From positions 93,891 to 157,890 of the forward strand of contig MGIR01000001.1 in the NCBI GenBank assembly GCA_001793855.1: a stretch of DNA of 64,000 bases, in the 5' to 3' direction. Both the position numbers and the translations under genes were made by a program. Below the pieces are notes generated by a model. The model was not told where the DNA came from. It made no database searches and was given only the letters and a program-made list of their open reading frames with translations. This DNA is from Candidatus Wolfebacteria bacterium RIFCSPLOWO2_01_FULL_45_19 (GTDB lineage Bacteria; Patescibacteriota; Minisyncoccia; UBA6257; GWB1-45-9). This document shows positions 1 to 64,000 of the stretch, piece by piece; position 1 is the first letter of the stretch, and each line of letters starts with the position of its first letter.

Positions 1-457
1 GCATCAGGATATCAGGTGGGATGAAACCGCTGTTGTCGCGGGAAAAAAATTCGCGAACAAACTTTGGAATGCCAGCAGGTTTGTTTTGGGACGTATTCCG
101 GAAGACGCGAAACTCAAAATACCTCCGCTGGCGAGTATGACTTTGGCAAAACGTGAAACGGATGAAGCCGGTAAAAAAATTCTGAGAGAAGCGCTTAAAA
201 CAAGAAAACAAGTTGAAAAACATATGGAAAAATATCAATTCGGACACGCCTTGCGTGAAATTTACGATTTTTTTTGGCACAAATACTGCGACGTTTATCT
301 GGAAGAATCAAAAAAGCTTGACGACAACCATATCGTCCTCGTCGGCGTTTTGGCGGAATCGCTTAAAATGCTGCATCCGTTTATGCCTTTCATAACCGAA
401 GAAATTTACCAAAAAATGCCTTTGCAAGAAAAAACTCTTTTGATGATTGAGAGATGA
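1..457 (+). CDS. valS: valyl-tRNA synthetase, C-terminal fragment (5' end outside window)
   Basis: The ORF is open to the window start. It has class-I aaRS anticodon-binding and C-terminal motifs (FWHKYCDVYLE, LHPFMPFITEEIY) typical of ValRS. Confidence 0.7.
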   Translation, partial: HQDIRWDETAVVAGKKFANKLWNASRFVLGRIPEDAKLKIPPLASMTLAKRETDEAGKKILREALKTRKQVEKHMEKYQFGHALREIYDFFWHKYCDVYLEESKKLDDNHIVLVGVLAESLKMLHPFMPFITEEIYQKMPLQEKTLLMIER

Positions 458-489
458 GAGATCCGGATGATATATGTTAAAATATATAT

Positions 490-1161
490 GTGATATTATT
501 TGCGATAATTTTGGGATTGTTTCCGAGTTTCGCCTGGCTGTTCTTCTTTTTGCGCGAAGACAGCAAAAATCCCGAACCGCGCAATCTTATTGTTTACGTT
601 TTTGTTGCCGGCGCCGCCGTTACTCTGATAGCGATTTATGCTGAGCTTTTTTTTCAAAACGCGATTACCAGTATTGGGTTTGCCGTTTACGGCGCGGCGT
701 CCATGCTTGGTCTGGCTTTTATTGAAGAATTTTTTAAATTCGGCGCCGTGTATTTGACGGTCAGAAAAAGAGCGGAGTTTGACGAACCGGTTGACGCTAT
801 GATTTACATGATTGTCGCCGCTCTGGGTTTCGCGGCGGTTGAAAACATCGCGGCTGTCTCGGGAGTGTTTAAAGGAACCGCCTCTCTTGCCGATATTTTC
901 CAAATTACCACCTTGCGTTTCATAGGCGCGACACTGCTTCACTCCCTGGCGTCAGCCGCTCTGGGTTACTATTGGGCGCTTGGCATAGCAAAAAATAAGG
1001 TCGTCAAATTTATCGCCATAGGGCTTATCGTGGCCACGCTTTTGCACGCGCTTTTTAACTATTTGATATTAAGTTTTGAGCCGGAGTTTTATCCAACTCT
1101 TTTTCTTGTGGCTTTGGCCTTGTTTATTTTTGTGGATTTTGAGAAACTTAAGAGAGTATGA
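490..1161 (+). CDS. PrsW-family intramembrane metalloprotease-like membrane protein
   Basis: The protein has multiple transmembrane segments. It carries EEFFK, TLLH and HALFN motifs that match the PrsW EExxK / FxxxH / HxxxN signature. Confidence 0.55.
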   Translation: MILFAIILGLFPSFAWLFFFLREDSKNPEPRNLIVYVFVAGAAVTLIAIYAELFFQNAITSIGFAVYGAASMLGLAFIEEFFKFGAVYLTVRKRAEFDEPVDAMIYMIVAALGFAAVENIAAVSGVFKGTASLADIFQITTLRFIGATLLHSLASAALGYYWALGIAKNKVVKFIAIGLIVATLLHALFNYLILSFEPEFYPTLFLVALALFIFVDFEKLKRV

Positions 1162-1174
1162 TATAATAAAACGT

Positions 1175-1756
1175 ATGGACGAGCAAAATAAAAAATTCTT
1201 TGAGGAATTGGCCGGAGCCAGCTCGAGCGAACATATTATTGACCAGGCGCCGCCTAATGATATTGCCGACAGTAGTGACGATGAGCCGGAAGAGCCGAAG
1301 GCAATGCTTGTAAAAATGGGTTCGTCAACTTCAACGCGTTCGCGAAAAATCGCCACAACGGTGTCGGGTAACGAAGCCGAATTGCCCGTTTCCCAGCCAA
1401 ACGTAAACGGCGAGTTTGAAGAAAACGAAGGCCAACTGACGGTTGACATATATCAGACGCTTGATGAGATAGTGATTCAGTCCACCGTCGCCGGAGTGCG
1501 CCCGGAGGATCTGGATATCCAGATTACTCCCGAAAGCGTAACCATTCGCGGAATGCGGCAAAGAGAAGAAGAAGTGCGAGACCAGGATTACTTTTATCAG
1601 GAATGTTACTGGGGCAGGTTTTCCCGCTCAGTCATACTGCCGCAGGAAATAGACGCGGAAAAAGCTGCGGCAAGTTTGAAAAACGGAGTTCTTATTATAC
1701 GCCTTCCGAAACTGAACCGTCAAAAAACAAAAAAACTGAAAGTAAAGTTTACGTAA
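1175..1756 (+). CDS. Hsp20/alpha-crystallin family small heat-shock protein
   Basis: The C-terminal alpha-crystallin domain (GVLIIRLPK) is present. The start was moved to the ATG at 1175 just after the upstream stop; the track's 1076 start overlaps the upstream gene. Confidence 0.75.
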   Translation: MDEQNKKFFEELAGASSSEHIIDQAPPNDIADSSDDEPEEPKAMLVKMGSSTSTRSRKIATTVSGNEAELPVSQPNVNGEFEENEGQLTVDIYQTLDEIVIQSTVAGVRPEDLDIQITPESVTIRGMRQREEEVRDQDYFYQECYWGRFSRSVILPQEIDAEKAAASLKNGVLIIRLPKLNRQKTKKLKVKFT

Positions 1757-1764
1757 AATGAAAA

Positions 1765-1790
1765 AGCCGAGCTAATCAGCTCGGCTTTTT
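1765..1790. terminator. rho-independent terminator, probably bidirectional (hsp20 on + and tRNA-Arg on -)
   Basis: A hairpin (agccgagc-taatca-gctcggct) is flanked by an A-run upstream and a T-run downstream. Confidence 0.6.
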
Positions 1791-1793
1791 GTT

Positions 1794-1868
1794 TGGTGCG
1801 CCTGGAGGGATTCGAACCCCCAATATCTGCTTCGAAGGCAGACGTGATATCCATTTCACTACAGGCGC
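1794..1868 (-). tRNA. tRNA-Arg (anticodon UCG), CCA encoded
   Basis: The reverse complement folds as a cloverleaf. The acceptor stem is GCGCCTG/CAGGCGC, the anticodon loop is CTTCGAA and the T-loop is TTCGAAT. The 3' end is ACCA. Confidence 0.85.
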
Positions 1869-1891
1869 GTATCTTTTATTATCAGTATAAC

Positions 1892-2158
1892 AGACCCTAT
1901 CTCAATAATAATCCTCAAACGCGTTGCGAGGATAAATTGAAAATTTCAAGGCCTGCCGACGAAGATGTATAAAATATACTTCAAGGAGGCGTAACGCAGA
2001 AATTTTCAATTTAGACCGCAACTCGAAGGGATATTGCAAATTTCATCCATAACTTCGTTGCTCCTCCTCGTAGTGCGCTTGCACAGCTTCGTCGTCGCGC
2101 CTTGTTCTGTATAAAATTTGCTAATATCGCGTTAGGAATTATCATTGGGATAGGGTCT
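1892..2158. repeat. long imperfect palindrome with 21-bp mirrored termini
   Basis: 1892-1912 (agaccctatctcaataataat) is the reverse complement of 2138-2158 with 2 mismatches. Arm complementarity continues inward. Confidence 0.5.
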
Positions 2159-2178
2159 AATATCATTAAACCATAAGA

Positions 2179-3681
2179 ATGGAAATTCCAAAAGAAGTAA
2201 AACTTATTCAGGATAAATTGACCAAAGCCGGATTTGAGGCCTATCTTGTCGGCGGGTGCGTCCGCGACCTTTTGCTTAAAACCGTTTATGGTGAGCCTGT
2301 CGAACCACAGGACTGGGATATTACGACAAATGCGAAACCAGAAGAGCTTATGAAACTTTTTCCGGACAGCGTTTACGAAAATCAGTTCGGCACGGTAGGA
2401 GCGAAAACGCGCTCGGAGGACCCGATCACCCGGCTGGTTGAAATAACTACGTTCAGAAAAGAAGGAAAATATACCGACAAGAGGCATCCGGACACAATTG
2501 CTTTTGCCGAGACATTGGAAGAGGACTTGTCGCGCCGCGATTTCATCGTAAACGCGCTTGCGATGGATATAAAAGGAAATATCACTGACCCTTTTGGCGG
2601 CCAAAAGGACCTAAAGGCTAAAGTTATCCGCGCCGTTGGAAATCCGGAAGAGCGATTTCAAGAAGATGCTCTGCGATTGATGCGCGCGGTGCGGTTTTCG
2701 GCGCAATTAAATTTTTCCATAGAAGTCAAAACTGCCGAAGCGGTTAAAAAACACGCCGGGCTTTTGGAATTTATCGCCAAAGAACGTATCGCCGATGAGG
2801 TTTTAAAATTGTTGATGACCGAGCGCGCTGCTGACGGTGTTGTGAAAATGTCGGAACTTGGTTTGCTTAAATACGTTTTGCCGGAATTGGCGGAGGGGAT
2901 TGATATGGAGCAGAACAAGCATCACAAATACACTGTATTTGAGCATAATCTTCGTTCGCTTGAGTACGCGGCTAAGCAAAATTTTCCTCTGGACATTCGT
3001 TTGTCAGCGCTTCTCCACGATGTCGGAAAGCCGCGCACTAGAGTATGGAAAAATGACCCGCGTGGCGAAAAAACTTTGAAAGGCAAAAAAGGCGATTGGA
3101 CTTTTTATCAGCACCAGTATGTTGGAGAAAAAATGGCGTTGCGAATGCTTGACCGTTTGCGTCTCCCTTGCAAACTTACCGAGAAAATCGCCTTGCTCGT
3201 GCGTGAGCATATGTTCGTTTACGACCCGGAACTGGTTACGGAAAGGGGGGTGCGTCGTCTTTTGAGACGCGTTGGTTCGGAAAATATGGACGACTTAATG
3301 CTTGTGCGCGAGGCAGACCGTATCGGTTCTGGGGTTGCCAAAGCGGTTCCGTATCGCTTGCGGCATCTTAAAGCGATGATAGAACGAGTAAAAAAAGATC
3401 CGGTGAGCGTGAAAATGCTTGCGGTGAAAGGAAATGACGTTATGGAAACGCTTAAAATTGAGCCGGGACCGAAAGTCGGCAAGATTCTCAATATTTTGCT
3501 TGAAGAAGTTCTTGATAGTCCGGTCTTGAACGATCGCGATAAGCTTGTTGTTCGCGTGCGAGAATTGGCAAAATTGCCGGAAAAAGAACTTGATAAAATG
3601 ACAGAATTAGCTAAACTTAAAGCTGTGGAAGAGCAAAAATGTACGGAGGAGGAAATAATGAAGAAATTTTTCGTGAAGTAA
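2179..3681 (+). CDS. cca: CCA-adding tRNA nucleotidyltransferase with HD domain
   Basis: The N-terminal PolBeta nucleotidyltransferase region (GGCVRDLLL, DWDITT) and the HD motif (LLHDVGKP) are present. The length is 500 aa. Confidence 0.85.
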   Translation: MEIPKEVKLIQDKLTKAGFEAYLVGGCVRDLLLKTVYGEPVEPQDWDITTNAKPEELMKLFPDSVYENQFGTVGAKTRSEDPITRLVEITTFRKEGKYTDKRHPDTIAFAETLEEDLSRRDFIVNALAMDIKGNITDPFGGQKDLKAKVIRAVGNPEERFQEDALRLMRAVRFSAQLNFSIEVKTAEAVKKHAGLLEFIAKERIADEVLKLLMTERAADGVVKMSELGLLKYVLPELAEGIDMEQNKHHKYTVFEHNLRSLEYAAKQNFPLDIRLSALLHDVGKPRTRVWKNDPRGEKTLKGKKGDWTFYQHQYVGEKMALRMLDRLRLPCKLTEKIALLVREHMFVYDPELVTERGVRRLLRRVGSENMDDLMLVREADRIGSGVAKAVPYRLRHLKAMIERVKKDPVSVKMLAVKGNDVMETLKIEPGPKVGKILNILLEEVLDSPVLNDRDKLVVRVRELAKLPEKELDKMTELAKLKAVEEQKCTEEEIMKKFFVK

Positions 3682-3684
3682 AAA

Positions 3685-3716
3685 TGGGTTGTAGTATACC
3701 GGTAGTACGCGCGTTC
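3685..3716 (+). other. tRNA-Pro-like 5' half fragment (diverged paralog of 3733-3768)
   Basis: It aligns position by position with the acceptor, D-arm and anticodon 5' stem of the adjacent tRNA-Pro. Its acceptor 5' strand TGGGTTG can pair with CAGCCCG at 3854-3860. Confidence 0.45.
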
Positions 3717-3821
3717 GCCCCCACACTCATAACGGGGCATAGTATATCGGCAGTACGCACGCTTCGGGTGCGTGAAGGTTGGGTTCAATTCCCAATGCCC
3801 CGAAAGAATGAGTGTGGGGGC
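3717..3821. repeat. perfect 14-bp inverted repeat flanking tRNA-Pro
   Basis: gcccccacactcat (3717-3730) and atgagtgtgggggc (3808-3821) are reverse complements of each other. Confidence 0.75.
3733..3803 (+). tRNA. tRNA-Pro (anticodon CGG), no encoded CCA
   Basis: The acceptor stem is CGGGGCA/TGCCCCG. The D-stem is GTAT/GTAC, the anticodon arm is cacgc-TTCGGGT-gcgtg, and the T-arm is ttggg-TTCAATT-cccaa. Confidence 0.85.
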
Positions 3822-3823
3822 AA

Positions 3824-3861
3824 GGGTGCGTGAAGACCGGGTTCGTTTCCCGGCAGCCCGA
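3824..3861 (+). other. tRNA-Pro-like 3' half fragment (diverged paralog)
   Basis: gggtgcgtgaag is identical to the tRNA-Pro 3' half. It then carries a T-arm (ccggg-TTCGTTT-cccgg, lacking A58) and the acceptor strand CAGCCCG plus A. Confidence 0.45.
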
Positions 3862-3868
3862 CAAACAA

Positions 3869-4579
3869 ATGGAATTACAAAAATCTACAAAACAAGAGCG
3901 CCGAGAATTACGCCATCAAGAGAAAATGATGGAGCAAAAGCAACGGGCAAGAAAAGAATTTATAAAACGAATTATTTTTTGGTTCTCAATCCTTATCGTT
4001 ATTGGCGCTTTAATCTTCGGAGTTGCAAAATTTACCAACGCTCCGAGTGGCAGTGACGTTAATAATGATTGGATCAAAGGAAATAGAGAGGCATCTGTTA
4101 CCATTGTTGAATATAGCGATTTTCAATGTCCCGCGTGTGGCGCGTATTATCCTGTGACAAAACAACTCGTAGAGGAATTCGGCGAAAACATTGCTTTTGT
4201 ATATCGCCATTTCCCCTTGAGTCAAATTCACAAGAATGCCGAATTAGCGGCGCAGGCAGCGGAAGCGGCCGGCAAACAAAATAAATTTTGGGAAATGCAT
4301 GATATGATATTTGAAAACCAGAAAGAATGGTCAGACGAGAGAAATGTGAAAGAATTTTTTGTGATGTACGCGGAAGCTCTTAATTTGAACAAAGAACAAT
4401 TTGTTGCTGATTTTGATTTAAAGGAAGTAATGGATAAGATAAATGCAGATTATAAAAGCGGACTTCGCTACAGCGTGAACGCTGTTCCTACTTTTTTTCT
4501 GAACGGAGAGAAATTGCAAAATCCAAGAAATTACGAAGATTTTAAATCCATTATCCAAGAGTATATTTCTCAACAATAA
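3869..4579 (+). CDS. DsbA-family thiol:disulfide oxidoreductase, membrane-anchored
   Basis: An N-terminal transmembrane segment is followed by a thioredoxin fold with a CPAC active site (DFQCPACG). The start was set at MELQK after the tRNA-like fragment; the track's 3812 start overlaps it. Confidence 0.7.
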   Translation: MELQKSTKQERRELRHQEKMMEQKQRARKEFIKRIIFWFSILIVIGALIFGVAKFTNAPSGSDVNNDWIKGNREASVTIVEYSDFQCPACGAYYPVTKQLVEEFGENIAFVYRHFPLSQIHKNAELAAQAAEAAGKQNKFWEMHDMIFENQKEWSDERNVKEFFVMYAEALNLNKEQFVADFDLKEVMDKINADYKSGLRYSVNAVPTFFLNGEKLQNPRNYEDFKSIIQEYISQQ

Positions 4580-4581
4580 TT

Positions 4582-5196
4582 ATGAACCCCGTACTAAAAA
4601 CTATTTTCATTTCTTCAATTGTCGGCGCCGTTGCCGGTAGCGGCATGACCTTTCTTTTTCAGAATAATCAAAAATCAACCGAACAAGAGCTCATAAAGGA
4701 ATTCTACGAGATAGAGAATGCCGTTTACGTCAGTCCTCATAGTTTGCGCCAAAAAATGTCCAAAGGGCAGACAGACGGTTATGTTTTAGTGGACTTGCGA
4801 AGTAATGAAGAATACGAAAAGGGACATATTATTACCGCAGTGAGTGTGCCTGCCTACAAAGACCCAAATACTTCTGCCTATGACGAGAGAGATCGCATAA
4901 TCGTACAATTCCGAGAATTATTAAAAAACAATCCAAACAAAGAAATTATTGTTTACTGTTATAGCATGCCCTGCATGACTGGGAGGAAAATCGGAAAAAT
5001 GCTCGTTGAAAACGGAATGTACGTTAAACATCTTGGAATTGGCTGGAATGAGTGGCGATATTTCTGGAGTTTATGGAATCACGATGGCGAGGCGCCGACA
5101 AAATGGGAGGACTTTGTGATAAGCGGTAAAGATCCGGGTGTTCCCAAAGCGCAGGAATTGCCTTCACCGTGCGGCGAAGGGGAGTTCGGCTGCTAA
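4582..5196 (+). CDS. rhodanese-domain sulfurtransferase-like protein with N-terminal TM
   Basis: A rhodanese fold is suggested by VLVDLRSNEEYEKGHI and the IIVYCYSMPC region. It sits next to the DsbA-like gene. Confidence 0.6.
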   Translation: MNPVLKTIFISSIVGAVAGSGMTFLFQNNQKSTEQELIKEFYEIENAVYVSPHSLRQKMSKGQTDGYVLVDLRSNEEYEKGHIITAVSVPAYKDPNTSAYDERDRIIVQFRELLKNNPNKEIIVYCYSMPCMTGRKIGKMLVENGMYVKHLGIGWNEWRYFWSLWNHDGEAPTKWEDFVISGKDPGVPKAQELPSPCGEGEFGC

Positions 5197-5280
5197 TTTC
5201 TCTTCTACCATTTTCAGTTCGTCCAAAGTTACCAACGCGTGTTCAACCAAGCCCTTATTTTTTTATATACTAAAAGAAAG

Positions 5281-5309
5281 TTGAGCGAAGGGTCAATGTA
5301 GGATATAAT
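5281..5309 (+). promoter_or_regulatory. sigma70-like promoter TTGAGC-N17-TATAAT
   Basis: The -35 element is at 5281-5286 and the -10 at 5304-5309. An AAGGAGG ribosome-binding site follows at 5342-5348, upstream of the ATG at 5354. Confidence 0.55.
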
Positions 5310-5353
5310 TACTTAGTTATAAGCACCTAAACAATTTTAAAAGGAGGTTGCGA

Positions 5354-6913
5354 ATGGGAAATCTGAAAGTAGCGTTTCTGACAATGGAAATGCTTATCGG
5401 TGAGCTTTCCGAACCGTTGCGCGGAGCCAATTTCAAAGGTGGGCTCGGCATTCTTGCCGGAGACATAGCGCGTAATTTTAAAGAAGTCGGTATAAATGCC
5501 ATGTGTTTCGTTCCGTTTTACGACAGGCCGTGGTTCGCTAAAGATACGCGCCTGGATTACAACAAGTTTGGTTCATTTCCGATTGAAATAGCAATTAATG
5601 GTCATAAGTTTGAAGTTAATGCACATAAAGCTTTTTGCGGCGCGCAAGACGTGTTCGGTTTGAGCCATCCGGAGATATTTGACGTTCTTTATACCGATGA
5701 CCGTCAAAAACGACTTTTGCAGGAAGTATTACTTGCCATTGTTGTTCCGCGAATGCTTAAAGCTGCGAATTTTGCTCCGGATGTCGTTTGGTTAAATGAA
5801 TCTCACACGGCTTTAATTATTCCGCATCTTAAAGAAGATCCGTTTTTCGCGCGGACTAAAATTCTTTTTACCACGCATACGCCTGTTCAAGCCGGAATGG
5901 AGAAATTTTATGATTATAATTTTGACAAGCTTGAACTTGCGCATCAACTGTATCGAGACGCGTTTATTAATAACGGCGTTCTTGACCTGACTCGCGGCGC
6001 GATGGTTTTAAGCGACGCGGTTAATGCGGTTTCCGAAGAGCATCGTGAGGTTACGAAAAGAATGTTTTCTGGTTTCGCCGATAAAATAACCGGTATTCGT
6101 AACGGAAGCGACGCGCGTTTTTGGACGCATAAAAGCACTTCTTATTTAGTGAACAGAAAAATAATTATTGAACTTGATGATTTGATGGAAATTCACGCTC
6201 AAGCGCGAGGCGAGGTCTTGGCCCTTGCAAATAAATTAAGCGGTTTGGCATTGAGTGAAAAAAAGCCCACGGCGTGGTTTGTCAGAAGGTTTGCGGGATA
6301 CAAAAATTTGTATCCGATGCTTGAGCCGATTCTTCCGGCGATTTGCGCGGAGCGGGGAAGTTATGTAAATACAAATCTTGGCGTGCTTGAAGGACTCGGA
6401 ATGCAGATTGTTGGCGCCGGCGTTGCTCCGGAAACCGACGGCTATTGTCTTGGCTGGATGTCTGAATTTACGCGTTTGGCTCGAGATGTTTTTCAAGGAC
6501 GATTTGCGTTTATTCCACAATACACTACCGAACTTTTGCAAGCCGGAGCTTGGGGTTCTGATGTTTGGCTTGCGACGCCGGAACCAGGCCTTGAGGCGTG
6601 CGGCACAAGCGACCAGCGCGCGATATTGAACGGCATTCCGGTTATTACTTCCAGGACCGGCGGTCCGATGGAATATCTGGAAGAATTTAATCCGGAAAGC
6701 GCCAATGGCTGCGGATTTTTCATTGACCCATACAATTCCAGAACGCTTTACGAGAAATTGCGAATTTTCAGCTCGCTTTGGTACGCGTGGAAAGAGCAGG
6801 GAGATGAGCGTTATCCAACGCTGAAATTAAACGCCTTTGGGAAGCGGCACGAACTTGATATAGTGACGTGTCTTGAAAAATACAAACAACTTATGTTTAG
6901 CACGGCGCGTTGA
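5354..6913 (+). CDS. GT35-family alpha-glucan phosphorylase homolog (short form)
   Basis: GT35 motifs are present: KGGLGILAGD, NESHTAL and FTTHTPV. The segment EACGTSDQRAILNG aligns to the phosphorylase [14 protein letters not shown]. The start was moved to the ATG at 5354, 6 nt after the track's TTG. Confidence 0.6.
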   Translation: MGNLKVAFLTMEMLIGELSEPLRGANFKGGLGILAGDIARNFKEVGINAMCFVPFYDRPWFAKDTRLDYNKFGSFPIEIAINGHKFEVNAHKAFCGAQDVFGLSHPEIFDVLYTDDRQKRLLQEVLLAIVVPRMLKAANFAPDVVWLNESHTALIIPHLKEDPFFARTKILFTTHTPVQAGMEKFYDYNFDKLELAHQLYRDAFINNGVLDLTRGAMVLSDAVNAVSEEHREVTKRMFSGFADKITGIRNGSDARFWTHKSTSYLVNRKIIIELDDLMEIHAQARGEVLALANKLSGLALSEKKPTAWFVRRFAGYKNLYPMLEPILPAICAERGSYVNTNLGVLEGLGMQIVGAGVAPETDGYCLGWMSEFTRLARDVFQGRFAFIPQYTTELLQAGAWGSDVWLATPEPGLEACGTSDQRAILNGIPVITSRTGGPMEYLEEFNPESANGCGFFIDPYNSRTLYEKLRIFSSLWYAWKEQGDERYPTLKLNAFGKRHELDIVTCLEKYKQLMFSTAR

Positions 6914-6931
6914 CTTCGCGCCGTTTTTTTG
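6902..6931 (+). terminator. rho-independent terminator
   Basis: A hairpin (acggcgcg ... cgcgccgt) is followed by T7. Confidence 0.6.
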
Positions 6932-6983
6932 TTAAAAGAACAATAAGCTTTTTGACAAATCTTTAAAACAGCGAGGTGACCTG

Positions 6984-8165
6984 ATGGCAAATAAGCTTTG
7001 GAAGTTGCGTCCTAAAACGCTTGAAATTCACGGCGGCGGAGAATTTTCTGATATAGGACTGAGACCGGTAGTGGACAGGGTTACGGCATATCCCTTGGGA
7101 AGTTTTGAGAGGGCCAAGCGGTTGTTTGAAGGTTCGGAGGATGGATTTATTTATACGCGTATCAATAACCGTACCGTTGATCGTTTGGAAAAACGAATTG
7201 CGGCGCTTGAGGGCGGGGAGGCGGGGCTTGCTACATCATCCGGCATGTCCGCTATAATGCTTTTGTCTCTTTATTTGGCTCATAGTGGCGGGCACATTGT
7301 TTCTTCCAATCGGCTCTACGGCGGCGTATTTCACTGGTTTCGTGAATTTTTGCCGAAACTCGGCATTGCGGTTACGTTTGTTGAAAATCCGCAAGATATC
7401 GAAGAGTGGAAGCGCGCGATACGTCCGGAAACTAAATTTTTAGCGCTCGAAAATCCGTCAAATCCGCTTATTGATGTTTTTGACCCGAGGCCGATCGCGA
7501 AGCTTGCGCATAGAGAGGGTAAAAAATTCATCGTGGACAGCACTCTCGCAACTCCCGCTCTGGCAAAGCCATTGAAGCAAGGCGCAGATATTGTCTGGCA
7601 TTCGCTCTCCAAATATTTCGGCGACGGCGAAGTCGTAGGTGGATGCATCGTCGGTAAAAAAGAGCTTATCTGCGACATTCGTGTTTCGTGGTTCAGAGAT
7701 CTCGGAGGATGTATGTCTCCGGATAACGCCGCTATTTTTCTTTCGCATGCGGAATCATTGTTTGGTCGTATGTCAGAGCATTCGAGGAATGCGTCAAAAG
7801 TGGCGCGGTTTCTTTCTCACCATCCGAAGGTTAAAAAGGTTTTTTACCCCGCATACGGTTCACATGCCGCGGCGGCGAGACGTTTTATGCCAAATGGATT
7901 TGGCGGGCTCATGGCATTTGAAATAAAGGGCGGAAGACGCGAGGCGAAAACGGTTCTCGAATCGTTGAAACTTTTCTGGCACGCGCCCAATATCGGAGAA
8001 TCCCGTTCGCTCGTCATTCATCCGGCAACAACGACACATGGCCAATTGACGCCGGAGGAACTCGAAAAGGCAAAAATCACGGAGGGCATTCTTCGCCTCT
8101 CTATCGGACGCGAAGATCCACGCGATCTGATTGAAGATTTGCGCCACGCACTTAGTCGTATTTAG
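6984..8165 (+). CDS. Cys/Met-metabolism PLP-dependent enzyme (O-acetylhomoserine sulfhydrylase / cystathionine gamma-synthase / gamma-lyase family)
   Basis: The fold-type I transsulfuration family shows a conserved lysine in SLSKYFGDG and the N-terminal SSGMSAI motif. Confidence 0.75.
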   Translation: MANKLWKLRPKTLEIHGGGEFSDIGLRPVVDRVTAYPLGSFERAKRLFEGSEDGFIYTRINNRTVDRLEKRIAALEGGEAGLATSSGMSAIMLLSLYLAHSGGHIVSSNRLYGGVFHWFREFLPKLGIAVTFVENPQDIEEWKRAIRPETKFLALENPSNPLIDVFDPRPIAKLAHREGKKFIVDSTLATPALAKPLKQGADIVWHSLSKYFGDGEVVGGCIVGKKELICDIRVSWFRDLGGCMSPDNAAIFLSHAESLFGRMSEHSRNASKVARFLSHHPKVKKVFYPAYGSHAAAARRFMPNGFGGLMAFEIKGGRREAKTVLESLKLFWHAPNIGESRSLVIHPATTTHGQLTPEELEKAKITEGILRLSIGREDPRDLIEDLRHALSRI

Positions 8166-8202
8166 AAAAACGTAACATCCACCACTTAAAACATGGGTGG
8201 CT

Positions 8203-8227
8203 ATACCGCTATTTGCGGTATTTTTTA
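8203..8227 (+). terminator. rho-independent terminator
   Basis: A hairpin (taccgc-tattt-gcggta) is followed by T6. Confidence 0.5.
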
Positions 8228-8279
8228 TTTTGAGATATATTTATTGCGCACTTTAAATGTTTAGTTTGGAGGTAGGGAT

Positions 8280-9149
8280 ATGCTTATTCTTACTCCTGAG
8301 CGTATCAAAAGCGACAGCAAACTTGTCGCGCAAGCGGCAAAATCAATCACGCCGAAAATTTTGGGAAAAATCATTGATTTAACGGTGCTCAATCCCGCGG
8401 CAACCGTTTTGGACATTGAAAAGCTTTGTATTGAGGCGAATGAAATAGAGTCGTTCGTGTGCGTATACGGTAGTCGTGTGTTGGACGTTTATAAATCAGC
8501 GTCTAGATTTAATCTTAAGCGAATCCGTGGCATTGTATCCGTCATCGGATTTCCTTCCGGAGCGCAGACGACATTGGCTAAAACAGCGGAAGTTCAAGAT
8601 GTTTTTGGCACCGGAGCTGATGAGATTGATATGGTTTTGAATGTTGGGAAGTTTTTGGATGGAAATGGTTTTTACGTTTATGACGATATCTATGCAGTCG
8701 CCAGTGTTCTAAAAGCAGCGCGCGCGAATGAATGCAGTGCGCCAGTTTTAAAAGTTATTCAGGAAAATTGTCTTTTGACTGATGAACAAAAGCGAATGGC
8801 AGCGCGTATAACGGCGGAAGTCGCCAAAGAAACCGAAGTTCGTATGTTCGCGAAGACTTCAACCGGATTCGGCAAGCCGAAAGACTGGAATACGCCAGTC
8901 GGCGCGACTGTGGAAGATGTTTGGCTGATGCACGAAGAAATAAAGCCACTTCAAGAACAAGGCGTTGTTATCGGCATCAAAGCCGCCGGTGGAATAAAAG
9001 ACGCGCGTTCCGTGATTCAGATGATGCTCGCGGCGGGATGCTTCAATGACGATTTAACGCTGAAAAAGATTTTTTTAGATCTTTTTAGAGTCGGAGCCAG
9101 CGCCGGAAAAGCCATTATTGAGGATTTTAGAAAAAATTTCATGTCTTAA
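8280..9149 (+). CDS. deoC: deoxyribose-phosphate aldolase
   Basis: The DERA fold is present with the active-site lysine in FAKTSTGF, plus GIKAAGGI and IDMVLNVG. Confidence 0.8.
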   Translation: MLILTPERIKSDSKLVAQAAKSITPKILGKIIDLTVLNPAATVLDIEKLCIEANEIESFVCVYGSRVLDVYKSASRFNLKRIRGIVSVIGFPSGAQTTLAKTAEVQDVFGTGADEIDMVLNVGKFLDGNGFYVYDDIYAVASVLKAARANECSAPVLKVIQENCLLTDEQKRMAARITAEVAKETEVRMFAKTSTGFGKPKDWNTPVGATVEDVWLMHEEIKPLQEQGVVIGIKAAGGIKDARSVIQMMLAAGCFNDDLTLKKIFLDLFRVGASAGKAIIEDFRKNFMS

Positions 9150-9153
9150 TTAA

Positions 9154-9178
9154 AAAGCCCCACTAGAGGGGCTTTTCA
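9154..9178 (+). terminator. rho-independent terminator
   Basis: A hairpin (agcccc-actaga-ggggct) is followed by TTTT. Confidence 0.6.
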
Positions 9179-9187
9179 TTGTACCTC

Positions 9188-9215
9188 TTGCAAAATTTTT
9201 TATATGTGGTAGAAT
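9188..9215 (+). promoter_or_regulatory. promoter TTGCAA-N16-TAGAAT with extended -10 TG
   Basis: The elements are in the sequence. An AAGGAGA ribosome-binding site lies before the ATG at 9256. Confidence 0.45.
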
Positions 9216-9255
9216 ATCGGTAGCAACTTTTATTTTTTTAACGAAAGGAGAAGTC

Positions 9256-9561
9256 ATGAAAGTCATAGACGGCCATGTGTGCGTAACGCACCATTTGATT
9301 TTGGCGGTGAATGAATACGATCGTGTTTTGGAAGAAATACTCACAACGTATTCTCAAGTCCATCTTGATGTCTCGCATGGCTTGAGTGACTGTGACGAAG
9401 CAGATCTTTTGGCGTTCGCGGTTACAACCGAAAAACGCCATGAGCTCAAGAAAGCGGAAGAAGAAATAAAAAAATGGCTTGAGCGCGCCATAATTGACGG
9501 GACGTGCCCCGAGCTCACAGGTCAAATCAAAGAAAGGTTTCGCCGTTTGATTCTGAAATAA
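9256..9561 (+). CDS. hypothetical protein (101 aa)
   Basis: The ORF has its own ribosome-binding site and terminator. No family was recognised. Confidence 0.45.
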   Translation: MKVIDGHVCVTHHLILAVNEYDRVLEEILTTYSQVHLDVSHGLSDCDEADLLAFAVTTEKRHELKKAEEEIKKWLERAIIDGTCPELTGQIKERFRRLILK

Positions 9562-9577
9562 TCGGCGCCGGAATTTT

Positions 9578-9609
9578 AGCCGCGGATTTAAAAATCACGC
9601 GGCTTTTTG
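9578..9609 (+). terminator. rho-independent terminator
   Basis: A 7-bp GC stem (agccgcg ... cgcggct) is followed by T5. Confidence 0.55.
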
Positions 9610-9622
9610 TTATAATCATATA

Positions 9623-10312
9623 ATGACTTTAACGCATTGCGTCATAATTCCTGATGGGAACCGCCGCTGGGCGCGGGCGCAAGGCCTTATGCCGTGGGAA
9701 GGGCACAGGAAAAGCGTTGAGCGTTTTAGAGAACTCATACCCCGTGCTTTTGAGCGTGGCATTTCCTATTTGACCATTTGGGTCGCCTCGGAAGATAATT
9801 TAACGGGTCGTTCCCGCGAAGAAGTCGCAGTTTTGGTTGAACTGATAACGGATGAGCTTGAACGGATGAACATCGACGATTCGTTGATAAAAAATGAAAC
9901 GCGCGTAAGAATAATCGGCCGCTGGGACGATATTTTAAGAAATGAAAAATTGCGCGGGTCAGTCGTGAAAATTGAGGGAAAAACGCGGCATTTTTCAAAA
10001 CGCAATTTTACCATTCTTTTCGGTTACGACGGGGTTAATGAGATGTTGGAGGCGATAAATAAACTGAAGAGTAGCAAACGGGAGATAACAAACGAGATTT
10101 TAAAAAACATTTTATGGACAGGCGAGCTTCCTAATGTTGATTTGGTAATTCGCACCGGTGGCGAACCGCATTGGAGCGCGGGATTTATGATGTGGCATAC
10201 CGCAAACAGCCAGTTTTATTTTACCGAAACCTTGTGTCCCGATTTTGGAGTTGACGAATTTGACAAAGCGTTGGAAGATTATTCAAGCCGAGAGAGAAGA
10301 TTCGGCAAATAA
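9623..10312 (+). CDS. uppS: undecaprenyl pyrophosphate synthase (cis-prenyltransferase)
   Basis: Motifs IIPDGNRRWA and DLVIRTGGE..SAGFMMW are present. A -10 TATAAT lies 5 nt upstream, so the mRNA is probably leaderless. Confidence 0.9.
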   Translation: MTLTHCVIIPDGNRRWARAQGLMPWEGHRKSVERFRELIPRAFERGISYLTIWVASEDNLTGRSREEVAVLVELITDELERMNIDDSLIKNETRVRIIGRWDDILRNEKLRGSVVKIEGKTRHFSKRNFTILFGYDGVNEMLEAINKLKSSKREITNEILKNILWTGELPNVDLVIRTGGEPHWSAGFMMWHTANSQFYFTETLCPDFGVDEFDKALEDYSSRERRFGK

Positions 10313-10313
10313 C

Positions 10314-10367
10314 TTGTCCCGCACCTATTGTGCTATACATTCATTCGGCACAATAGGTGCGGGACAA
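10314..10367. repeat. perfect 20-bp-stem hairpin
   Basis: ttgtcccgcacctattgtgc and gcacaataggtgcgggacaa are separated by a 14-nt loop. The hairpin lies between uppS and tRNA-Ala with no T-tract. Confidence 0.6.
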
Positions 10368-10368
10368 A

Positions 10369-10439
10369 GGGCCTATAGTAAAGTGGCATTACACCGCATT
10401 CGCATTGCGGGGGCGGGAGTTCGATTCTCCCTAGGTCCA
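10369..10439 (+). tRNA. tRNA-Ala (anticodon CGC), G3:U70 present, no encoded CCA
   Basis: The acceptor stem is GGGCCTA/TAGGTCC and carries the G3-U70 pair. The anticodon arm is ccgca-TTCGCAT-tgcgg, the T-loop is TTCGATT and the discriminator is A. Confidence 0.85.
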
Positions 10440-10443
10440 CATC

Positions 10444-10478
10444 AAAAAAACACGACACTCGAGTGTCGTGTTTTTTTT
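10444..10478. terminator. bidirectional rho-independent terminator
   Basis: A palindrome (cacgacactcgagtgtcgtg) is flanked by A7 and T8. It serves tRNA-Ala on the + strand and the peroxiredoxin gene on the - strand. Confidence 0.7.
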
Positions 10479-10481
10479 GGG

Positions 10482-11027
10482 TTAGTTTTTTGATTTGAGA
10501 TATTCAAGCATTGTTGTCGCGTCGCTTACCTCAAACGGGTCGTCGGGGCAATTATCCGAGAACCCTGGTTCAATGAACATTTTTTTAATATTGCCGTTTT
10601 CAACATACATACTGTATCGCCAACTGCGTTCACCGAAACCAAGATTATCTTTTTTAACGAGCATACCCATTCCTTTGGTAAATTCACCGGAACCATCCGG
10701 AAGAAGTTTTACTTTTTTGACTCCTTGCTGTTTTCTCCATTGAAACATGACAAACGCGTCGTTTACGCTCAAGCAAACTACCTCATCAATGCCAAGTCGT
10801 TTAAATGCGTCGTACGCGGCTTCATATCCCGGAAGATGCGTTGAAGAACATGTCGGCGTAAACGCGCCTGGAAGCGAAAAAAGAACAATTTTTCTCCCTT
10901 TAAAAATTTCATCAGATGTAACGTCTTGCCAGCGGTATGGGTTTGGTCCGCCGGCTTGCTCATCGCGAACGCGCGTTTTGAAGATTGTTTCCGGAACTCG
11001 CGTTGGAATTTTAATTTCTTTTTTCAT
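10482..11027 (-). CDS. peroxiredoxin, Prx5 subfamily
   Basis: The peroxidatic-cysteine motif PGAFTPTCS is present on an AhpC/TSA fold. Confidence 0.85.
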   Translation of the reverse strand: MKKEIKIPTRVPETIFKTRVRDEQAGGPNPYRWQDVTSDEIFKGRKIVLFSLPGAFTPTCSSTHLPGYEAAYDAFKRLGIDEVVCLSVNDAFVMFQWRKQQGVKKVKLLPDGSGEFTKGMGMLVKKDNLGFGERSWRYSMYVENGNIKKMFIEPGFSDNCPDDPFEVSDATTMLEYLKSKN

Positions 11028-11166
11028 AATTTAATTTTTACACAATTTCTCGTATTATGTCTATGCTGATACAGTAAGGCAAGCGCCGCGCCAAAAATAG
11101 AAACGGAAAGCCCGGCTATAGAAAGTGGCGTGGCAATAAAGTGAGTGAAACTGTTTAAGTTCATAT

Positions 11167-12306
11167 TTATCTAATTCCGATTTCGCGAAGAATCGCGCTG
11201 AATTTTTCGTCGTTAAGTTCGCTCTGTTCACCTGTCAAGATGCGCTCTTTTTCCAGCCGTTCGTATCTATCCCGCGCGGCAATGATGTTTTGGTCAAAAA
11301 AACGGTACTCGGCGTTTAGCGCCGCGATAATCTCTTTTCTTTTTCCACTTGCCGCGACGCGTTCGTTTTTTTTAATGCTTTCGTGAAAAAGTTCCCGCTG
11401 CCAAATCGCGAACGGTACTTGGAACTTAACCCAGCCAAGAATCGTTTTGATGATTTCATTGCGTCGTTCGGGCGAAATGCGTTCAATCCCGGCTTTTATT
11501 TCCGCGACGATTGCTTTTTGCTGTAGCTCCAGAAATTCATTGTTTCCATCTTCGCGAAATTCTTTAAAATCTTGTTTAGCGCCGACGGTCCCGCGAATAT
11601 CGGCGGTCGCAAGCGCCAGCGCCAAAAGTGAACTTTCTGGCGTAAGCTCCGGCTGAAAAAACTTTGGGCTGACGGTGTATTTTTGGTTAAGGGTTTCGCG
11701 TCTTCCGTCCGGATGCGTAACGCTCATCGCGCGTTTCGGAAGTACTGCCGCGAATTCCGCTTCGGTATAAGTCGCGCCGATTGCCGAACGCAGTGTAGTT
11801 TTTGTTTCATCGTCAAACACATCTCGGTATTTGTTTAATTCATTCGTAAGAATCCGCGCGCTCTCTTCTTCGTTTCCGAGAATTATCTTTCCGTAATTTT
11901 TTTCAAGCTCAGCAAGACGCTTTCGATTAAACATCTCATAGCCGCGATGGCGTTCCAACATTTTTCCCTCTTTAAGTTCCGCGTTTTGCATTATATCGTG
12001 CGCGTATCCAAGAATCGAAGCGTATTCAAGGTCTTCTTTGGAAACAAGATATAAATCAACGTTTCTGATGATTTCAAGAAATTTTCTGGTGTCCGTCGCG
12101 ACCCTCCGCGAATGTTCAATGTTGTGAAACGGAAACTTTTCCTTATCAGAAAAATCGCGTTCAAGCCGATCTTCAAGAGTTGCCGCGATTTTTTCAACCG
12201 CCTCGCATTTTTCAGGATTTTCATAACTTTGCAAAGGCGGTTTTTCAAATTTCTTTCCGTCGCGCATATACAGAGCATTATAAATCCCATACATTGACTT
12301 AATCAA
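11167..12306 (-). CDS. HD-domain protein of unknown function
   Basis: H..EHS and AHDI motifs indicate an HD domain. A long helical C-terminal region follows. Confidence 0.45.
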   Translation of the reverse strand: MIKSMYGIYNALYMRDGKKFEKPPLQSYENPEKCEAVEKIAATLEDRLERDFSDKEKFPFHNIEHSRRVATDTRKFLEIIRNVDLYLVSKEDLEYASILGYAHDIMQNAELKEGKMLERHRGYEMFNRKRLAELEKNYGKIILGNEEESARILTNELNKYRDVFDDETKTTLRSAIGATYTEAEFAAVLPKRAMSVTHPDGRRETLNQKYTVSPKFFQPELTPESSLLALALATADIRGTVGAKQDFKEFREDGNNEFLELQQKAIVAEIKAGIERISPERRNEIIKTILGWVKFQVPFAIWQRELFHESIKKNERVAASGKRKEIIAALNAEYRFFDQNIIAARDRYERLEKERILTGEQSELNDEKFSAILREIGIR

Positions 12307-12345
12307 GTGAATGTAAATAAAACACTCCGACCGTGGTCGAAGTGT

Positions 12346-12936
12346 TTATCGTCTTTTTAGCTGCCGCGCGGCTTTCAAAATAAGTTGCGGAACGTAAACG
12401 CTTATGATTGGGCCAGCAATAAGGCCGGGAAGCGCGGCATATATCATAATGTCGCCGATACTCGCGACGCTGGGCCCTTGGTCAATCATGGGAATAATGT
12501 CAGTCAAATACTTAAAAAAATGCGTATCATTTAAAATAACGTGTGTGGAATCATCTATTGACCACACTCCGATTGCATTTGCGGTTTCTGTTACAACTTC
12601 CATGGCTTCTTGTGAAACCGGCATCCTAAAGTTGTTAGCCAAAACCGTAAACGTGTTGGAATACGTTCCGAAACCAAAAACAAGAAAACCGGTATTTCGT
12701 GAATAGCCAAAAAGTATCATGCTTATCCCATATATAGTAAGGCGTTCGGCGGTCAGCATCGTGTTGGAATCTGCAAAAAATCGTGATAAAAAAAGGAAGG
12801 TCAACAGAATCGCAATCGCGAATAATTCGCGTCGTAGCGCTTTTTTGTGATATACGAAACGATATCTTGCTATTCCGGCAAGAATACCCAATGCCCATCC
12901 TCCGTAATACACAACGCTGAAGTCAAGAACATACAC
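12346..12936 (-). CDS. hypothetical integral membrane protein
   Basis: The protein has multiple transmembrane segments. No family was recognised. Confidence 0.4.
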   Translation of the reverse strand: MYVLDFSVVYYGGWALGILAGIARYRFVYHKKALRRELFAIAILLTFLFLSRFFADSNTMLTAERLTIYGISMILFGYSRNTGFLVFGFGTYSNTFTVLANNFRMPVSQEAMEVVTETANAIGVWSIDDSTHVILNDTHFFKYLTDIIPMIDQGPSVASIGDIMIYAALPGLIAGPIISVYVPQLILKAARQLKRR

Positions 12937-13032
12937 TCTCGGCTCCTTTTTTTAAAGAAAAGTTGTCGAACATCTGTTTGCATTATACGTCAATGCGTGA
13001 AATAAATCAACGGATTGCTTATACTGTAAATC

Positions 13033-13560
13033 ATGTCGGAATATTATACTGAAGCGTTGGTTTTGGACTGGGAAGAGGTCAATAACAGCGACGCCTTTGT
13101 TCATCTTTACACGCAAAAACTCGGTAAGGTTAGAGCGAAAGCAGTAGGAATAAGAAAAATAACGTCTAAACTGGCCGGTCATTTTCAACCGCTTAATTTT
13201 GTTAATGTACGACTAGTGGATGGTGGGAGCCTGCTGTTGGTTGACGGTCTTTCAATAAAAAAAATTAAACTCACCGGCGCGTTAATCGCGGCGCGGATAA
13301 TAAAAAATGCCGCCGCGGAATTTCAGCCGGACCCTGTGGCGTGGAATTTTATAAAGGCCATTTTTATGTCTGAAGATGAAGCTAAGTTGGGAAATTTTTT
13401 AATGCTTTTTAAGGCGATGGGGTTTGAGCCCGCGTCCGATAAATGTAGTTTCTGCCGCCGTGGATTTATCTCTGTCTTTTCTTACGCAGACGCTCAATTT
13501 ATTTGCGGCAATTGCGTTAAAGATTTAAAATTATCGGAAAATGAGATACAATTACTTTAA
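13033..13560 (+). CDS. recO: DNA repair protein RecO (compact form)
   Basis: The N-terminal OB fold (GKVRAKAVGIRK) and the C-terminal Cys4 zinc finger (CSFC...CGNC) are present. Confidence 0.7.
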   Translation: MSEYYTEALVLDWEEVNNSDAFVHLYTQKLGKVRAKAVGIRKITSKLAGHFQPLNFVNVRLVDGGSLLLVDGLSIKKIKLTGALIAARIIKNAAAEFQPDPVAWNFIKAIFMSEDEAKLGNFLMLFKAMGFEPASDKCSFCRRGFISVFSYADAQFICGNCVKDLKLSENEIQLL

Positions 13561-15488
13561 TGGCTTTAGAGGAATTGGAAAAAGAACTTTATAGGCGGGA
13601 TTTCGACATATCGGAAAAAAGACGGGCTAAACGATCGTCTACGTCTGGCCGGCCCGCAGGCCATGCCGGCGAGCAGGCAAGCAAACCGCCCGAGACTTGG
13701 GGAGAAAAATCAGAAAATGAACGAGGCGTGATAGAAGGCGCGTTTGAGGAGGCGTTTGAAAAAACCACTAGCGTGGGCCGTCGTTTATTTTTTGTAATAA
13801 TTGGAGTGTCTGTTTTGGTTATCGCGGTCAGCGGGTTTTATCTTTATCAAGTTTTTTCCGCGCGCGGCATAGCAGTTGCGATAGAAGCGCCGGACCAAAC
13901 GTTTATTGGCAGTCCGTTTATGCTTTCGGTGGTAACAAAAAACGATTCGAGAAGCGTTCTTAGCGAGGCCTCCATCACGCTCAATCTTCCTCCCGGAACG
14001 GTGATTGTGGGAGAAGCGTCCGATAAGACAGTTGAAATAAAAGAATTGGGCAGTATTGGTCTTGGCGGTATAAACCGGCAAGATTTTGAAGTTATAGTGC
14101 TTGACGGCGAGAACACGATTAAAAATTTTGAAGTGGCGCTAGTTTACAAACCTTCGACTTTGACAACGCCTTTTGAAAAGAAGATTGTAAAAAACGTAGC
14201 GGTGGGTAAACCGGCTTTGACTCTTGAGGTTTTCGCGCCAAACAGAGTTTTTTCCGGAGAAAATTTTGAGCTTTCGTTAAATTACGCGAACAATGCCGAT
14301 TTCGATTTTGAAAATTTGAATTTGAAGATTGAATATCCACCCAGCTTTACTTTTAAATCCGCTACTTTGAATCCGGACGCTGGGAATAATTTTTGGAATT
14401 TAGGGGATTTAAAAAGCGGTTCAGAAGGCATTCTAGTTATTGATGGCAATATAGTCGGTCCAGACCAGTCGTTTTTTGACTTGCGCTCAACGATTTCGGT
14501 GTCTTTGGCCGGTAAAAGATATGACATAGTTGGCAGAAACACAAGTCTTTCAATATCTCCATCGCCATTGGCTTTGTCAATTTTTGTTAATGACAGCGTG
14601 GACTATATCGCCAAACCGGGAGATTTTCTGAATTATATGATAACCTATCAAAATAATACCGGAACCGGTTTACGCGACGTTATTTTGACTCTGCGGCTTG
14701 TGGGAGAAATGTTTGATTTTACCAACGTAAATACAGACGGCTTTGTAAGTTCGTTAAATAGAGTCGTAAGCTGGAACGCGGCAAACGTTCCGGAATTACG
14801 GCTTCTGCCCGCCGGAGCGCGTGGCAACGTGAATGTATCAATAAAAGCTACTTCGGCTTATCCTATTTCGCGTCTAAACGATAAGGACTTTATTTTATCC
14901 GCAAGCGCTCAAATTGAATCTCCGACTGTTCCAGCTCTTGTTGGCGCGGAAAGGACAATAGGCGTCGCGGCGCTTGAAACAAAAGTTGGTGGAAGAATAG
15001 ATATTAACGCCAAGGCATTTTTCCGAGACGCCGCTTCGGGAATTTTGAATTCCGGTCCGTGGCCGCCCATGGTTGACGCGCCGACGCAATATACGGTTCA
15101 TTGGGAATTGAAAAATTTTAGTACGGACGTAAGTAGCGTCGAAGTCCGGGCTTTTCTGCTCGGCGGAATAAGATGGACAGGAAAAGTACAATCCAATATT
15201 GAAAATATTCCCGAATATAACGAGCGCACGCAGGAAATTATCTGGAAAATACCGAGAATTCAGGCGACACGCGGTATCATCGGCGAACCAATTAAATCCA
15301 TTTTTCAAATAGAAGCAACGCCGTCTGTCGGCTTCATCGGTCGATATCTTCCTCTTGTCAGCGAAACGCGCGTTCGCGGCATTGATGAATTTACCGGCCT
15401 TGAAATTACGAATTTGGATTTCGGTTTATCAACTGTCTTGACGGACGATATGACGGTTGGAGCTGGACAAGGAGCCGTAAGGCAATAA
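13560..15488 (+). CDS. large hypothetical membrane-anchored protein with repeated beta-sandwich-like segments
   Basis: An N-terminal transmembrane segment follows a basic, charged N-terminus. The start overlaps the recO stop (TAATG). No family was recognised. Confidence 0.5.
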   Translation: MALEELEKELYRRDFDISEKRRAKRSSTSGRPAGHAGEQASKPPETWGEKSENERGVIEGAFEEAFEKTTSVGRRLFFVIIGVSVLVIAVSGFYLYQVFSARGIAVAIEAPDQTFIGSPFMLSVVTKNDSRSVLSEASITLNLPPGTVIVGEASDKTVEIKELGSIGLGGINRQDFEVIVLDGENTIKNFEVALVYKPSTLTTPFEKKIVKNVAVGKPALTLEVFAPNRVFSGENFELSLNYANNADFDFENLNLKIEYPPSFTFKSATLNPDAGNNFWNLGDLKSGSEGILVIDGNIVGPDQSFFDLRSTISVSLAGKRYDIVGRNTSLSISPSPLALSIFVNDSVDYIAKPGDFLNYMITYQNNTGTGLRDVILTLRLVGEMFDFTNVNTDGFVSSLNRVVSWNAANVPELRLLPAGARGNVNVSIKATSAYPISRLNDKDFILSASAQIESPTVPALVGAERTIGVAALETKVGGRIDINAKAFFRDAASGILNSGPWPPMVDAPTQYTVHWELKNFSTDVSSVEVRAFLLGGIRWTGKVQSNIENIPEYNERTQEIIWKIPRIQATRGIIGEPIKSIFQIEATPSVGFIGRYLPLVSETRVRGIDEFTGLEITNLDFGLSTVLTDDMTVGAGQGAVRQ

Positions 15489-15491
15489 CCA

Positions 15492-16862
15492 ATGACCAAT
15501 AACAATTTGCTGGAAAAAATAGTATCGCTATGCAAGCGCCGCGGGTTTATATATCCGGGTTCGGAAATTTATGGCGGATTCGCCGGGGTATATGATTATG
15601 GTCCTTATGGTGTTTTGCTTCGCAACAATGTTGCGGAAACCTGGACACGCGCGATGGCCGCGCACGACAATATAAACTTCATTGATTCCGGCATATTTAC
15701 TTCGCCGAAGGTTTGGGAGGCCAGCGGTCATGTATCCGGCTTCAATGACCCGCTGATTGCGTGTTTATCTTGTCACAGTAAATTGCGCGCCGATCACTTG
15801 CTGGAAAGCGTCGGTGTTTCTGCTGACGAAAAAATGTCGGAAAAAGAGCTTAACAAAGTTTTTGACGCGCATCGCAAGAAAATAAAATGTCCCGTATGCG
15901 ACAAAAAAAGTTTTGGAAAAGTGGTTAAAAAAACTCTTATGGCCACCTCAACACTCGGCAATCTTGACGAAAAAGATAAAGACGTATATCTGCGAGCCGA
16001 GACAGCTCAGGGCATATTTATTAATTTCAAAAATTTTCTGGATTTCGGCTGTTCAGTTCCATTTGGCATCGCGCAGGTGGGTAAGGTGTTCCGCAACGAA
16101 ATAAGCCCCCGTCAATTTATGTTTCGTAAACGCGAATTTGAACAAATGGAGATGCAATATTTCACGTATCCGCGCGATGTCGATGTCGCGTATAGCGCGT
16201 GGAAAAAAGAGCGCATGGCGTACTATGAAACAATCGGGATTTCTGCCGAACATTTGCGCTGGAAGAAACATGAACGTCTGGTATTTTACGCCAAAGACGC
16301 TTGGGATATTGAATACAGCTTTCCCTTTGGATGGGGCGAGATAGAAGGAGTGCATCACCGCGGCGATTATGACCTTAAACAGCACCAAAAATATTCCGGA
16401 GTTGATTTTTCGGTATTGGATGAAGGCGTGGGAGAAAAATATATTCCTTATGTCGTGGAAACGTCGGCTGGTTTGGATCGTGTAATTTTCGCGCTTCTCG
16501 CGGAGGCGTACGACGAAGACAAGGTTGGCGGCGAAACGCGGACGGTATTAAGATTTTTACCGCGAATCGCGCCGATAAAAGTAGCCGTTTTCCCACTCCT
16601 TAAGAATAAACCCAAGCTGGTTTCAAAAGCGCGTGATATATACAAAACGCTCAAAAAGGACTTACTCTTTGTGGCATTTGACGACAATGGCAATATAGGA
16701 AAGCGCTATCGCAGGCAAGATGAAATCGGTACGCCGTATTGTGTCACAGTTGATTTCCAAACATTGGAAGACGATACTGTTACGGTGCGGGATAGAGATA
16801 CAGTCAAACAAGCAAGAGTCAAGGTCGGAGAATTAATTGATTATATAACGAAAGAGCTATGA
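15492..16862 (+). CDS. glyQS: glycine--tRNA ligase, dimeric (alpha2) type
   Basis: Class II aaRS motifs are present, and the overall similarity is to archaeal/eukaryote-type GlyRS (FRNEISPR, GLDRV). Confidence 0.85.
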   Translation: MTNNNLLEKIVSLCKRRGFIYPGSEIYGGFAGVYDYGPYGVLLRNNVAETWTRAMAAHDNINFIDSGIFTSPKVWEASGHVSGFNDPLIACLSCHSKLRADHLLESVGVSADEKMSEKELNKVFDAHRKKIKCPVCDKKSFGKVVKKTLMATSTLGNLDEKDKDVYLRAETAQGIFINFKNFLDFGCSVPFGIAQVGKVFRNEISPRQFMFRKREFEQMEMQYFTYPRDVDVAYSAWKKERMAYYETIGISAEHLRWKKHERLVFYAKDAWDIEYSFPFGWGEIEGVHHRGDYDLKQHQKYSGVDFSVLDEGVGEKYIPYVVETSAGLDRVIFALLAEAYDEDKVGGETRTVLRFLPRIAPIKVAVFPLLKNKPKLVSKARDIYKTLKKDLLFVAFDDNGNIGKRYRRQDEIGTPYCVTVDFQTLEDDTVTVRDRDTVKQARVKVGELIDYITKEL

Positions 16863-18127
16863 ATTTTAAAAAAATAACATTAGAAAACGGACTTAGAATA
16901 ATAACGGTTCCAAAAAAAGACAGCACTGCGACAACGGTGCTCGTTCTGGTTGAGGCTGGTTCAAAATACGAGACAAAAGATATCAATGGACTCTCTCACT
17001 TTTTGGAACACATGTGCTTTAAAGGCACGAAAAAAAGACCGAAGCCCGGATTAATCGCGAAAGAGCTTGACACACTCGGTGCGGAATACAACGCTTTTAC
17101 TGGACAAGAATCAACCGGTTATCACGCCAAGGTGCAAAATAAAGACGTTGATGAAGCGCTTGATATCGTTTCGGATTTATATCTCAATCCGGTTTTCAAT
17201 CCGGACGAAATAAACAAAGAGCGCGGCGTTATTATTGAAGAAATAAATATGTACGAAGACACGCCGATGCGGAGAGTTCAGGAGTTTTTTACCTCTCTTC
17301 TTTACGGCGACCAACCCGCTGGATGGGATATTGCTGGCAGAAAGGAAGTTATTGATCGGCTTACGCGGGAAGATTTTGTTAAATATCGCGGCGAACATTA
17401 CTTGGCCAAATCAACGTTGGTGGTTGTCGCCGGCAATTTTGACGAAAAAAAGGTTACAGAAAAGATAATGACGCATTTCTCGGAAATTCCGGATACGCGT
17501 AAAGTCGGAAAGGTTAAGACTACGGAATTACAGTTAAAGCCGGGGATATTTGTTAAGCATAAAGAATCCGACCAGACGCACCTTGTTTTAGGCGTGCGCG
17601 CTTTTGATATGTTTGACCAGAGGAGGTTCGCGCTGGAAATGCTCTCCGTAATTTTGGGAGGTGGAATGAGTTCTCGTCTTTTTCAGCGCGTGCGCGAAGA
17701 ACTTGGCGCGGCTTATTACGTAAACGCATCCGCGGATTTATACAGCGACCACGGCTATCTTGCCACGGCTGCCGGAGTTGACCATCGTAAAATTGACGAG
17801 GTAATAAACGCGATTCTTGAAGAATTTACGCGTTTTACAAAAGAAAAAGTTTCTGACGAAGAGCTTGGGCGCGCGAAAAGCCATTTCAGCGGCCGGCTTT
17901 TGCTCGGACTTGAGGGCTCAGATGATTTGGCCGGATTTTACGGCGGGCAGGAGATTATAAAGCGTGAAATAATTACGCCGGAAGAACTTGTTTCAAAACT
18001 TCAGGCGATTACCGCGGATGAAATAATGGCTGTAGCGCGCGATATTATGAAAAACGACGGCTTGAATCTTGCTTTGATAGGCCCGTTTAAGGAAGCTGAA
18101 AAAATTGAAAAACTGTTGAGTTTATGA
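16859..18127 (+). CDS. M16 family zinc peptidase (insulinase-like)
   Basis: The HFLEHM inverted zinc-binding motif (HxxEH) is present. Confidence 0.8.
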   Translation: MNFKKITLENGLRIITVPKKDSTATTVLVLVEAGSKYETKDINGLSHFLEHMCFKGTKKRPKPGLIAKELDTLGAEYNAFTGQESTGYHAKVQNKDVDEALDIVSDLYLNPVFNPDEINKERGVIIEEINMYEDTPMRRVQEFFTSLLYGDQPAGWDIAGRKEVIDRLTREDFVKYRGEHYLAKSTLVVVAGNFDEKKVTEKIMTHFSEIPDTRKVGKVKTTELQLKPGIFVKHKESDQTHLVLGVRAFDMFDQRRFALEMLSVILGGGMSSRLFQRVREELGAAYYVNASADLYSDHGYLATAAGVDHRKIDEVINAILEEFTRFTKEKVSDEELGRAKSHFSGRLLLGLEGSDDLAGFYGGQEIIKREIITPEELVSKLQAITADEIMAVARDIMKNDGLNLALIGPFKEAEKIEKLLSL

Positions 18128-19593
18128 GCAAATTTTACGTTACTACCGCGATTGACTATGTCAACGCGGCTCCGCATATCGGACATGCGCTTGAAAAAAT
18201 ACAGGCTGACGCGATCGCGCGTCATCGCCGTCTTAAAGGAGATGAAGTATATTTTTTGACCGGAACGGATGAGCATGGCGCGAAAATTGCGCGCGCGGCA
18301 GAAGTCGCCGGGAAAGAGCCTTTGGAATTCACGAATGAGAACGCAGCTCACTTTCAGAATTTAAAAACCATTTTGAATCTTTCATGGGACGATTTTATAA
18401 GAACTTCCGACCGGAAACGTCATTGGTCCGGAGCGCAGAAATTATGGCTTAAACTTGAAGAGGCGGGGGATTTGTATAAAAAGAAATATCGAGGACTTTA
18501 TTGTGTTGGACACGAAGCATTTGTTACTGAAAAGGACCTGGTAAACGGAAAATGCAAAGACCATCAAAAAGAGCCGGAAATTATAGAAGAAGAAAATTAT
18601 TTTTTCCGTCTTTCAAAATACGCCAAAGAAATAGAATCAAAAATTAAAAATAATGAATTAAGAATAATTCCCGAATCGCGCAAAAATGAGATTTTATCTT
18701 TTATTTCACAGGGACTTGAAGACGTGAGCTTTTCGCGTCCGCGAAAAGATTTATCGTGGGGCATTCCGGTTCCGAACGACTCTGAACACACGATGTATGT
18801 TTGGGCGGACGCTTTGGCGAATTACATTACCGCCATCGGCTATGCCGATGAAGATTCCAGATTCTTGCATTGGTGGCCGGTTGATTTGCACGTTATAGGC
18901 AAAGATATTCTTCGTTTTCACGCGGCTATTTGGCCCGGAATGCTCCTGTCTGCAAAATTGCCTTTGCCGAAAGAAATTTTTGTCCACGGTTTTATAACGG
19001 TTGAGAATGAAAAAATGTCAAAAACCGTTGGCAATATCATAAGTCCGGTTGAATTGATTAAAAAATATGGAACTGATCCGGTGCGTTATTATCTTTTGCG
19101 CGAAATTCCGACTGCGGATGACGGTGATTTTTCATATAGAAAATTTGAGCAAAGATACAACGGCGAACTTGCGAATGGGCTTGGAAATCTTGTGGCGCGT
19201 TCTGCGGCTCTGGGTGAAAAAATCAGCCCGATAGAGTTTGATTTCAAAAAAGACATTGAAACGGCGATTAAAAAAGAATCCGAGAGGGTTTTTGCCGGAT
19301 ATGAGAAAGCGATAGAGGAAATCCGTTTGAACGAGGCGCTCGGCTTGATTTGGGAGCTTATTTCTTTTTCGGACAGATATATAAACAACAAGAAACCGTG
19401 GGAATTGAAAGGCGACGCGTTGAAACAAATCGTCGTAAACGCGTGTTATTTGATTGGAGCGGTCACGAATTTACTTGAACCGTTTTTGCCTGAAACCGCC
19501 GGAAAAATCCGCGAACAAATTTCATTTTCGGACTCAAAAATTGAAATAAAAAAAAGCGCGGCTCTTTTTCCGCGCTTTGAGAAACAGTTATGA
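18124..19593 (+). CDS. metG: methionine--tRNA ligase
   Basis: The HIGH motif (PHIGHA) and KMSKT motif are present, with MetRS-wide similarity. Confidence 0.9.
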   Translation: MSKFYVTTAIDYVNAAPHIGHALEKIQADAIARHRRLKGDEVYFLTGTDEHGAKIARAAEVAGKEPLEFTNENAAHFQNLKTILNLSWDDFIRTSDRKRHWSGAQKLWLKLEEAGDLYKKKYRGLYCVGHEAFVTEKDLVNGKCKDHQKEPEIIEEENYFFRLSKYAKEIESKIKNNELRIIPESRKNEILSFISQGLEDVSFSRPRKDLSWGIPVPNDSEHTMYVWADALANYITAIGYADEDSRFLHWWPVDLHVIGKDILRFHAAIWPGMLLSAKLPLPKEIFVHGFITVENEKMSKTVGNIISPVELIKKYGTDPVRYYLLREIPTADDGDFSYRKFEQRYNGELANGLGNLVARSAALGEKISPIEFDFKKDIETAIKKESERVFAGYEKAIEEIRLNEALGLIWELISFSDRYINNKKPWELKGDALKQIVVNACYLIGAVTNLLEPFLPETAGKIREQISFSDSKIEIKKSAALFPRFEKQL

Positions 19594-19603
19594 GATTGTG
19601 AAA

Positions 19604-20377
19604 ATGCCGCCAAAATTGTTTGACGTCCATACCCATATCCAATTTGCCGCGTTTAACGGTGAAACCGACGCGGTTATTCGGCGCGCTTTAGATGCTGGAA
19701 TTTGGCTAATAAGTGTCGGTACGGATAAGACAACTTCCGCGCAAGCTATTGAAGCGACGCAGAAATATCCAGAGGGCGTGTACGCTACGGTGGGGCTCCA
19801 TCCGAACGAAAATGAAAAATTTGAATATGAATACTACAAAGGACTCGCGCAAGACCAAAAAGTTGTCGCGATAGGGGAGTGCGGGCTGGATTACTACAGA
19901 ATCTTGAATCTAGAATCTAGAATCTTGCAAAAGCAAGTTTTTGATAATCAAATATTGTTGGCGCATGAGATAAAGAAACCATTAATGATTCATTGCCGTA
20001 ACGCTTTCGGTGATTTAATAAAAATCCTAGATTCCAAATTCCAAATTTCAAATTCTTCGCCCGGAATTATTCACTTCTTCTCCGGAACAAAAGATGACGC
20101 TAAGCAATTGCTTGATCTCGGTTTTTCTTTTTCGTTCGGCGGAGTTATAACCTTCGCTCGCGATTACGACGAAATTATAAGATATATTCCACTTGATAGG
20201 ATTATTTTAGAAACAGACGCGCCATATGTCGCGCCGATTCCGTATCGCGGCAAAAGAAACGAGCCAGCGTATATTGTTGAAACCGCCAAAAAACTGGCGG
20301 AATTGAAAAACGTTTCATTTGAAGAAATATCCGCAACAACAACTTTAAACGCGAAAAGAATATTCGCCATAAATTAA
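19604..20377 (+). CDS. tatD: TatD-family metal-dependent hydrolase (DNase)
   Basis: Motifs FDVHTH, GECGLDYYR and MIHCR are present. The start was set at MPPKLFD because the track's 19577 start overlaps the metG stop. Confidence 0.85.
   Translation: MPPKLFDVHTHIQFAAFNGETDAVIRRALDAGIWLISVGTDKTTSAQAIEATQKYPEGVYATVGLHPNENEKFEYEYYKGLAQDQKVVAIGECGLDYYRILNLESRILQKQVFDNQILLAHEIKKPLMIHCRNAFGDLIKILDSKFQISNSSPGIIHFFSGTKDDAKQLLDLGFSFSFGGVITFARDYDEIIRYIPLDRIILETDAPYVAPIPYRGKRNEPAYIVETAKKLAELKNVSFEEISATTTLNAKRIFAIN
19898..19925. repeat. 4 x 7-nt tandem repeat (a/t)GAATCT inside tatD
   Basis: agaatct tgaatct agaatct agaatct. A second array, (agattcc aaattcc aaatttc aaattct), lies at 20029-20056. Confidence 0.7.
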
Positions 20378-20409
20378 AAACCCCAGTTATAAAACTGAGG
20401 GTCGTGCGT

Positions 20410-20928
20410 TTACGCAGGTTTGCCATCCGGAATTTTTTCTTTTTGTTTTTCTTCTCCAGGTTTGAGCGGATCGCAAGATATGAAATAAAAAAACAGACAG
20501 ATGACCAGAAAGTCGAATGCTTCTAAATAAATCTGCAATTCTGACAATTCCGGTGACGGCGCTGGAATTGAGATTAACAGAATTAATGACGATATGAACA
20601 AAAGAACTAACAAAAATACATTGATTCTCCTAAAAAAACCGAGAAGATTGCTGGCTTTTATTGGATTAGAGCCGCCTTTTTTCTGCGCATCGTAACATTG
20701 TTTTTCCATTATTGGGATGTATAGAAAATAGACTAAACTCCACCCTGCAATAAGGAGAATGTTCCAAAAAGATACGCCTTCTTCGTTGATCTTCCAAAGG
20801 CCAAACATCACTACGTATGCCGAGCATATGCGCGCCAACCAGAAACAGCTCCAGCCGGTGATTCGTTCCGTTTTCTGGGCAAATTTTTCAATCTTTTCCA
20901 GTAAAAAGGAATCTAATTTTGAAACCAT
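20410..20928 (-). CDS. hypothetical membrane protein
   Basis: Transmembrane segments are present. No family was recognised. Confidence 0.4.
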   Translation of the reverse strand: MVSKLDSFLLEKIEKFAQKTERITGWSCFWLARICSAYVVMFGLWKINEEGVSFWNILLIAGWSLVYFLYIPIMEKQCYDAQKKGGSNPIKASNLLGFFRRINVFLLVLLFISSLILLISIPAPSPELSELQIYLEAFDFLVICLFFYFISCDPLKPGEEKQKEKIPDGKPA

Positions 20929-20970
20929 ATTTTATTCCTTTTCAGATTGTTAAAGAGCACTTTATTCTAT

Positions 20971-20998
20971 TTGACAGATTTAAAAATGTCAATATAAT
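20971..20998 (+). promoter_or_regulatory. promoter TTGACA-N16-TATAAT with embedded palindrome ttgaca..tgtcaa
   Basis: The elements are in the sequence, upstream of the aldehyde dehydrogenase gene. Confidence 0.55.
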
Positions 20999-21031
20999 GG
21001 CAAGCAGGTCTTTTTCAAAAAGGGATTTGAA

Positions 21032-22747
21032 ATGAACTCTGTTCGCGAACGAATTGAAACTCAGTTTTCCAATAAAGTCTATCCGAATCCGGTTGACCCC
21101 AAAATTGCGCGACAGTTTGTCGCCGGAATTGAAAGGTTTAGAAAAGAATATATCTTCCACCATTATTTTTGGATATTGGGAGATAATAGCGAATTCAGCG
21201 GCTCTTGGTATGAAACGCGCGATCCCAATTCGACCGAAACTATCGTAGGGCGCTTTCCTCAATTTTCCGCGAGTCGTCTTGCCTCAATTGCTGAATTTCG
21301 TCTTCCGCATATCCGCGCGGCTGGCAGAAGATTTTTTCTTGAGAATCCATGGCAAAAACGGGTTCGCTTGCTTGAAATAATTTCCGATGTAGTGAAAGAA
21401 CGTTTTTGGCTCCTTTGCGCCGCGAAAATGTATGAAACCGGACAATCTGCTTCCGAGGCCATTGGCGAAACCGATGAGGAAATTGATTTCCCGCTTGTAA
21501 ACGCGATGTATCTTGAAGAACTTAATCGCGAGCTTCGTTTTCCAAGTCCGTCATGGGCAGGTGATTTAAATGGAGAACGTTTTGTTCCTCACGGCGTATT
21601 TCTTGACGTAGAGCCGTTTAATTTTCCTGGCGCGATACCGATGGATATGGCGACTAAGGCTCTCGCGATGGGAAATGCCGTTATTCTGAAACCGTCGCCT
21701 AAAGCGTCGCTTTGCGGTTATCTCGTGTGGGAAAGTATTAAAATCGCTTTTGAACGCGTAGGCATTAATTGGCACGGAGTGGTGAATTACGCTCCCGGTG
21801 ACGCCGAAGTTGTTGACGCGTTCCTTTCTAGCCCAGAAATCGCTGGAATGTCATTTACCGGCTCCAGCGCGGTTTTTCACGATATCAAAGAGCGGCATGG
21901 ACAAATTTTACGCCATGGCTGGCGGGGAAAAGCGAAGCTTGTCACCGGCTCTGCCGAAACAAGCGGCGTAAACACTTTTATCGTATGCGCGGACACCGAC
22001 CCGGTTTATGCGGCTAATGAATATGTAAAATCATTCGTAGGACGTTCTGGGCAAAAATGTTCATCAGCGCGCATCGCTTTCGTGGACATGAAATTGTATT
22101 CATTGTTTATGGCCGCGGTAGTAGAGCGGCTTGAACAAATCCATTACGGAGACGTTAGAAAAGGCGCGGATTTGGGCGCTATGATTACTGCGGCTGACAG
22201 CAAAAAGCTGTCACGGCAAATAGAAGAGCTTAAAAACGCCGGGCTTGTTCGTGTATATCGCGAAAAGCCGATTACTCGCGTTTCCAACAATGATTTTCCG
22301 CCAACCGTTCTTGAGTATACAGATTCTGCTTACAACGAGAGAGCTGTTCGAACTCTTATGAACACGGAATTTTTCGGTCCGGTCAGCACTGTTGTTCCGT
22401 TCCGTAATCTTGATAAGGTTGAACGCATGTGTAATGTAACGAATTTCGCGTTAACTGGTTCGGTGTTTTGCCGCGATATCGGTACGCTTGAACGAGTGCT
22501 CAATTTCATTCCGGCAGGCAATTTGTACTGGAATCGAAAATGCACAGGCGCTTTGGTTGAAATGGAATGTTTTGGCGGCCTCCGTTCAGCCTCGTCTCCA
22601 AACGGAGTAAAAGGCAAACACGCATTAACGCTTTTCGGTTCGGATGTTACTTTTTCCGGATTTTATCCTGAGAAAGTAGACAATGAATACAAAGAAGCCG
22701 CGCGTGAAATGTTTACGCGAAACGGTTTCAATCTTTCCAAGTGGTAA
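21032..22747 (+). CDS. aldehyde dehydrogenase superfamily protein (1-pyrroline-5-carboxylate dehydrogenase-like)
   Basis: The catalytic-cysteine motif GQKCSSARIA is present, with FTGSSAVF and an ALDH fold. Confidence 0.7.
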   Translation: MNSVRERIETQFSNKVYPNPVDPKIARQFVAGIERFRKEYIFHHYFWILGDNSEFSGSWYETRDPNSTETIVGRFPQFSASRLASIAEFRLPHIRAAGRRFFLENPWQKRVRLLEIISDVVKERFWLLCAAKMYETGQSASEAIGETDEEIDFPLVNAMYLEELNRELRFPSPSWAGDLNGERFVPHGVFLDVEPFNFPGAIPMDMATKALAMGNAVILKPSPKASLCGYLVWESIKIAFERVGINWHGVVNYAPGDAEVVDAFLSSPEIAGMSFTGSSAVFHDIKERHGQILRHGWRGKAKLVTGSAETSGVNTFIVCADTDPVYAANEYVKSFVGRSGQKCSSARIAFVDMKLYSLFMAAVVERLEQIHYGDVRKGADLGAMITAADSKKLSRQIEELKNAGLVRVYREKPITRVSNNDFPPTVLEYTDSAYNERAVRTLMNTEFFGPVSTVVPFRNLDKVERMCNVTNFALTGSVFCRDIGTLERVLNFIPAGNLYWNRKCTGALVEMECFGGLRSASSPNGVKGKHALTLFGSDVTFSGFYPEKVDNEYKEAAREMFTRNGFNLSKW

Positions 22748-22754
22748 ATTTTTC

Positions 22755-22785
22755 AGCCGCCCTACAGCAATTTGGGCGGCTTTTG
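22755..22785 (+). terminator. rho-independent terminator
   Basis: A hairpin (gccgccc ... gggcggc) is followed by TTTT. Confidence 0.6.
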
Positions 22786-22804
22786 AATATCTGATAATTC
22801 ACAT

Positions 22805-22832
22805 TTGACAATACACACACATATGATATACT
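22805..22832 (+). promoter_or_regulatory. promoter TTGACA-N16-TATACT
   Basis: The elements are in the sequence, upstream of nusA. Confidence 0.45.
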
Positions 22833-22876
22833 CAATTTGATAGTGAACAGTCCGCCTTCGCGGGCTATTTTAAAAA

Positions 22877-24070
22877 ATGGATTTAAAAGACCTTAAAAAA
22901 GCCGTTGACCAAATTGCCAGAGAAAAAGGGCTTGACTCGGAAAAAGTGCTGGAGGCTATAGAGTCGTCAATCGCCGCGGCTTATAAAAAAGAATACGGTA
23001 AAAAAAACGAGATGATCCGGAGCAAATTTGATTTAAACACCGGAGAGTTGAAATTTTGGCAGATTAAAACCGTTGTTGACGAAAATACCGTCAGAATAGT
23101 CGAGGAAAGCGAAGAAACTCAGGAAGTCGCGTCTCCGAAAGAAACAGCAAGGTCGGACGAGCCGGTTCTGCCGCGCTACAATCCGGACAGGCATATTTTT
23201 TTAGAAGAAGCAAAAAAGCTTAAAGCTGATGCCGTTATAGACGAGGAATTTTCTTTTCCGCTTGAAACACGTGAAGATTTTGGGCGCATAGCCGCGCAGA
23301 CCGCGAAACAAGTTATCTTGCAGCGCCTTCGCGAAGCTGAACGAAGCTCGGTTCTCAAAGAATTTAAAAACAAGGAGGGCGAGGTTGTCAGTGGCATTGT
23401 CCAGCGTTTTGAGCGCGGCAATGTTTATATTGACTTGGGACGCACCACTGGAGTTATGTTTTCTAACGAATCAATTCCCGGCGAGCATTATCGCGTCGGT
23501 GAACGTTTAAGATTTTATGTTTTGGCGGTCCAAGAGGATGCGCGTCTCCCGGGCATAATTTTGTCCCGCGCTCATCCGCAATTCGTGGCGGCGCTTTTCA
23601 AAATGGAAGTCCCGGAAATTGCCGAAGGCACGGTTGAAATAAAAGCGCTTGCTCGCGAACCCGGCAGCAGAACAAAACTTGCCGTAGCTTCAAATGCCGA
23701 GGGTATTGATCCTGTCGGTTCGTGCGTAGGCCAGCGCGGAACGCGGGTTATGACCGTAAACAACGAGCTCGGGCAGGAAAAACTTGATATAATAGAATGG
23801 TCGGCAGATTCCGAAAAGTTTATCGCCAATTCTCTTTCTCCGGCTAAAGTAAAATCTGTTGAAATATTGCCGCGTCGCGAAGTGCGCGTTTACGTTCCCG
23901 ATGATCAGCTTAGTTTGGCCATAGGCAAGGGAGGCCAAAACGTCCGTTTAGCCGCAAAGCTTACTGGATGGAAAATAGACGTCCGTTCGCAATCAAAACC
24001 TGAAGAGATGCAGGCAGAAGGAATAGCGGAAGGAGAAGCGGAGGAACCGAAAAACGAAGAGACAGAATAA
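22877..24070 (+). CDS. nusA: transcription termination/antitermination factor NusA
   Basis: The N-terminal domain, the S1 domain and two KH domains are present ([21 protein letters not shown]). Confidence 0.9.
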
Positions 24071-24074
24071 AACA

Positions 24075-26057
24075 ATGCTTATTTATCTTTTAATATTCGT
24101 TCCGATCGCGGTGGCTTTGGTTTATAGCGCCGCGATCATACTATGGCTTCGCCGCCAGCCAATGGGTAGCGAAAAAATGCTCAAAATTTCCGAAGCCATA
24201 CGCTCCGGCTCGCATGCTTTTCTTAACCGTCAATATAAAACTATCGGCATTGTCGCCGTTGTTTTGTTCGTTATAATTTCCTATTTTCTTGGCTTGCAAG
24301 TCGGCCTCGGTTTTCTTGTCGGGGCGATTGCCTCCGGTTTGGCAGGGTATATCGGAATGAATGTGTCCGTTAATTCCAATGCGACTACTGCCGCGGCCGC
24401 GAGTGTTGGATTGGAAAAAGCATTGGCAGTGGCGTTCAGGGCCGGTTCTGTTACCGGAATGCTCGTTGCGGCTCTCGCGCTTCTTGCGGTCGCCGGTTTT
24501 TATTTTTTGACCGAAAATATAATGAGCTTAATCGGATTGGCATTCGGCGCGAGTTTAATTTCGATGTTCGCTCGTTTGGGCGGAGGAATTTATACGAAAG
24601 CCGCCGATGTTGGCGCTGACTTGGTGGGCAAAATTGAAGCCGGCATACCGGAAGACGACCCGCGAAATCCCGCTGTCATAGCGGATAATGTCGGCGACAA
24701 CGTCGGAGACTGCGCCGGAATGGCCGCGGACCTTTTTGAGACATACGCCGTAACCGTGGTTGCCGCGATTCTTTTAGGCACTCTCGCGCTTTCCGGATTA
24801 AACGAAACCGAAGGTATTTTCCTGCCGTTTGCCGTAGGCGGAGCGGCGCTTGTTGCGTCGGTAATCGGCATTTTCTTCGTAAAACTCGGGAAAAAACAAT
24901 CTATAATGGGAGCGCTTTACAAGGCGCTGGCAGCCTCAATGATTATCGCCGCGGTGTTGTTTTTAATCCCTTTTATGCTTTATGGCGGAGACAATTATTT
25001 GAAATTATACTTCTCGGCATTAGTGGGTCTGGCTGTCGCAGCGCTGATGGTAGTTGTTACCGATTATTATACCGCCAAAAATTTCCGTCCAGTTCGCTCC
25101 ATTGCCGACGCGTCAAAATCCGGACACGGCACGAATATTATTATCGGACTCGCGGTCGGAATGGAGTCAACTTTTATACCTATACTTATTATTGTTGCCG
25201 GAATTTTGACGAGTTTTTGGCTCGGCGGACTTTACGGTATTGCTTTGGCGGCGCTCGGAATGTTGTCCGTTGCCGGAGTTATTCTGACCATTGATGCTTT
25301 TGGCCCGGTTACGGACAACGCCGGGGGCATAGCCGAAATGAGCAACGCGCCGGAAGAAGTAAGAAAGATTACAGACGCCTTGGACGCGGTCGGCAACACT
25401 ACCAAAGCAGTGACAAAGGGCTACGCTATAGCATCCGCGGGTTTGGCGGCCGCTGTGCTGTTTTCTGATTACGTGGAAAAACTTTCCGTCGCGCGCGAGA
25501 ACGTTATTTTTGAATTGAGCAATCCGTATGTTATCGTCGGATTGTTTTTAGGAGCGGCTGTGCCGTATCTTTTTGCTTCATTCGCAATGCGTTCGGTTGG
25601 AAAAGCCGCGGGCGCCGTAGTTGAAGAAGTTCGCCGTCAGTTCCGCGAAATTCCCGGCATCATGCAATATCAAGCTGAGCCGGAATATGGAACAGCCGTT
25701 GATATAGTCACGAAAGCCGCGCTTAAGGAAATGGTTGTTCCTTCGCTTATACCGATAGCAAGCGTTCTTTTGGTGGGTTTTTTTCTCGGCGCGCAGACTC
25801 TCGGCGGATTTCTTATCGGTTCAATCATATCCGGATTGTTCCTTGCGCTTTCAATGACCGCTGGCGGAGGCGCGTGGGATAATGCGAAAAAATACATAGA
25901 AGAAGGAAATTACGGAGGCAAGGGCAGTGAGGCGCACAAAGCCGCGGTAACCGGGGATACGGTAGGAGATCCATACAAAGACACCGCTGGCCCCGCAATT
26001 AATCCGCTTATTAAAGTAATAAATATCGTTGCTCTGCTTTTAGTGCCGTTTTTGTAA
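24075..26057 (+). CDS. hppA: membrane-bound proton/sodium-translocating pyrophosphatase
   Basis: The [17 protein letters not shown] and [19 protein letters not shown] signatures are present, with 15-16 transmembrane segments. Confidence 0.9.
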
Positions 26058-26061
26058 GGGG

Positions 26062-26090
26062 TTGACAGATTTCAAAAATCAGCTATAATA
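26062..26090 (+). promoter_or_regulatory. near-consensus promoter TTGACA-N17-TATAAT
   Basis: The elements are in the sequence. A GGAGG ribosome-binding site lies 8 nt before the ATG at 26138. Confidence 0.6.
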
Positions 26091-26137
26091 CAAAGCGTAA
26101 GATGTAGTTCCCTAAAAACCTTTGATTTGGAGGATTT

Positions 26138-26548
26138 ATGAGTCATAGCCATAGGCACGAAACTCTGTATGAACGGCTGAGGTTTCCAACACCGCCAATC
26201 GGTGAACCGAACTCGGACGAGGACGGGTATCTCACAGAGCCGTGGCGGTCTAATACGGCGCATAGGCAACCCCCGAACCCCGCCGACTTCATGGTTGGCG
26301 AGGGCACGTTAATGGACGCCGGCCGGCTCACGGAAAAAGAACTCGCGGATCGCAAGAAGCGCATTCTCTATGACGAGGACGAGTTTCGCCTTGACGACCA
26401 AGAAGACGAAAGCGAAGACTCGGAAAAAAACCTCGCCATCGCGAATGAAGATCACGACGAGCACGAAGAAAAAGACGACTTCGGCGGCCATCCGCACCGG
26501 CACACAAAAAAATGCTATCCCGGCTGCACGCTCGTTTGGGAAGCGTAA
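26138..26548 (+). CDS. hypothetical acidic, His-rich small protein (136 aa) in a GC-rich segment
   Basis: The gene has a strong promoter, a Shine-Dalgarno sequence and a terminator. Its composition (GC-rich codons) differs from the flanking genes. The protein begins MSHSHRHE and ends HPHRHTKKCYPGC. Confidence 0.55.
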   Translation: MSHSHRHETLYERLRFPTPPIGEPNSDEDGYLTEPWRSNTAHRQPPNPADFMVGEGTLMDAGRLTEKELADRKKRILYDEDEFRLDDQEDESEDSEKNLAIANEDHDEHEEKDDFGGHPHRHTKKCYPGCTLVWEA

Positions 26549-26563
26549 CCGCTTTCCCGCCAA

Positions 26564-26595
26564 TCCCCGCGTTAACGTGAACGCGGGGATTTTTT
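26564..26595 (+). terminator. rho-independent terminator
   Basis: A perfect 10-bp stem (tccccgcgtt ... aacgcgggga) is followed by T6. Confidence 0.7.
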
Positions 26596-26643
26596 GCGCT
26601 CTAGCCTTTGACGTTAATTTGTAACGATGTATAATTTCTGTAA

Positions 26644-27951
26644 GTGGCAAACGGTAATTCAAATTTAAAATTGAAATTTCTTTTCGTTTCGGTTGAACCG
26701 TTAAGCGGCGATTTGGCTTGGACTTTAAAAAGGGAAGGGCACGAAATTAAAATATTCATAAAAGATAAGGACTCTCCTGACGTTTACGACGGTTTTTTAG
26801 ATAAAGTTGAAAGATGGGAAGATTTCACGGATTGGTGCGACGTTCTAATTTTTGACGATGTCGGTTTCGGGGCAACGGCGGAGAAACTTCGCAAAAAAGG
26901 CAAATTCGTCATCGGTGGCTCGGTTTATACCGACCGGTTGGAAATGGATCGCGAATTCGGTCAACAAGAATTAAAAAATCGCGGCATTAACATTCTGCCG
27001 CATTGGCATTTCACGAATTACGACGAGGCCGTGAACTTTTTGAGACAAAACCCGGCACGTTACGTCTTTAAACCCATCGGAGCCATTCTATCTGAATATA
27101 AAGATCTCCTTTTTATCGGCGAAGAAGAAGATGGTAGAGACCTTTTGGAACTTTTGGACCAAAACAAAAAGATATGGCAAAAAAAAACGCCCATTTTTCA
27201 GTTACAGAAGTTCGTTTCCGGTGTGGAGGTCGCGATAGGAACATTTTTTAACGGCAAGGATTTTATATATCCCATAAATGTAAACTTTGAGCATAAGCGC
27301 GTGTTTCCCGGGGACATAGGGCCTTTAACCGGCGATATGGGAGCTCTTATGTTCTGGAGCGAACCGAATTATCTTTTTAAGGCCACGCTGGAAAAAATGC
27401 TTCCTGCCCTTCGGGAGTCCGGTTACGTCGGATATATTGATATTAACTGCATAGTAAACGGCCGAGGGATCTATCCATTGGAATTCACGACGCGTTTCGG
27501 TTACCCAACCATAAGTGTTCAACTTGAGGGTATAATTATGCCGACGAGCGAGTGGTTGTATCGCCTAGCGCGCGGAGAAAATTTTGAATTAAAAACCAAA
27601 AGAGGATTCCAGGTCGGAGTGATGATTATGCTTCCGAGCATGTTCGCTTCGCATAAAGACAAAGAAACGCTTGAGGTTTATCATGATTTACCTATACTGT
27701 TTAAAAAGCCGAACGTGTTGGAAGGAATTCATATAGACGACATTAAGCTTGAGGATGGCGTATGGAGGATAGCCGGCAATTCCGGGGCGGTGATGATTGT
27801 AACCGGTTCCGGCACTACGGTTGAAGAAACCAGAAAACAGACCTACTTGCGCATTCAAAATATTATGGTGCAAAATATGTTTTACCGCACCGACGTTGGC
27901 GTAAAGTGGGCGGAAGACGGTGATAAATTAAGAACATGGGGCTACATTTAA
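26644..27951 (+). CDS. ATP-grasp enzyme, phosphoribosylamine--glycine ligase (PurD)-like
   Basis: ATP-grasp motifs are present (YVFKPIG, EFTTRFGYP). The GTG start is uncertain, and an alternative TTG lies at 26671. Confidence 0.5.
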   Translation: MANGNSNLKLKFLFVSVEPLSGDLAWTLKREGHEIKIFIKDKDSPDVYDGFLDKVERWEDFTDWCDVLIFDDVGFGATAEKLRKKGKFVIGGSVYTDRLEMDREFGQQELKNRGINILPHWHFTNYDEAVNFLRQNPARYVFKPIGAILSEYKDLLFIGEEEDGRDLLELLDQNKKIWQKKTPIFQLQKFVSGVEVAIGTFFNGKDFIYPINVNFEHKRVFPGDIGPLTGDMGALMFWSEPNYLFKATLEKMLPALRESGYVGYIDINCIVNGRGIYPLEFTTRFGYPTISVQLEGIIMPTSEWLYRLARGENFELKTKRGFQVGVMIMLPSMFASHKDKETLEVYHDLPILFKKPNVLEGIHIDDIKLEDGVWRIAGNSGAVMIVTGSGTTVEETRKQTYLRIQNIMVQNMFYRTDVGVKWAEDGDKLRTWGYI

Positions 27952-27954
27952 ATA

Positions 27955-28049
27955 AATAGATCGTCTGAGCAGTCGCGAATAGAGCACTCACTTAGCATTA
28001 TTGCAAAATCGGAGGTCACCATTCGCGGCTGCTTAGGCGATCTATTTAA
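27955..28049. repeat. long hairpin: ~26-bp imperfect stem with ~40-nt loop, followed by T-tract
   Basis: aatagatcgtctgagcagtcgcgaat pairs with attcgcggctgcttaggcgatctatt (3 mismatches). It likely terminates the ATP-grasp gene. Confidence 0.5.
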
Positions 28050-28064
28050 TTTTTTGCGATCGTA

Positions 28065-28988
28065 ATGTTTAAACAAAATATTTCTCTTTCACTTCACAGT
28101 AATTATAAAATCGGCGGCAAAGCTAAATATTTTTTTGAACCGAAAAACGAAGAAGAGCTGGTTACCGCGATTTCACATATTCGCAAACTAAAAACGGATT
28201 TATTTGTTTTAGGCGGAGGAACAAATGTATTATTCAGCGACGCAGATTTCCCAGGAGCCGTCGTAAAAATTCAAAATTCAAAATTCCAGATTCTAGATTC
28301 TAACTTGATGATCGGCGCGGGCGTTTCCATGGCTGAACTTCTCAATGTTGTCGCGGAAAAAGGATTGTCCGGTTTAGAGTGGGCGGGCGGTCTGCCGGGA
28401 ACGCTCGGCGGAGCCGTTCGCGGAAATGCCGGCGCTTTCGGCGGAGAAATAAAAGACGCGATTGAATACGTCAAAAGTTTCAACGCCAAAACCGGAAAAT
28501 TTATGACTCGCGTCAATAAAGAGTGCCGATTCTGTTATCGCGACAGTATATTTAAAAATGCGGCCAAAGACGAAATAATCTGGGAAATCGGGTTGCGGCT
28601 TAAACCCGGAAATAAAAAAGAGATACAAAGCGCCATAGAAGATAAAATTAAATACCGTTTGGAGCGGCATCCGATGGATTATCCTAACGTCGGAAGTATA
28701 TTTAAAAATGTGGATGTCGAAATTGTTCCGAAAACACTCAGAGAAAAGTTTAAGGCCAAAATTAAAATAGACCCCATTCCGGTTTTGCCAACCGCGATTT
28801 TGTTGGCGGAAGCCGGACTAAAGGGCGTCAGCCGCGGAGGAGCAATGATATCGCCAAAGCATCCAAATTTCATCGTAAATACTCTGAACGCAAGTTCCAA
28901 AGATGTGAAAATTCTTATATATCTGGTAAAATATACTATAAAGGAGAAATTCGGAATAAAACTTGAAGAGGAAATAATGATTGTATGA
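28065..28988 (+). CDS. murB: UDP-N-acetylenolpyruvoylglucosamine reductase
   Basis: The FAD-binding domain (GGGTNVLF) and the MurB C-terminal domain are present. Confidence 0.85.
   Translation: MFKQNISLSLHSNYKIGGKAKYFFEPKNEEELVTAISHIRKLKTDLFVLGGGTNVLFSDADFPGAVVKIQNSKFQILDSNLMIGAGVSMAELLNVVAEKGLSGLEWAGGLPGTLGGAVRGNAGAFGGEIKDAIEYVKSFNAKTGKFMTRVNKECRFCYRDSIFKNAAKDEIIWEIGLRLKPGNKKEIQSAIEDKIKYRLERHPMDYPNVGSIFKNVDVEIVPKTLREKFKAKIKIDPIPVLPTAILLAEAGLKGVSRGGAMISPKHPNFIVNTLNASSKDVKILIYLVKYTIKEKFGIKLEEEIMIV
28266..28300. repeat. 5 x 7-nt tandem repeat AAAATTC/AGATTCT inside murB
   Basis: aaaattc aaaattc aaaattc cagattc tagattc. Confidence 0.7.
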
Positions 28989-29305
28989 GAATCACCATCA
29001 AAGCTACGAAATTAGAGTTGACCCCGGCAGTCAGCGCGTATATTGAACAAAAAATAGGTCTCCTTGTTAAATTTATCCAGGATCTGGACAAAGAGGGGGC
29101 AGTAGAATGCAGAATTGAAATAGCGCGCATTACCAAACATCACAATAAAGGGCCGGTTTATAAAGCCGAAGCCAATTTGCGTTTGCCCGGAAAACTTTTG
29201 CGCGCCGAACATATCGACTGGAACATTCGCAGGTGTGTGGACGAAATAAAAGACGAGCTTCAGTGCCAAATTAAAAAATACAAAGCGTTGACAAACCGAC
29301 GCTAG
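28985..29305 (+). CDS. hpf: ribosome hibernation promoting factor
   Basis: The N-terminal ITIKATKLELTPAV sequence is typical of HPF/RaiA. Confidence 0.85.
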   Translation: MRITIKATKLELTPAVSAYIEQKIGLLVKFIQDLDKEGAVECRIEIARITKHHNKGPVYKAEANLRLPGKLLRAEHIDWNIRRCVDEIKDELQCQIKKYKALTNRR

Positions 29306-29351
29306 AAGATTATATATACCGTAGCCCCTTTATGTTTTAGAAGGAAACGGA

Positions 29352-30167
29352 ATGAACGTTCTGAATGTCATTTCAATGCCCTACAGTTCCAGCGGTCTCA
29401 ATAACATTAGCGTTACCGAAGATTCTCGTTCGGTTCCAGACAAGATTAAGGCGATATATGAAAATCACCGCAAAGCGGGTGTGTGTTTTCTTAAAGAAAA
29501 TAGCTTTGAAGCCGAATTGGATTTCGAAAACTTTGACGAAAACGGGAATCGAACGTGTTTTTTGGGAGGAGACAATTCAATCAGTTATCACGCGGCCAAA
29601 AGCTTTTGCACGCGTTACAAGAATCTCAAACGAGGTTTGATAGCGCTTGATGCCCATCCCGACCTTTGTAAAAAAGGGAAACCGAAACACCCATATCATT
29701 CCGATTGGCTGAGATATCTGATAGAAGAAGAAATTTTCGCGTCTTCGGATGTTTTGTGCGTGGGATGGCGAGATGTGGAAGCCGAAGAACGTGATTTTGC
29801 CCGAAAAATTGGCATGAGGCAAATTTGTCTTATGTCGGCTCTTAGGCAGGGTTTTTATAGCCCGTACCGACATAATCCGAAAAACCGGCGTGTTGACGAT
29901 TTTCAACGTTTGATGGCGATTTTTTGCGAAAACTTTGACGCGATTTATCTTTCAATTGATTTTGACGTTATAGACCCGGCGTTCGCACCCGGTGTAAATA
30001 CATTAAGTCCCGGAGGAATGACAAGCGGATACTTTATAGAGCTTATAAAAATTTTGTCCGCTGTGCCGCAAATAAAAATGTTTGACATTACGGAAGTCAA
30101 TCCTGTTCGAGACGTGAATCAAATGACCCAGCTTCTCGCGCTTAAAACAATGATTGAAATGGCATGA
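29352..30167 (+). CDS. arginase/agmatinase/formiminoglutamase-family ureohydrolase
   Basis: Manganese-binding motifs are present: GGDNSISY, ALDAHPD, SIDFDVIDPAFAPG and SPGGMT. Confidence 0.8.
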   Translation: MNVLNVISMPYSSSGLNNISVTEDSRSVPDKIKAIYENHRKAGVCFLKENSFEAELDFENFDENGNRTCFLGGDNSISYHAAKSFCTRYKNLKRGLIALDAHPDLCKKGKPKHPYHSDWLRYLIEEEIFASSDVLCVGWRDVEAEERDFARKIGMRQICLMSALRQGFYSPYRHNPKNRRVDDFQRLMAIFCENFDAIYLSIDFDVIDPAFAPGVNTLSPGGMTSGYFIELIKILSAVPQIKMFDITEVNPVRDVNQMTQLLALKTMIEMA

Positions 30168-30224
30168 TTTATGTAACCCCGCGTCTTTTCAGATGCGGGA
30201 TTTTAATTTATAATGTATTTCATA

Positions 30225-32858
30225 ATGTCTTTATTTCAAAATTTGAAGTCGTTTTTTGGAGGAGGCATAAGCTTATCAGAATTAAAATATAAGGTTGAAG
30301 AAATAAATGTTCTTGAGCCGGAAATTAAAAATTTCAGCAATGAAGAGCTTAGAACTGAAAGCTTAAAACTCAGAAAACAGCCATTGGATGAAATTTTACC
30401 GCGGGCGTTTGCCTTGGCTCGCGAAGCCGCCTGGCGCACTCTTAAACAGCGCCATTTTGACGTTCAGTTTATGGGCGGCATTGTTTTGCATAAGGGCGCC
30501 ATAGCAGAAATGTTGACCGGTGAAGGAAAAACCCTTGCCGCGACGGCACCCGCGTATTTGAATGCGCTCTCCGGCGAAGGTTCGCATGTCGTTACCGTCA
30601 ACGATTATCTGGCAATGCGTGATACCGTATGGATGGGACAAATTTACCACGCGCTTGGAATTTCAACGGCGTGCATTGTCCACGATTCGGCTTATATGTA
30701 CGATTCGGAGTGGAAAGTGAGGGAGAGTACTTTGGCCGACCAAGAACGCGACACCACAGGAGCTTTTTTGGTTCAACGCGATTATTTGCGGCCGATAAGT
30801 CGCCGCGAAGCGTACCTCGCCGACATAACATACGGCACCAACCATGAATTCGGTTTTGACTATCTTCGTGACAACCTTATTTACTCTTTAGAACAGCGTG
30901 TTCAACGCGGGCACAATTTCGCTATCATAGACGAAGTTGACAGCATACTTATTGATGAAGCGAGAACGCCTCTTATAATTTCTGCGCCGGACACCGGCTC
31001 AAGCGACTATTATAAAATTTTCGCGAGAGTGGTTGACGGCCTCAAAAAAGACGAGGATTACGCCGTTGATGAAAAATTGAAAGCGGTTAACATTACGGAC
31101 AGTGGCATAGACAAGGTTGAAAAAAATCTGAAGCTTAAAAACATTTACGCTCCCGAAAATATACGTCTGGTACATTATCTTCAGGAAAGCCTGAAAGCCA
31201 AAGCGCTTTTTCACCGCGACAAGGATTATGTTGTTAAAAACGATGGCGTGATAATAGTCGACGAATTCACTGGCAGAATGCTTCACGGCAGGCGGTATTC
31301 CGGCGGACTGCATCAGGCAATTGAAGCGAAAGAAGGCGTTAAAATTGAGGCGGAAAGCCGCACTTACGCTCAGATAACAATCCAAAATTATTTTCGGATG
31401 TATAAAAAACTCGCGGGAATGACCGGCACCGCGCAGACGTCAGCGGAAGAATTCCACAAGGTTTACAAACTTGAAGTCGCAAGTATTCCGCCAAACCGGC
31501 AAATGATCCGTAGGAATTTGTCCGATATAGTATATAAGACATTTGACGCCAAAGTAAGGGCCATCGTTGAAGATATAAGGACGCGCAGCGGAAAAGGACA
31601 GCCAGTTCTCCTCGGCACCGTTTCAATAGAAAAAAACGAGATTATTTCGGAAGCGCTCAAACGAGCCGGTATTCCGCACGAACTTTTGAACGCGAAAAGC
31701 CACGAACGTGAAGGAACAATAATAGCTCAAGCCGGAAAACTTGGCGCGGTTACCGTGGCAACAAATATGGCCGGACGTGGCGTTGACATAATTCTCGGCG
31801 GCAATCCGCCGAATCCCGTTGAAGCGGAAAAAGTTAAAAATTTGGGCGGACTTCACGTCATAGGCACGGAACGGCATGAAGCGCGGCGCATAGACAACCA
31901 ATTGCGCGGCCGCACCGGCCGGCAAGGCGATCCGGGCTCCTCGCAATTCTTTTTGTCGCTGGAAGATGACCTTATGCGAATTTTCGGAGGAGAGCGGTTA
32001 AAAAATATGATGTCCAGCATGAATGTGCCGGAAGACATTCCGATTCAATCCCAAATGGTCGGCAAAGCAATAGTGCAAGCGCAAAGCAAGGTGGAAGGAT
32101 TTAATTTTGACGCGAGAAAACACTTGCTTGATTATGACGACGTCCTGAATCAGCAAAGAACAACCGTTTACAAAAAACGCGAAAATATTTTGGGAGCGGT
32201 GTCAAAAGAAGCTATTAAAGAAATCGTTCGGGAAGCGTTTGACGGACATAAAAAAAGAATTATTGAAGGATTCACCATGTCGCCGGCTGTTTCGGAGTGG
32301 CAATTTGACGCGCTTAAGAATATGCTGACACATATCAAAATTGTTGACGAACCGAAAGGATTTGATGATTTGGCGCAAAGATTAAAAGGGCTTAGCGCCG
32401 AAATGGCAAAAGAAAAACTTGAAGAATTTTTGAATAAGGCAATTGACAAAAAACTGGACGAATTTTTCAAAAAAGAAGAAATCAACCCCGCTCCTGAAGC
32501 GAACTTCAGGGGCGGGGTTGATATTTCCGGACGTTTGCTTTCAGCCGTAGATATTATGTGGATGAATCATCTTGAGAATATGGAAGCATTGCGCGAATCT
32601 GTGCGACTTCGCGCCTACGGTCAGCGCGACCCGTTGGTTGAATACCGCTCCGAAGGTCGCCACTTGTTCAAAGAAATGCAGGCAATGACGGATGAGTGGA
32701 TATTTATGAATACGCTTAATTTTGTTCAGGCGCAAAGCGGAACGTCAAATGTTCAAAAAATTACCGTCAACGCTCGGACAGACGAAAAGAAAATAGGCAG
32801 AAACGACCCCTGCTACTGCGGTTCAGGAAAAAAGTTTAAAAAATGTCACGGAGCGTAG
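30225..32858 (+). CDS. secA: preprotein translocase ATPase SecA
   Basis: The DEAD motor domains are present (MLTGEGKTL). The C-terminal zinc finger is CYCGSGKKFKKCHG. An alternative start lies at 30213. Confidence 0.9.
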   Translation: MSLFQNLKSFFGGGISLSELKYKVEEINVLEPEIKNFSNEELRTESLKLRKQPLDEILPRAFALAREAAWRTLKQRHFDVQFMGGIVLHKGAIAEMLTGEGKTLAATAPAYLNALSGEGSHVVTVNDYLAMRDTVWMGQIYHALGISTACIVHDSAYMYDSEWKVRESTLADQERDTTGAFLVQRDYLRPISRREAYLADITYGTNHEFGFDYLRDNLIYSLEQRVQRGHNFAIIDEVDSILIDEARTPLIISAPDTGSSDYYKIFARVVDGLKKDEDYAVDEKLKAVNITDSGIDKVEKNLKLKNIYAPENIRLVHYLQESLKAKALFHRDKDYVVKNDGVIIVDEFTGRMLHGRRYSGGLHQAIEAKEGVKIEAESRTYAQITIQNYFRMYKKLAGMTGTAQTSAEEFHKVYKLEVASIPPNRQMIRRNLSDIVYKTFDAKVRAIVEDIRTRSGKGQPVLLGTVSIEKNEIISEALKRAGIPHELLNAKSHEREGTIIAQAGKLGAVTVATNMAGRGVDIILGGNPPNPVEAEKVKNLGGLHVIGTERHEARRIDNQLRGRTGRQGDPGSSQFFLSLEDDLMRIFGGERLKNMMSSMNVPEDIPIQSQMVGKAIVQAQSKVEGFNFDARKHLLDYDDVLNQQRTTVYKKRENILGAVSKEAIKEIVREAFDGHKKRIIEGFTMSPAVSEWQFDALKNMLTHIKIVDEPKGFDDLAQRLKGLSAEMAKEKLEEFLNKAIDKKLDEFFKKEEINPAPEANFRGGVDISGRLLSAVDIMWMNHLENMEALRESVRLRAYGQRDPLVEYRSEGRHLFKEMQAMTDEWIFMNTLNFVQAQSGTSNVQKITVNARTDEKKIGRNDPCYCGSGKKFKKCHGA

Positions 32859-32915
32859 GAAAATAAAAAAAGCCCAGCACAATGGCTAGGATTGGATCAT
32901 AGAATCGTTCTCTGG

Positions 32916-33416
32916 TCATCCTGCTCTCCTTCGAACATAATTTACAATATTCGCTATGGAAAAGAAAATATTCAGCAAAAGAAACACAATGGCAGACACG
33001 GCAACGGAATAAATTGTCAATAATACGCCGCCAATTGCCATCAATATAAATCCCCAACGCGCCGGGAGAACAACCAACCCGAAAGCAATGCCAATCAGTC
33101 CGAAAGAACCGAGCAATGACCAGATATCGGTAATCGAGTTGCTCAGAATTAATAAAATATACGCGATAACCGTCAATGCGATCAGTATCGTAGCTGTCCG
33201 AATTTTCGAAACTTTCTCTATAGCTAAAATTGCGGAAACAATAATCAATGCCTGCAATATCGCGAATAGCGTGTTGTTAAGAAAAAACCAGGCGTAAGCC
33301 GCCAAAATCACGCTCCCTGCCGCGAACAAAAAATTTCTGCCTCTTTCCCAAAAAACGCCTACTATGATTAACGTCAAAGCCAGATAAGCGACTGCGTCCC
33401 AGAGTTCAAAAGCCAT
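32916..33416 (-). CDS. hypothetical integral membrane protein (downstream of GT4 in a minus-strand operon)
   Basis: Four to five transmembrane segments are present. Confidence 0.4.
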   Translation of the reverse strand: MAFELWDAVAYLALTLIIVGVFWERGRNFLFAAGSVILAAYAWFFLNNTLFAILQALIIVSAILAIEKVSKIRTATILIALTVIAYILLILSNSITDIWSLLGSFGLIGIAFGLVVLPARWGFILMAIGGVLLTIYSVAVSAIVFLLLNIFFSIANIVNYVRRRAG

Positions 33417-33440
33417 ACAGTACGTACCGTATCAAATAAA

Positions 33441-34526
33441 CTATAATTTTACAAGCGTTTTAATTTTTCTTATAAATTCTTCTTTTGAGAATTTTTTCGC
33501 GGAGGCAGCCACTTTTACCGGATCAAATTTATATTTTGAAAATTCTTGCACCGCGTTTTTTAACGAATTTTCGGTTTGCTCGTTGAAAAGAATTCCGTTT
33601 TCGCCGTGAGCCACGATTTCTTTTGCGCCGCCGGCGTTATAGGCAATTACCGGTGTTCCGCAGGCAATGGCTTCCGCGGCAACAAGCCCGAAATCCTCCA
33701 CTTGCGGAAATATAAATGCCTTCGCTCCGCAATACAATTCTCTCAACTCGTTTGTGTTTTTTATAAAAGGAATAATTTCAATATTTCTAGATTTTAAATT
33801 CTTGATTCTAGATTCTAATCTTTCAAATTCCGGCCCGCTCCCAACGATTTTTAGCGGCAACCGCAACGCGTTAAAACTTTTTACGATAAGGTCAAAACGT
33901 TTGTAATGCATCAAACGTCCGGCGGCCATAAAGTAGCTTTTAGGGTTTGTGAGTTCCGGATTAAAAACTTTTAGGTCCACTGGCGGATAAATTACGGTAG
34001 AATCGCGGCCGTAATATTTTTTTATTTTGTCGGCTATAAAACGCGAATTGGCAATGAGAATGTCCGGTTTCTGTCCTGCTCGGAAATCCCAATTACGCAA
34101 ATAATTTAAAATAGATTTGAAAATTGATAACTGAAAATTTGAAATTACACCCGTTAGATATTCTTCTTCCCACGCGTAACGCAGGGGAGTGTGGCAATAG
34201 GAGATGTGTTTAACATTTGATTTAAGTGATATTCCCTTTGCGTATCCCGCGCTGCTGGAAATAATCAGGTCATAGCCGTCGTCAACAAGCATCATTTGTG
34301 CCGCAAGCGGCATCAGCGGTATGAACAGGCGATGATTTTTACGTACAAAATCAAGATCAAGAAAACTGGTTTTTTTCACGCGACCGTCAAAACGGCCGAA
34401 TGTCTTTTGTCTATCGTATAATAGAGTATACACCGGCGCGTCCGGAAAAATTTCCATCAACGTCTCCAAAACGCGTTCCGCTCCGCCGTATTGATTTAAA
34501 TAATCATGAGTTAGGGCGACTTTCAT
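33441..34526 (-). CDS. GT4 family glycosyltransferase
   Basis: The GT-B fold is indicated by the E-x7-E region (FPQVEDFGLVAAEAIACGTPVIA). Confidence 0.85.
   Translation of the reverse strand: MKVALTHDYLNQYGGAERVLETLMEIFPDAPVYTLLYDRQKTFGRFDGRVKKTSFLDLDFVRKNHRLFIPLMPLAAQMMLVDDGYDLIISSSAGYAKGISLKSNVKHISYCHTPLRYAWEEEYLTGVISNFQLSIFKSILNYLRNWDFRAGQKPDILIANSRFIADKIKKYYGRDSTVIYPPVDLKVFNPELTNPKSYFMAAGRLMHYKRFDLIVKSFNALRLPLKIVGSGPEFERLESRIKNLKSRNIEIIPFIKNTNELRELYCGAKAFIFPQVEDFGLVAAEAIACGTPVIAYNAGGAKEIVAHGENGILFNEQTENSLKNAVQEFSKYKFDPVKVAASAKKFSKEEFIRKIKTLVKL
33774..33832. repeat. about 8 x 7-nt tandem repeat (ATTCTAG/AATTTCA variants) inside GT4 gene
   Basis: taatttc aatatttc tagatttt aaattct tgattct agattct aatcttt caaattcc. 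Confidence 0.6.
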
Positions 34527-34578
34527 AGCTTTAAGTTTATAGCTTTAAGCTTTTAGCGTATAGAGGTAAACTATAAAC

Positions 34579-35166
34579 ATGAAGAGAATTTTGGATATTG
34601 TCGGGGCGGTTCTTGGTTTGTTGGTCATCGCGCCGCTTGTGCCATTCATTGCTCTAGCTATTAAATTGGAAAGCAGGGGCCCTGTTTTGGTAAAACTTGC
34701 CCGTGTGAGCGGGGGAAAAATAATTTACGTTTACAAATTCCGTTCAATGATAGAAGGAGCGCATGGACTTAAAATCCAACTTGCGAGTCTCAACGAAAGA
34801 ACCGATGGCCCATTTTTTAAACTAAAAAAAGACCCGCGAATTACCAAAATCGGCAGAATTTTAAGAAAATTCAGAATAGACGAATTTCCTCAGCTCATTA
34901 ACGTTTTAGAAGGCGAGTTGGCTTTGGTTGGGCCGCGCCCTCACGAGCCGGTGGAAGTTATCCATTATCCGGGACCATATAAGTGCTTACTTCTCGCGAA
35001 AGCCGGGGTTACGGGACTTTCTCAAGTCAGCGGCGCTTCCGGCTTGCCGTTTTTAAAAGAATTGGAACTGGATAGTTATTATGTTAAAAATCAATCGCTG
35101 TGGCTGGATTTAAAAATTATCGCTAAAACTCTCGCTATAATTTTCACGGACCCCACTGCAGTATAA
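34579..35166 (+). CDS. bacterial sugar transferase (polyprenyl-phosphate hexose-1-phosphate transferase, small PglC/WbaP C-terminal-domain type)
   Basis: The KFRSM motif and the DEFPQLINVLEGELALVGPRP motif are present. Confidence 0.85.
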   Translation: MKRILDIVGAVLGLLVIAPLVPFIALAIKLESRGPVLVKLARVSGGKIIYVYKFRSMIEGAHGLKIQLASLNERTDGPFFKLKKDPRITKIGRILRKFRIDEFPQLINVLEGELALVGPRPHEPVEVIHYPGPYKCLLLAKAGVTGLSQVSGASGLPFLKELELDSYYVKNQSLWLDLKIIAKTLAIIFTDPTAV

Positions 35167-35271
35167 AATAATGCAAAGTTAAAAAATCAAAGTATAAAAT
35201 GACAATGTAAAGTTTAAAATGATTTTAAATTTTGATTTGTAATTTTGATTTTTGCATTTTGAATTTTAACC
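35167..35271. repeat. AT-rich intergenic repeat cluster
   Basis: The left half carries caaagtWaaaa repeats. The right half carries aattttgattt direct repeats, which are partial reverse complements of the left half. Confidence 0.4.
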
Positions 35272-36378
35272 ATGCACATACTTATTGACCTTCGTCTTCT
35301 TACTAAGGGCGGCGCTACCGGTATTGAAGAATATACGACACAGCTGGTTGGACACCTTTTAACGCTGGACCAAAAAAACAAATACACCCTTTTTTATAAC
35401 GGCCTTCGCAAGGCGCCTTTGCCACGAGAATGGCTGGAGCGCTCAAATACCTCACTGGTTGACCGGCATATTCCCAACAAACTGTTTGATTTGCTGAATC
35501 GTTTTAATTTGCCGAAACTGGACGCCATAGCTAAAAGTGACGCCATATTCAGTCCGCATTTTAACATCATCTCACGCGATTCCGAAATACCACATGTTAT
35601 GACCTTTCACGATTTGTCTTTTATTCATCATCCGGAATTTTTTCCTATGCGAAAAAAGTTTTGGCACTGGCTCCAAAAGTATCAAGATCGCGCGAAGCGA
35701 GCCAGCCGCATTATCGCCGTTTCTGAATTCACCAAATGGGATTTAGTTGAATGCCTCAGTATAAAGCCGGAAAAAATTGTAACGATTTATTCTGGAATAC
35801 AAAACGAGCTTAAGCCAATGCCGCGAAAGTCGCAAGGCCGGCCGTTTATGCTCTATCTCGGCGCGATTGAACCGAGAAAAAACGTAAGCGCCGCCATACG
35901 TGCTTTCAATATACTTAAAACGTCGTCAAAATTTCGCGACTGGCAATTCGTGATAGCCGGAAATTTCGGATGGCTTTATCAAGACGTTTTAAAAGAATCG
36001 GAACAATCGCCGTACCGCGATGACATAAGATTTATCGGTAAAATTCATCCATCAGACAGGGTTTTTATATACAATCTCGCGGAATTATTCATTTATCCCT
36101 CATTTTTTGAAGGATTCGGTTTTCCACCACTTGAAGCTCAAGCTTGCGGCATACCGGTTGTGGCCTCGGACAGAACTTCTTTACCGGAAATTCTCGGCGA
36201 TTCGGCCCTGCTGGTTAATCCGTGGAAAATTGATGATATTGTTTCCGCGGCGCAAAGTATTGTTTTTAATCCCGGCGAACGCGAACGCTTAATCAGCGCT
36301 GGTTTTGAAAATGTGAAGAGATTTAATTGGGTAAAAACCGCAAGTAAAACGCTGGAAGTTTTGACTGCTACGAGATAG
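35272..36378 (+). CDS. GT4 family glycosyltransferase
   Basis: The E-x7-E region (EGFGFPPLEAQACGIPVVAS) is present. Confidence 0.85.
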   Translation: MHILIDLRLLTKGGATGIEEYTTQLVGHLLTLDQKNKYTLFYNGLRKAPLPREWLERSNTSLVDRHIPNKLFDLLNRFNLPKLDAIAKSDAIFSPHFNIISRDSEIPHVMTFHDLSFIHHPEFFPMRKKFWHWLQKYQDRAKRASRIIAVSEFTKWDLVECLSIKPEKIVTIYSGIQNELKPMPRKSQGRPFMLYLGAIEPRKNVSAAIRAFNILKTSSKFRDWQFVIAGNFGWLYQDVLKESEQSPYRDDIRFIGKIHPSDRVFIYNLAELFIYPSFFEGFGFPPLEAQACGIPVVASDRTSLPEILGDSALLVNPWKIDDIVSAAQSIVFNPGERERLISAGFENVKRFNWVKTASKTLEVLTATR

Positions 36379-36387
36379 GATAAGCTT

Positions 36388-38460
36388 ATGCCACGAGCGC
36401 CGAAGAAGAACGTTTCCGGTTTCCTGCAGGATATTAAACATTCTTCCGTATCGCTTCCTAGAGCGTCCGAGCGTCCGTTCGGAGTAGCTCCAACCAAGCG
36501 AGTTTTTAGCGCGCCTAAGAAAATTGTTTTTGTCAAAGAAAGAACAGTCGGACATAAAGCTCCGTTCAAAACAACTCGGGTTTTTACGATTTCCGCTTTA
36601 GCCGGACTTTTTATCGCGGGATTTTTTATTTTCAATATTTTCAATCTTAAAGACGATTTCACCGCTTCTGCGAAAAACATAAGCGCATATTTCGCCGACG
36701 CTAAAGTTGCGTTTTTAAATTTTAATCCCAGCGGAGCCAAGGCGTCTTTTTTGGAAGCCGGGCGCGAGCTTGAATCGGTAAGAAACAAAGCAAACCGGTA
36801 TAAATTATTTGAATTTTCAAAATTGCTTGGCTCTTTTGCCCCTGCATTCAAAGAAATACCGGCTTTTTTCGGCAATTTAGGCCAATTTAGCGAACTTGCT
36901 TTCAAAATTTCAAATATTTCCGAACGGTTGTTACGCGACGGCGCGCGCAGCGTTTTTAACGGCCGCGGCGAATATTTAATAAAAGACATTGAAATGTTGC
37001 GAACCGACATAAAAACATTAAGAGAGCTTTCGGTCACGCTAAGAAATCAAACACGTATGCTTGCCGATATGAATGGAGAAGATTATCTGGCGATGGACAT
37101 TGAACTTATGAGAATAGACGAACTACTTGGCGGAATTCTTTCAATTTTGAATGGGCCTGGCGAAAGGCATATAGCTATTTTTTTTCAAAATCCATCGGAA
37201 ATGAGGCCGTCCGGCGGATTTATTGGCAGTTACGCCGACGTTGTTTTCCAAAACGGAAATATTGTTAAATTTGACACACGCGACATTTACGACCCCGACG
37301 GCCAACTTGATTTAAAAGTCATTCCGCCGCGGCAAATGCAATCGCTTACCGCAACTTGGGGCGCGCGCGACGCCAATTGGTTCTTTAACTTTCCGACTTC
37401 AGCGCAAAAAGTTCTCTATTTTCTTGAAAAATCGAAAATGTACAGCGAGCGCATTATTACGTTTGACGGCGCGATAGCCGTTAACGCGAATGTCGTAAAA
37501 GACATTCTTGAAGTGGTGGGGCCGATAGATGTGCCGGAATACGATCTTGTAATAGACGCGGAAAATTTCCTGCTGGAAATACAAGAGGAAGTTAGAACCG
37601 GAAGAGACAGACAAATACAGCAACCAAAGAAAATTTTAAAAACAATAGCGCCGATTTTGATTAAACGCTTGGTGGCCATGAACGAGACGGGACAAAAAGA
37701 ATTGATTTTAAAAATAAGGGAACGCGTCGCCAAAAAAGACATTCAAGCATATTTTCGCGACAAACGCGTCCAAAATTTCGTTTTGAGAAGCGACGCCGCG
37801 GGCGAAGTATTTCAACTGCCTAGCGGATTTTTTGGAGATTATCTCGCGGTTGTTAACGCCAACATTGCCGGCGGCAAGACCGATATTTTTATGAGCCAGT
37901 CCATTGATTTGACATCCTCAATTGACGCGTCTGGACGAATACGAAACAACCTTCAAATTACAAGAACCCACGACGGCCATACGCAAAAACAAAGCTGGTA
38001 TCGCGCTTTGAACCAGAATTTTATAAAAATATTCACCGTTCCAGGTTTCAAAATAATTTCCGCGCAAGGCAATCACGCGAAAACCGTCAAACCGCAGATA
38101 GATTACGATTCAGCCGGTTATGTTAAAGACCCCGATTTGGAAAAAATTGAAGGTGAAAAAGGAAAAATTGAAATTTCAAACGAGGCCGGAAAAACAACGT
38201 TCGGGACGTGGTTTAGCGTGGAGGCCGGAAAAACAAAAACTCTGGAAATTGATTATGAACGGGAGGGTTTTTTGCCCTCTGACGGCAAGATTTATCAATT
38301 TGTATTTGAAAAGCAATCCGGCGTAAACAGTTCTTTTAAACTCTCGTTTGAAGCGCCGCCGGGTTTTCGTTGGCATGAATCCAACAGCGCGTTTTTCACT
38401 TACAAAACCGATAACCCAAACGGCAGAATCATTATCCATCTGACATTGATAAAATCATAG
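36388..38460 (+). CDS. DUF4012-like membrane-anchored protein
   Basis: An N-terminal transmembrane segment is followed by RPSGGFIGSY, recalled as characteristic of DUF4012 proteins from glycan/cell-envelope clusters. Confidence 0.5.
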   Translation: MPRAPKKNVSGFLQDIKHSSVSLPRASERPFGVAPTKRVFSAPKKIVFVKERTVGHKAPFKTTRVFTISALAGLFIAGFFIFNIFNLKDDFTASAKNISAYFADAKVAFLNFNPSGAKASFLEAGRELESVRNKANRYKLFEFSKLLGSFAPAFKEIPAFFGNLGQFSELAFKISNISERLLRDGARSVFNGRGEYLIKDIEMLRTDIKTLRELSVTLRNQTRMLADMNGEDYLAMDIELMRIDELLGGILSILNGPGERHIAIFFQNPSEMRPSGGFIGSYADVVFQNGNIVKFDTRDIYDPDGQLDLKVIPPRQMQSLTATWGARDANWFFNFPTSAQKVLYFLEKSKMYSERIITFDGAIAVNANVVKDILEVVGPIDVPEYDLVIDAENFLLEIQEEVRTGRDRQIQQPKKILKTIAPILIKRLVAMNETGQKELILKIRERVAKKDIQAYFRDKRVQNFVLRSDAAGEVFQLPSGFFGDYLAVVNANIAGGKTDIFMSQSIDLTSSIDASGRIRNNLQITRTHDGHTQKQSWYRALNQNFIKIFTVPGFKIISAQGNHAKTVKPQIDYDSAGYVKDPDLEKIEGEKGKIEISNEAGKTTFGTWFSVEAGKTKTLEIDYEREGFLPSDGKIYQFVFEKQSGVNSSFKLSFEAPPGFRWHESNSAFFTYKTDNPNGRIIIHLTLIKS

Positions 38461-38462
38461 TT

Positions 38463-40229
38463 ATGAATAACATCAGAAACTTTTGCATCATTGCGCACAT
38501 AGATCATGGAAAAAGCACATTAGCCGATCGTTTTCTTGAAGTAACCGGCACGGTAGAGAAAAGAAAAATGCGGGCGCAGTATCTTGACCAGTTGGAACTT
38601 GAAAGAGAGCGGGGGATTACCATAAAAATGGCCCCAGTTCGCATGTCATATCTCTTAAATCATAAATCTTATATCTTAAATCTGATAGACACTCCCGGTC
38701 ATAGCGATTTTTCCTATGAAGTATCCCGCGGCTTGGCTGCGGTTGAGGGTGCGATTCTTTTGGTTGACGCGACGCAAGGACTTCAAGCGCAGACGCTTAG
38801 CAATTTTAACGCCGCGAGAAAAATCGGCTTGAAAATAATAGGCGCCGTAAACAAAGTTGACCTTGAACCGCCACAGCTTGAAGAAACTGTGCGGAACTTA
38901 GCCGCGTTGCTGGAAGTGCCGCTTTCGGATATTTTCCGAGTTTCCGCCAAAACCGGTTACGGCGTTGAACGTTTATTAAACGCGGTCATAGATCGTGTTC
39001 CGTCGCCGCTTGAAGAGCCGAGTGATGTTTTTAAAGCATTGGTATTTAACTCGCTCTACGACGACCATAAAGGAGTCGTGTCTTTTGTCAGAGTTTTTTC
39101 GGGGAAAATAGCTTCCGGAAATGAAATTTTTTTGATGGCCAGCAACACGCGCTCAAAGCTTAAAGAAGTGGGCTATTTCGCTCCGGAATTAAAAAAAGGC
39201 GAAATGCTAAATGAGGGCGAAATCGGTTATTTGGCTACCGGAATTAAAGACCCGGACACTCTAAAAATCGGGGACACCATAGCCAGTGACCAAGTTAAGC
39301 CGTTGCCGGGCTATAAAGAACCGAAACCGGTACTTTTCGTTTCTTTTTATCCCGAAGACAATAACGAATACGAGAATTTAAAACAGGCATTGCGCCGCTT
39401 GCGCCTTAACGACCCGGCTTTGACGTTTGAGCCGGATTCAAATGAACTTCTTGGCAGGGGATTCAAATGCGGTTTTCTCGGCCGTTTGCATTTTGAAATT
39501 ACGGCAGAACGGCTTGAGCGTGAATTCAACTTAAAAACCATAAATAGTTTCCCGTCCGTAACATACGAAGTTGTTGAAAAAAATAAAACCAGCATCATTA
39601 CCAGCCCTGAAGATTTTCCGAACAAGCCGGACGCGATAAAAGAGCCTGTTGCTGAAGTTGAAATTCTCGCGCCGTCAAAATATCTCAGCGCGATTCTCGG
39701 TTTGAAAGAAAAGTTCAGGTTTCAAGACATAAAAACAGAAATCGTCGGCAGCTTAAACGTAATAAAAGTTATAATGCCGCTCGCGGATTTAATGCTTGAT
39801 TTTGACGACAATATAAAAACACTCAGCGCGGGTTTCGCGTCTTTCAGTTACGAACTTAAAGAAATGCAGCCAGCCGACGTTGTAAAGCTTGAGATTATCG
39901 TTGCCGGACAGCGTGTTCCCGGCTTGTCGCGGATCGTGCCCAAAAAAGATATCATACGAGAAGGCCGCGTTATGACTGAAAAACTTAAAAAGATTCTCCC
40001 CCGTCAGCAAATTTCGCAAACAGTGCAAGCAATTGCCGGAGGGCAGATAATAGCACGCGAAGACATCCCGGCTTTAAGAAAAGACGTTGCCGGCTATCTT
40101 TACGGCGGAGACAGAACGCGAAAAATGAAACTTTGGCAAAAACAAAAAAGGGGTAAGAAAAAAATGGCGGCAATGACCAAGATAGTCATACCGCCAAAGG
40201 CGTATTTGGAATTGCTTAAAAAACAGTGA
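38463..40229 (+). CDS. lepA: elongation factor 4 (LepA)
   Basis: The G1-G4 GTPase motifs are present (AHIDHGKST, DTPGH, NKVD) together with the LepA C-terminal domain. Confidence 0.95.
   Translation: MNNIRNFCIIAHIDHGKSTLADRFLEVTGTVEKRKMRAQYLDQLELERERGITIKMAPVRMSYLLNHKSYILNLIDTPGHSDFSYEVSRGLAAVEGAILLVDATQGLQAQTLSNFNAARKIGLKIIGAVNKVDLEPPQLEETVRNLAALLEVPLSDIFRVSAKTGYGVERLLNAVIDRVPSPLEEPSDVFKALVFNSLYDDHKGVVSFVRVFSGKIASGNEIFLMASNTRSKLKEVGYFAPELKKGEMLNEGEIGYLATGIKDPDTLKIGDTIASDQVKPLPGYKEPKPVLFVSFYPEDNNEYENLKQALRRLRLNDPALTFEPDSNELLGRGFKCGFLGRLHFEITAERLEREFNLKTINSFPSVTYEVVEKNKTSIITSPEDFPNKPDAIKEPVAEVEILAPSKYLSAILGLKEKFRFQDIKTEIVGSLNVIKVIMPLADLMLDFDDNIKTLSAGFASFSYELKEMQPADVVKLEIIVAGQRVPGLSRIVPKKDIIREGRVMTEKLKKILPRQQISQTVQAIAGGQIIAREDIPALRKDVAGYLYGGDRTRKMKLWQKQKRGKKKMAAMTKIVIPPKAYLELLKKQ
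38647..38685. repeat. 5 x 7-nt tandem repeat (TMAATCT) inside lepA
   Basis: tatctct taaatca taaatct tatatct taaatct. The gene length is normal relative to E. coli LepA. Confidence 0.6.
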
Positions 40230-40231
40230 AA

Positions 40232-41539
40232 TTACCATGAGTGTTTGAATTTCAGCTGTTCGTAAAGAATATTTAACGCTCTCACGTAAGCGCTTTGGGT
40301 CAAGGTTAGGTTTCGTTCTTGGCTTATTCTATATATTCCATCAATAACCGTAGTCATTATTTTTCTTAATTCTCCGTGCACCCAAAGCAAATCGTCGTAA
40401 TAATCAACCGCGTGCCTGCGCTCTCCGCGATTACGACGCCATTCGCAATACGAACCGGTAACTCCGCCGACGCCAGCGGCAATGCTTGTTACCACGTGTA
40501 TATTTCTGCGATCAAGGTCATCTTGCGCGGTTGGAATAATACATTCATTTCCTGGTTCCAAAACTAATTCCGCTTTTATTCGGTCAACGTTGTCGTTGGT
40601 TATCTGGTTTTCCATTGACGCAAGAACAAGTATATCAGTACGAAGTTCAAGCAATTCTTCTCCGCTGATCTGGTCCGCGAGATTTGCATCATAACTAGCG
40701 AAAGTCCCGTAAGTTTCATAATGTTGCTTCACATTTTTCACATCCAATCCCGAACGATTGTATATTCCGCCATTAACATCACACACGGCTCCAACGTAAT
40801 AACGGCTGAATTCTTCATCAAGCGTAAGGGCTGCGCAATTCATTCCAACATTGCCGTATCCATGGATAGTAAGCATTATTTTGTTCTTGCTCTCAAATAA
40901 ATTTGAAAGTTTCAAATAGCGATTAAGCAAGAAAAGCAATCCGCGAGATGTTGCGTCTTCGCGCCCGGGACAACCGTCATGTTCAATCGGTTTTCCAGTT
41001 ACAATCGCGGCAATGTTTGGAAGCTGAGTCAATGAATTTAACTCTGCGGCTTTGTTGTAAATCCAAAACATTGTTTCCGAGTTGCTTCCGACATCAGGCC
41101 CGGGAACATAATAATCAGGATTGAGTATCTTTTTAAACAGCAATCGTTCAGTTGCTTTTTCTATAATCGCGCGAATGAATCTTTTTTCGTAAGAAGTTGG
41201 ATTAATTGAGATTCCAAACTTCGCACCACCAAAAGGCAAATTAGCCTCGGCGTTTTTTAAAGTCATATCAAAACCAAAAGTGCGCAATCTGTCCAAGTCA
41301 ACGTCTTTATGCATTCTGAATCCGCCCTTAAATGGCCTGGCGCCGGATGAATGCGGATTGCAGTGTAAAACGCCCAACAACTTAAAAGTTTCTTGATGAT
41401 TACCGATATCAACCCGTATTTTTGTGTCACAAATATCTTTTGGCTCGCTAAGCTCATACATAAGCTTATCCGGAAGACCGGCAAGCTCGGCGTAACGCGC
41501 GACTTGAATTAGTTTTTCACTAAACATACCAACCTCCAC
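40232..41539 (-). CDS. gdhA: NAD(P)-dependent glutamate dehydrogenase (Glu/Leu/Phe/Val DH family)
   Basis: The lysine-containing GGAKFGI region is present, with GYGNVG Rossmann and PGPDVGSNSETMFW motifs. Confidence 0.85.
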   Translation of the reverse strand: MEVGMFSEKLIQVARYAELAGLPDKLMYELSEPKDICDTKIRVDIGNHQETFKLLGVLHCNPHSSGARPFKGGFRMHKDVDLDRLRTFGFDMTLKNAEANLPFGGAKFGISINPTSYEKRFIRAIIEKATERLLFKKILNPDYYVPGPDVGSNSETMFWIYNKAAELNSLTQLPNIAAIVTGKPIEHDGCPGREDATSRGLLFLLNRYLKLSNLFESKNKIMLTIHGYGNVGMNCAALTLDEEFSRYYVGAVCDVNGGIYNRSGLDVKNVKQHYETYGTFASYDANLADQISGEELLELRTDILVLASMENQITNDNVDRIKAELVLEPGNECIIPTAQDDLDRRNIHVVTSIAAGVGGVTGSYCEWRRNRGERRHAVDYYDDLLWVHGELRKIMTTVIDGIYRISQERNLTLTQSAYVRALNILYEQLKFKHSW

Positions 41540-41617
41540 ACCCAGAAATCAAAGAACATTACAATTATAAGCGTAGTTTGCGAAAAAGCAACCGAGGCGT
41601 TAGTATAAAGGGAATCT

Positions 41618-41881
41618 ATGCGTTTTTTCTTGATTTTTGCGTTCTTAATCGGCATAGGCGTATTGCTCGGTGCGCAAAGCGTCAACCTTTTCAAACAACA
41701 GCGCGAATTGCGCGCGGAATTTGCCGAAGTGTCGTCACGGTTGGAACGACTTATTCTGGAAAACAACGAATTGGAAAAAAGGATTGAATATCTGTTCTTT
41801 CCGGAAAATCTTGAAAAAGAACTGCGGGCTTTAAATTACAAAGCTACGGAAGAAAACTTGCTAATTTTAATCAATGAATAA
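41618..41881 (+). CDS. septum formation initiator family protein (FtsB/DivIC-like)
   Basis: An N-terminal transmembrane segment is followed by a coiled coil. The protein is 87 aa. Confidence 0.6.
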   Translation: MRFFLIFAFLIGIGVLLGAQSVNLFKQQRELRAEFAEVSSRLERLILENNELEKRIEYLFFPENLEKELRALNYKATEENLLILINE

Positions 41882-42452
41882 TCGGGGAATAATGGTGGTT
41901 TTCGGCGCAATGATTTCGATCGGGCTTATTTTTAGTTACGCGCTCCACGGCGGTCTGTTTCCGGTTGTTTTTGTAGGCGTTTCACCGATAACGTTAAAAG
42001 TCCTTGACGAGATGCATTTTGCGGCGATGCGCTATTACGGAAACATGGTTAAGACTTACGGCAGTGACCCGAACGAACTCAATGACTCGGAAACAAAACA
42101 AGAAGTGCGTCGCGCGTCGCTCAGTAAACTGATTGACGAAGTTTTGATAAAAAACGAATTAAAAAAACGTTTGGGCAAGAACTTGAATCTTGTGGTACGA
42201 AACAAGCTCGGAGAAATATCCAAAAACGAAGAATTCCGTAACGCCACTACGCTTTTTTACGGTCTTAACTTAAATGAACTTGAACGCGTTTTTCTTATAC
42301 CGCAAGCAGAATACGAAATTCTTGAAGGTCGCTTGATTATTGAACAGAAAGAAATAAAAGATTGGCTGAACAACGCGCGTCACGCGGCAAATGTAACGAT
42401 CTTGTCTTCGGAGTTCAAATGGAACGGTGCAAGTGTTGAATTGCGGGATTAG
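41874..42452 (+). CDS. hypothetical protein with N-terminal TM (SurA N-domain-like)
   Basis: The 3' end overlaps tRNA-Gly by 10 nt. Confidence 0.4.
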   Translation: MNNRGIMVVFGAMISIGLIFSYALHGGLFPVVFVGVSPITLKVLDEMHFAAMRYYGNMVKTYGSDPNELNDSETKQEVRRASLSKLIDEVLIKNELKKRLGKNLNLVVRNKLGEISKNEEFRNATTLFYGLNLNELERVFLIPQAEYEILEGRLIIEQKEIKDWLNNARHAANVTILSSEFKWNGASVELRD

Positions 42453-42513
42453 TTTAGTGGTAAAACGCCTGCTTCCCAAGCAGAAGATACCAGTTCGATT
42501 CTGGTATCCCGCA
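42443..42513 (+). tRNA. tRNA-Gly (anticodon CCC), no encoded CCA
   Basis: The acceptor stem is GCGGGAT/ATCCCGC. The anticodon loop is TTCCCAA and the T-loop is TTCGATT. The body is close to E. coli tRNA-Gly(CCC). Confidence 0.85.
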
Positions 42514-42553
42514 TAAAATTAAAAATGCCAGGATGCAACGCATGGGTCTAACC

Positions 42554-42583
42554 TTGACTTTTTTTGCATATTTGCTATACAAT
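42554..42583 (+). promoter_or_regulatory. promoter TTGACT-N16/18-TATACA/TACAAT
   Basis: The elements are in the sequence, upstream of the alanine-dehydrogenase-like gene. Confidence 0.5.
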
Positions 42584-42616
42584 AAATGCGTTTGAAAACT
42601 GAAAATGGAGAGTAGC

Positions 42617-43549
42617 ATGATAATAGGAGTTCCAAAAGAACTGAAAGCGTTTGAAGGAAGGGCCGGCCTTGATCCTTTGGGTGTTTTGGCGTTAATCCGG
42701 GAAAACCGTATCGTTTTGGTTGAGAATAGCGCGGGTGCGCTGGCAGGTTTTTCAGACGAAGAATATATTAAAGCCGGCGCTAATATATGTTCACGGAAAA
42801 AATTGTGGGAGTCGGCTGAACTCATAGTCAAAGTAAAAGAGCCGTTGCCCGAAGAATATCCGTTTTTCAGAAACGGACTTACGATAATGGCTTTTTTTCA
42901 CTTTTCCGCGAATTCCGAGCTAAAAGAAAAATGCGCGAGCGCCGGAATCAATGCGATTCCTTATGAAGAAATACAAACATCGAACGGGGAAAAGCCGATT
43001 TTGAAAGCGATGAGCGTAATAGCCGGAGAAGTTGCCGTTGATATGGCCGTCCAATATTTGCGGACAGAATACGGCCGTAGAGGAATTTTAATGTCCGATG
43101 CGGTTGTTACGATTATCGGAGCGTTAGGAAATGTTGGTTCCAGAGCGCATTCATTGTTAAAAAACCGCGCAAAAAGAATTTATATTTTGGATAATCGCGG
43201 CGCGCGTCCCGCAACTCCCGAAAATATCGTAGAAGCAATTTCTAAAAGCGATATCGTAATCGGCGCGGCTGTAAACAAAGCAGGCGGCGCCCCGCATTTG
43301 ATTACTCGCGATATGGTTAAAAGAATGCGTCCGGGCTCGGTTCTTATTGATGTAGCCATAGATGAAGGGGGGATTTCAGAGACATCTCGCCCGACAACAT
43401 ACGCTAATCCGTATTACTTTGATGAAGGCGTGATTCATGTTTGCGTAGCCAATTTGCCTGGAGGAGTTCCGCGTTCCGCGACTCCACGCCTTGTTAATGA
43501 ATCTCTGCCCTATATTATGGGAGTGGCGTCTGGAATAAATATTTTATAA
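42617..43549 (+). CDS. alanine dehydrogenase / PNT-family NAD-binding protein (short)
   Basis: The N-terminal MIIGVPKE is present. The Rossmann sequence is IIGALGNVG. The second ATG was chosen; an alternative ATG lies at 42605. Confidence 0.65.
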   Translation: MIIGVPKELKAFEGRAGLDPLGVLALIRENRIVLVENSAGALAGFSDEEYIKAGANICSRKKLWESAELIVKVKEPLPEEYPFFRNGLTIMAFFHFSANSELKEKCASAGINAIPYEEIQTSNGEKPILKAMSVIAGEVAVDMAVQYLRTEYGRRGILMSDAVVTIIGALGNVGSRAHSLLKNRAKRIYILDNRGARPATPENIVEAISKSDIVIGAAVNKAGGAPHLITRDMVKRMRPGSVLIDVAIDEGGISETSRPTTYANPYYFDEGVIHVCVANLPGGVPRSATPRLVNESLPYIMGVASGINIL

Positions 43550-43554
43550 AAATA

Positions 43555-43584
43555 AAAGAGCCGATTTAAAATCGGCTCTTTTTA
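43555..43584. terminator. bidirectional rho-independent terminator
   Basis: A hairpin (agagccgat-ttaaa-atcggctct) lies between convergent genes. Confidence 0.65.
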
Positions 43585-43595
43585 TCTTTTTTTGC

Positions 43596-46157
43596 CTAAA
43601 GTTTTTCGCGCTCAGCCCACGCGATGTTTATTTTGATTTTTTCCACAATCTTATCCATTGTTCGTTCAAGGCCTTCCAGACGATTCTTTTTGAAAAATTC
43701 TTCCACATCGGCGAGCATTTCTTTTGTCGCGAATCCACCCATTGGTTCAAGTATATCGACCAACATGAAGTAGACGCCGTGATAACGGCTTCTAACCTCG
43801 TCCCAATTACTTTTAATGAACTGCCAAACCATTTTTCTCGCACAATGGTTCGTACCCATGGCGGAAAATAGAATTGGAAAATCTTGTTTCCTTAATTCAT
43901 CACTGAGTGAAAAGTCAAGTATTGTTTTTACCGCATCCACGTCGCGAAAGTTACCCATAGCTATCAGAACTCGCGTTTTTTCTTCGTGAGAGTCGCTTTT
44001 TCTGTGAATTTCGCGCAATGCCGACAAGGTATCGCTGTCGCCGTTTAAGGCAACTATGCTATAAACTGCCTGTCTCAAATCGGGGTCAAGTTTCTCGCCG
44101 TTGATAAATTTTTGAAAACGGCGACTTGCGTTTTTAATTGTATCGGAATCGCCATATTTTCCGGCCATACTCAAAATAAATCCTCGCAAAAGAACGTCAG
44201 TATGCGTATCGGAACGCGATTTTTTCCATCCAAGCAACTTCACCCGCGAATCTATAAGCAGCTGAGCCGTAACGTACAAGCGCTTTAAAATGTCTTCTTG
44301 ATTTCTTTCCTTTAATAAATTGTCAAGAGTTCCTAAAACGTTTCCTATAATCAACCATACGTTATAATTCGTTTCTTGGCGATAAACCAAAAGCATTTCG
44401 AGAACCGAAGAAGTTTCAATTTCTCCAGCTTGAACCAAAGCAAACGCGTCGTCCAAAATGCACATTCTGTCAATCGCGGAAAACTTCTTTTGTTTAACGC
44501 ATTCCGAAAGTTTTTTTAACATACTCTCTGGATACGCAACCCTGTAAAAACCGGCATGTCCGGGATTTAGTTTAATCCAATCATCGCCTTCGGCTTCTAC
44601 ATTTATTTCGTGGCTCTCTTTATCAAGATAATGCCTGGAGGTCCCTCTTGGAGTTAATATTTCAAAAGGAATATTCCAACGCGCATCTTGTTCACTTGTG
44701 TTTTCGGGAAGATACATAAACTGCTTTTGCGAAATCCTAAGCCGGGTTTTTCCGTTTTCGTTGCCAAGGTTTTCCACCATGATTACCGGGTATCCTGATC
44801 GGCGAGTAAACCCCGACATCACATCCTTTACCGGTTTTCCGGAACAGTCCTCCAGCGCCTGCCACAAATCATCGGACACGGCGTTTCCATAAGCGTGCCG
44901 TCTGAGATAAAGGGCGACTCCTTTGTCAAAATACTTACCAAGATAGTGATGAAGCATGCGATTTACCGATGCTCCTTTGTTATACGATATGGAATCGAAT
45001 ATTTCGTTTATTTCTTTTGGATTTTTAACTTCAACTTCAATCGGATGCGTATTTTTCAAACCGTCTTCTCTCAACGCGTCTAAATGAACCTCCGCGACAT
45101 ACCTTTCCAACGCTTGCCATTTTGGAAACTGATTGGAAACAGCTCTGTCCCCGACATATGAGGCGAAGCCTTCATTCAGCCAAAGATGCGTCCACCAAAC
45201 CATGGTCACGTAGTTTCCGAACCATTGATGCGCCAATTCGTGATCCACTACCGACGCAACTCCTTCTTTGGACGAAGCCGATGGATTCTGCGGATCAACC
45301 AAAAGAGCTGTTTCTCTGTAAGTTATCAGCCCCCAGTTTTCCATGGCGCCAGCGGCTAAATCCGGCAGAGAAACCATATCCAATTTTTGCAGAGGATACG
45401 GAATACCGTAAATATTCGCGAAGTATGGCAGTGTATGTAAAGCGCATTCAAGCGCGAATTGTCCATGCGATTGTTTTCCGGGTCTTGTCCAGACGCGAAT
45501 AAGAACTCCGTTGCAATCCCTATTCGCTATACAATCAAGTTCGGCAACAACAAAAGCTACTAGATACGTGGACATTTTTGGCGTGATTTCGAAAAGCACT
45601 TTTTTCAATCCGTAACCCGCGTTCGTTATGGAACGGGGCTCCATGTTTGAAAACGCCGTAAAATTTTCAGGCATCGTCAAGGCAATTCTGAAAGTAGCTT
45701 TGAAATCCGGTTCATCGAAACAGGGGAATGCCCGTCGCGCGTCGCAAGACTCAAGCTGAGTCACGGCTCCCCAACGTTTCTGCCCGTCAATTTTATAGGA
45801 CGTTCGGTAAAATCCGCGCATATTGTCGTTTAGTTCGCCGTTAAAACTCAAATAAAGCATCGGGGTCATTCCGGGTTTAAGTTCAAGTTCCGAATCCTCG
45901 CCCTCAAAGCTCGCAGTTTCCATATCTTTATCATATGAAACTCTAAGCAATTCTTTTGAATTGCCGCAGTCAAGCATCGCGTAATTTATCTTTAAATCCG
46001 CGGCATTCAGAACTATTTTTGACGTGGCCTCAAGTACGTTGAGTTGTATGGATTCTTCGCCTTCAAAAACAAAATTGGCAAGATCCGGCTTTATGTGAAT
46101 GTTGTAATGCAGCGGTTTAACATTTCTTGGCAAACGATGCGGATTTAATTGCTCCAC
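43596..46157 (-). CDS. pepN: aminopeptidase N (M1 family)
   Basis: The HEXXH motif (HELAHQWFGN) is followed by LWLNEGFA and a GAMEN-like region. Confidence 0.9.
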   Translation of the reverse strand: MEQLNPHRLPRNVKPLHYNIHIKPDLANFVFEGEESIQLNVLEATSKIVLNAADLKINYAMLDCGNSKELLRVSYDKDMETASFEGEDSELELKPGMTPMLYLSFNGELNDNMRGFYRTSYKIDGQKRWGAVTQLESCDARRAFPCFDEPDFKATFRIALTMPENFTAFSNMEPRSITNAGYGLKKVLFEITPKMSTYLVAFVVAELDCIANRDCNGVLIRVWTRPGKQSHGQFALECALHTLPYFANIYGIPYPLQKLDMVSLPDLAAGAMENWGLITYRETALLVDPQNPSASSKEGVASVVDHELAHQWFGNYVTMVWWTHLWLNEGFASYVGDRAVSNQFPKWQALERYVAEVHLDALREDGLKNTHPIEVEVKNPKEINEIFDSISYNKGASVNRMLHHYLGKYFDKGVALYLRRHAYGNAVSDDLWQALEDCSGKPVKDVMSGFTRRSGYPVIMVENLGNENGKTRLRISQKQFMYLPENTSEQDARWNIPFEILTPRGTSRHYLDKESHEINVEAEGDDWIKLNPGHAGFYRVAYPESMLKKLSECVKQKKFSAIDRMCILDDAFALVQAGEIETSSVLEMLLVYRQETNYNVWLIIGNVLGTLDNLLKERNQEDILKRLYVTAQLLIDSRVKLLGWKKSRSDTHTDVLLRGFILSMAGKYGDSDTIKNASRRFQKFINGEKLDPDLRQAVYSIVALNGDSDTLSALREIHRKSDSHEEKTRVLIAMGNFRDVDAVKTILDFSLSDELRKQDFPILFSAMGTNHCARKMVWQFIKSNWDEVRSRYHGVYFMLVDILEPMGGFATKEMLADVEEFFKKNRLEGLERTMDKIVEKIKINIAWAEREKL

Positions 46158-46213
46158 TCACAACCTCCGTATTAAGTTTTTATGGTACAGCGGAATACAT
46201 AGTATTAAATTAT

Positions 46214-46244
46214 TTGACGATTGTCAATTAAGCTGTGTTATAAT
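46214..46244 (+). promoter_or_regulatory. promoter with extended -10 (TGtTATAAT)
   Basis: -35 TTGACG at 46214; TGtTATAAT at 46236-46244. Confidence 0.4.
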
Positions 46245-46258
46245 TAAGATTCTATCCT

Positions 46259-46786
46259 ATGAAAGAAAAAACACACGGCAAATTTTTAAGCAGACATATA
46301 AAAGACATAATATACGGCGCGAACGACGGCATTATAACAACATTCGCGATAGTGGCCGGCGTTGCCGGAGCCGCGCTTTCGGTGCGAATTATTTTAATAC
46401 TTGGATTCGCGAATCTTATCGCCGACGGCATTTCAATGGCGGCGAGCAATTATCTCGGCGGCCGTTCCGAAGCCGAAATGATGCGATACGAACTAAAATT
46501 AACACCGGAGAAAAATAACGTGATTGTTTCTGGAGCACTGACAACATTTTTTGCTTTTGTGTTTGCCGGCGCGATTCCACTTCTGCCGTTTATATTACTA
46601 ACTGACGGAGGAACGCTTTTTATCTCAAGCATCGCGACAGCTTTTGCCCTTTTTGCTGTCGGAGCGGCTCGCTCGCTTATCACTGCCGCAAATTGGTTTG
46701 TTTCAGGATTGGAAATGCTCGTCATAGGAGGAATTGCAGCGTCCGCGGCGTATTTCATAGGATTTGCTGTAAGTTTTGTAGTATAA
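46259..46786 (+). CDS. VIT1/CCC1 family iron/manganese transporter
   Basis: The motif DGIITTFAIVAGV is present with five transmembrane segments. Confidence 0.8.
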   Translation: MKEKTHGKFLSRHIKDIIYGANDGIITTFAIVAGVAGAALSVRIILILGFANLIADGISMAASNYLGGRSEAEMMRYELKLTPEKNNVIVSGALTTFFAFVFAGAIPLLPFILLTDGGTLFISSIATAFALFAVGAARSLITAANWFVSGLEMLVIGGIAASAAYFIGFAVSFVV

Positions 46787-46817
46787 TTGTGGTATGATTT
46801 TTGCCGGCTCTCAATAC

Positions 46818-47351
46818 GCCGATGTAGCCATACCCTTCAATCTGCGACCATTTCTTAATTTGATATTGGTCTATAATCTTAGTATACTAGGATTATGCCA
46901 AATCCTAAGAAGCCCAGGAGCAATTGTCTTATTTGCAGTAAAGAAACGAACCGCGCGGAATATAAATATTGCAGTAACGCATGTCAGCAAGAATATCAAT
47001 ACGATGTGTATATTCATAGATGGAAAAAAGGTGAAGAGAAAGGTTTAAGCTCAATCGGATTAGTTTCACCGTACATAAAACGATATTTACGCAGAAAGTT
47101 TAAAAATAAATGTTGTTTGTGCGAATGGGCAGAAATTAATCCGAAAACTGGATTAGTTCCATTAGTTGCTGATCATATTGATGGAAATTGGAAAAATAAT
47201 ATCGAGAAAAATCTGCGTTTAATTTGTCCGAATTGTGATTCGTTAAGTCCTACGTTTGCTGCGTTAAATAAAGGAAATGGACGAACAAATAGAACTCGAA
47301 GTAAACGGGCACAAGAAGGTCGTTTGTTGGCAATGAATATGCCGATGTAGC
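46818..47351 (+). mobile_element. candidate insertion: free-standing HNH endonuclease gene bounded by 11-bp direct repeats derived from the 5' end of tRNA-Thr
   Basis: gccgatgtagc occurs at 46818-46828 and again at 47341-47351 (the tRNA-Thr 5' end). The enclosed segment is AT-rich. Confidence 0.45.
46895..47350 (+). CDS. HNH endonuclease with zinc-finger
   Basis: The HNH motif (VADHIDGNWKNN...NLRLICPNC) is present with paired CxxC motifs. The CDS 3' end overlaps the tRNA-Thr 5' end. Confidence 0.7.
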   Translation: MPNPKKPRSNCLICSKETNRAEYKYCSNACQQEYQYDVYIHRWKKGEEKGLSSIGLVSPYIKRYLRRKFKNKCCLCEWAEINPKTGLVPLVADHIDGNWKNNIEKNLRLICPNCDSLSPTFAALNKGNGRTNRTRSKRAQEGRLLAMNMPM

Positions 47352-47414
47352 TTAGTGGCAAAGCAATGGTTTCGTAAACCATGGACGGCAGTTCAATTCT
47401 GCCCATCGGCTCCA
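47341..47414 (+). tRNA. tRNA-Thr (anticodon CGU), CCA encoded
   Basis: The acceptor stem is GCCGATG/CATCGGC. The anticodon arm is atggt-TTCGTAA-accat and the T-loop is TTCAATT. The 3' end is TCCA. Confidence 0.85.
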
Positions 47415-47435
47415 AGATTTATTCAAATATCAAAA

Positions 47436-48401
47436 ATGAAAAAACTTGACAGAGCAACGCTAATTGAGCTTCAGTGGCGCGATTTAATTTTTTGGCCGGT
47501 AACTCGTCCGCTTGGCATTTTATATGAATACGTTATTACGGCGATTGTAAAACTTATACGCCTCGTGATTCCGCGCCGTGACGCAACCGCACAAATTGAG
47601 GACCCACTAGACACGGCAGTAAGAAAAGAAATTTTCACTCTCGCAAACCTTGCTTCGTTTTACGGCTTGTTTCTTATCGGAGAGCTATTTTATGTAATCT
47701 GGGCGTTCACGACGAATCAACCTTCCGTTGAATTATGGTCAATTTCCGCATGGCTCCTTGACCTTAAAACGCCGGGAATCTGGACCATTGCCTGGCTCGT
47801 TACTGAAATCGTGCTGACGGACACCATTGACGGGCCGCTCGCCAGAACCAACGCGCGAGTAAGCGCCCTGGGCACTCTCTTGGACCACACAAGAGATTAT
47901 CTCGTTACTTTTGTCGCGCTTTTTTTCCTTATTGCCATCACGGCAATTCACCGCGACTGGGCGTTTTTGGCGCTTGCCGTCGCCAACGCCGCGGGGCTAG
48001 CTCTTTTTATAAGCTACCACGTGATATTTTTTAAAAAAATTGTCGTACGGGACGCGCGGATGCTTAGAGATGCCGCGTTATCCAACGGCAAACGTTGGAG
48101 CGCCTTTTTTAAACACGCGCTTCTTGAAGAATATCAGACCAATTTAACCGGAAGAATTCATTTCACAGCACTGGCTTTCACGGTCGGTTCAGGACTTTTT
48201 TATTACGCAACCGGAGCGGAATGGATTTATATCACGTTCACAATAGCCCTTACAGCGACCATCGTAGTCACTTCGTATTATTTGTACGAGCTTTGGGGAG
48301 AATACTACGCTCGTTGGCAAGTAAAAGCGCACGCGCGTTCTCAATCTTTTAAAGAAAGGGTTGCTCGGCGCATTGAACGCAAAAAAACACAAAACAAATA
48401 A
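47436..48401 (+). CDS. CDP-alcohol phosphatidyltransferase family protein
   Basis: The signature D-G-x2-A-R-x8-G-x3-D-x3-D is present as DGPLARTNARVSALGTLLDHTRD. The start was set at MKKLDR after the tRNA. Confidence 0.7.
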   Translation: MKKLDRATLIELQWRDLIFWPVTRPLGILYEYVITAIVKLIRLVIPRRDATAQIEDPLDTAVRKEIFTLANLASFYGLFLIGELFYVIWAFTTNQPSVELWSISAWLLDLKTPGIWTIAWLVTEIVLTDTIDGPLARTNARVSALGTLLDHTRDYLVTFVALFFLIAITAIHRDWAFLALAVANAAGLALFISYHVIFFKKIVVRDARMLRDAALSNGKRWSAFFKHALLEEYQTNLTGRIHFTALAFTVGSGLFYYATGAEWIYITFTIALTATIVVTSYYLYELWGEYYARWQVKAHARSQSFKERVARRIERKKTQNK

Positions 48402-48464
48402 TTCGCTCACGAATTTATTGCTTTCACTTCGCTAATAGGTTTCGTAAAGGATGGTTTGAGCTTA

Positions 48465-48494
48465 TTGGCCGTGCCGTTCCGGCCGTGGTATAAT
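48465..48494 (+). promoter_or_regulatory. promoter TTGGCC-N18-TATAAT
   Basis: The elements are in the sequence, upstream of prfB. Confidence 0.45.
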
Positions 48495-48509
48495 CAAAGC
48501 TCAAGAACG

Positions 48510-49566
48510 ATGAAAAAATTTGAAGACAGAAAACAAACGCTGAAAGAGCGCGCCCGACTTCTATCGGGCCGTCTTTGACGTATCGGGAAAAAAGAAAAAG
48601 ATAGAAGAGATTGACGGCGAAGTAAGCAATCCCGAAATATGGAAAGACCGCAGACGCGCGGAGGAATTGCTTAAAGAACGCGGCCAGCTTCACGAATTGG
48701 TCGCGCAGTTTGAGGAACTTGAAAAAGAAATTGAAGTTGCGGACGAGGGGAATATTGATGAGACAGAAAAAAAATTCAACAAACTTGAACTTCAACGGCT
48801 TCTTTCCGGAAAATATGATGCTTCCAACGCCGTGGTTTCAATTTTTTCCGGAGCCGGCGGACAAGACGCCGAGGATTGGACCGCGATGCTTTATGAAATG
48901 TACGCAAAGTACGCTGCAGAGCGCAAATGGCAAATAGTGATTCTGGACGAACGCTTCGGCGAAGTCGGCGCGAAAACCGGGCGTATGCCGTTAAAACACA
49001 TCTCTTTTGAAATAAAAGGGGGGCATGCTTTCGGCTATCTTAAGGGCGAGCAGGGAGTGCACCGCTTGGTGAGAACTTCCCCGTTTTCGGCGAAACAATC
49101 GCGCCACACCTCTTTCGCTCTGGTTGAGGTTTTGCCGGAACTTCCGGAAATAGAAGAAAAAAATATGGTTCTTCCGTCTGAGGACTTGGAAGTGGATTTT
49201 TCGCGCGCAGGCGGTCCCGGCGGCCAGAACGTAAACAAGGTTGAAACGGCTGTACGGATAACCCATAAACCAACCGGAATAACCGCGGCTTCGCGCTCAG
49301 AACGTTCCCAATCGCAAAATCGCGAGAAAGCGCTAAAATTGCTTAAAGCAAAATTATTTCGCTTTATGGAAACGGCTCAAATTAAAGAACTCGGCGCCCT
49401 GCGCACGAAAGTCAAGCCGGAATGGGGCAGTCAGATCCGTTCTTATGTTTTAAACCCGTATAAAATGGTAAAAGACCACCGAACCGGCGCGGAAACGGCG
49501 CAAGTGGAAAATGTGTTAAACGGCGAAATTGATATATTTATTGAAGCCGAGTTACAATTAGGATAA
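48510..49566 (+). CDS. prfB: peptide chain release factor 2, requires programmed +1 frameshift (join 48510..48575, 48577..49566)
   Basis: Frame 0 encodes [22 protein letters not shown] and then TGA. The +1 frame continues as DVSGKKK and runs into the 299-aa RF2 body, which carries SPF and GGQ motifs. Confidence 0.9.
48573..48579 (+). other. canonical RF2 autoregulatory +1 frameshift site CTT TGA C
   Basis: CTTTGAC sits exactly at the junction of the two frames. A weak GGG Shine-Dalgarno-like element lies upstream. Confidence 0.85.
49437..49558 (+). repeat. direct repeat, left copy (prfB 3' end)
   Basis: About 88% identical to 55497-55618. Confidence 0.8.
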
Positions 49567-49568
49567 TC

Positions 49569-52500
49569 ATGAATATTGAAAAATTGCTCCTGTTTTCGTT
49601 AATTGTTGTAATTTTTTGGACAGGGATTTGGGAGATAAATATAGCATTTGCCAATTTTAGCGACGATTTTGAAGCATATGAGGTTGATTCCTTGTTGAGT
49701 GATACCGCCGATTGGGAATGCAGCGGTTCTTCCGTTTGGAGGATAACAGATCAAGATTTTAATACAGGCACTCGTTCGGTGGGTCGCATAGAAAACACTG
49801 GTCACTCCCGTCATTGTTGGAGAAATTTTGAAGTTACGAAATCCGGGGTTTTTAAACTTTCCATAAAAAGACCCTCTACTTTTGGATTCGAAGGCCCAGC
49901 TTTTGAATTAAGAACAGGACCGGGTACTTCCGGCGATTTTGTTGCCAACTTTGCTTATAGTAATGATAGAACCATTTCGTGTAATGCCCCAGGTTTTAGT
50001 TTTACTTGTGGAACTTGGACTCCAAATGAATGGCAAGAACATGGCATAGCTTGGAATTCTGTCAATAATAAAATTCGGTGGTTTATGAATGGTGAATGGA
50101 CTGAATTTAAAAGCAGCGATATTCCTGCTCCCGCGAGCGCTACTATTAGTTGTTGCACCTCCGGCCATGAAGGTGTTTTTCTAGATGATATTAAGTTTAC
50201 TCCAGGAATTAAAAATTTAGAAATCACAGAACCTCCATCAACAGAAATTTCTGAGTCACCTTCAAATTTCGTTATTCAATTTGATACTGATGCAACAAAT
50301 TGGAACGGCAAGGTGGACGTTCAGGTTCGCGAGCTTACAGACCCTTTCCGTGATACCGGTATGCTTTCTGGCTACCAATCTTTCACTTTTTCAAGCGCGG
50401 GCACCAAAACGGTTGCTTTTACTAATCCTCTGAATTTTTTGCCAAGCGGAAGATACAAACTAACCGTTAGAGTATTTGCCTCTGTGCCTGGAGGAGATTT
50501 TCTGGAACTCGATAATATTTCCCGCATATTCCGCCTCCCTTCCGGATTTTTTACCGATCTTGATGAAGATTTTGAAGCATACGAGGTTGGTCAACAATTA
50601 GGCAAACAAGATAATTGGGAATGCAATGAGTCCATAGAAACGCACAGGTGGTTTGTTAATGATGAAAATGTTTTTTCAGGAGCCAGGGCTATACGTAAAA
50701 TGGGCGCTCATGATGCAATTTGTCGTAGAAATTTTGACAACGTTAGCAATGGGCAAATCTTTTTTGCCGCAAATCACGCGCAAGCAGACCCATTTAGCAG
50801 ATTAGCTTTTTCAGTTAGGAATGCGGCAGGCAATATAAATGATCAGTTCGGCGGCTCAGAAGATAGAATCGGACTTATTAATTTAAGAGGAGACGGAACG
50901 GTTGAATGTCACACTATTGAAAGCTCTTCTGTTTGCGGCACTCACAATATAGGCGAATGGGCTCAATATGGTATTGAGTGGGATGGTATATTAGGGCGCG
51001 TTCGTTTTAATGTTAATGGGGAGTGGACGGATTGGTTTGATAGTAATAACGCTCGCGATGGCGCGGAATTTTACTTTTTAGCCGCTGGCGCCGGCTCTGG
51101 CAATACTCAGGTTATGTTTATAGACGATATTCGTTTTGCTTTTGTTACTCCGGAACCAGAACAATTAAATCCTGTTATTATAGTGCCGGGGCTTTTGGGG
51201 TCGTGGCAGAAAGATGGTGAATGGATTATTGATCCGATTTTTCGTAAATATGATGAATTAATTCGTCTTCTTGACGTAAGTGGATACACGCCGGATGTTG
51301 ATTTGTTTACTTTTCCTTATGACTGGCAGCAAGGTGTAAGTTTGAGCAGCGATCAGCTTGCAGCAAAAATTGTCGAAATACGGAGCATTTGCCAGTGTCA
51401 AAAAGTGGATATAATCGCGCACAGCATGGGCGGTTTGGTGGCGCGTTCATATGCCCAAAGTGGTGATTATCAAAACGATATTGACCAAATTATCTTTTTG
51501 GGAACATCGCACGAAGGATTATCTTGGGCATACTTGTTATGGGAAGGAGGAGAAATAACGCCACAAATATTTTCTTTGGGCTTTGATAAAATAATGGAGC
51601 TTTATTTGAATTGGAAATCTATTATTTCTTTCGCTGGAAGTAAATTTGCTTATATCCAAAACGCCATTCTTTCAATTAAAGATTTGTTGCCGACTTATGA
51701 TTACTTGAAGGATGCGGATACTGAAATTTTGCGTAATTATCCTGATAATTATCCCGTCAATTTCTTTTTGGAACTATTGAATTCTTCTTTATCAGAAAAT
51801 AGATTGTCAGAACGCGGTATCAGAATTACTAATATTGTCGGCAACATAGAGCCAAACTTTATAGATGGCAAACTGGTAGATGAAACTTTGGGCACGATAA
51901 GGGTTGTGGATAGGCCTAATCTTTTACCGAAATGGGAGCATGGTTTTCCAGAAAATTTCGACGTACCATTTACCGACCACGGCTTGGAGTTCGATGAGGG
52001 AGATCGCAGAGTTACTCTTGAAAGTGCTTCTCACAACTTTTCTTCAACCGTTATCTCACGTGCCGATCGCAATCTTCACGCAAACTTGCCTGTGGTCGCC
52101 TGGCAGCAAATTCACGAAGCGTTATTCGGCATCCCATCGCCTGAGCGGGGAGTCCCTATTGTTATTGAAGAATCGTTGATTATACCGATTTTTTCGCCTG
52201 CTGATATCCAAATTATCGATCCGCTAGGCAGGAGAATTGGCAAGGATTTTTCAATTGGTCAGGAAATTAATGAAATACCCTTCGCATTCTACAGCGGCTT
52301 TAATAGCGATTTGGAATTTATTTTTATTCCCAATCCTCTTGATGGAGAATATCAAATCAAAGTTCAGGGAACCGATGAGGGCAGTTATGAAGTTCAATCT
52401 GCTTTTGTCAACGATGCAACTTCAACAGTTGCGACTTTTATGGCCAATATTCAAGAGAGCCTTGTTCAGAATCTGAGCTTTGTCTTTAATGTTTCCTCGC

Positions 52501-53129
52501 CGGAGTTAACAACTATACAACCGGAAGATACAACTCCACCTATCATAACCAGCACTCAAATTCCATCCGAAGTTTTGTTGAACTCACCGCCCTTAACGTT
52601 TAATTTCTCAGCTCAAGACGATTTAACGGGTGTATTCAGCATATCAGCAACGCTAAATGATCAATCTATCACTAATGGTTCTGCCATAAACTTTGATATT
52701 CCCGGAACTTACTTTATAGAGATCGTTGCGGAAGATTTTGTGGGCAACGTTGCTACGGAAACAATAATATTTGATGTAATTTATGAGTTTGGCGGTTTTC
52801 TTCCGCCGGTTAAAGCCGATGGCTCTGGCATTTATAAACTCGGCAGAACTTTGCCCGTGAAGTTCCAGTTGGCCGATGTTTCTGGTCAGTTTATTTCTAC
52901 AGCTACAGCGACACTTACCCTTGCTAAAGTTCAAGACGAAAGCATCGGCAACGAGGAAACTCCTCTTTCTACATCGGCGGCTGACACAGATAATATTTTT
53001 AGATATGATAGTGAGAATAACCAATATATTTATAATTTATCTACTGATATGATGTCAGTAGGAACGTGGCAATTAAGAATTAATTTGGATGACGACCGAC
53101 ATTACACAGTGTTTATATCAATAAAATAA
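49569..53129 (+). CDS. large secreted/surface protein: signal/TM + 2 LamG-like domains + class-2-lipase-like alpha/beta hydrolase + Ig-like (HYR/PKD-like) domains + C-terminal ~105-aa variable module
   Basis: The N-terminal hydrophobic segment is followed by a duplicated ~190-aa domain that starts DDFEAYEV and ends DDI(K/R)F. The lipase core (PVIIVPGLLGS, VDIIAHSMGG) resembles B. subtilis LipA (VDIVAHSMGG). A VGN-containing beta-domain follows. The C-terminal module is FRYDSENNQYIYNL...GTWQLRINLDDD. Confidence 0.7.
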   Translation: MNIEKLLLFSLIVVIFWTGIWEINIAFANFSDDFEAYEVDSLLSDTADWECSGSSVWRITDQDFNTGTRSVGRIENTGHSRHCWRNFEVTKSGVFKLSIKRPSTFGFEGPAFELRTGPGTSGDFVANFAYSNDRTISCNAPGFSFTCGTWTPNEWQEHGIAWNSVNNKIRWFMNGEWTEFKSSDIPAPASATISCCTSGHEGVFLDDIKFTPGIKNLEITEPPSTEISESPSNFVIQFDTDATNWNGKVDVQVRELTDPFRDTGMLSGYQSFTFSSAGTKTVAFTNPLNFLPSGRYKLTVRVFASVPGGDFLELDNISRIFRLPSGFFTDLDEDFEAYEVGQQLGKQDNWECNESIETHRWFVNDENVFSGARAIRKMGAHDAICRRNFDNVSNGQIFFAANHAQADPFSRLAFSVRNAAGNINDQFGGSEDRIGLINLRGDGTVECHTIESSSVCGTHNIGEWAQYGIEWDGILGRVRFNVNGEWTDWFDSNNARDGAEFYFLAAGAGSGNTQVMFIDDIRFAFVTPEPEQLNPVIIVPGLLGSWQKDGEWIIDPIFRKYDELIRLLDVSGYTPDVDLFTFPYDWQQGVSLSSDQLAAKIVEIRSICQCQKVDIIAHSMGGLVARSYAQSGDYQNDIDQIIFLGTSHEGLSWAYLLWEGGEITPQIFSLGFDKIMELYLNWKSIISFAGSKFAYIQNAILSIKDLLPTYDYLKDADTEILRNYPDNYPVNFFLELLNSSLSENRLSERGIRITNIVGNIEPNFIDGKLVDETLGTIRVVDRPNLLPKWEHGFPENFDVPFTDHGLEFDEGDRRVTLESASHNFSSTVISRADRNLHANLPVVAWQQIHEALFGIPSPERGVPIVIEESLIIPIFSPADIQIIDPLGRRIGKDFSIGQEINEIPFAFYSGFNSDLEFIFIPNPLDGEYQIKVQGTDEGSYEVQSAFVNDATSTVATFMANIQESLVQNLSFVFNVSSPELTTIQPEDTTPPIITSTQIPSEVLLNSPPLTFNFSAQDDLTGVFSISATLNDQSITNGSAINFDIPGTYFIEIVAEDFVGNVATETIIFDVIYEFGGFLPPVKADGSGIYKLGRTLPVKFQLADVSGQFISTATATLTLAKVQDESIGNEETPLSTSAADTDNIFRYDSENNQYIYNLSTDMMSVGTWQLRINLDDDRHYTVFISIK

Positions 53130-53132
53130 AGC

Positions 53133-53747
53133 ATGAAGAATTTGCCTCAAATGCAAAAATTGGCACTTATATTGTTATTAACGCTCATACTTACCTTTTT
53201 CACGGCGGAATTTATTGGTCGTCTCCTATTTGACTTTATTCTTGACAAATTCCCTCCGATCTTTGGAGTTTCATTTGGATATCAGGAGATGTGGTACTAT
53301 ATTTTCGGCCTCTTTGCGGCACCAATTATTTTGTTCTCTCTTTCTCTCTATATTATCGTTGATAAAACAGAAATACGATTAAAAGAAGTTCTTACGCAGT
53401 TCCTTAAGAGCAGCACGGTTCTATTAGTAACCGCATTGTTGAGTTATTTTATGGGTGGTTATTTTGGATGGATAGCAGAAAGATTTTCCCCAGATTTAGC
53501 CTCTGGTTGGATACCCACGAAATCAGCAAGGATTCTAGTCGGCACACTCCACGCCCCTTCTTTCTTTCTTTCTTTCTTTTACTTTTTTCTCGTGAGAATG
53601 AAAGAGAATATCTTTAGAAATATTATGATTGCTTTTCTAATCCTATCAGTTCTTCCCAACCTTATTTTCGCGCCAATTTATATCGCCGTTGGATACGTAT
53701 TGGCAAAATCTATTCTTTATTTAAAATCACAAATAGTAAAAAAATGA
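53133..53747 (+). CDS. hypothetical membrane protein (204 aa), contains in-frame (TTTC)5
   Basis: Multiple transmembrane segments are present. The protein is a weak paralog of the small ORFs at 54062 and 54878 (FILDKFPPIFGVSFG versus FLENFGIFLTSSFPSL). Confidence 0.5.
   Translation: MKNLPQMQKLALILLLTLILTFFTAEFIGRLLFDFILDKFPPIFGVSFGYQEMWYYIFGLFAAPIILFSLSLYIIVDKTEIRLKEVLTQFLKSSTVLLVTALLSYFMGGYFGWIAERFSPDLASGWIPTKSARILVGTLHAPSFFLSFFYFFLVRMKENIFRNIMIAFLILSVLPNLIFAPIYIAVGYVLAKSILYLKSQIVKK
53557..53580. repeat. (TTTC)5-6 tetranucleotide microsatellite inside CDS
   Basis: cttctttctttctttctttctttt. Confidence 0.8.
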
Positions 53748-54044
53748 CCGCTTTTCAACCGCACACTTCCCGTTAAATTTCAATTAACGGATTTAAATAA
53801 TACCTTCATTGATTCCGCAACAGCCCATCTTTTCCTTGCCAAATTAACAGATGACATACTGGGAACGGAAGAAATAGCCATATCAACATCAAATGCAGAT
53901 ACCGGCAATCAATTTAGATATGACGACGAAAACAACCAATATATATTTAATCTTGATACAGGAACGTTATCCGTAGGAACTTGGCGACTGAGAGTAGAAC
54001 TTGATGATGGAAAAAGCTATATTGTGAATGTATCAATGAGGTGA
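53748..54044 (+). pseudogene. start-less paralogous copy (fragment 1) of the C-terminal module of the 1186-aa protein
   Basis: The fragment encodes LFNRTLPVKFQLTD...FRYDDENNQYIFNLDTGTLSVGTWRLRVELDDGKSYIVNVSMR and then a stop. It begins directly after the stop of ORF 53133. It is about 90% identical in nucleotides to fragment 2. Confidence 0.7.
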
Positions 54045-54061
54045 GGAAATAAAAGAAAAAC

Positions 54062-54262
54062 ATGAAATTTCACATGAAGAAATCATATTGGATAAATCTA
54101 GGGCTTGGGTTGGGAGTTGGGTTGATGTGGGGTTTTGGTATATTTACATACGGGTTTTTAGCAAGAGCGAATGTTTTAATTGCGGAATTTTTAATTAGTG
54201 TTTTTCCTTTCCTGAATTTTAAATTATTTGAACCTGAATATATATATATATATATATTCTAG
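54062..54262 (+). CDS. small membrane ORF (66 aa), truncated paralog of 54878 ORF; ends in (TA)n
   Basis: MKFHMKKSYWINLGLGLGVG matches MKLQIKKSYLISLGLGILGA in the 54878 ORF. Confidence 0.4.
   Translation: MKFHMKKSYWINLGLGLGVGLMWGFGIFTYGFLARANVLIAEFLISVFPFLNFKLFEPEYIYIYIF
54238..54257. repeat. (TA)10 dinucleotide microsatellite at 3' end of ORF 54062
   Basis: tatatatatatatatatata. Confidence 0.85.
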
Positions 54263-54344
54263 CTATTTTATTATTTTACCTCTCTTGTTTTTGAATTTTG
54301 CCTTTCCTATTTTTAGACAAGAATTTCGCGAATCCGTTAACAAG

Positions 54345-54378
54345 CTTTCTTTTCTTTTCTTTTCTTTTCTTTTCTTTC
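54345..54378. repeat. (TTTTC)6 pentanucleotide microsatellite
   Basis: ctttc followed by five copies of ttttc. Confidence 0.85.
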
Positions 54379-54448
54379 GGCGCTATACTTGCTTGTAGAT
54401 TTTGGATTTGGGGTATACATCAAGCCTTCTCCAACGCTTCGTTTCTGT

Positions 54449-54861
54449 AAATAGTAGAATCCAAAGACAATGCTGGTAATCCAAGAGTTTCAGAGTTTCG
54501 TTTTAACGCCATTTATCAATTTAACGGCTTTCTTCCACCTATCAAATCTGATGGCTCCGGCATTTACAAACTCAATCGCACACTTCCTGTTAAATTCCAA
54601 TTAACAGACGCGAACGGCAATTTTATTGATTCCGCAATCGCGTATCTTTTCCTTGCCAAACTAACAAATGACATACTGGGAACAGAAGAAATAGCCATAT
54701 CAACATCAAATGCAGATACAAGCAATCAATTTAGATATGACGATGAAACCAACCAATACATATTCAATCTTGATACCGGAACATTATCCGCAGGAACATG
54801 GAGGTTGAGAACAGAACTTGATGATGGAAAAAGCTATACTGTAGATATATCAATGAGGTGA
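54449..54861 (+). pseudogene. start-less paralogous copy (fragment 2) of the C-terminal region of the 1186-aa protein
   Basis: The fragment encodes VESKDNAGNPRVSEFRFNAIYQFNGFLPPIKSDGSGIYKLNRTLPVKFQLTD...GTWRLRTELDDGKSYTVDISMR and then a stop. It is preceded by an in-frame TAA. Confidence 0.7.
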
Positions 54862-54877
54862 AAAAATAAAGAAAGCT

Positions 54878-55174
54878 ATGAAATTACAAATCAAGAAATC
54901 GTATTTGATTAGTTTGGGGTTGGGGATTTTGGGAGCAGCGGTTGTAATGTTTAGTGCTTTGAAATTTCAATTTTTTGGATTATTTTTGGAAAATTTCGGT
55001 ATTTTTTTAACATCCTCGTTCCCATCTCTTGATATATACTCATTTGAAATTCCGGGCTTTGTAGTTTATTTAATATGTCTTCCTTTTATATTATTAAACA
55101 ACGCGTTCTCCATATTCATTCAAGAACTAAAAGCATCTGCTCATAAGCCTTCTTTTTCTTTTCTTTGGGAGTAG
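54878..55174 (+). CDS. small membrane ORF (98 aa), paralog of 54062 ORF
   Basis: Transmembrane segments are present. Its 3' end contains a TTTTC-type repeat (55150-55168). Confidence 0.45.
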   Translation: MKLQIKKSYLISLGLGILGAAVVMFSALKFQFFGLFLENFGIFLTSSFPSLDIYSFEIPGFVVYLICLPFILLNNAFSIFIQELKASAHKPSFSFLWE

Positions 55175-55196
55175 CATTGTCTTATAGTTTTTTTGT

Positions 55197-55498
55197 TTGG
55201 CTCGCATTGAATACTCTTTCTTTTTAAATTTCAGCAATAAAATCTTTTCTGCCACAGATGATCTATCCGGAGTAGAAATTATTAAGGCAACCCTCAATGA
55301 CGCGTCCATTAATCAAAATGATGTAATAGTAATAGACACAGCAGGGGAATACATTTTACGCATAGAATCCAAAGATAAAGCAGGCAATCCAGCTGTTTTC
55401 GAATCGGAATTCAGCATAATATTATGATTTCGTAAGCATCCTTCCGCCTATCAAGTTAAATGGTTCGGGTATATATAAACGTGGCCGCACTCTTCCTC
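55197..55498 (+). pseudogene. paralogous fragment 3 (frameshifted) of the Ig-like plus C-terminal module
   Basis: The fragment encodes DDLSGVEIIKATLNDASINQ...ESKDKAGNPAVFESEF. After a frameshift near 55425 it encodes YYDFVSILPPIKLNGSGIYKRGRTLP. It abuts the prfB 3' end copy. Confidence 0.6.
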
Positions 55499-55618
55499 GC
55501 TCTTATGTTCTAAACCCGTATAAAATGATAAAAGACCACCGAACCGGCGCGGAAACGGCGCAAGTTGACGAAACGCTGAACGGCGATATTGATATGTTCA
55601 TAGAAGCCGAGTTACAAT
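55497..55618 (+). repeat. direct repeat, right copy: 122-bp duplicate of prfB 3' end (about 88% identical)
   Basis: This copy encodes [41 protein letters not shown]. The prfB 3' end encodes [42 protein letters not shown]. Confidence 0.8.
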
Positions 55619-55690
55619 ATAGTAAGTAGAACTTAGCGAGTAGCAAGTAGAAATCCTACTGCCTACTGTCTAAGTTCTAAATTCTAAACA

Positions 55691-56371
55691 ATGATTGCTT
55701 TTCAAAACGTAACAAAAGCCTACAACGGCACCGCGGCGCTTGAAGACGTTACCTTCAAAATTATGCCGCAGGAATTCGTGTCCGTCGTGGGACGTTCCGG
55801 CGCAGGAAAATCAACAATAATCAAACTTCTCATAGGCGAAGAAAGGCCGAACAAAGGCCGCGTGATTTTTGGCTCTTACGAAGTCAATCGCTTGAATCAT
55901 AAAGAACTGCCGTATCTCCGCCGCCATATCGGCGTAGTGTTTCAGGACTTCCGCCTTCTACCGATGAAAAATGTTTACGAAAACACGGCTTTCGCGCTTG
56001 AAGTCGCGGGCCGACAGCAGATAGAAATAGAAGAATTGGTTCCGGAGATTTTGGATATGGTCGGCTTGCGCGACAAAGCGAAAAATTTCCCGCACGAGCT
56101 TTCCGGCGGCGAGAAACAGCGCGTTGCCATCGCGCGCGCGATGATAAATCGCCCAGAAGTTATCGTAGCGGACGAACCAACCGGCAACCTTGACCCGATT
56201 AATACTTGGGAAATAATAAAGCTTCTGCACAAAATAAACGAGCTCGGAACCACCATAGTTCTCGCGACGCATGCCAAAGACATAGTCAATCATATCGGAA
56301 AACGGGTTATTACTCTTGAAAACGGCCGCGTGATTCGCGACGAAGAAAAAGGAAAGTATCTGCTTGTATGA
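55691..56371 (+). CDS. ftsE: cell division ATP-binding protein FtsE
   Basis: The ABC Walker A motif (GRSGAGKST), the LSGGEKQR signature and Walker B (VIVADEPTGNLD) are present. Confidence 0.9.
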   Translation: MIAFQNVTKAYNGTAALEDVTFKIMPQEFVSVVGRSGAGKSTIIKLLIGEERPNKGRVIFGSYEVNRLNHKELPYLRRHIGVVFQDFRLLPMKNVYENTAFALEVAGRQQIEIEELVPEILDMVGLRDKAKNFPHELSGGEKQRVAIARAMINRPEVIVADEPTGNLDPINTWEIIKLLHKINELGTTIVLATHAKDIVNHIGKRVITLENGRVIRDEEKGKYLLV

Positions 56372-56378
56372 TTTATGC

Positions 56379-56399
56379 TTTAAGATTTAAGATTTAAGA
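56379..56399. repeat. 3 x 7-nt tandem repeat (C/A)TTTAAG between ftsE and ftsX
   Basis: ctttaag atttaag atttaag. Confidence 0.6.
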
Positions 56400-56401
56400 A
56401 G

Positions 56402-57310
56402 ATGGTAACTTCTCTATATCGCATAGTAAAAAGGGGATTGATAAACTTCTGGCGAAACGGATGGCTCTCCGCCGCGACTATCGCGGTTATGATTTTGGCG
56501 CTTCTGGTTTTTGAAGGCCTTATTATCTTCAAAGTAATGACGGAGGCCGCCCTCGGCGCGATACAGGAAAAAATAGACATAAGCGTTTACTTTAAAACCA
56601 CTGCTCCGGAAGATGAAATATTACGAGTCAAAACCTCTCTGGAGAGCTTGGTTGAGGTCAGAAAAGTTGAATACGTTTCACGGGATAAAGCGCTTGAGCT
56701 GTTCAGCGAGCGCCACAAAGACGACCCGACCATAAGCGAAGCCATTGGAGAACTTGAAGAAAATCCTTTATCCGCGTCTTTGAACGTGAAGGCCTATGAC
56801 CCGAAACAATACGCCATTATAGCGTCATATCTTAATAATGAGTCGCTGACGGTCATCGTGGATAAAGTGACGTATTTTCAAAATCAAATTGTCATAGACC
56901 GTCTCACGGCTATGATAGACGCCGCCGAACGCGGAGGATTCTTCTTGACCGTATTCTTGTCGATTATAGCCGGACTCGTCGTTTTTAATACGGTGCGCCT
57001 TGCCATTTACACCAACCGCGAAGAAATAAACATAATGCGTCTTGTCGGCGCTTCAAATAAATTCATCCGCGGCCCGTATGTCGTGGAGGGCATACTGTAT
57101 GGCCTCATAGCCGCGTTCTTTGCCGTTACGATATCTTTCCCGCTTGTTTACGCGGCATCTCCATACGTGGAAGTATTGATTCCGGGGATGAACCTTTACG
57201 GCTACTTTTTATCAAATCTTCCGTCACTTCTGGTCTATTTGATAATTTTCGGCATACTTTTAGCCGTCATATCCAGCGCGATTTCAATACGTAAATATTT
57301 AAGAGCGTAA
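56402..57310 (+). CDS. ftsX: cell division permease FtsX
   Basis: Four transmembrane segments surround a large extracellular loop. The gene follows ftsE. Confidence 0.85.
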   Translation: MVTSLYRIVKRGLINFWRNGWLSAATIAVMILALLVFEGLIIFKVMTEAALGAIQEKIDISVYFKTTAPEDEILRVKTSLESLVEVRKVEYVSRDKALELFSERHKDDPTISEAIGELEENPLSASLNVKAYDPKQYAIIASYLNNESLTVIVDKVTYFQNQIVIDRLTAMIDAAERGGFFLTVFLSIIAGLVVFNTVRLAIYTNREEINIMRLVGASNKFIRGPYVVEGILYGLIAAFFAVTISFPLVYAASPYVEVLIPGMNLYGYFLSNLPSLLVYLIIFGILLAVISSAISIRKYLRA

Positions 57311-58042
57311 ATGAATAAACCATTCTTGTCCGTCATTGTTCCGGCATACAATGAGGCGAGTCGTCTGCCTTTAACGCTTATTGACATTGACCGTCATCTT
57401 TCGCGCGGAGCGTATTCTTATGAAATTATCGTCGTAAATGACGGCTCAAACGATTACACGGCGGACATAGTAAAAAGATTTATGCCGCTGATTAAAAATC
57501 TTCGTTTGATTGACAACCAAATTAATCGCGGCAAGGGCGCCGCGGTGAAGCAGGGGATGCTTGAAGCAAGGGGCAATATCCGTTTGTTTACGGACGCGGA
57601 TAATTCAACGTCCGTTGACCAGTTCGATAAAATGCTCCCACACTTCAAGGAAGGATACGACATAGTAATCGGCTCGCGCTCCGTAAGAGGAGCTATTTTA
57701 GACCCGCCACAATCAATATACAGGCGAATTCTTGAAAAAAAGGTAAATCTTTCCATACAATTGCTTCTTCTTCGCGAAATAAAAGACCCGAGATGCGGAT
57801 TTAAGGCGTTCAGCGAAGAAGCGACGAATGTAATCTTCAGCCGCGCGCGCTTAGAGCGTTGGGGCTTTGACATGGAAGCGCTTACACTCGCGAAATCGCT
57901 CGGCTTTAAAATAAAAGAAGTTCCGGTTCGCTGGGTTAATGACCCGTTTTCGCACGTTCACATCGCTGATTTCTTGCAAATCTTGTGGGAAACGGTTAAA
58001 ATTCGTTGGTGGATTTCACGGCGCAAATACAATGATGGTTAA
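57311..58042 (+). CDS. GT2 family glycosyltransferase (polyprenyl-phosphate glycosyltransferase-like)
   Basis: The GT-A fold is indicated by VIVPAYNE and the DxD region (FTDADNS). Confidence 0.8.
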   Translation: MNKPFLSVIVPAYNEASRLPLTLIDIDRHLSRGAYSYEIIVVNDGSNDYTADIVKRFMPLIKNLRLIDNQINRGKGAAVKQGMLEARGNIRLFTDADNSTSVDQFDKMLPHFKEGYDIVIGSRSVRGAILDPPQSIYRRILEKKVNLSIQLLLLREIKDPRCGFKAFSEEATNVIFSRARLERWGFDMEALTLAKSLGFKIKEVPVRWVNDPFSHVHIADFLQILWETVKIRWWISRRKYNDG

Positions 58043-58493
58043 ACAATATTTCACTTCCGAACGTTTAGAGGAATTAAAAAAGGAACTGCACGAGCTCAAA
58101 ACCAAGCGGCGCAAGGAAGTAGCCGACCGTCTTAAACGCGCTAAAGAATACGGTGACCTTTCCGAGAATTCGGAATACAGCGAAGCCAAAGACGAACAAT
58201 CCCAGCTTGAAAGCCGTATTTTTGAATTGGAGGAAACGATTAAAAACGCCCAGCTTATTCAAATGACCAGCGGCCGCGCCGTAGTGCAAATCGGTTCAAC
58301 CGTAATAGTTCAAAAAGATGATAAGTCCTCGCGATATACCATAGTCGGTTCTAACGAAGCCAAGCCGGAAGATGGCAAAATTTCAAACGAATCGCCGCTC
58401 GGTAAAGCATTTCTCGGTAAAAAACCGGGAGAAACCGCAATTGTCACCGCTCCTTCCGGTAAAATAGAATATAAAATAATCGCGATAGAATAA
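58032..58493 (+). CDS. greA: transcription elongation factor GreA
   Basis: The N-terminal coiled coil carries the acidic tip (DLSENSEYSEAKDEQ). An FKBP-like C-terminal domain follows. The start was set at the internal MMVKQ. Confidence 0.85.
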   Translation: MMVKQYFTSERLEELKKELHELKTKRRKEVADRLKRAKEYGDLSENSEYSEAKDEQSQLESRIFELEETIKNAQLIQMTSGRAVVQIGSTVIVQKDDKSSRYTIVGSNEAKPEDGKISNESPLGKAFLGKKPGETAIVTAPSGKIEYKIIAIE

Positions 58494-59851
58494 TGCTTGA
58501 CGATATACTCCGCGAGCGCAGTAAAAAACTTGAGAATATATCTGCGTCCGGCCAGAATCCCTATCCGGCGCGGGTAAAGCGAACTCACGGCATTGCCGAG
58601 TGTTTAAGCCATTTTTGGCTACTTTCTTTATTCAGGCGGCCGGTCGCGATTGCGGGCCGCGTAACGGCTTTGCGAAAGCAAGGCGGTTTGATTTTTGCGG
58701 ATGTCCGAGACCGGGGTGGCTCCATTCAGGTCTTGCTAAAAAAAGACGAACTCAATAATTTTTCTTTTTTTGAAGATAATCTGGACATCGGCGATTTTCT
58801 AGAAGCCGGTGGCATTCTCATAAAAACCCGGCGCGGAGAAAAAAGCGTTAAGGCGAGAGAAGCGCGAATAATCGTGAAAAGCTTACAACCCCTCCCGTCT
58901 TCCTGGTATGGCATAAAAGACGTTGAAGAACGTTTCCGCAAACGCTATTTGGACATGCTTCTCAATAAAGAAGTTGATGAAAAACTACGCGAGCGTTCGG
59001 AAATAATAAAGGCGCTAAGAGATTTTTTGGCAGGCGAGGGCTTTATGGAAGTTGAAACGCCGGTATTTCAGCCCATACCCGGCGGAGCCAAGGCGCGGCC
59101 ATTCGTAACGCATCACAACGCGCTTGACGAAGATTTCTACCTGCGCATCGCGCCCGAATTATATTTGAAGCGCCTGCTTGTTGCTGGCTGGGAAAAAATA
59201 TACGAACTCGGCAAAGTGTTCCGTAATGAAGGCATAGACCGCGACCACAATCCGGAATTTACAATGCTGGAATTATACTGGGCGTATCAGGACTACAACG
59301 GCTTGATGGATTTTACCGAGAAGATGTTAAAAAGCTTTAAGCTTGAAGCTTTAAGCTTTGAGGATAAATTGCCGCGTATTACATACGCCGAAGCTTTTAA
59401 AAAATACGCGAAGAAAGATTCAAGCAAGCTAAACAATGACGAACTGGACGAAGTGTTTAAAAAAGAAGTTCGACCGAAAATAAAAGAACCGACTTTTGTC
59501 ATTGATCATCCAAAAGTAATTTCTCCGCTTGCTAAATCAAAAGAAGATAACCATGAATTAGCCGAGCGTTTTCAGCTCATAGTGAACGGGATGGAGATAG
59601 TGAATGGTTTTTCGGAACTTAACGACCCGATTGACCAGAGAAAAAGAATGGAAGAACAGGAAAAGCGTTTCCGCGCCGGAGACGAAGAAGAGTCGCGCTT
59701 TGACGCTGAGTTTATTGAAGCGCTTGGGTATGGAATGCCTCCCGCCGCCGGCTTGGGCATCGGCATAGACCGTCTTGTAGCCATCGCCACCGGCACGCAC
59801 GCCATCAAAGAAATCATTATCTTCCCGACATTGCACGCTAAAAAAAAATAA
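58493..59851 (+). CDS. lysS: lysine--tRNA ligase (class II)
   Basis: The OB anticodon-binding domain and class II motifs are present (FRNEGIDRDHNPEFTMLE, GLGIGIDRLV). Confidence 0.9.
   Translation: MLDDILRERSKKLENISASGQNPYPARVKRTHGIAECLSHFWLLSLFRRPVAIAGRVTALRKQGGLIFADVRDRGGSIQVLLKKDELNNFSFFEDNLDIGDFLEAGGILIKTRRGEKSVKAREARIIVKSLQPLPSSWYGIKDVEERFRKRYLDMLLNKEVDEKLRERSEIIKALRDFLAGEGFMEVETPVFQPIPGGAKARPFVTHHNALDEDFYLRIAPELYLKRLLVAGWEKIYELGKVFRNEGIDRDHNPEFTMLELYWAYQDYNGLMDFTEKMLKSFKLEALSFEDKLPRITYAEAFKKYAKKDSSKLNNDELDEVFKKEVRPKIKEPTFVIDHPKVISPLAKSKEDNHELAERFQLIVNGMEIVNGFSELNDPIDQRKRMEEQEKRFRAGDEEESRFDAEFIEALGYGMPPAAGLGIGIDRLVAIATGTHAIKEIIIFPTLHAKKK
59334..59361. repeat. 4 x 7-nt tandem repeat GCTTTAA/GCTTGAA inside lysS
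   Basis: gctttaa gcttgaa gctttaa gctttga. A related array, agctttaag x2, lies at 34525-34556. Confidence 0.6.
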
Positions 59852-59865
59852 AGTAAAATAAGAAT

Positions 59866-60240
59866 ATGAAAAGAGTAATGGTTTTCGGCGTTTTTGACGG
59901 AATTCACGATGGGCATCGCGATTTTTTTAAACAAGCGAGGGAATTAGGCGATGAACTTATTGCCGTTGTGGCTCACGACCACATAGCGAAACACTTGAAA
60001 GGGCGTCTACCGCAACGCGACCTTGCCGAACGTTTTGAACATCTAAAACAAGAGGATGGCGTTAACAATGTGGTAGAAGGGGACAGAGAACTTTCAAGCT
60101 GGAAAGTCATAGAAAAATACAAGCCGGACATCATTGCGCTCGGTTACGACCAAGCAATCTTGAAAAAAGACCTTGAGGGAAGCTTGAAGAAGTTAAACGT
60201 CCATCCGGAAATCAAAGTCCTGAAGTCCTACGAAATATGA
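59866..60240 (+). CDS. cytidylyltransferase-like nucleotidyltransferase (HxGH family)
   Basis: The motif GVFDGIHDGHR is a HIGH-type motif. Confidence 0.6.
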   Translation: MKRVMVFGVFDGIHDGHRDFFKQARELGDELIAVVAHDHIAKHLKGRLPQRDLAERFEHLKQEDGVNNVVEGDRELSSWKVIEKYKPDIIALGYDQAILKKDLEGSLKKLNVHPEIKVLKSYEI

Positions 60241-60428
60241 AGCACAATACCTATTTAACAACCGTTTCGGTTGTGTTCACGATAGTCGCTTCGGGCCATC
60301 TTTTGCGGGTCATTTTTGACTGGTCCGCGCGCATCGGAACCTGGGATGTTCCGATGTGGATGAGCTGGCCGGCAATTATAGTCGCCGGTATTCTTGCCTA
60401 CCACGGCTTTCGCTTGAACAAAAAATGA
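60237..60428 (+). CDS. small membrane protein (63 aa)
   Basis: Two transmembrane segments are present. The start overlaps the upstream stop. Confidence 0.35.
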   Translation: MKHNTYLTTVSVVFTIVASGHLLRVIFDWSARIGTWDVPMWMSWPAIIVAGILAYHGFRLNKK

Positions 60429-60619
60429 AAACAAATAGAAGGTTGGTGTTAGCGGAAGTTGTTTTACTTCTGGCTTCCGTATTTATATTCAGGAGCGTAT
60501 GGCTTTTGCTTGATACATTGTCGGTCATGCACGATGCTCAAATGCTCTGGTTTTCTTTAACCATCGGCGTAGCGATAACCATTCCATCCTTGCGCTACAT
60601 AATCAGACACAGTAAATAA
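60425..60619 (+). CDS. small membrane protein (64 aa)
   Basis: Two transmembrane segments are present. ATGA overlaps the upstream ORF. The track's 60356 start was trimmed to MKTNRR. Confidence 0.35.
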   Translation: MKTNRRLVLAEVVLLLASVFIFRSVWLLLDTLSVMHDAQMLWFSLTIGVAITIPSLRYIIRHSK

Positions 60620-61189
60620 CTAGGCCTTCTCTACTCGTTCCACATATTCGCCGGTTTCGGTGTTTACTTTGACAACGTCTCCTTCGTTTATGAACAGGGG
60701 AACGTTTACTTTCGCGCCGGTTTCCAAAGTAACCGTTTTTGTGCCGCCCTGCGCGGTGTCGCCGCGCAAAGCCGGTGGCGCCTCCGTAACTTTCAAATCC
60801 ATTTTTATTGGCAGACGTATGTTTATTACATTGCCGTTAAAAAGCAGAGTGGTCATAGAAGTATTTGCTTTAAGAAATTGAGCCGCGTCTCCGAGCGTTT
60901 CAGCCGATAATTTGAAACGACTTTTAGGATTCTCGGCTTCATGAAACCAATATTCCCCCCTGCTATTATAAATAAAAACAGATTCTTTCTTTTCAATATC
61001 CGCTTCTTCAATTTCGTCGCTCGGCTGAAAATTGCGGTCCACCACTTTGCCGTTAATCAAATTTTTGAGCTTGGTCTGCACAACGGCTTTTCTCTGCTGC
61101 ATGCGCAAAAAACTCATCTCCAAGACCTCGTACGGCTGACCTTCAAAGACAATAAATAAGCCCTTTTTTAATTCGGTATACGAAAGCAT
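60620..61189 (-). CDS. efp: elongation factor P
   Basis: A KOW domain is followed by two OB domains. The protein is 189 aa. Confidence 0.9.
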   Translation of the reverse strand: MLSYTELKKGLFIVFEGQPYEVLEMSFLRMQQRKAVVQTKLKNLINGKVVDRNFQPSDEIEEADIEKKESVFIYNSRGEYWFHEAENPKSRFKLSAETLGDAAQFLKANTSMTTLLFNGNVINIRLPIKMDLKVTEAPPALRGDTAQGGTKTVTLETGAKVNVPLFINEGDVVKVNTETGEYVERVEKA

Positions 61190-62440
61190 CTAAATTATTT
61201 TATTCTTTATCTCACGTAACAGTTTTTCCGTCAATTGCTCTAAAGAAATTTCACCCTCTTGCTTGCCCTCCGAAGCTTTAGCGAAGGAGGGCTTTCTGCG
61301 GTAATGCCGCGCATTTACGGTTTTATTCGTGAGTTCTTTGTCGCCGACAACCAAAATATAAGGAATTTTCCGCATTTCGCCTTCGCGTATTTTCTTGCCG
61401 ACGGTTTCGTTTTGTAAAGCCGCTTTTGCGCGTATGCCTTTGTTCTTAAGTTCTTTTGTTATCTCGGCCGCATATATTTCATGCGCTCCGCCAACGGGTA
61501 TAATTAGCGCCTGAACAGGGGACAGCCAAAGCGGCAGAGCGCCGTCAAAATGTTCAAGAATTATTCCTATAAAACGCTCGAATGTTCCGAGAATGGCGCG
61601 GTGTATGACAACGGGCTTTTCTTTTTCTCCTTTTTCGTTTGTGTATGAAAGGTTAAAATTTTCAGCAAGCTGAAAATCCAGCTGAATGGTTGCTATGGTC
61701 CATTCGCGGTCCAGCGAATCCTTCGTGTTAAGGTCTATTTTTGGTCCGTAAAAAGCGCCATCTTTTGGCTTAATTTGATACGGCATGCCGAATTTTTTCA
61801 AAACGTTTTCAAGCGCCGCCTCCGCTCTTTTCCAAAGTTTGGGATCGCCCATTGCTTTATCCGGCCTGGTGGCGAGATTGAAATTAAGCGGCAAATCAAA
61901 ATGCTTGTAAACGCTTTTTACAAGCTCAAGCAATTTGTTTATTTCTTCTTCCATCTGTTCAGGCCGACAATAGATATGCGCGTCATCCTGAGACATCTGC
62001 CGCACGCGAAAAAGCCCGCCCACAACGCCAGACAATTCATTGCGATGCAATCTGTCGGTAATTTCCGAAAGGCGCAGGGGCAAATCGCGATAAGAACGCG
62101 GCTTAAAATTGTAAATGTAAGTACTCTCCGGACAGTTCATCGGCTTTAAAACGTAAATCTGTTTTTTTTCTCCGGGAATCGTGAAATAAAACATATTTTC
62201 TTTGTAGTGCTGAAAATGCCCGGATTTTTCAAATACTTCTTTTTTAACCATCACCGGCGTTGATACTTCTTCGTATCCGTCGCTGTCAAGTTTCTCGCGC
62301 ATATATTTTTCAAGTTCGCGCCAAATTATCATTCCGTTGCCGTGCCAAAACACCGCCCCGGGCGCTATATCTTCAAAATGAAACAAGTCAAAACTTTCAC
62401 CGAATTTACGATGGTCTCGTTTTTTTATTTCATCGTCCAT
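61190..62440 (-). CDS. thrS: threonine--tRNA ligase, catalytic + anticodon-binding domains only (no N-terminal TGS/editing domains)
   Basis: The protein starts at RDHRKFGESFDLFHF, which is the start of the class II catalytic core. It is 416 aa against about 640 for typical ThrRS. The upstream neighbour, 30 bp away, is dnaE. Confidence 0.8.
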   Translation of the reverse strand: MDDEIKKRDHRKFGESFDLFHFEDIAPGAVFWHGNGMIIWRELEKYMREKLDSDGYEEVSTPVMVKKEVFEKSGHFQHYKENMFYFTIPGEKKQIYVLKPMNCPESTYIYNFKPRSYRDLPLRLSEITDRLHRNELSGVVGGLFRVRQMSQDDAHIYCRPEQMEEEINKLLELVKSVYKHFDLPLNFNLATRPDKAMGDPKLWKRAEAALENVLKKFGMPYQIKPKDGAFYGPKIDLNTKDSLDREWTIATIQLDFQLAENFNLSYTNEKGEKEKPVVIHRAILGTFERFIGIILEHFDGALPLWLSPVQALIIPVGGAHEIYAAEITKELKNKGIRAKAALQNETVGKKIREGEMRKIPYILVVGDKELTNKTVNARHYRRKPSFAKASEGKQEGEISLEQLTEKLLREIKNKII

Positions 62441-62470
62441 AAAGTTTATTATGCCGAAAATTTCTTTAAT

Positions 62471-64000
62471 TTACAACGGCTGAACGGTATCGCAGATGAA
62501 CTTGGGTTCGTTGTTGCGCCAGGACAAGCGTCCGCTTATGAGCACCGGCGTGTTTGCCTGCCATATGGCGGGATTTTTTTCTATCGCGTCCGAAAATACC
62601 AGAACTTCCATCGCATCGTTAAAATCCTCTACGGTCGCGAAAAGCATCGGCTGTCCGAGTTTTGTCATTGTTTTTTTAACCTGAGAAATTATTCCGGCTA
62701 TGCGCGTTCTGATTTCTGTTTTATCTCCATTGATCAATTGATTAATTGAGGATATATTGGCCTGTTTAAGTTTGGTCTCAAATTGCGTGAGTGGATGCTC
62801 CGAAACATAAAGACCAAGAAGCTCGCGCTCCCACGCCAGCTGTTCTTGCCTGCTTATCGCGGCGGCGGTTTTTAAACGAAGAACTCCAGCGGGAGCGCCG
62901 CCAAACAAATCTGACTGTGAATTCTGCCGCGTTTTTTTTATTCTGCTTATAAATTCAAGGACATCATCTATGTTGGCAAGAATCTGATTTCTTTCAATGC
63001 CCAAAGAATCAAGCGCGCCGCATTTAATCAAGCTCTCAAGCGACTTCTTGTTCAGGTCTTTGTGCTGAACTCGCGTAAGCATGTCCTCAAAATTTTTAAA
63101 CGGCCCGCTTCTTTGACGCTCTTCTATTATTGAAGCGACAACGTTACTGCCGACATTTTTAATCGCCGACAGGCCGAAGCGGACGTTTTTATCCTCCGGC
63201 TGGAAATTGACATAGCTTTTGTTTATGTCCGGAGGCAGAACCGCGACACCGCTTTTCTTCGCTTCAACGACAAGAAAAGCCATCCGGTCAACATCGCCGG
63301 AATCGGCATTCAATAAACTGCTCATAAACTCAACCGGATAATGGGCCTTGAGATACGCTGTCTGATAGCCGATTGAGGCGTAGCAGGCGGCATGGCTTCT
63401 GTTGAAGCCGTAGCGGGCGAATGGAGGGAAAAGCTCCCAAATCACCTGGGCGATTTCAGGAGCAATGCCGTTTTTAATCATTCCGGATATGAGCTTTTCT
63501 TTTTGTTCGTCAAGAAGCGATTTTATTTTCTTGCCGATGGCTTTGCGCAGGGTATCGGCTTCGGCAAGGGTATAACCGGCAAGGTCACGCGCGATTTGCA
63601 TCATTTGTTCCTGATAAACACCGATGCCGTAAGTCGTTTTAAGTATCGGCTCAAGCTTAGGGTGAAGATAAGTTATTTTTTCCTGGCCGTGTTTACGCCG
63701 TATGTACGAAGGTATAAGATCCATCGGTCCCGGACGGTACAGGGAGACAAGCGCGATCAAATCTTCAAGTTCCGTTGGTTTAATTTCTTTCATATAACGC
63801 CGCATCCCACTTGATTCAAATTGGAACACGCCAGTGTTGTCAGTACGCTGAAGAAGTTCAAATGTTTTTTTATCATCAATCGGAATTTCATCAATGTTGA
63901 GCCGCTCACCGGTTTTCTCATACACAAGCCGCAATGCGTCTTCAATTGTCGTCAGGTTCGCAAGGCCCAACAGATCAATTTTAAGCAACCCCAAGTCCTC
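62471..64000 (-). CDS. dnaE: DNA polymerase III alpha subunit, C-terminal part (5' end beyond window)
   Basis: The fingers and HhH region is present (FNRSHAACYASIGYQTAYLKAHYP), followed by an OB domain. The ORF is open at the window end. Confidence 0.85.
   Translation of the reverse strand, partial: EDLGLLKIDLLGLANLTTIEDALRLVYEKTGERLNIDEIPIDDKKTFELLQRTDNTGVFQFESSGMRRYMKEIKPTELEDLIALVSLYRPGPMDLIPSYIRRKHGQEKITYLHPKLEPILKTTYGIGVYQEQMMQIARDLAGYTLAEADTLRKAIGKKIKSLLDEQKEKLISGMIKNGIAPEIAQVIWELFPPFARYGFNRSHAACYASIGYQTAYLKAHYPVEFMSSLLNADSGDVDRMAFLVVEAKKSGVAVLPPDINKSYVNFQPEDKNVRFGLSAIKNVGSNVVASIIEERQRSGPFKNFEDMLTRVQHKDLNKKSLESLIKCGALDSLGIERNQILANIDDVLEFISRIKKTRQNSQSDLFGGAPAGVLRLKTAAAISRQEQLAWERELLGLYVSEHPLTQFETKLKQANISSINQLINGDKTEIRTRIAGIISQVKKTMTKLGQPMLFATVEDFNDAMEVLVFSDAIEKNPAIWQANTPVLISGRLSWRNNEPKFICDTVQPL

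What the first reader, a model, noticed from the sequence alone, without database searches (positions are those of the whole stretch)
3685..3861. Intact tRNA-Pro(CGG) flanked by perfect 14-bp inverted repeats, nested between the split halves of a paralogous tRNA-like sequence
3733-3803 is a canonical tRNA-Pro. It is bracketed by gcccccacactcat (3717-3730) and its exact reverse complement (3808-3821). Outside the repeat, 3685-3716 aligns base by base with the 5' half of that tRNA (acceptor, D-arm, anticodon 5' stem). 3824-3861 aligns with its 3' half, with 12 of 12 identical bases at gggtgcgtgaag. The outer ends TGGGTTG and CAGCCCG can form a 7-bp acceptor stem with two G-U pairs, and CCGGG-TTCGTTT-CCCGG forms a T-arm that lacks A58. 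Either a tRNA-Pro paralog has been split in its anticodon loop by an IR-bounded insertion carrying a second tRNA, or this is a tRNA whose ~110-nt anticodon-loop insert is held by a 14-bp helix and itself encodes a tRNA. Neither arrangement is a standard bacterial layout.
Basis: seen in the sequence. Interest (0 to 1): 0.7.

Follow-up and report, generated by a model that had tools for sequence, protein, structure and literature searches.

The report
tRNA gene nested inside older tRNA
A complete proline tRNA gene, bracketed by a 14-bp inverted repeat, sits inside the anticodon loop of the older resident proline tRNA gene of a Patescibacteria (CPR) bacterium, and dozens of related genomes show the same undescribed "tRNA-in-tRNA" layout, which looks like a recurrent way of replacing tRNA genes.

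Summary
Positions 3733-3803 are a canonical tRNA-Pro(CGG). It is bracketed by a perfect 14-bp inverted repeat (3717-3730 / 3808-3821). Positions 3685-3716 and 3822-3862 are the two halves of a second tRNA-Pro.

The outer halves are not a paralog. They are the resident gene, orthologous to the uninterrupted tRNA-Pro(CGG) that follows the CCA-adding-enzyme gene in relatives (60/64 identical to L001). The inner gene resembles the tRNA-Pro of a more distant lineage (65/71). Six independent assemblies of the same species carry the identical nest, and the nearest other species lack it.

The layout recurs. At least 12 of about 70 syntenic Patescibacteria loci and at least 30 metagenome loci have such nests or their relics. 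Nests also occur for Pro(GGG), Arg(CCG) and Ala, sometimes as "Russian dolls". Arms differ between loci but stay complementary through compensatory changes.

Outers show relaxed constraint. Here that means T58 (A58 in 146/146 working tRNA-Pro), two G-U pairs in the acceptor stem, a lost nucleotide 31 and a G53T polymorphism. Elsewhere outers have mismatches, extra hairpin insertions, deletions and loops lacking U33/C34.

Best reading (0.6): an IR-bounded tRNA cassette replaced the resident gene, and the outer is a relic. The way the cassette moves is unknown. No published description was found.

The parts
2179..3681 (+). CCA-adding enzyme gene (context). A tRNA-Pro(CGG) gene lies downstream of its orthologs in most relatives, in many directly after the stop codon.
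   Evidence: Pfam hits PolyA_pol, PolyA_pol_RNAbd, HD and tRNA_NucTran2_2. Synteny in L001-L080.
3685..3716 (+). Outer (resident) tRNA-Pro 5' half. Acceptor 5' strand 3685-3691 TGGGTTG, D arm 3694-3708, anticodon-stem 5' strand 3710-3714 CGCGT, loop remnant TC 3715-3716.
   Evidence: nhmmer E = 0.0016. The two outer halves together are 60/64 identical to L001's uninterrupted orthologous tRNA. ARAGORN calls a tRNA after in-silico deletion of the insert.
3717..3730 (+). Left arm of the inverted repeat, GCCCCCACACTCAT
   Evidence: Exact reverse complement of 3808-3821 and unique in the window. The same arm family (GCCCYCACACC...) occurs in L011, L036, L124 and L174 with compensatory changes.
3733..3803 (+). 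Inner complete tRNA-Pro(CGG), anticodon at 3765-3767, no encoded CCA. Presumed to be the working gene.
   Evidence: ARAGORN. Rfam tRNA 54.1 bits. Closest to the tRNA-Pro of L008/L017/L028, 65/71 identical.
3808..3821 (+). Right arm of the inverted repeat, ATGAGTGTGGGGGC
   Evidence: With the outer anticodon stem it forms a 24-nt composite helix that is 83% complementary (3707-3730 / 3808-3831).
3822..3862 (+). Outer tRNA-Pro 3' half. Linker AA 3822-3823, loop remnant GGGT 3824-3827, anticodon-stem 3' strand 3828-3832, T arm 3837-3853 with T58 at 3846, acceptor 3' strand 3854-3860, A73 at 3861.
   Evidence: nhmmer E = 2.9e-5. Within the outer 3' exon (3828-3862) it differs from L001's tRNA only at position 58. 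SNP G3841T (G53) in L081.
3869..4579 (+). DsbA-like thioredoxin gene (context)
   Evidence: Pfam Thioredoxin_4 and DSBA.

Best explanation
The locus is a tRNA-in-tRNA nest made by gene replacement.

- What happened (inferred from comparison): the resident tRNA-Pro(CGG) gene lies downstream of the CCA-adding-enzyme gene in most related Patescibacteria. Here it was split in its anticodon loop by a 106-nt cassette. The cassette is a complete tRNA-Pro(CGG) gene of different ancestry flanked by 14-bp inverted-repeat arms.
- Which gene works (inferred): the inner gene is the working tRNA. The outer halves are an inactivated relic that still pairs as a cloverleaf.
- Transcription and processing (inferred): the nest is transcribed from the resident gene's promoter, which would explain why inner and outer always have the same orientation. 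The relic 5' half plus left arm act as leader, and the right arm plus relic 3' half act as trailer. The arms pair and stack on the relic anticodon stem, giving a composite helix of about 24 bp. This closes off the inner pre-tRNA as its own folding unit. A/T-rich unpaired spacers (AA upstream, AAGA downstream) leave its ends open to RNase P and RNase Z, possibly after an RNase III cut in the long helix.
- Recurrence (shown): the same process has happened repeatedly in Patescibacteria, for several isoacceptors and sometimes iteratively.
- Mobility (open): the cassette encodes no protein and has no target-site duplication. My preferred guess is a structure-directed recombinase or transposase acting in trans on the palindromic stem-loops of tRNA genes, with selection keeping only insertions whose cargo replaces the gene that was hit.
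For: Resident versus newcomer
- Outer exons are closest to L001's uninterrupted syntenic tRNA (60/64). The inner is closest to L008/L017/L028 (65/71).
- The nearest relatives outside the species have an uninterrupted tRNA-Pro(CGG) (L001, L214) or, on a contig that ends 25 nt into the gene, what looks like one (L215). The insertion is therefore lineage-specific.

Relaxed constraint on the window's outer
- T58, against A58 in 146/146 called tRNA-Pro.
- U1-G72 and U5-G68, the loss of nucleotide 31, and no U33 in register.
- The population SNP G53T.

Outers elsewhere show all stages of decay
- Acceptor mismatches occur in 4/34 outers against 2/128 called tRNAs, p = 0.018.
- Some outers have extra hairpin insertions in the D loop, T loop or anticodon stem (L046, L065, L040, L124).
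- Some loci keep only one half of the outer (L060, L003).
- Some outers are degenerate (L064, L043).
- L175 and L179 are Russian dolls with chimeric deletions.
- Class B outers lack U33 and C34, so they cannot decode.

Recurrence
- Flanking inverted repeats of at least 9 bp occur at 8/67 tRNA-Pro(CGG) against 2/107 other tRNAs.
- At least 30 nests were found in metagenomes.
- Pro(GGG), Arg(CCG) and Ala nests exist.

Arms and gene content
- Arms keep pairing through compensatory changes within arm families.
- No transposase, integrase, splicing endonuclease or RtcB lies in the 64-kb window.
- The insert matches no Rfam family other than tRNA.
Against: - 27 of 34 outers keep a perfect 7/7 acceptor stem, and most keep intact T arms. 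This is more intact than naive neutral decay predicts, although the metagenome sample was selected for an intact outer T loop.
- Inner and outer of one nest are often nearly identical inside but differ by compensatory pairs in the acceptor stem (20 of 34 differences, p = 5e-6). This could mean that both helices are under selection.
- The 3' junction ...GGG(UG/C)AAGG(G)U is conserved in more than 20 nests whose arms are otherwise unrelated. That suggests a sequence-specific function that a pure relic does not need.
- In the window, and in a subset of nests (L091, L164, L178, L205, L145, L204), all or nearly all anticodon-loop nucleotides survive, so a precise excision could restore a CGG loop.
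- No mobilising enzyme, empty-versus-filled polymorphism or free cassette was found.
Confidence: 0.6

Rival explanations
1. The outer is a working tRNA gene with a tRNA-bearing intervening sequence. The transcript folds as a nested cloverleaf. RNase P and RNase Z, or another endonuclease acting at the base of the arm helix, release the inner tRNA. The outer halves, held together by the 14-bp helix, are then trimmed and ligated, so one transcript yields two tRNA-Pro molecules. This would be protein-dependent tRNA splicing in bacteria.
For: - The outer can form a full cloverleaf.
- All seven loop nucleotides, TTC plus GGGT, survive in the window.
- Arms keep pairing by compensatory change, and G-T positions outnumber A-C positions.
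- Most outers keep perfect acceptor and T stems.
- Acceptor helices of inner and outer differ in a compensatory way.
- Some relatives carry several short hairpin inserts in one outer, like multi-intron archaeal tRNAs.
Against: - There is no bulge-helix-bulge motif and no group I core.
- Excision leaves a 4-bp anticodon stem or an 8-nt loop, because nucleotide 31 is missing.
- The outer has T58, a G53T SNP and U1-G72.
- Class B nests have no U33 or C34.
- The product would duplicate the inner's CGG anticodon.
- Outers occur as half-relics and chimeras.
- The small hairpins occur in both orientations, as L079 against L046 shows.
- No EndA or RtcB lies in the window.
Confidence: 0.12
2. The outer no longer decodes, but selection keeps it, together with the arm helix, as an RNA scaffold for making the inner tRNA. 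The paired outer halves and arms sequester sequences that would otherwise cross-pair with the homologous inner halves. They also form a leader-trailer stem of about 24 bp, like those flanking rRNAs, that is cut by RNase III to start maturation.
For: - The composite helix 3707-3730/3808-3831 is 24 nt and 83% complementary, and the fold has z = -5.3.
- Arms covary.
- Leader-trailer repeats are found only around nested tRNAs.
- The excess of compensatory acceptor differences between inner and outer would make the two helices orthogonal.
- The purine-rich 3' junction is conserved.
Against: - Many nests have lost one outer half or carry mismatches without losing the inner tRNA.
- L091 has identical inner and outer acceptors.
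- Gene conversion that spares the repeat edges could also explain the acceptor pattern.
- No cleavage data exist.
Confidence: 0.15
3. The layout is a chance resemblance or an assembly chimera, for example strain variants of one tRNA gene joined wrongly.
For: tRNA genes are repeats that can confuse assemblers.
Against: - Six independent assemblies give the same sequence.
- Both halves are statistically significant.
- About 0.03 perfect 14-bp inverted repeats are expected by chance.
- The same architecture, with different arm sequences, is found in dozens of unrelated contigs.
Confidence: 0.01

Closest known systems
Integrative elements that insert into tRNA genes and bring a replacement copy. 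Examples are tyrosine-integrase islands and prophages at tRNA anticodon or T loops, and the Caldiarchaeum subterraneum tRNA-Thr locus (PMC3293823).
   Same: A tRNA gene is the target. The incoming DNA supplies tRNA sequence that keeps the function. Fragments of the old gene remain next to it. The palindromic stem-loops of the tRNA gene are the insertion sites.
   Different: Those elements are kilobases long and encode a recombinase. They duplicate one part of the tRNA as a direct repeat and leave one orphan fragment. Here the insert is 106 nt and codes for no protein. It carries a whole tRNA, is bounded by inverted rather than direct repeats, and leaves both halves of the old gene around it.
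Miniature inverted-repeat elements and REP/REPIN-type palindromic elements of bacteria (own knowledge)
   Same: The insert is small and non-autonomous, with terminal inverted repeats that form a hairpin. Families of related arms occur across genomes. Cargo-less hairpins of similar style are inserted into relic tRNAs.
   Different: No target-site duplication is seen. The arms vary in sequence but stay complementary. The element carries a functional tRNA gene as cargo. It always lies inside a gene of the same isoacceptor family and in the same orientation. No transposase or RAYT-type gene was found.
Archaeal disrupted tRNA genes: multiple or non-canonical BHB introns, intron transposition in Thermoproteales, split and permuted tRNAs (PMC4090602, PMC3978253, PMC4033280). 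Also RNA genes inside tRNA introns, such as the box C/D RNA in the Haloferax tRNA-Trp intron (own knowledge).
   Same: Short structured inserts sit at several positions of tRNA genes (D loop, position 25/26, anticodon loop, T loop). Related inserts occur in different tRNA genes. A helix joins the two tRNA halves. An RNA gene lies inside the intervening sequence.
   Different: The organism is a bacterium. There is no bulge-helix-bulge motif. No splicing endonuclease was found, and there is no evidence of splicing. The interrupted copies look degenerate and always have an intact copy inside or beside them.
Group I introns in Patescibacteria tRNA genes (PMC13011429)
   Same: Same phylum. The anticodon loop of a tRNA gene is interrupted. 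Standard tRNA finders miss the interrupted gene.
   Different: The insert is only 106 nt, has no ribozyme core (the Rfam scan found only tRNA), and is itself a tRNA with complementary flanks.
Leader-trailer processing stems of rRNA operons and RNase III-excised intervening sequences of 23S rRNA (PMC11270868 for CPR)
   Same: A long helix formed by sequences on either side of a stable RNA. CPR genomes are rich in such inserts.
   Different: Such stems are not known around single bacterial tRNAs or inside another tRNA gene. Cleavage here is untested.

Membership tests
Canonical bacterial tRNA (inner gene, 3733-3803) | Cloverleaf with conserved tertiary nucleotides, scoring above the Rfam tRNA gathering score | tested here: met
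   ARAGORN calls Pro(CGG). Rfam RF00005 scores 54.1 bits against a gathering score of 29.
Canonical bacterial tRNA (outer gene after removing the insert) | Intact cloverleaf with U33, A58, G53-C61 and a 5-bp anticodon stem with a 7-nt loop | tested here: not met
   The stems do form. However, position 58 is T, against A in 146/146 called tRNA-Pro. Nucleotide 31 is missing relative to L001. The acceptor has two G-U pairs, seen in 0/128 called tRNAs. G53T segregates in the population.
Archaeal/eukaryal BHB tRNA intron | Bulge-helix-bulge motif (two 3-nt bulges separated by 4 bp) at the exon-intron junctions | tested here: not met
   The junction is a 5-bp stem, then a 2 x 6 nt asymmetric internal loop, then an uninterrupted 14-bp helix.
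Archaeal/eukaryal BHB tRNA intron | Splicing endonuclease (EndA) and RtcB-type ligase encoded by the organism | not testable with these tools
   None appears among the 58 ORFs of the window scanned with Pfam. The rest of the genome was not available.
Group I intron in a bacterial tRNA anticodon loop | Ribozyme core (P3-P9), typically 200 nt or more, matching the Rfam group I intron model | tested here: not met
   The insert is 106 nt. An Rfam scan of 3500-4000 at E up to 10 gives only tRNA and chance-level hits.
MITE / DNA transposon with terminal inverted repeats | Terminal inverted repeats | tested here: met
   The repeat is a perfect 14 bp. Related arm families occur in other genomes.
MITE / DNA transposon with terminal inverted repeats | Target-site duplication flanking the repeats | tested here: not met
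   The flanks are TC and AA. Only L176 shows a possible TTC duplication.
MITE / DNA transposon with terminal inverted repeats | Multiple copies in the genome and a cognate transposase | tested here: inconclusive
   The arm sequence is unique in the 64-kb window, and no transposase lies in the window. The whole genome was not searched.
Integrase-mediated island at a tRNA gene | Integrase gene plus a direct repeat of the tRNA 3' segment (attL/attR) | tested here: not met
   The insert has no ORF. The repeats are inverted, and both halves of the old gene flank the insert. By contrast, several non-CPR-like metagenome loci from the same scan show the classical 3'-segment duplication.
RNase III leader-trailer processing stem | A helix of about 20 bp or more formed by sequences flanking the mature RNA | tested here: met
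   3707-3730 pairs with 3808-3831 over 24 nt at 83% complementarity and appears in the minimum-free-energy fold.
RNase III leader-trailer processing stem | Cleavage within the helix by RNase III | not testable with these tools
   No RNA end data are available.

The most novel reading that the evidence does not exclude
Nested outers, or at least those whose anticodon-loop nucleotides survive, as in this window, are real genes. A Patescibacteria-specific, protein-dependent pathway would recognise the arm helix and its conserved purine-rich junction. It would cut out the intervening tRNA and ligate the halves. That would be a third kind of bacterial intron and a two-for-one tRNA gene, and the short cargo-less hairpins in D, anticodon and T loops would be introns of the same class.
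Probability: 0.12. Interest if true: 0.95.

Novelty: new variant of a known kind. Interest (0 to 1): 0.8.

Why it matters
If the replacement reading is right, tRNA genes in these ultra-small bacteria turn over by a route not described before. A protein-less, hairpin-bounded tRNA cassette drops into the stem-loops of the cognate gene and takes over its job. Layered relics remain that record successive replacements.

- It bears on how streamlined genomes keep or exchange essential RNA genes, and on horizontal transfer of tRNAs.
- It may relate to possible conflicts with nucleases that target anticodon loops. This is speculation.
- It matters for annotation. Public gene calls place a 64-aa ORF and the start of the DsbA-like gene over this nest, and tRNA finders ignore the outer gene.
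- It gives a concrete bacterial parallel to the disrupted tRNA genes of archaea. It makes the question of whether bacteria have protein-dependent tRNA splicing directly testable with a handful of junction-specific reads.

Tried and rejected
- ARAGORN intron and low-threshold modes on 3601-3950 never call the outer gene, so the outer had to be shown by in-silico deletion and nhmmer.
- A search for a BHB motif by hand found none. The group I intron reading was rejected with Rfam.
- The assembly-artefact reading was rejected with six independent contigs.
- A phage origin found no support. The same pattern scan of the viral contigs gave 7 hits, none of them nested.
- A Pfam survey of 58 ORFs in the window looked for a transposase, integrase, HUH/RAYT enzyme, EndA, RtcB or RNase III. 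Only housekeeping genes were found.
- Spread by homologous recombination through the tRNA halves was considered and then down-weighted. In the window the outer anticodon stem, right next to the junction, is of the local type (CGCG, as in L001), not the CACG type of other class A nests. A donor tract would therefore have to end within about 5 nt of the junction.
- Local duplication of the resident gene does not fit the window, where inner and outer have different nearest relatives. It could still apply to L091, where inner and outer are identical.
- The test of G-T against A-C mismatches in the arms, meant to separate RNA-level from DNA-level pairing, gave 55:10 with a biased score. With an unbiased score it gave 6:3, about 5:2 independent events. 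This is suggestive only.
- An integron attC reading and an IS5-like terminal repeat (GAAGGTGCG) were considered from memory and dropped as coincidental.
- Seven literature searches found no report of nested tRNA genes in bacteria.
Full report
**1. The observation**

- ARAGORN finds five tRNAs in the window, one of them tRNA-Pro(CGG) at 3733-3803. Rfam's tRNA model scores it 54.1 bits.
- GCCCCCACACTCAT (3717-3730) and ATGAGTGTGGGGGC (3808-3821) are exact reverse complements. Each occurs once in the window. About 0.03 such pairs are expected by chance.
- Outside the repeat, 3685-3716 reads as acceptor 5' strand (TGGGTTG), D arm and anticodon-stem 5' strand. 3822-3862 reads as loop remnant, anticodon-stem 3' strand, variable loop, T arm (CCGGG TTCGTTT CCCGG), acceptor 3' strand (CAGCCCG) and A73.
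- ARAGORN's intron modes do not see this outer gene. When the insert is deleted in silico, ARAGORN calls a tRNA from 3685 to about 3861 at nearly every junction, and Pro(CGG) for 3717|3824 and 3716|3825.
- A profile built from 60 Patescibacteria tRNA-Pro genes finds both halves significantly in 701 kb of tRNA-masked DNA (E = 0.0016 and 2.9e-5).
- The 178-nt stretch folds as a nested structure, z = -5.3.

**2. Organism and context**

The upstream gene (2179-3681) is a CCA-adding enzyme and the downstream gene is a DsbA-like thioredoxin. Orthologs of the CCA enzyme come from Patescibacteria/Parcubacteria genome bins labelled Harrisonbacteria, Colwellbacteria, Paceibacterota and so on. The 100%-identical protein cluster carries the names Parcubacteria GW2011_GWB1_45_9 and a 'Wolfebacteria' bin. 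The other 56 ORFs scanned in the window are housekeeping genes or have no Pfam match. There is no transposase, integrase, splicing endonuclease or RtcB.

**3. Not an artefact, and lineage-specific**

Six contigs from different samples and assemblers (ENA, JGI, Logan) are 99.9% identical to the window over 4.5 kb and contain the same nest. The only difference inside the nest is G3841T in L081. That changes outer G53, half of the universally conserved G53-C61 pair.

The nearest relatives outside the species have the following at this site.
- L001 (78% CCA-enzyme identity) has one uninterrupted tRNA-Pro(CGG). L215 (78%) starts the same gene, but its contig ends 25 nt in.
- L214 (77%) has one uninterrupted tRNA-Pro(CGG).
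- L213 (80%) has no tRNA there.

**4. Which gene is old and which is new**

A tRNA-Pro(CGG) downstream of the CCA-enzyme gene is conserved synteny in most of the 80 related loci. The window's outer exons are 60/64 identical to L001's gene at that position. Within the outer 3' exon (3828-3862) the only difference from L001 is position 58. The inner gene is most like the tRNA-Pro of L008/L017/L028 (65/71), whose CCA enzymes are only 61-65% identical to the window's. So the outer is the resident gene and the inner is the newcomer.

Relative to L001 the outer has C1T, C5T, a D-loop C-to-T change, the loss of nucleotide 31 and A58T.

**5. The layout recurs**

- Among tRNAs in the 80 syntenic loci, tight flanking inverted repeats of 9 bp or more occur at 8 of 67 tRNA-Pro(CGG) genes. 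They occur at 2 of 107 other tRNAs (p = 0.014). One of those two (Ala in L079) was examined and is itself a nest.
- Nests or their relics are present in L011, L015, L032, L036, L046, L051 and L060 by nhmmer. By eye they are also present in L003, L040, L043, L064 and L065.
- A pattern scan of the metagenome collection looked for a Pro(CGG) anticodon loop, a T loop, and a second T loop 30-60 nt later. At least 30 are nests of the same design.
- In L198 three nests lie in a row. They are Pro(CGG), Pro(GGG), and Arg(CCG) inserted in the D loop of an outer tRNA-Arg whose CCG anticodon arm is intact. L090 and L079 hold Ala-in-Ala nests.
- The inner gene always belongs to the same isoacceptor family as the outer and has the same orientation.
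- L175 has three shells with a chimeric 3' side, and L197 has a second shell.
- The viral collection holds no nests.

**6. Anatomy shared by the nests**

The arms are 10-16 bp and fall into sequence families:
- GCCCYCACACC..., which includes this window
- GCCCCGTTAGAKAT
- (G/A)CCCCGCACYAAA
- GCCTGCCCGCC...
- CAGTGAKGTTCTT

Within a family, changes are compensatory. Examples are L119 against L163, L152 against L147, and the window against L174 and L036, where L036 shows a T-G intermediate. Short A/T-rich unpaired spacers separate the arms from the inner tRNA.

The junctions fall into classes.
- Class A (window, L065, L139, L197): N30-TTC | G.CCC...GGG.C | AAGGGT-stem.
- Class B (15 or more nests): stem-YY | CGCCC...GGGTG | AAGGT-stem. 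These have no U33 or C34 left.
- Clean insertions (L091, L164, L178, L205, L145, L204): exact removal of the insert would restore TTCGGGT/A.
- Other insertion points are position 25/26 (L015, L060) and the D loop (the Arg nest in L198, and L171).

Relic outers often carry additional short hairpins of 30-40 nt in D loops, T loops or stems. One such element occurs in both orientations (L046 against L079).

**7. Is the outer alive?**

Against:
- Working tRNA-Pro genes in this data set have A58 in 146 of 146 cases, an acceptor mismatch in 2 of 128, and never two non-Watson-Crick acceptor pairs.
- The window's outer has T58, two G-U pairs, a missing nucleotide 31 and a segregating G53T.
- Across 34 parsed outers, 4 have acceptor mismatches (p = 0.018) and 3 have two or more non-Watson-Crick pairs (p = 0.009).
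- Outers exist as single halves, chimeras and heavily degenerate remnants.
- Class B loops cannot decode.
- The product would duplicate the inner's anticodon.

For:
- 27 of 34 outers keep a perfect acceptor stem.
- The conserved junction motif suggests a function.
- In nests whose inner and outer are at most 20% different, differences pile up in the acceptor stem. The rates are 22% of acceptor positions, against 2.6% in the D arm and 6.3% in the T arm.
- In the seven least diverged nests, 20 of 34 differences are acceptor positions arranged as compensatory pairs. In comparable pairs of working tRNAs from different loci the acceptor share is 22% (p = 5e-6).

The acceptor pattern could be explained in two ways. 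Gene conversion between the direct-repeat halves may spare the edges. Alternatively, selection may favour acceptor helices that do not cross-pair within one transcript. I could not separate these.

**8. Explanation**

The best-supported reading is gene replacement. An IR-bounded cassette with a complete tRNA-Pro(CGG) entered the anticodon loop of the resident gene. The inner gene took over, and the outer is a relic.

The arms pair in the transcript. With the relic anticodon stem they form a helix of about 24 bp. I infer that this helix insulates the inner pre-tRNA, and that it may be a processing stem.

How the cassette moves is open.
- There is no ORF, no target-site duplication and no nearby enzyme.
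- Insertion sites are the loops or junctions of the tRNA gene's own palindromes.
- Cargo and target always match, which suggests either selection on outcomes or a homology requirement.
- Homologous recombination through the halves is unlikely for this window, because the outer anticodon stem next to the junction is of the local type.

**9. Literature**

Searches of the held library found several related topics. These were group I introns in Patescibacteria tRNAs (PMC13011429), rRNA insertions in CPR (PMC11270868), archaeal disrupted tRNAs, and a mobile element that split a tRNA-Thr gene in Caldiarchaeum (PMC3293823). No report of a tRNA gene nested in another tRNA gene in bacteria was found. 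[quoted passage not shown]

**10. Verdict**

The finding is real, recurrent and apparently undescribed. I file it as a new variant of tRNA-gene-targeting mobile DNA, with a tRNA as its only cargo. There is a minority chance (about 0.12) that it marks a new kind of bacterial tRNA splicing.

Noticed in passing
L198 (reverse-complement coordinates) 13868-14056, 14243-14438, 14465-14655: One metagenome contig has three nests in a row: Pro(CGG), Pro(GGG), and Arg(CCG) inserted in the D loop of an outer tRNA-Arg that keeps its CCG anticodon arm. All three share the right-end motif GGGTGAA. The spacer between the first two nests holds further tRNA-Pro fragments in both orientations.
   Followed up: partly
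L175 (oriented) about 534-812; L179; L197 about 8170-8550: These are Russian-doll nests with up to three shells of tRNA-Pro. In L175 the 3' side is a chimera: the anticodon-stem strand of the middle shell is fused to the T arm and acceptor of the outermost shell.
   Followed up: partly
L046 about 5197-5454; L065 about 6240-6530; L040; L124; L079; L043: Relic tRNA halves carry additional 30-40-nt hairpin inserts with C-rich starts and G-rich ends in D loops, T loops and stems. One family (CCTTGCCC..CCGTAGCTTTAGCGAAGG..) occurs in both orientations and also in leaders upstream of intact tRNA-Pro genes (L014, L038, L041, L073, L011). Another (GTCCCGACATTAT...GGATCCTCGA) is shared by L124 and L079.
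   Followed up: partly
nests L151, L124, L163, L036, L198, L046, L147 and others: Inner and outer of one nest are nearly identical in the D, anticodon and T arms. They carry different, each self-consistent, acceptor helices (20 of 34 differences, p = 5e-6 against working-tRNA pairs). The cause is unresolved. It could be edge-sparing gene conversion or selection against cross-pairing.
   Followed up: yes
L062 6836-6950 (- strand): A tRNA in a Leu-?-Pro cluster has acceptor GCGGGTG/CACCCGC, U73 and an encoded CCA. It carries an insert of about 40-45 nt in its anticodon arm, and no intact copy is visible nearby. ARAGORN's intron mode calls it Ala(TGC), but the G3-C70 pair argues against Ala. It could be a sole-copy interrupted tRNA. 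Next to it, ARAGORN calls a tRNA with an 8-nt anticodon loop (tcga).
   Followed up: partly
L043 3755-3940: An intact tRNA-Lys(CTT) is followed directly by a second tRNA-Lys(CTT)-like copy. That copy's D loop holds two small complementary hairpins (TCCGCCAAAGGCGGA / TCCGCCTTTGGCGGA). So an interrupted copy can lie beside its intact replacement rather than around it.
   Followed up: no
L149, L171, L131, L167: Nests also occur in tRNA-Pro genes that do not look like Patescibacteria genes. L149 and L171 have 76-nt tRNAs with a GCGCAG D arm, and L171 encodes CCA. In L131 the outer anticodon stem itself serves as the flanking helix. L167 has a G1-C72, archaeal-looking tRNA-Pro nested in the D region of a similar outer. 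The taxonomy of these contigs was not determined.
   Followed up: no
window 3639-3833 and 3830-4579: Public gene calls on the same-species contigs place a 64-aa ORF with no Pfam hit, and the start of the DsbA-like gene, across the tRNA nest (L081 2961-3155 and 3152-3901). These are probably annotation artefacts. An ATG at 3869 gives a 236-aa product that still contains the whole thioredoxin domain.
   Followed up: partly
window 10314-10367 and 10444-10477: A perfect 20-bp hairpin ends one base before tRNA-Ala(CGC) (10369-10440). A perfect 17-bp palindrome with a T run follows the tRNA. No outer tRNA halves are visible, so this is not a nest. The upstream hairpin has no T run and its role is unclear.
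   Followed up: partly
L087, L103, L109, L129, L130, L133, L138, L141, L173, L177, L191: The same pattern scan also picked up the classical layout. A 74-78-nt tRNA-Pro(CGG) is followed 30-45 nt later by a direct repeat of its own T arm and acceptor 3' strand. I take this to be the att-site duplication left by integrative elements. It is useful as a contrast to the nests.
   Followed up: no
L051 about 5485-5700 and L064 about 6230-6520: Two syntenic loci have an outer that reads as tRNA-Pro with a TTTGGGG loop (UGG-like anticodon). It is interrupted after the anticodon by a Pro(CGG) cassette plus a second shared hairpin (GGAATACT..AGTATTCC). The outers have acceptor mismatches, and in L064 the T loop is degenerate.
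   Followed up: partly

Follow-up and report, generated by a model that had tools for sequence, protein, structure and literature searches.

Organization of the HNH-tRNA-Thr locus

The locus lies within a 64,000-nt stretch of genomic DNA, hereafter called the window. Two of its proteins have 100% identical matches (P0001 and P0121) that place it in a metagenome-assembled CPR genome of Parcubacteria/Wolfebacteria type. On its forward strand, a 151-aa HNH endonuclease gene (46895–47350), defined by its ORF, profile matches and an alignment of homologs, runs into an intact resident tRNA-Thr(CGT) gene (47341–47414), detected by ARAGORN and by the Rfam tRNA model (70.6 bits). ORF and tRNA overlap by 10 nt: the first 10 nt of the tRNA are the last codons and the stop of the ORF, whose TAG corresponds to tRNA nt 8–10. 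The HNH ORF is intergenic, carries its own promoter-like site and is part of neither an intron nor an intein. The pair is flanked by genes for a VIT1-family protein and a CDP-alcohol phosphatidyltransferase.

The initial annotation had described an AT-rich HNH gene bounded by an 11-bp direct repeat, without an integrase, and all of these elements were recovered. The sequence GCCGATGTAGC occurs exactly at 46818–46828 and 47341–47351, the second copy being nt 1–11 of tRNA-Thr(CGT), and these are its two only exact copies in the 64-kb window. Between them lies the 151-aa zinc-finger HNH ORF, with its stop inside the tRNA. GC content is 0.352 across 46829–47340 versus 0.437 for the whole window, and GC3 of the ORF is 0.285 versus 0.42–0.48 in the two neighbouring genes. 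No integrase ORF is present in 44500–49500.

The repeat exceeds 11 bp. Positions 46800–46828 and 47323–47351 match at 23 of 29 positions, and the 18 nt located 5′ of the 11-mer contribute 12 matches (P ~5e-4 against random window pairs). Because of this extended match, the upstream copy resembles a junction between an HNH 3′ end and a tRNA 5′ end; 47323–47340 are the last codons of the present HNH ORF. The forward-strand segment 46800–46817, which forms the upstream extension of the repeat, may be what is left of the 3′ terminus of an earlier HNH ORF. It is followed on the same strand by a putative decayed tRNA-Thr 5′ half (46818–46840), identified from the exact 11-mer and from an alignment with relatives (A2), and by the conserved left-end block of the cassette (46841–46894), which was delineated by a promoter scan and recurs in relatives.

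A divergent but intact HNH endonuclease gene

Profile searches linked the protein to PHROG HNH families 14736, 1271 and 10822 (E = 8e-14 to 3e-12), and the best PADLOC model was "homing endonuclease" (HEase; E = 5e-9). Pfam HNH_3 matched below threshold (E = 0.06), as did a treble-clef domain at the N-terminus. In an alignment of 25 homologs, the N-terminal zinc ribbon CxxC...CxxxC (C11/C14/C26/C30) is invariant, and so are the CxxC pairs C73/C76 and C111/C114 of the HNH core CCLC...DHIDGN...N...CPNC, together with D93, H94, N102, N106 and N113. Judged by these motifs, the core is a zinc-stabilised HNH core, and the profile match combined with conserved catalytic and zinc motifs places the protein in the HNH/His-Me finger superfamily.

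The AlphaFold (AF2) model (pLDDT 73.5) contains strands at 91–94 and 107–110 and a helix at 112–115, elements expected of a possible beta-beta-alpha-metal fold; the basic C-terminal tail (117–151) is conserved and yet disordered in the model. The best Foldseek matches were weak (HNH domains of McrA, Cap5 and Cas9; E = 0.009–0.5), and a PDB sequence search returned I-HmuI as its sole match (E = 0.17 over 25 aa). An HNH gene of a group I intron, of the I-HmuI type, was considered and rejected, as an Rfam search of 40000–50000 recovered the tRNA alone at E ≤ 0.1. A second, weak tblastn match in the window (32965–33048, minus strand) proved to be another frame of a membrane-protein ORF and was discarded as spurious.

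The HNH homolog family comprises 1907 clusters at 90% identity. Its best members are 70–79% identical to the window protein, almost all 149–151 aa long and distributed over many CPR lineages; nearly all HNH ORFs are full length, with 60–79% identity retained across highly divergent CPR lineages. Since the closest HNH relative is only 79% identical, the window copy is, by this measure, old and diverged, with its reading frame intact.

Promoter-like and operator-like elements

The promoter-like site of the window consists of TTGATA (46860–46865), a 17-nt spacer and TATACT (46883–46888), scoring 10/12 in the promoter scan, with the −10 box 6 nt before the ATG. Sites of this kind were found in 58/99 loci versus 34/495 shuffled sequences, in which they were evenly spread. 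The distance from the end of the −10 box to the ATG was 6 nt in 37 loci, 7 nt in 8 and 8 nt in 4 (49/99 in total), and this fixed spacing suggests that the HNH mRNA is probably leaderless.

An inverted repeat, GACCA (46846–46850) and TGGTC (46867–46871), surrounds the −35 box in the window. The general form [C][A/G]ACCA, ~16 nt, TGGT[T/C][G] flanks the −35 box on both sides at many loci, and its arms co-vary symmetrically (CAACCA/TGGTTG, CGACCA/TGGTCG and ACGACCACT/AGTGGTCGT). Arms of at least 6 nt were present in 42/99 loci versus 72/495 shuffles. This symmetry could plausibly reflect an operator bound by a dimeric protein, which may be the nuclease. No terminator-like site was found in 46600–47600, making co-transcription of the ORF and the tRNA likely.

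The HNH family adjoins tRNA-Thr in bacteria and phages

To place the locus in context, related species-level genomes were surveyed. A tRNA-Thr gene lies within 235 nt of the HNH homolog in 80/80 of them, and in 76/80 the HNH gene is directly upstream of tRNA-Thr on the same strand. The four departures from this order are two loci with HNH just downstream of tRNA-Thr (L016 and L066) and two with HNH between tRNA-Thr(TGT) and tRNA-Tyr (L068 and L070). The adjoining anticodon is CGT in CPR and in one Chloroflexia genome, and TGT in six filamentous cyanobacteria. The 10-nt ORF/tRNA overlap of the window recurs identically at 26 loci, and 11 more show overlaps of 21–38 nt. By comparison, the upstream neighbour of HNH is variable (tRNA-Gly(CCC), tRNA-Thr(GGT), tRNA-Asp or protein genes), and neither integrase nor Zor genes were seen beside HNH at the 80 loci.

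A phage affiliation, which the initial annotation proposed to check, is seen in 189 phage records with homologs at 32–48% identity, full length and annotated "HNH endonuclease". Among 11 diverse, unrelated phages examined, tRNA-Thr adjoins the homolog in 8: Klebsiella T5-like vB_Kpn_B01, Enterococcus iF6, Streptomyces Jada (gp14), E. coli jumbo phage WPEC5, Xanthomonas XbC2, an Ochrobactrum phage, Synechococcus DSL-LC03 and Salmonella MET_P1-88. In DSL-LC03, the annotated HNH CDS overlaps the 5′ end of tRNA-Thr by 9 nt. The phage homologs sit in tRNA clusters, on either side of tRNA-Thr and in either orientation, and the tRNA-Thr genes beside them have in common only general tRNA features and an NGT anticodon loop. 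Viral contigs with a similar tRNA-Thr(CGT) mostly lack a close homolog, an observation that is uninformative for CPR.

Presence/absence polymorphism and transfer of an HNH-tRNA block

We assembled a polymorphism set of metagenome contigs carrying the window-type tRNA-Thr(CGT) with at least 500 bp upstream (n = 97). HNH lies upstream of tRNA-Thr in 33 of these contigs and downstream in 1; it is missing from 63/97 and so is not conserved in all relatives, which leaves the insertion proposed by the initial annotation standing. The same 74-nt tRNA occurs in contigs with and without HNH. In one syntenic pair (L203 with HNH, L210 without), the two sides of the locus are 85% and 78% identical. Among the 63 empty contigs, 22 have tRNA-Gly(CCC) within 20 nt of tRNA-Thr, and in carriers the cassette lies between these two tRNA genes.

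An empty site of the window's own lineage was sought through relatives of the downstream neighbour, and none was found. The closest relatives of the CDP-alcohol phosphatidyltransferase (65%, 59% and 42%) have Cpn10/Cpn60 upstream, with no tRNA-Thr, VIT or HNH gene beside them; because synteny is lost, a direct empty-site comparison is impossible for this lineage.

All-vs-all BLAST of the contigs revealed recent transfer. A block of ~520 nt spanning HNH and the tRNA retains 94–98% nucleotide identity, while the 1-kb flanks are unalignable or 66–73% identical. In L156/L234 the block is 97.9% identical and the flanks share no similarity; in L003/L155 the values are 94.6% for the block versus 69–73% for the flanks. 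High identity begins 9–29 nt 5′ of the ATG and ends at the tRNA 3′ end or 43–50 nt past it, except in L001/L156, where it ends inside the tRNA at about position 25. This extent implies that HNH and part or all of tRNA-Thr move together, so that the mobile unit, as delimited by the alignments, includes part or all of the tRNA-Thr gene itself and not HNH alone. Together with the linkage and the presence/absence pattern, this transfer supports the earlier identification of a free-standing, homing-type HNH gene at tRNA-Thr.

Phage genomes offer parallel cases. Salmonella MET_P1-88 has a 398-bp HNH segment where T5 has 8 bp, immediately 5′ of tRNA-Thr(UGU). The differences between their tRNA-Thr genes all fall in the 5′ two-thirds and include a complete anticodon-stem swap; the 3′ part is identical. 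The Pectobacterium phage homolog CB7_249 has been listed independently as a free-standing homing endonuclease that is absent from relatives (PMC7344957).

Orphan tRNA-Thr halves beside the cassette

Carrier loci share a distinctive layout. A tRNA-like 5′ half that starts with GCC[GA], as tRNA-Thr does, ends in the anticodon loop and is followed by the conserved block AATCTnC[A/G]ACCAnTTCTAAnTTTGAC...TGGTCG...TATACT, with the ATG 6 nt further on. Using an nhmmer profile of the 5′ half, with complete tRNAs masked beforehand, we detected such orphan halves in 14/99 upstream regions and in none of the reversed or shuffled controls. With one exception the hits begin at model position 1; all end 54–68 nt before the ATG, and that of L051 retains the CGT anticodon. 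The limitation of statistically detectable 5′ orphans to 14/99 loci counts against a homing interpretation. More decayed 5′ orphans are visible by eye in the window and in L004, L021, L134 and L222.

The window orphan is too decayed for an nhmmer score, and its identification draws on the 11-mer and on alignment A2, in which 46818–46897 is collinear with the orphans of L155, L133, L001, L051 and others. After the 11-mer, a ~14-nt deletion has removed the D-arm; there follow CCCTTCAA, a remnant of the anticodon stem and loop, and the conserved block. Alignment of the resident tRNA with the orphans stops at the anticodon loop. Read against this alignment, the 11-mer is the remnant of a ~38-nt duplicated tRNA-Thr 5′ half ending in the anticodon loop. 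The initial annotation was accordingly right that part of the tRNA target had been duplicated; its short target-site duplication at the tRNA 5′ end gives way to this longer half. Relatives lack an exact copy of the 11-mer and carry a homologous orphan 5′ half at the same position in at least 14/99 loci. A longest-exact-match test of tRNA-Thr against the upstream region returned no repeat in relatives, a result that is misleading because the orphan halves have diverged. The long exact matches of that test turned out to be other complete or intron-bearing tRNA genes, as in L065, whose insertion had no Rfam match.

On the opposite side, a 3′-half profile search detected orphan tRNA-Thr 3′ halves lying 16–35 nt past the resident tRNA; 17/109 carriers have one, as do 4/60 HNH-free contigs and none of the control, and the same profile found no 3′ half in the window. 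Loci L220, L226 and L233 have orphan acceptor strands that pair without a mismatch (GCCAGCG with CGCTGGC), whereas at most loci, such as L133, the 5′ and 3′ orphans form no matching acceptor stem. Locus L231, which lacks HNH, has a complete tRNA-Thr nested between outer halves with pairing anticodon-stem strands, and L145 keeps the last 31 HNH codons only, in front of the tRNA. Taken together, the orphans, L231 and L145 point to an HNH-tRNA-Thr cassette lodged inside an older tRNA-Thr gene. They further indicate subsequent decay and, at times, HNH loss, as expected from the life cycle of homing endonuclease genes.

Alternative explanations

A different view would make the protein a domesticated host factor tied to tRNA-Thr, either a regulator with a zinc ribbon and an operator or a protein that acts on tRNA-Thr or on its precursor, kept beside the tRNA as one transcription unit. 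The constant linkage and order in 76/80 genomes speaks for it, as do a promoter that serves both genes and the conserved palindrome at that promoter. Intact ORFs and 60–79% identity across CPR classes form a pattern that host-level selection could also give. A separate point against homing is that the resident tRNA-Thr is intact and may be identical in contigs with and without HNH, so that a carrier would have to avoid cutting itself. Nevertheless, about two-thirds of the contigs with the same tRNA-Thr do without the gene, and nucleotide identity of 94–98% despite unrelated flanks signifies recent transfer. Position and strand relative to tRNA-Thr vary (L016, L066, L166 and phages), the catalytic nuclease residues are invariant, and closely related phages differ by insertion or deletion of the homolog. 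A host-beneficial role fits the presence/absence and transfer data poorly, and we consider a host factor unlikely.

The remaining alternatives concern the repeat and the tRNA halves. If the gene were a free-standing homing endonuclease gene and the 11-bp repeat of the window a product of chance or local slippage unrelated to insertion, the lack of the exact 11-mer upstream of HNH in all 76 relatives (0/76) would be expected, and one match of at least 11 nt among ~80 loci would be unsurprising. Against this, the match begins exactly at tRNA nt 1, extends to 23/29 with a flank that is itself improbable (P ~5e-4), sits where the orphan 5′ halves of relatives sit and aligns through the anticodon-loop remnant, so that a chance origin seems distinctly unlikely. 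We judge it very improbable that the flanking halves form a split or intron-containing tRNA whose insert, made up of HNH and the inner tRNA, is excised from the transcript. The outer halves of L231 do keep a pairable anticodon stem (GCCCC/GGGGT) around the nested tRNA-Thr, the 3′ orphans preserve T-stem pairing although the stem sequences differ, and neighbouring tRNA-Thr(GGT) genes have intron-like insertions; yet Rfam finds no intron in the window, the window 5′ half has no D-arm and no 3′ half downstream, and the acceptor strands of the two orphans are usually mismatched. We know of no bacterial splicing route for such an insert. Extremely improbable, in our assessment, is the remnant of an integrase-type island or a defence HNH such as Zorya ZorE. 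tRNA genes are classical sites of island integration, which favours an island, and the HNH domain gave weak ZorE matches. These matches were limited to that domain and reached 13–22 bits versus a 600-bit cut-off for type II ZorE, with no ZorA/ZorB, and the best PADLOC match was the homing-endonuclease model. The neighbours are housekeeping genes, with no integrase or Zorya partner genes among them. A tRNA-targeting integrative element was rejected on two grounds, the integrase-free interval 44500–49500 and the duplication of the tRNA 5′ half, not the 3′ end.

A model for cassette mobility

We consider it likely that an old copy of a mobile element specialised on tRNA-Thr occupies the region, namely a free-standing homing-endonuclease cassette that carries a replacement tRNA-Thr. 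The anatomy of the locus, its linkage to tRNA-Thr, the presence/absence polymorphism, the horizontal movement of the HNH-tRNA block and the orphan halves are observations; cleavage, cut site, repair route and regulation belong to the proposal. The proposed cassette would consist of the promoter block, the HNH gene and a tRNA-Thr(CGT) whose 5′ end overlaps the ORF terminus or follows closely behind it. Cleavage by the nuclease would fall within or close to the anticodon arm of a tRNA-Thr gene that lacks the cassette, a site that we infer from the orphan ends and from the T5/MET_P1-88 differences. Repair would then copy the cassette from a donor, with tRNA-Thr sequence providing the homology. 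The old tRNA would be left as an orphan 5′ half upstream of HNH and, at some loci, also as a 3′ half downstream, its function being taken over by the cassette-borne tRNA-Thr. Orphans would subsequently decay, and the window may thus keep just 11 nt, covering the acceptor and the start of the D-arm, together with the anticodon-loop remnant.

Expression could be restrained by the same architecture. HNH and the tRNA are probably co-transcribed, and RNase P, by cutting at tRNA nt 1, would detach the stop codon from the ORF and might thereby hold nuclease expression low. The inverted repeat around the −35 box may serve as an operator for autorepression.

In a bolder form, which we advance tentatively and as somewhat short of probable, the cassette would be target-replacing and involve no intron or intein, splitting tRNA-Thr at the anticodon arm and bringing a complete tRNA-Thr with it. 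tRNA-Thr(CGU) would have been exchanged across CPR in this way, and the nuclease family would have tracked tRNA-Thr from phages of at least four bacterial phyla to the chromosomes of CPR, Chloroflexia and cyanobacteria.

Comparison with known tRNA-associated elements

Phages T4 and T5 have free-standing homing endonucleases in their tRNA clusters, and these have been regarded as phage oddities of loose tRNA specificity. Integrase-mediated islands and prophages also insert in tRNA genes and carry a replacement tRNA segment. Their logic is the same as that proposed for the cassette, in that the incoming copy of the displaced part restores the tRNA and leaves a direct repeat; the cassette differs in having no integrase, in duplicating the 5′ half instead of the 3′ end and in its size of only ~0.6 kb.

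The T4 SegB nuclease has a free-standing gene flanked by tRNA genes, recognises the DNA of tRNA genes and promotes its own spread along with that of its tRNA neighbours (PMC2330249). For segB and tRNA-Arg, maturation of the downstream tRNA severs the stop codon, and low expression has been proposed as the outcome (PMC2330249). SegB is like the cassette in being free-standing, in occupying a tRNA locus and, as predicted for the cassette, in losing its stop codon upon tRNA maturation. However, SegB belongs to the GIY-YIG family and the window protein to the HNH family, so the resemblance is one of analogy and not of homology. SegB moreover recognises a T-psi-C motif common to many tRNAs and not a single isoacceptor family, no orphan tRNA halves have been described for it, and it is a phage gene, not a chromosomal one.

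The F-Tfl HNH genes of T5 are embedded in a tRNA cluster, as cited in PMC2330249 and PMC5714182, and control of their expression by transcript processing has been proposed (PMC2330249). The F-TflI and F-TflII ORFs overlap tRNA 5′ ends by 14–23 nt, and F-TflIV shares 52% identity with the window protein across 40 aa of the HNH core, to which the similarity is confined. Unlike the present family, the F-Tfl genes are not specific to tRNA-Thr, and T5 has no true family homolog at its tRNA-Thr. Phage members of the family itself depart from the CPR cassette in their location within phage tRNA clusters and in their variable position and orientation. The cassette seems analogous to T4 SegB and T5 F-Tfl, with an architecture that appears new. 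Full-text literature searches, incomplete in coverage, yielded no published description of the CPR HNH-tRNA cassette and no mention of an association of this HNH family with tRNA-Thr; we provisionally regard both as new.

Implications

Relatives of the cassette stand beside tRNA-Thr in hundreds of ultra-small CPR bacteria, some cyanobacteria and many unrelated phages. The association of this single HNH family with tRNA-Thr spans phages and no fewer than three bacterial phyla, and the family is common in streamlined CPR genomes. If the proposed model is true, it would describe a target-replacing strategy of homing endonuclease genes, directed at a target specific to one isoacceptor family. The orphan halves on both sides would indicate that the problem of not killing the target gene has been solved by a replacement tRNA, and a core translation gene would, if the cassette carries that replacement, be horizontally mobile. 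Should the protein truly recognise tRNA-Thr DNA, it would represent a compact (151-aa) sequence-specific nuclease, a marker of recent gene flow in uncultivated CPR lineages and a testable case of expression control by tRNA processing at a stop codon.

Interrupted tRNA-Thr genes and repeated motifs around the HNH cassette

On the Nomurabacteria contig L065, a tRNA-Thr(GGT)-like gene (3671-3925, +) is split by an insertion of approximately 185 nt located directly after the anticodon. The left junction of this insertion follows CGCCATGGT, and the right junction falls between GGAGGTGT and AAGCGAAGGCG. The interrupted gene was not called by ARAGORN, and an Rfam search of it matched no family, even at E <= 1. 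The same motif was recovered 5′ of the cassette, which comprises a promoter block, the HNH nuclease gene and tRNA-Thr(CGT), at six other comparison loci (L042, L045, L047, L048, L053 and L071). Intron-like insertions in tRNA-Thr(GGU) seem to be common in the neighbourhood of the HNH cassette, and the two might be connected, for example through collaborative homing. Elsewhere on the L065 contig, at 8020-8218 (-), Rfam identified a group I intron scoring 60.6 bits, above the gathering score.

A further motif, CCCCGTTAGAAAT, together with its reverse complement ATTTCTAACGGGG, is repeated beside the cassette or beside orphan tRNA-Thr halves in several unrelated contigs. These flanking copies were found at L156/L244, L171/L192, L162 and L231, the last of which lacks the HNH gene and carries a complete tRNA-Thr nested between outer halves. 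In some of these contigs the two sequences build a long hairpin. The motif may belong to a repeat element, serve as a terminator or lengthen the outer anticodon stem.

Within the window itself, Rfam gave weak, sub-threshold hits at 43546-43662 (-), at the 3′ terminus of the gene for aminopeptidase N. The families hit are STnc430 and STnc240, both enterobacterial sRNAs, and the similarity most likely reflects chance.

HNH genes linked to tRNA-Thr in phages and related loci

Among phages encoding HNH homologs, the HNH open reading frame lacks annotation in the Enterococcus phage iF6 (MT909815, 41124-41519) and the Salmonella phage MET_P1-88 (PV804860, 37644-38009). In the Escherichia coli jumbo phage WPEC5 (PV654397) and the Synechococcus phage DSL-LC03 (OR003938), it is the ARAGORN-called tRNA-Thr genes adjoining HNH that are unannotated. 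For iF6 (MT909815), the strand assigned by ARAGORN conflicts with that of the annotated tRNA.

Three viral contigs from IMG/VR (L114, L120 and L122) carry a distant HNH gene approximately 180-270 nt upstream of tRNA-Thr(CGT) on the same strand. In the core, their HNH proteins reach 47% identity across 32 aa; they possibly constitute further tRNA-Thr-linked members of the family.

Other arrangements were also observed. At L016, L066 and L166, tRNA-Thr(CGT) comes first and HNH lies 58-236 nt downstream; at L068 and L070 the HNH gene is flanked by tRNA-Thr(TGT) and tRNA-Tyr(GTA). These alternative placements with respect to tRNA-Thr suggest independent insertion events.

Follow-up and report, generated by a model that had tools for sequence, protein, structure and literature searches.

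A duplicated prfB 3' end as a candidate scar of homology-anchored recombination at the prfB-ftsEX junction of a groundwater Wolfebacteria bacterium

The small, syntenic genomes of the candidate phyla radiation (CPR; Patescibacteria) are thought to be poor in mobile elements, and the gain of lineage-specific surface genes is therefore poorly documented in these bacteria. A groundwater Wolfebacteria member of this radiation offers a concrete and datable case, in which a fast-evolving surface lipase/adhesin locus lies within the conserved operon junction between prfB and ftsEX. The window analyzed here is the whole contiguous stretch of 64,000 nt that contains this junction, and the 3' end of prfB occurs in it twice, once on each side of the locus. 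This raises the question of how the locus entered the junction, and whether an integrase or homologous recombination left the duplicated gene end behind.

A second prfB 3' end ahead of ftsE

A repeat search of the window resolved two gapless direct copies of 121 nt, at 49438–49558 (copy 1) and 55498–55618 (copy 2), which are identical at 106/121 positions (88%), with 15 mismatches and a longest exact stretch of 37 nt. The original prediction of a ~122-bp repeat of ~88% identity was borne out, except that both left ends shift by one base because positions 49437 and 55497 differ. The similarity was significant (BLAST E-value of 3e-34 within the window), and no third copy of the RF2 C-terminus was detected by tblastn in the 64 kb. 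Copy 1 is the genuine prfB 3' end, and copy 2 precedes ftsE and ftsX. The junction has the following features:

48510–49566, + strand: prfB (RF2), intact; assigned from the sequence, Pfam PCRF and RF-1, and the annotation "peptide chain release factor 2" (KKU15434.1)
48573–48579, + strand: canonical +1 programmed frameshift site CTT TGA C in prfB, read from the sequence
49438–49558, + strand: repeat copy 1, serving as the 3' end of prfB and encoding the last 40 conserved residues of RF2
55498–55629, + strand: repeat copy 2 (55498–55618) with its own tail YSK and stop codon; a prfB relic that lacks its 5' part and continues the frame of a truncated PxKF start
55691–57310, + strand: ftsE (55691–56371) and ftsX (56402–57310), the conserved neighbors downstream of prfB

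Copy 1 retains every residue that is invariant in 106 relatives, and its tail, LQLG*, resembles the RF2 tails of relatives.

The prfB-ftsE gap is 6124 nt in the window, compared to a median of 74 nt over all loci with ftsE. In 36 of the 37 closer relatives (prfB at least 50% identical), ftsE lies within ≤629 nt of prfB. Sixty unique relatives had at least 1 kb of sequence downstream of prfB; ftsE was present in 49, within 300 nt in 45 of them. The empty target site, i.e., direct prfB-ftsE adjacency, is therefore found in 45/60 unique and 36/37 closer relatives. Neither a second prfB end nor a homologue of the block occurred in the prfB loci of all 106 relatives. Judged by this gene order, the 5.9-kb block is an insertion relative to the conserved order prfB-ftsE-ftsX, as had been proposed for everything between the repeats. 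An empty site within the species was not found, and all four members of the 90% protein cluster of prfB have the copy-1 tail. When genomes and metagenomes were scanned with RF2, no member of the window's own species came up, and the nearest sampled relatives had RF2 identities of at most 61–67% at the amino-acid level.

Two short sequence elements and a hairpin accompany the repeat:

49529–49558, + strand: sigma-70-like sequence TTGATA-18-TACAAT closing copy 1 on the right (consensus match only)
55589–55618, + strand: TTGATA-18-TACAAT sequence closing copy 2, probably the promoter of ftsEX (consensus match only)
55627–55680, + strand: strong hairpin in the spacer between the relic stop codon and ftsE (dG -29.9, z -5.0)

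The copy-1 match ends 11 nt ahead of the ATG of the 1186-aa gene that opens the block. A promoter match at the prfB end was present in 17/73 relatives, compared to 4.6 ± 2.0 expected when synonymous codons were resampled. The locus also suggests that, across Patescibacteria, the promoter of ftsEX may be embedded in the coding end of prfB. The spacer from the copy-2 stop codon to ftsE is 61 nt long and has a z of -5.3 (median z of the relatives' spacers, -2.4); it is a native-like, structured spacer. The last 30 nt of the relic probably form the ftsEX promoter, and this is probably why the relic has been retained.

The block between the repeats

The block is the window's most deviant stretch in composition, with a tetranucleotide z of up to 3.97 and a GC3 of 0.34 compared to 0.48–0.53. 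It contains the following features:

49569–53129, + strand: gene for a 1186-aa orphan surface or secreted protein (Pfam LCAT/PGAP1; NCBIfam NF038114 PxKF, E 1e-20)
52794–53126, + strand: C-terminal PxKF "rightmost" domain of the 1186-aa protein (NCBIfam NF038114)
53133–53747, + strand: gene for a 204-aa multi-pass membrane protein, partner of the expressed tip, holding (TTCT)5.5; no family match
53754–54046, + strand: relic tip 2, a start-less PxKF module without its first 15 residues, starting 6 nt after the stop codon of the 204-aa gene
54062–54450, + strand: mem', a membrane gene frameshifted at (AT)10 and (TTTCT)6.4
54451–54862, + strand: relic tip 3, start-less, the end of an Ig-like region and a complete PxKF module, directly after the mem' stop codon
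54878–55227, + strand: mem98, a membrane gene, with the ORF stop at 55174 in the window
55228–55497, + strand: relic tip 4, an Ig-like fragment with one frameshift, followed by ~22 codons from the start of a PxKF module, ending at 55497

The 1186-aa protein consists of an N-terminal hydrophobic segment, two paralogous ~200-aa domains, a lipase domain (AHSMGG), an Ig-like region, and the PxKF end. The contents first read from the sequence stood with respect to the lipase (Pfam LCAT/PGAP1), the start-less modules, and the microsatellites, which lie at 53558–53579 ((TTCT)5.5), 54238–54257 ((AT)10), and 54346–54377 ((TTTCT)6.4). The label LamG for the N-terminal domains was not confirmed, as it was without Pfam support at E < 1, and the paralogy of the membrane ORFs was clear in two of the three. 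No close homologue of the 1186-aa protein was found in 5.8 billion proteins, and the block was seen in one species only. Searches for a donor or a homologous island with the 1186-aa protein, a relic tip, and a membrane ORF returned only distant lipase-domain matches (28% identity) and PxKF fragments; these fragments were ≤64% identical and never adjoined prfB or ftsE. The membrane ORF had no relatives, even by exhaustive HMMER searches.

Behind the main gene, the block ends in a row of local duplicates spaced ~790–915 nt apart. The three relic tips are 5'-truncated at different points, each stands behind the stop codon of a membrane gene, and all tips belong to one family, with amino-acid identities of 58–62%. 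Three junctions fall exactly at membrane-gene stop codons, which is tidier than expected from random fragment ends and counts against the homology-anchored model favored below. This array layout, in which a main gene is followed by start-less C-terminal fragments, each with a small partner gene, has similar counterparts in L131 and L135, and the locus suggests that displacement arrays of PxKF tips and microsatellite-bearing membrane partners may exist in several lineages. In one population contig (L048), the T-run at 55151–55155 is shorter by 1 nt, and the mem98 frame is restored to 55227.

At the right junction of the block (J4, 55497|55498), the PxKF module is abruptly cut at about codon 22 and joined to a prfB codon. 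Illegitimate recombination, originally offered as the fallback explanation, fits better than an att site here, because the left edge of copy 2 is fused abruptly to a truncated coding module.

Origin of the duplicated gene end

The reading that we favor, with a probability of about 0.5, is that the repeat is the scar of a homology-anchored recombination event that placed the surface-protein locus in the prfB-ftsEX junction; a site-specific recombinase is not needed under this model. As we infer the donor, the polarity, and the exact route, DNA from a related lineage would have brought in a prfB 3' end linked to the 1186-aa gene and the cassettes behind it, and this incoming 3' end would have paired with the resident one. 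Integration could have followed by a single (Campbell-type) crossover of a circularized fragment. Alternatively, one end could have been exchanged through homology and the other joined illegitimately (homology-facilitated illegitimate recombination, HFIR). By either route, copy 1 would complete prfB, and copy 2 would be stranded as a 5'-truncated relic together with the original spacer and ftsEX. The prfB copy would also set the same promoter, whose function we likewise infer, and an AGGA Shine-Dalgarno-like sequence ahead of the inserted gene. Earlier or later rounds of the same displacement appear to have left the three PxKF fragments that lack a start. One boundary of the block lies inside resident-gene homology and a duplicated stretch was left behind, as expected for a homology-anchored event. 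Against the model, it also requires a prior, unexplained event by which the block became joined to a prfB end in the first place.

A possible, if unlikely, extension is that the block is a working tip-exchange locus. The PxKF tips and their membrane partners would be switched at a conserved (CTTTT)6 coding microsatellite, homology-anchored entry of new tips would push the old ones downstream, and silent tips would undergo gene conversion. The first such event would have been anchored on prfB and would have duplicated the embedded ftsEX promoter.

The differences between the two copies bear on whether a second lineage was involved at all. The 15 differences are distributed over the codon positions as 5/1/9, introduce no stop codon and no indel, and cause six amino-acid changes, all conservative. 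This coding-type pattern suggests that the copies are diverged functional prfB alleles from different lineages; simulated neutral decay reproduced it with P = 0.011 and P = 0.003 (modest tests on 15 sites). Copy 2 has I at a position where all 106 relatives have V, and T where V or I is nearly invariant, and part of the divergence is therefore decay. The proposal that one copy came from a related donor stands insofar as the differences look like divergence of functional alleles; against it are these two atypical residues and the donor itself, which was not found, and no genome had a homologue of the 1186-aa gene directly behind prfB. In the distal part, where the copies have diverged, the GC3 of copy 1 (6/18) is close to that of the block (0.34) and the GC3 of copy 2 (9/18) to that of upstream prfB (0.50), a difference that is not significant. 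This weakly hints that copy 2 is the resident copy.

We consider it unlikely that the repeat arose in situ in a single lineage, by duplication of the prfB 3' end during the origin or growth of the block (through a long target duplication, or through a tandem duplication and a subsequent deletion), with the non-functional copy then diverging by 12%. The tail of the block is already made of local duplicates, the substitutions of copy 2 at invariant and near-invariant positions are those expected of a decaying relic, and gene conversion between the repeats could have blurred their history. The third-codon-position bias without stop codons or indels argues against neutral change (P 0.003–0.011), however, and the relic is richer in GC than the functional copy at 9 of the 12 strong/weak sites (binomial p = 0.15, not significant), which runs opposite to decay toward the AT-rich block. 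Each copy also has its own plausible RF2 tail, and that of copy 1 matches relatives and is thus not random insert sequence. Moreover, a tandem duplication would have put the 1186-aa gene, not ftsE, behind copy 2.

Contigs from the population show that the repeats exchange sequence with each other. L054 and L055 are hybrids of copy 1 and copy 2 that continue into the ftsE flank; their crossover points differ, and one lies in the last 16 nt. Recombination is also active elsewhere in the locus, as contig L051 carries a 30-nt gene-conversion patch between tips (54638–54667). In L128, three synonymous SNPs are clustered at 49437–49473, with none elsewhere in 4.4 kb. L054 and L055 were rejected as proof of excision: each contig starts exactly 58 nt before its first difference from the copy-1 path, which equals k-1 of the MEGAHIT k=59 step and points to a graph cut that implies nothing about the sequence to the left. 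The hybrids are equally compatible with deletion and with gene conversion.

The original prediction also proposed that the block is an att-like integrative element. In such a decayed site-specific element, an attP mimicking the prfB 3' end would have recombined with an attB in prfB, leaving attL as the gene and attR before ftsE, with the integrase lost or acting in trans. Direct repeats flanking the insert, the regenerated 3' end of the target, the 37-nt exact core, the empty arrangement in relatives, and the deviant composition all agree with this, and the hybrid repeats on the ftsE flank could be excision products. The mechanism was nevertheless not supported, and we regard it as quite unlikely. 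As predicted, the block has no integrase; beyond that, no recombinase or transposase was found in ~58 kb (Pfam searches of the block proteins and the called genes of the window from ~5.5 to 64 kb plus 2 kb), and no integrase, excisionase, replication, or transfer genes were found in the block or in the same part of the window. The block had no matches in PHROG, PADLOC, plasmid, IMG/VR, or Rfam searches; phage databases matched only the conserved prfB 3' end and nothing in the rest of the block. No second occurrence of the element was found in the loci of the 106 relatives, the 5.8 billion proteins, IMG/VR, or plasmids, and the locus is an orphan of one species. The only nearby tRNA gene, tRNA-Thr (47341–47414), lies outside the block, and no report of prfB as an integration target was found in a literature search. 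Furthermore, the population hybrids cross over at two places, as homologous exchange would do more readily than a site-specific one, and the supposed attR has a truncated coding module as its left arm. Taken as a homology-anchored scar, the repeat points to RecA-type recombination with related-lineage DNA and not to an integrase.

Misassembly of the block or of the second copy can be dismissed even though several short contigs break inside or beside the repeat, because the whole arrangement with both copies recurs at 99.8–100% identity in contigs of at least eight samples and different assemblers, including long contigs of 51–170 kb, and because two copies with 88% identity and a longest exact run of 37 nt are too diverged to collapse at k of 59 or more.

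Comparison with known systems

Islands and integrative elements that enter the 3' ends of genes, classically tRNA or tmRNA genes, carry a replacement 3' end. The Wolfebacteria block resembles them in that direct repeats of the target end bracket the insert, the target is intact, and the composition is atypical. It differs from them in the absence of integrase and mobility genes from the region searched, in the 88% identity of the repeat, in the variable crossovers of the hybrids, and in that the element was found nowhere else.

The homology-anchored model has closer parallels in HFIR. This process is described for natural transformation (de Vries & Wackernagel 2002; Prudhomme et al. 2002; Meier & Wackernagel 2003, as cited in PMC5361080), an HFIR-type case is known from E. 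coli conjugation (PMC3240628), and the orphan-immunity arrays of T6SS, whose geometry the truncated tips behind membrane genes share, were attributed to it by Kirchberger et al. (PMC5361080). One homologous anchor and one non-homologous junction, the insertion of DNA from a diverged relative, the preservation of downstream genes, and the lack of a dedicated recombinase are common to HFIR and to the proposed event. Published HFIR junctions usually show a few bases of microhomology (often 3–10 nt), whereas J4 has only 0–1 nt and thus no visible microhomology; the process at this locus is also deduced from sequence. With regard to DNA uptake, the CPR phyla share conserved com genes, and within them Saccharibacteria are the only group for which natural transformation is demonstrated (PMC10633639); of recombination and uptake genes, only RecO was seen in the window.

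The geometry of the locus also fits the displacement of rhs tips, for which Jackson et al. (2009) proposed recombination with circular intermediates and "C-terminal displacement" (PMC2935791). In that model, the incoming DNA consists of a stretch homologous to the 3' part of the resident gene and new downstream DNA, and the homologous stretch becomes duplicated. The old 3' end is shoved downstream, start-less and 5'-truncated, together with its partner gene, and repeated rounds build arrays (PMC2935791). The layout fits the prfB relic as well as the three PxKF tips. Unlike in rhs, one of the displaced genes is the essential housekeeping gene prfB, the host is a CPR bacterium, and the tips are PxKF beta-sandwich-type "rightmost" domains, not toxins, with small membrane proteins as partners. 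The circular intermediates invoked for rhs were not observed for this locus. The array layout is likewise shared with the polymorphic-toxin loci (Rhs, CDI, T6SS), although the tips here belong to the NF038114 family, and neither they nor the other block proteins matched toxin, immunity, or defense families. If the tip-exchange reading is true, the CPR would have, in this locus and with an unrelated protein family, their own equivalent of rhs/CDI tip displacement or of antigenic-variation cassettes.

The duplicated prfB end and the block between its copies

The organism is a CPR bacterium from groundwater, with deposits named Parcubacteria GW2011_GWB1_45_9 and Candidatus Wolfebacteria RIFCSPLOWO2_01_FULL_45_19; it carries the 3' end of prfB twice. 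The repeat claimed in the original prediction was recovered as a gapless 121-nt alignment with 88% identity (15 mismatches; exact run of 37 nt; BLAST E = 3e-34 in a search inside the window), and these two copies were the only RF2 C-termini in the 64 kb.

Features of the locus (window coordinates)
48510-49566, intact prfB with a classical +1 frameshift site (CTT TGA C)
49438-49558, copy 1, 3' end of intact prfB
53133-53747, 204-aa membrane gene
from 53754, relic tip 2, PxKF from residue 16
54062-54450, membrane gene mem'
from 54451, relic tip 3, end of the Ig-like region and complete PxKF
54878-55227, membrane gene mem98
55228-55497, relic tip 4, longer Ig fragment and first ~22 PxKF codons
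55498-55618, copy 2, stranded prfB end
55691-56371, ftsE, 3' of copy 2
56402-57310, ftsX, after ftsE

The DNA between the copies (the block) opens with a gene whose start lies 2 nt past the prfB stop. It encodes an orphan 1186-aa protein whose N-terminal part holds a hydrophobic segment and two paralogous domains; the protein further has a lipase domain of the LCAT/PGAP1 type (AHSMGG) and an Ig-like region, and a PxKF 'rightmost' domain (NF038114, E = 1e-20) forms its C-terminus. Its best database relatives are 28% identical, in the lipase part only. The 204-aa membrane gene follows, and then three start-less pieces derived from the 3' part of the 1186-aa gene (relic tips 2, 3 and 4), each with its own 5' truncation point and each starting at most 6 nt from a small membrane gene's stop codon. 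Relic tip 4 breaks off at 55497, and the prfB codon at 55498 continues its reading frame. The composition check proposed with the original prediction found the block to be the most deviant part of the window, with tetranucleotide z up to 3.97 and GC3 of 0.34, compared to 0.48-0.53 in the flanking genes.

The 204-aa ORF and relic tip 2 share a reading frame, separated by a TGA stop and two codons (53745-53756). The presence of RF2 and of its UGA frameshift site argues that UGA acts as a stop here; the shared frame is probably due to chance (1 in 3). In one scaffold (L050/L119, SAMN03842431), 80 nt (51320-51399) and about 54 nt (51889-51942) are missing from the lipase part, splitting the 1186-aa gene into ORFs of 583, 175 and 381 aa, and an N run occupies 55135-55144. 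This may reflect true inactivation of the gene in a variant, or an error of scaffolding.

The prfB-ftsE junction in relatives

The prfB-ftsE interval was compared across 106 Patescibacteria prfB loci from genomes and metagenomes (80 unique; 60 with at least 1 kb downstream of prfB). Same-strand ftsE, usually with ftsX, was located downstream of prfB in 49 of the 60 loci, at a distance of at most 300 nt in 45. Of the 37 relatives whose RF2 is at least 50% identical, 36 had ftsE, and their gaps reached 629 nt at most. The median gap in relatives was 74 nt, compared to 6124 nt in the window. A few lineages had one small unrelated gene at this junction. Neither a second prfB end nor a homologue of any block gene was found in the 106 loci. 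These sequence comparisons support the predicted insertion, with the block being additional relative to every sampled relative.

The 61-nt spacer between copy 2 and ftsE contains a very stable hairpin (55627-55680; dG -29.9, z about -5), which had no Rfam match and may act as a leader or resemble a terminator. In 31 relatives, the prfB-ftsE spacers are also more stably folded than their shuffled versions (median z -2.4; z < -2 in 58%). Structured spacers of such size are typical of these junctions in relatives; copy 2, the spacer and ftsEX thus represent an intact ancestral-type junction minus the prfB body.

Both copies end with TTGATA-18-TACAAT (49529-49558 and 55589-55618), a consensus match at 10 of 12 sigma-70 positions, and the repeat ends exactly at the -10 hexamer. 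In relatives, sigma-70-like matches cluster within 25 nt of the prfB stop. A match at the prfB end was present in 17 of 73 unique loci, compared to 4.6 +/- 2.0 expected after resampling of synonymous codons (400 trials, maximum 10), where the relatives are phylogenetically non-independent and the counts are of consensus matches only. This suggests a conserved ftsEX promoter within the coding end of prfB. Copy 2 would then have persisted as a relic that keeps serving ftsEX, and the promoter in copy 1 would now also face the inserted gene.

On the other side of prfB, a free-standing HNH endonuclease gene (46895-47350; PHROG E = 8e-14, no Pfam match) is located 1.2 kb upstream, and its homologue (68% identity) lies directly upstream of prfB in another locus (L017). 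A tRNA-Thr(CGT) (47341-47414) overlaps the 3' end of the HNH gene and also the start of the next ORF as listed mechanically.

Tip arrays, microsatellites and recombination in populations

Start-less Ig+PxKF fragments after small genes were also observed in unrelated contigs, downstream of giant PxKF-ending genes. Such arrays may be a general feature.

PxKF arrays in other organisms, with one or two further start-less Ig+PxKF fragments
L131, 5518-11590, terminating at an IS200-type Y1 transposase gene
L135/L136, 3951-11700
L137, 37-1136

A perfect (CTTTT)6 coding tract (FSFLFFSFLFF) is found at the homologous position in membrane partner genes of three loci from different assemblies: mem' (54346-54375), L131 (9896-9925) and L137 (966-995). 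Further tracts are located at 53561-53580 and 55150-55164 of the window. The frame through (CTTTT)6 is kept in L131 and lost after the tract in mem' and L137. In contig L048, the T-run at 55151-55155, within the corresponding degenerate tract of mem98, is 1 nt shorter than in the window, and the mem98 frame is restored. These differences hint that the membrane partners of PxKF tips are phase-variable, with the microsatellite as a candidate switch. Sequence searches for a family of membrane partner genes did not define one.

Several same-species contigs differ from the window in short tracts. In L051, six clustered changes at 54638-54667 turn relic tip 3 into the sequence of relic tip 2 (53821-53850); judged by this pattern, gene conversion between silent copies has occurred in a natural population, over a tract of ~30 nt. 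The 4.4-kb strain-variant contig L128 has three synonymous SNPs in 49437-49473, at the left edge of copy 1, and none in its other 4.3 kb. At two of the three SNPs the base is that of copy 2, and the third is new; the cluster looks like a short patch imported from another prfB allele. In L054 and L055, copy-1-type SNPs are joined to the copy 2 flank and ftsE, with two different crossover points. Both contigs begin 58 nt ahead of the branch point, exactly where a k=59 graph cut falls, and are therefore equally readable as block deletion or as conversion of copy 2. The copy-1 tail was present in 4 of 4 members of the prfB protein cluster, and thus no assembled deletion variant is on record. Contig L125 has dense SNP clusters in an M1 aminopeptidase gene (44333-46139) and a single further SNP (49283) in the remainder of its 15.5 kb, which suggests recombination imports elsewhere in the genome.

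Origin of the insertion

The 15 differences between the copies are distributed over codon positions 1/2/3 as 5/1/9 and result in six residue changes, all conservative, with no stops or indels. When copy 1 was mutated at random in simulations, the pattern of amino acid changes and stops was matched in 1.1% of runs and the codon-position bias in 0.3%, tests that rest on just 15 informative sites. This rarity indicates that most of the divergence accrued while both copies were coding. Copy 1 retains all residues invariant in relatives and has a tail (LQLG*) like theirs. In copy 2, I replaces an invariant V, and T is found at a near-invariant V/I position, indicating some decay since then. As the original prediction of a related donor implied, the coding-type differences point to prfB alleles of two different lineages. 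A resident copy 2 and an immigrant copy 1 are weakly favored, based on the native-like spacer and on GC3 in the diverged distal part, which is block-like in copy 1 (6/18) and upstream-prfB-like in copy 2 (9/18), a difference that is not significant.

The best fit is a homology-anchored insertion, to which we assign a probability of about 0.5. In the incoming DNA, the block would have been joined to a prfB 3' end, which paired with the resident one. A circular intermediate could then have integrated through a single crossover; alternatively, one side could have been closed by homologous exchange and the other by an illegitimate join. Either way, the homologous stretch would be duplicated and the old prfB end displaced; the three PxKF relics would fit repeated rounds of the same process. 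Against this, no donor was found, no microhomology is visible at the 55497/55498 junction, the informative sites are few, and a prior event linking the block to a prfB end is required.

Duplication of the prfB end in situ, with divergence only later, is unlikely beside the signs of two coding lineages. The original prediction favored an att-like integrative element. It correctly stated that the block has no integrase: no integrase, transposase, phage, plasmid or defence homology was found there, and the integrase search, run over 5.5-64 kb of the window, found no recombinase. An att mechanism is therefore not supported, and a decayed integrase-driven element is improbable. An assembly artefact is effectively ruled out because long contigs of several samples, built with different assemblers, match the block and both repeats at 99.8-100% identity.

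The locus is mainly of value as evidence on how CPR genomes come by surface-protein loci and replace them. In Saccharibacteria, natural competence has been documented, and conservation of com genes among CPR phyla is reported (PMC10633639). The prfB scar here has the geometry that was proposed for C-terminal displacement in rhs loci (PMC2935791), and also that of T6SS orphan-immunity arrays, which were attributed to homology-facilitated illegitimate recombination (HFIR) (PMC5361080). The type of event, C-terminal displacement or HFIR-type scars, is already known, and the locus described here is a new variant of it.
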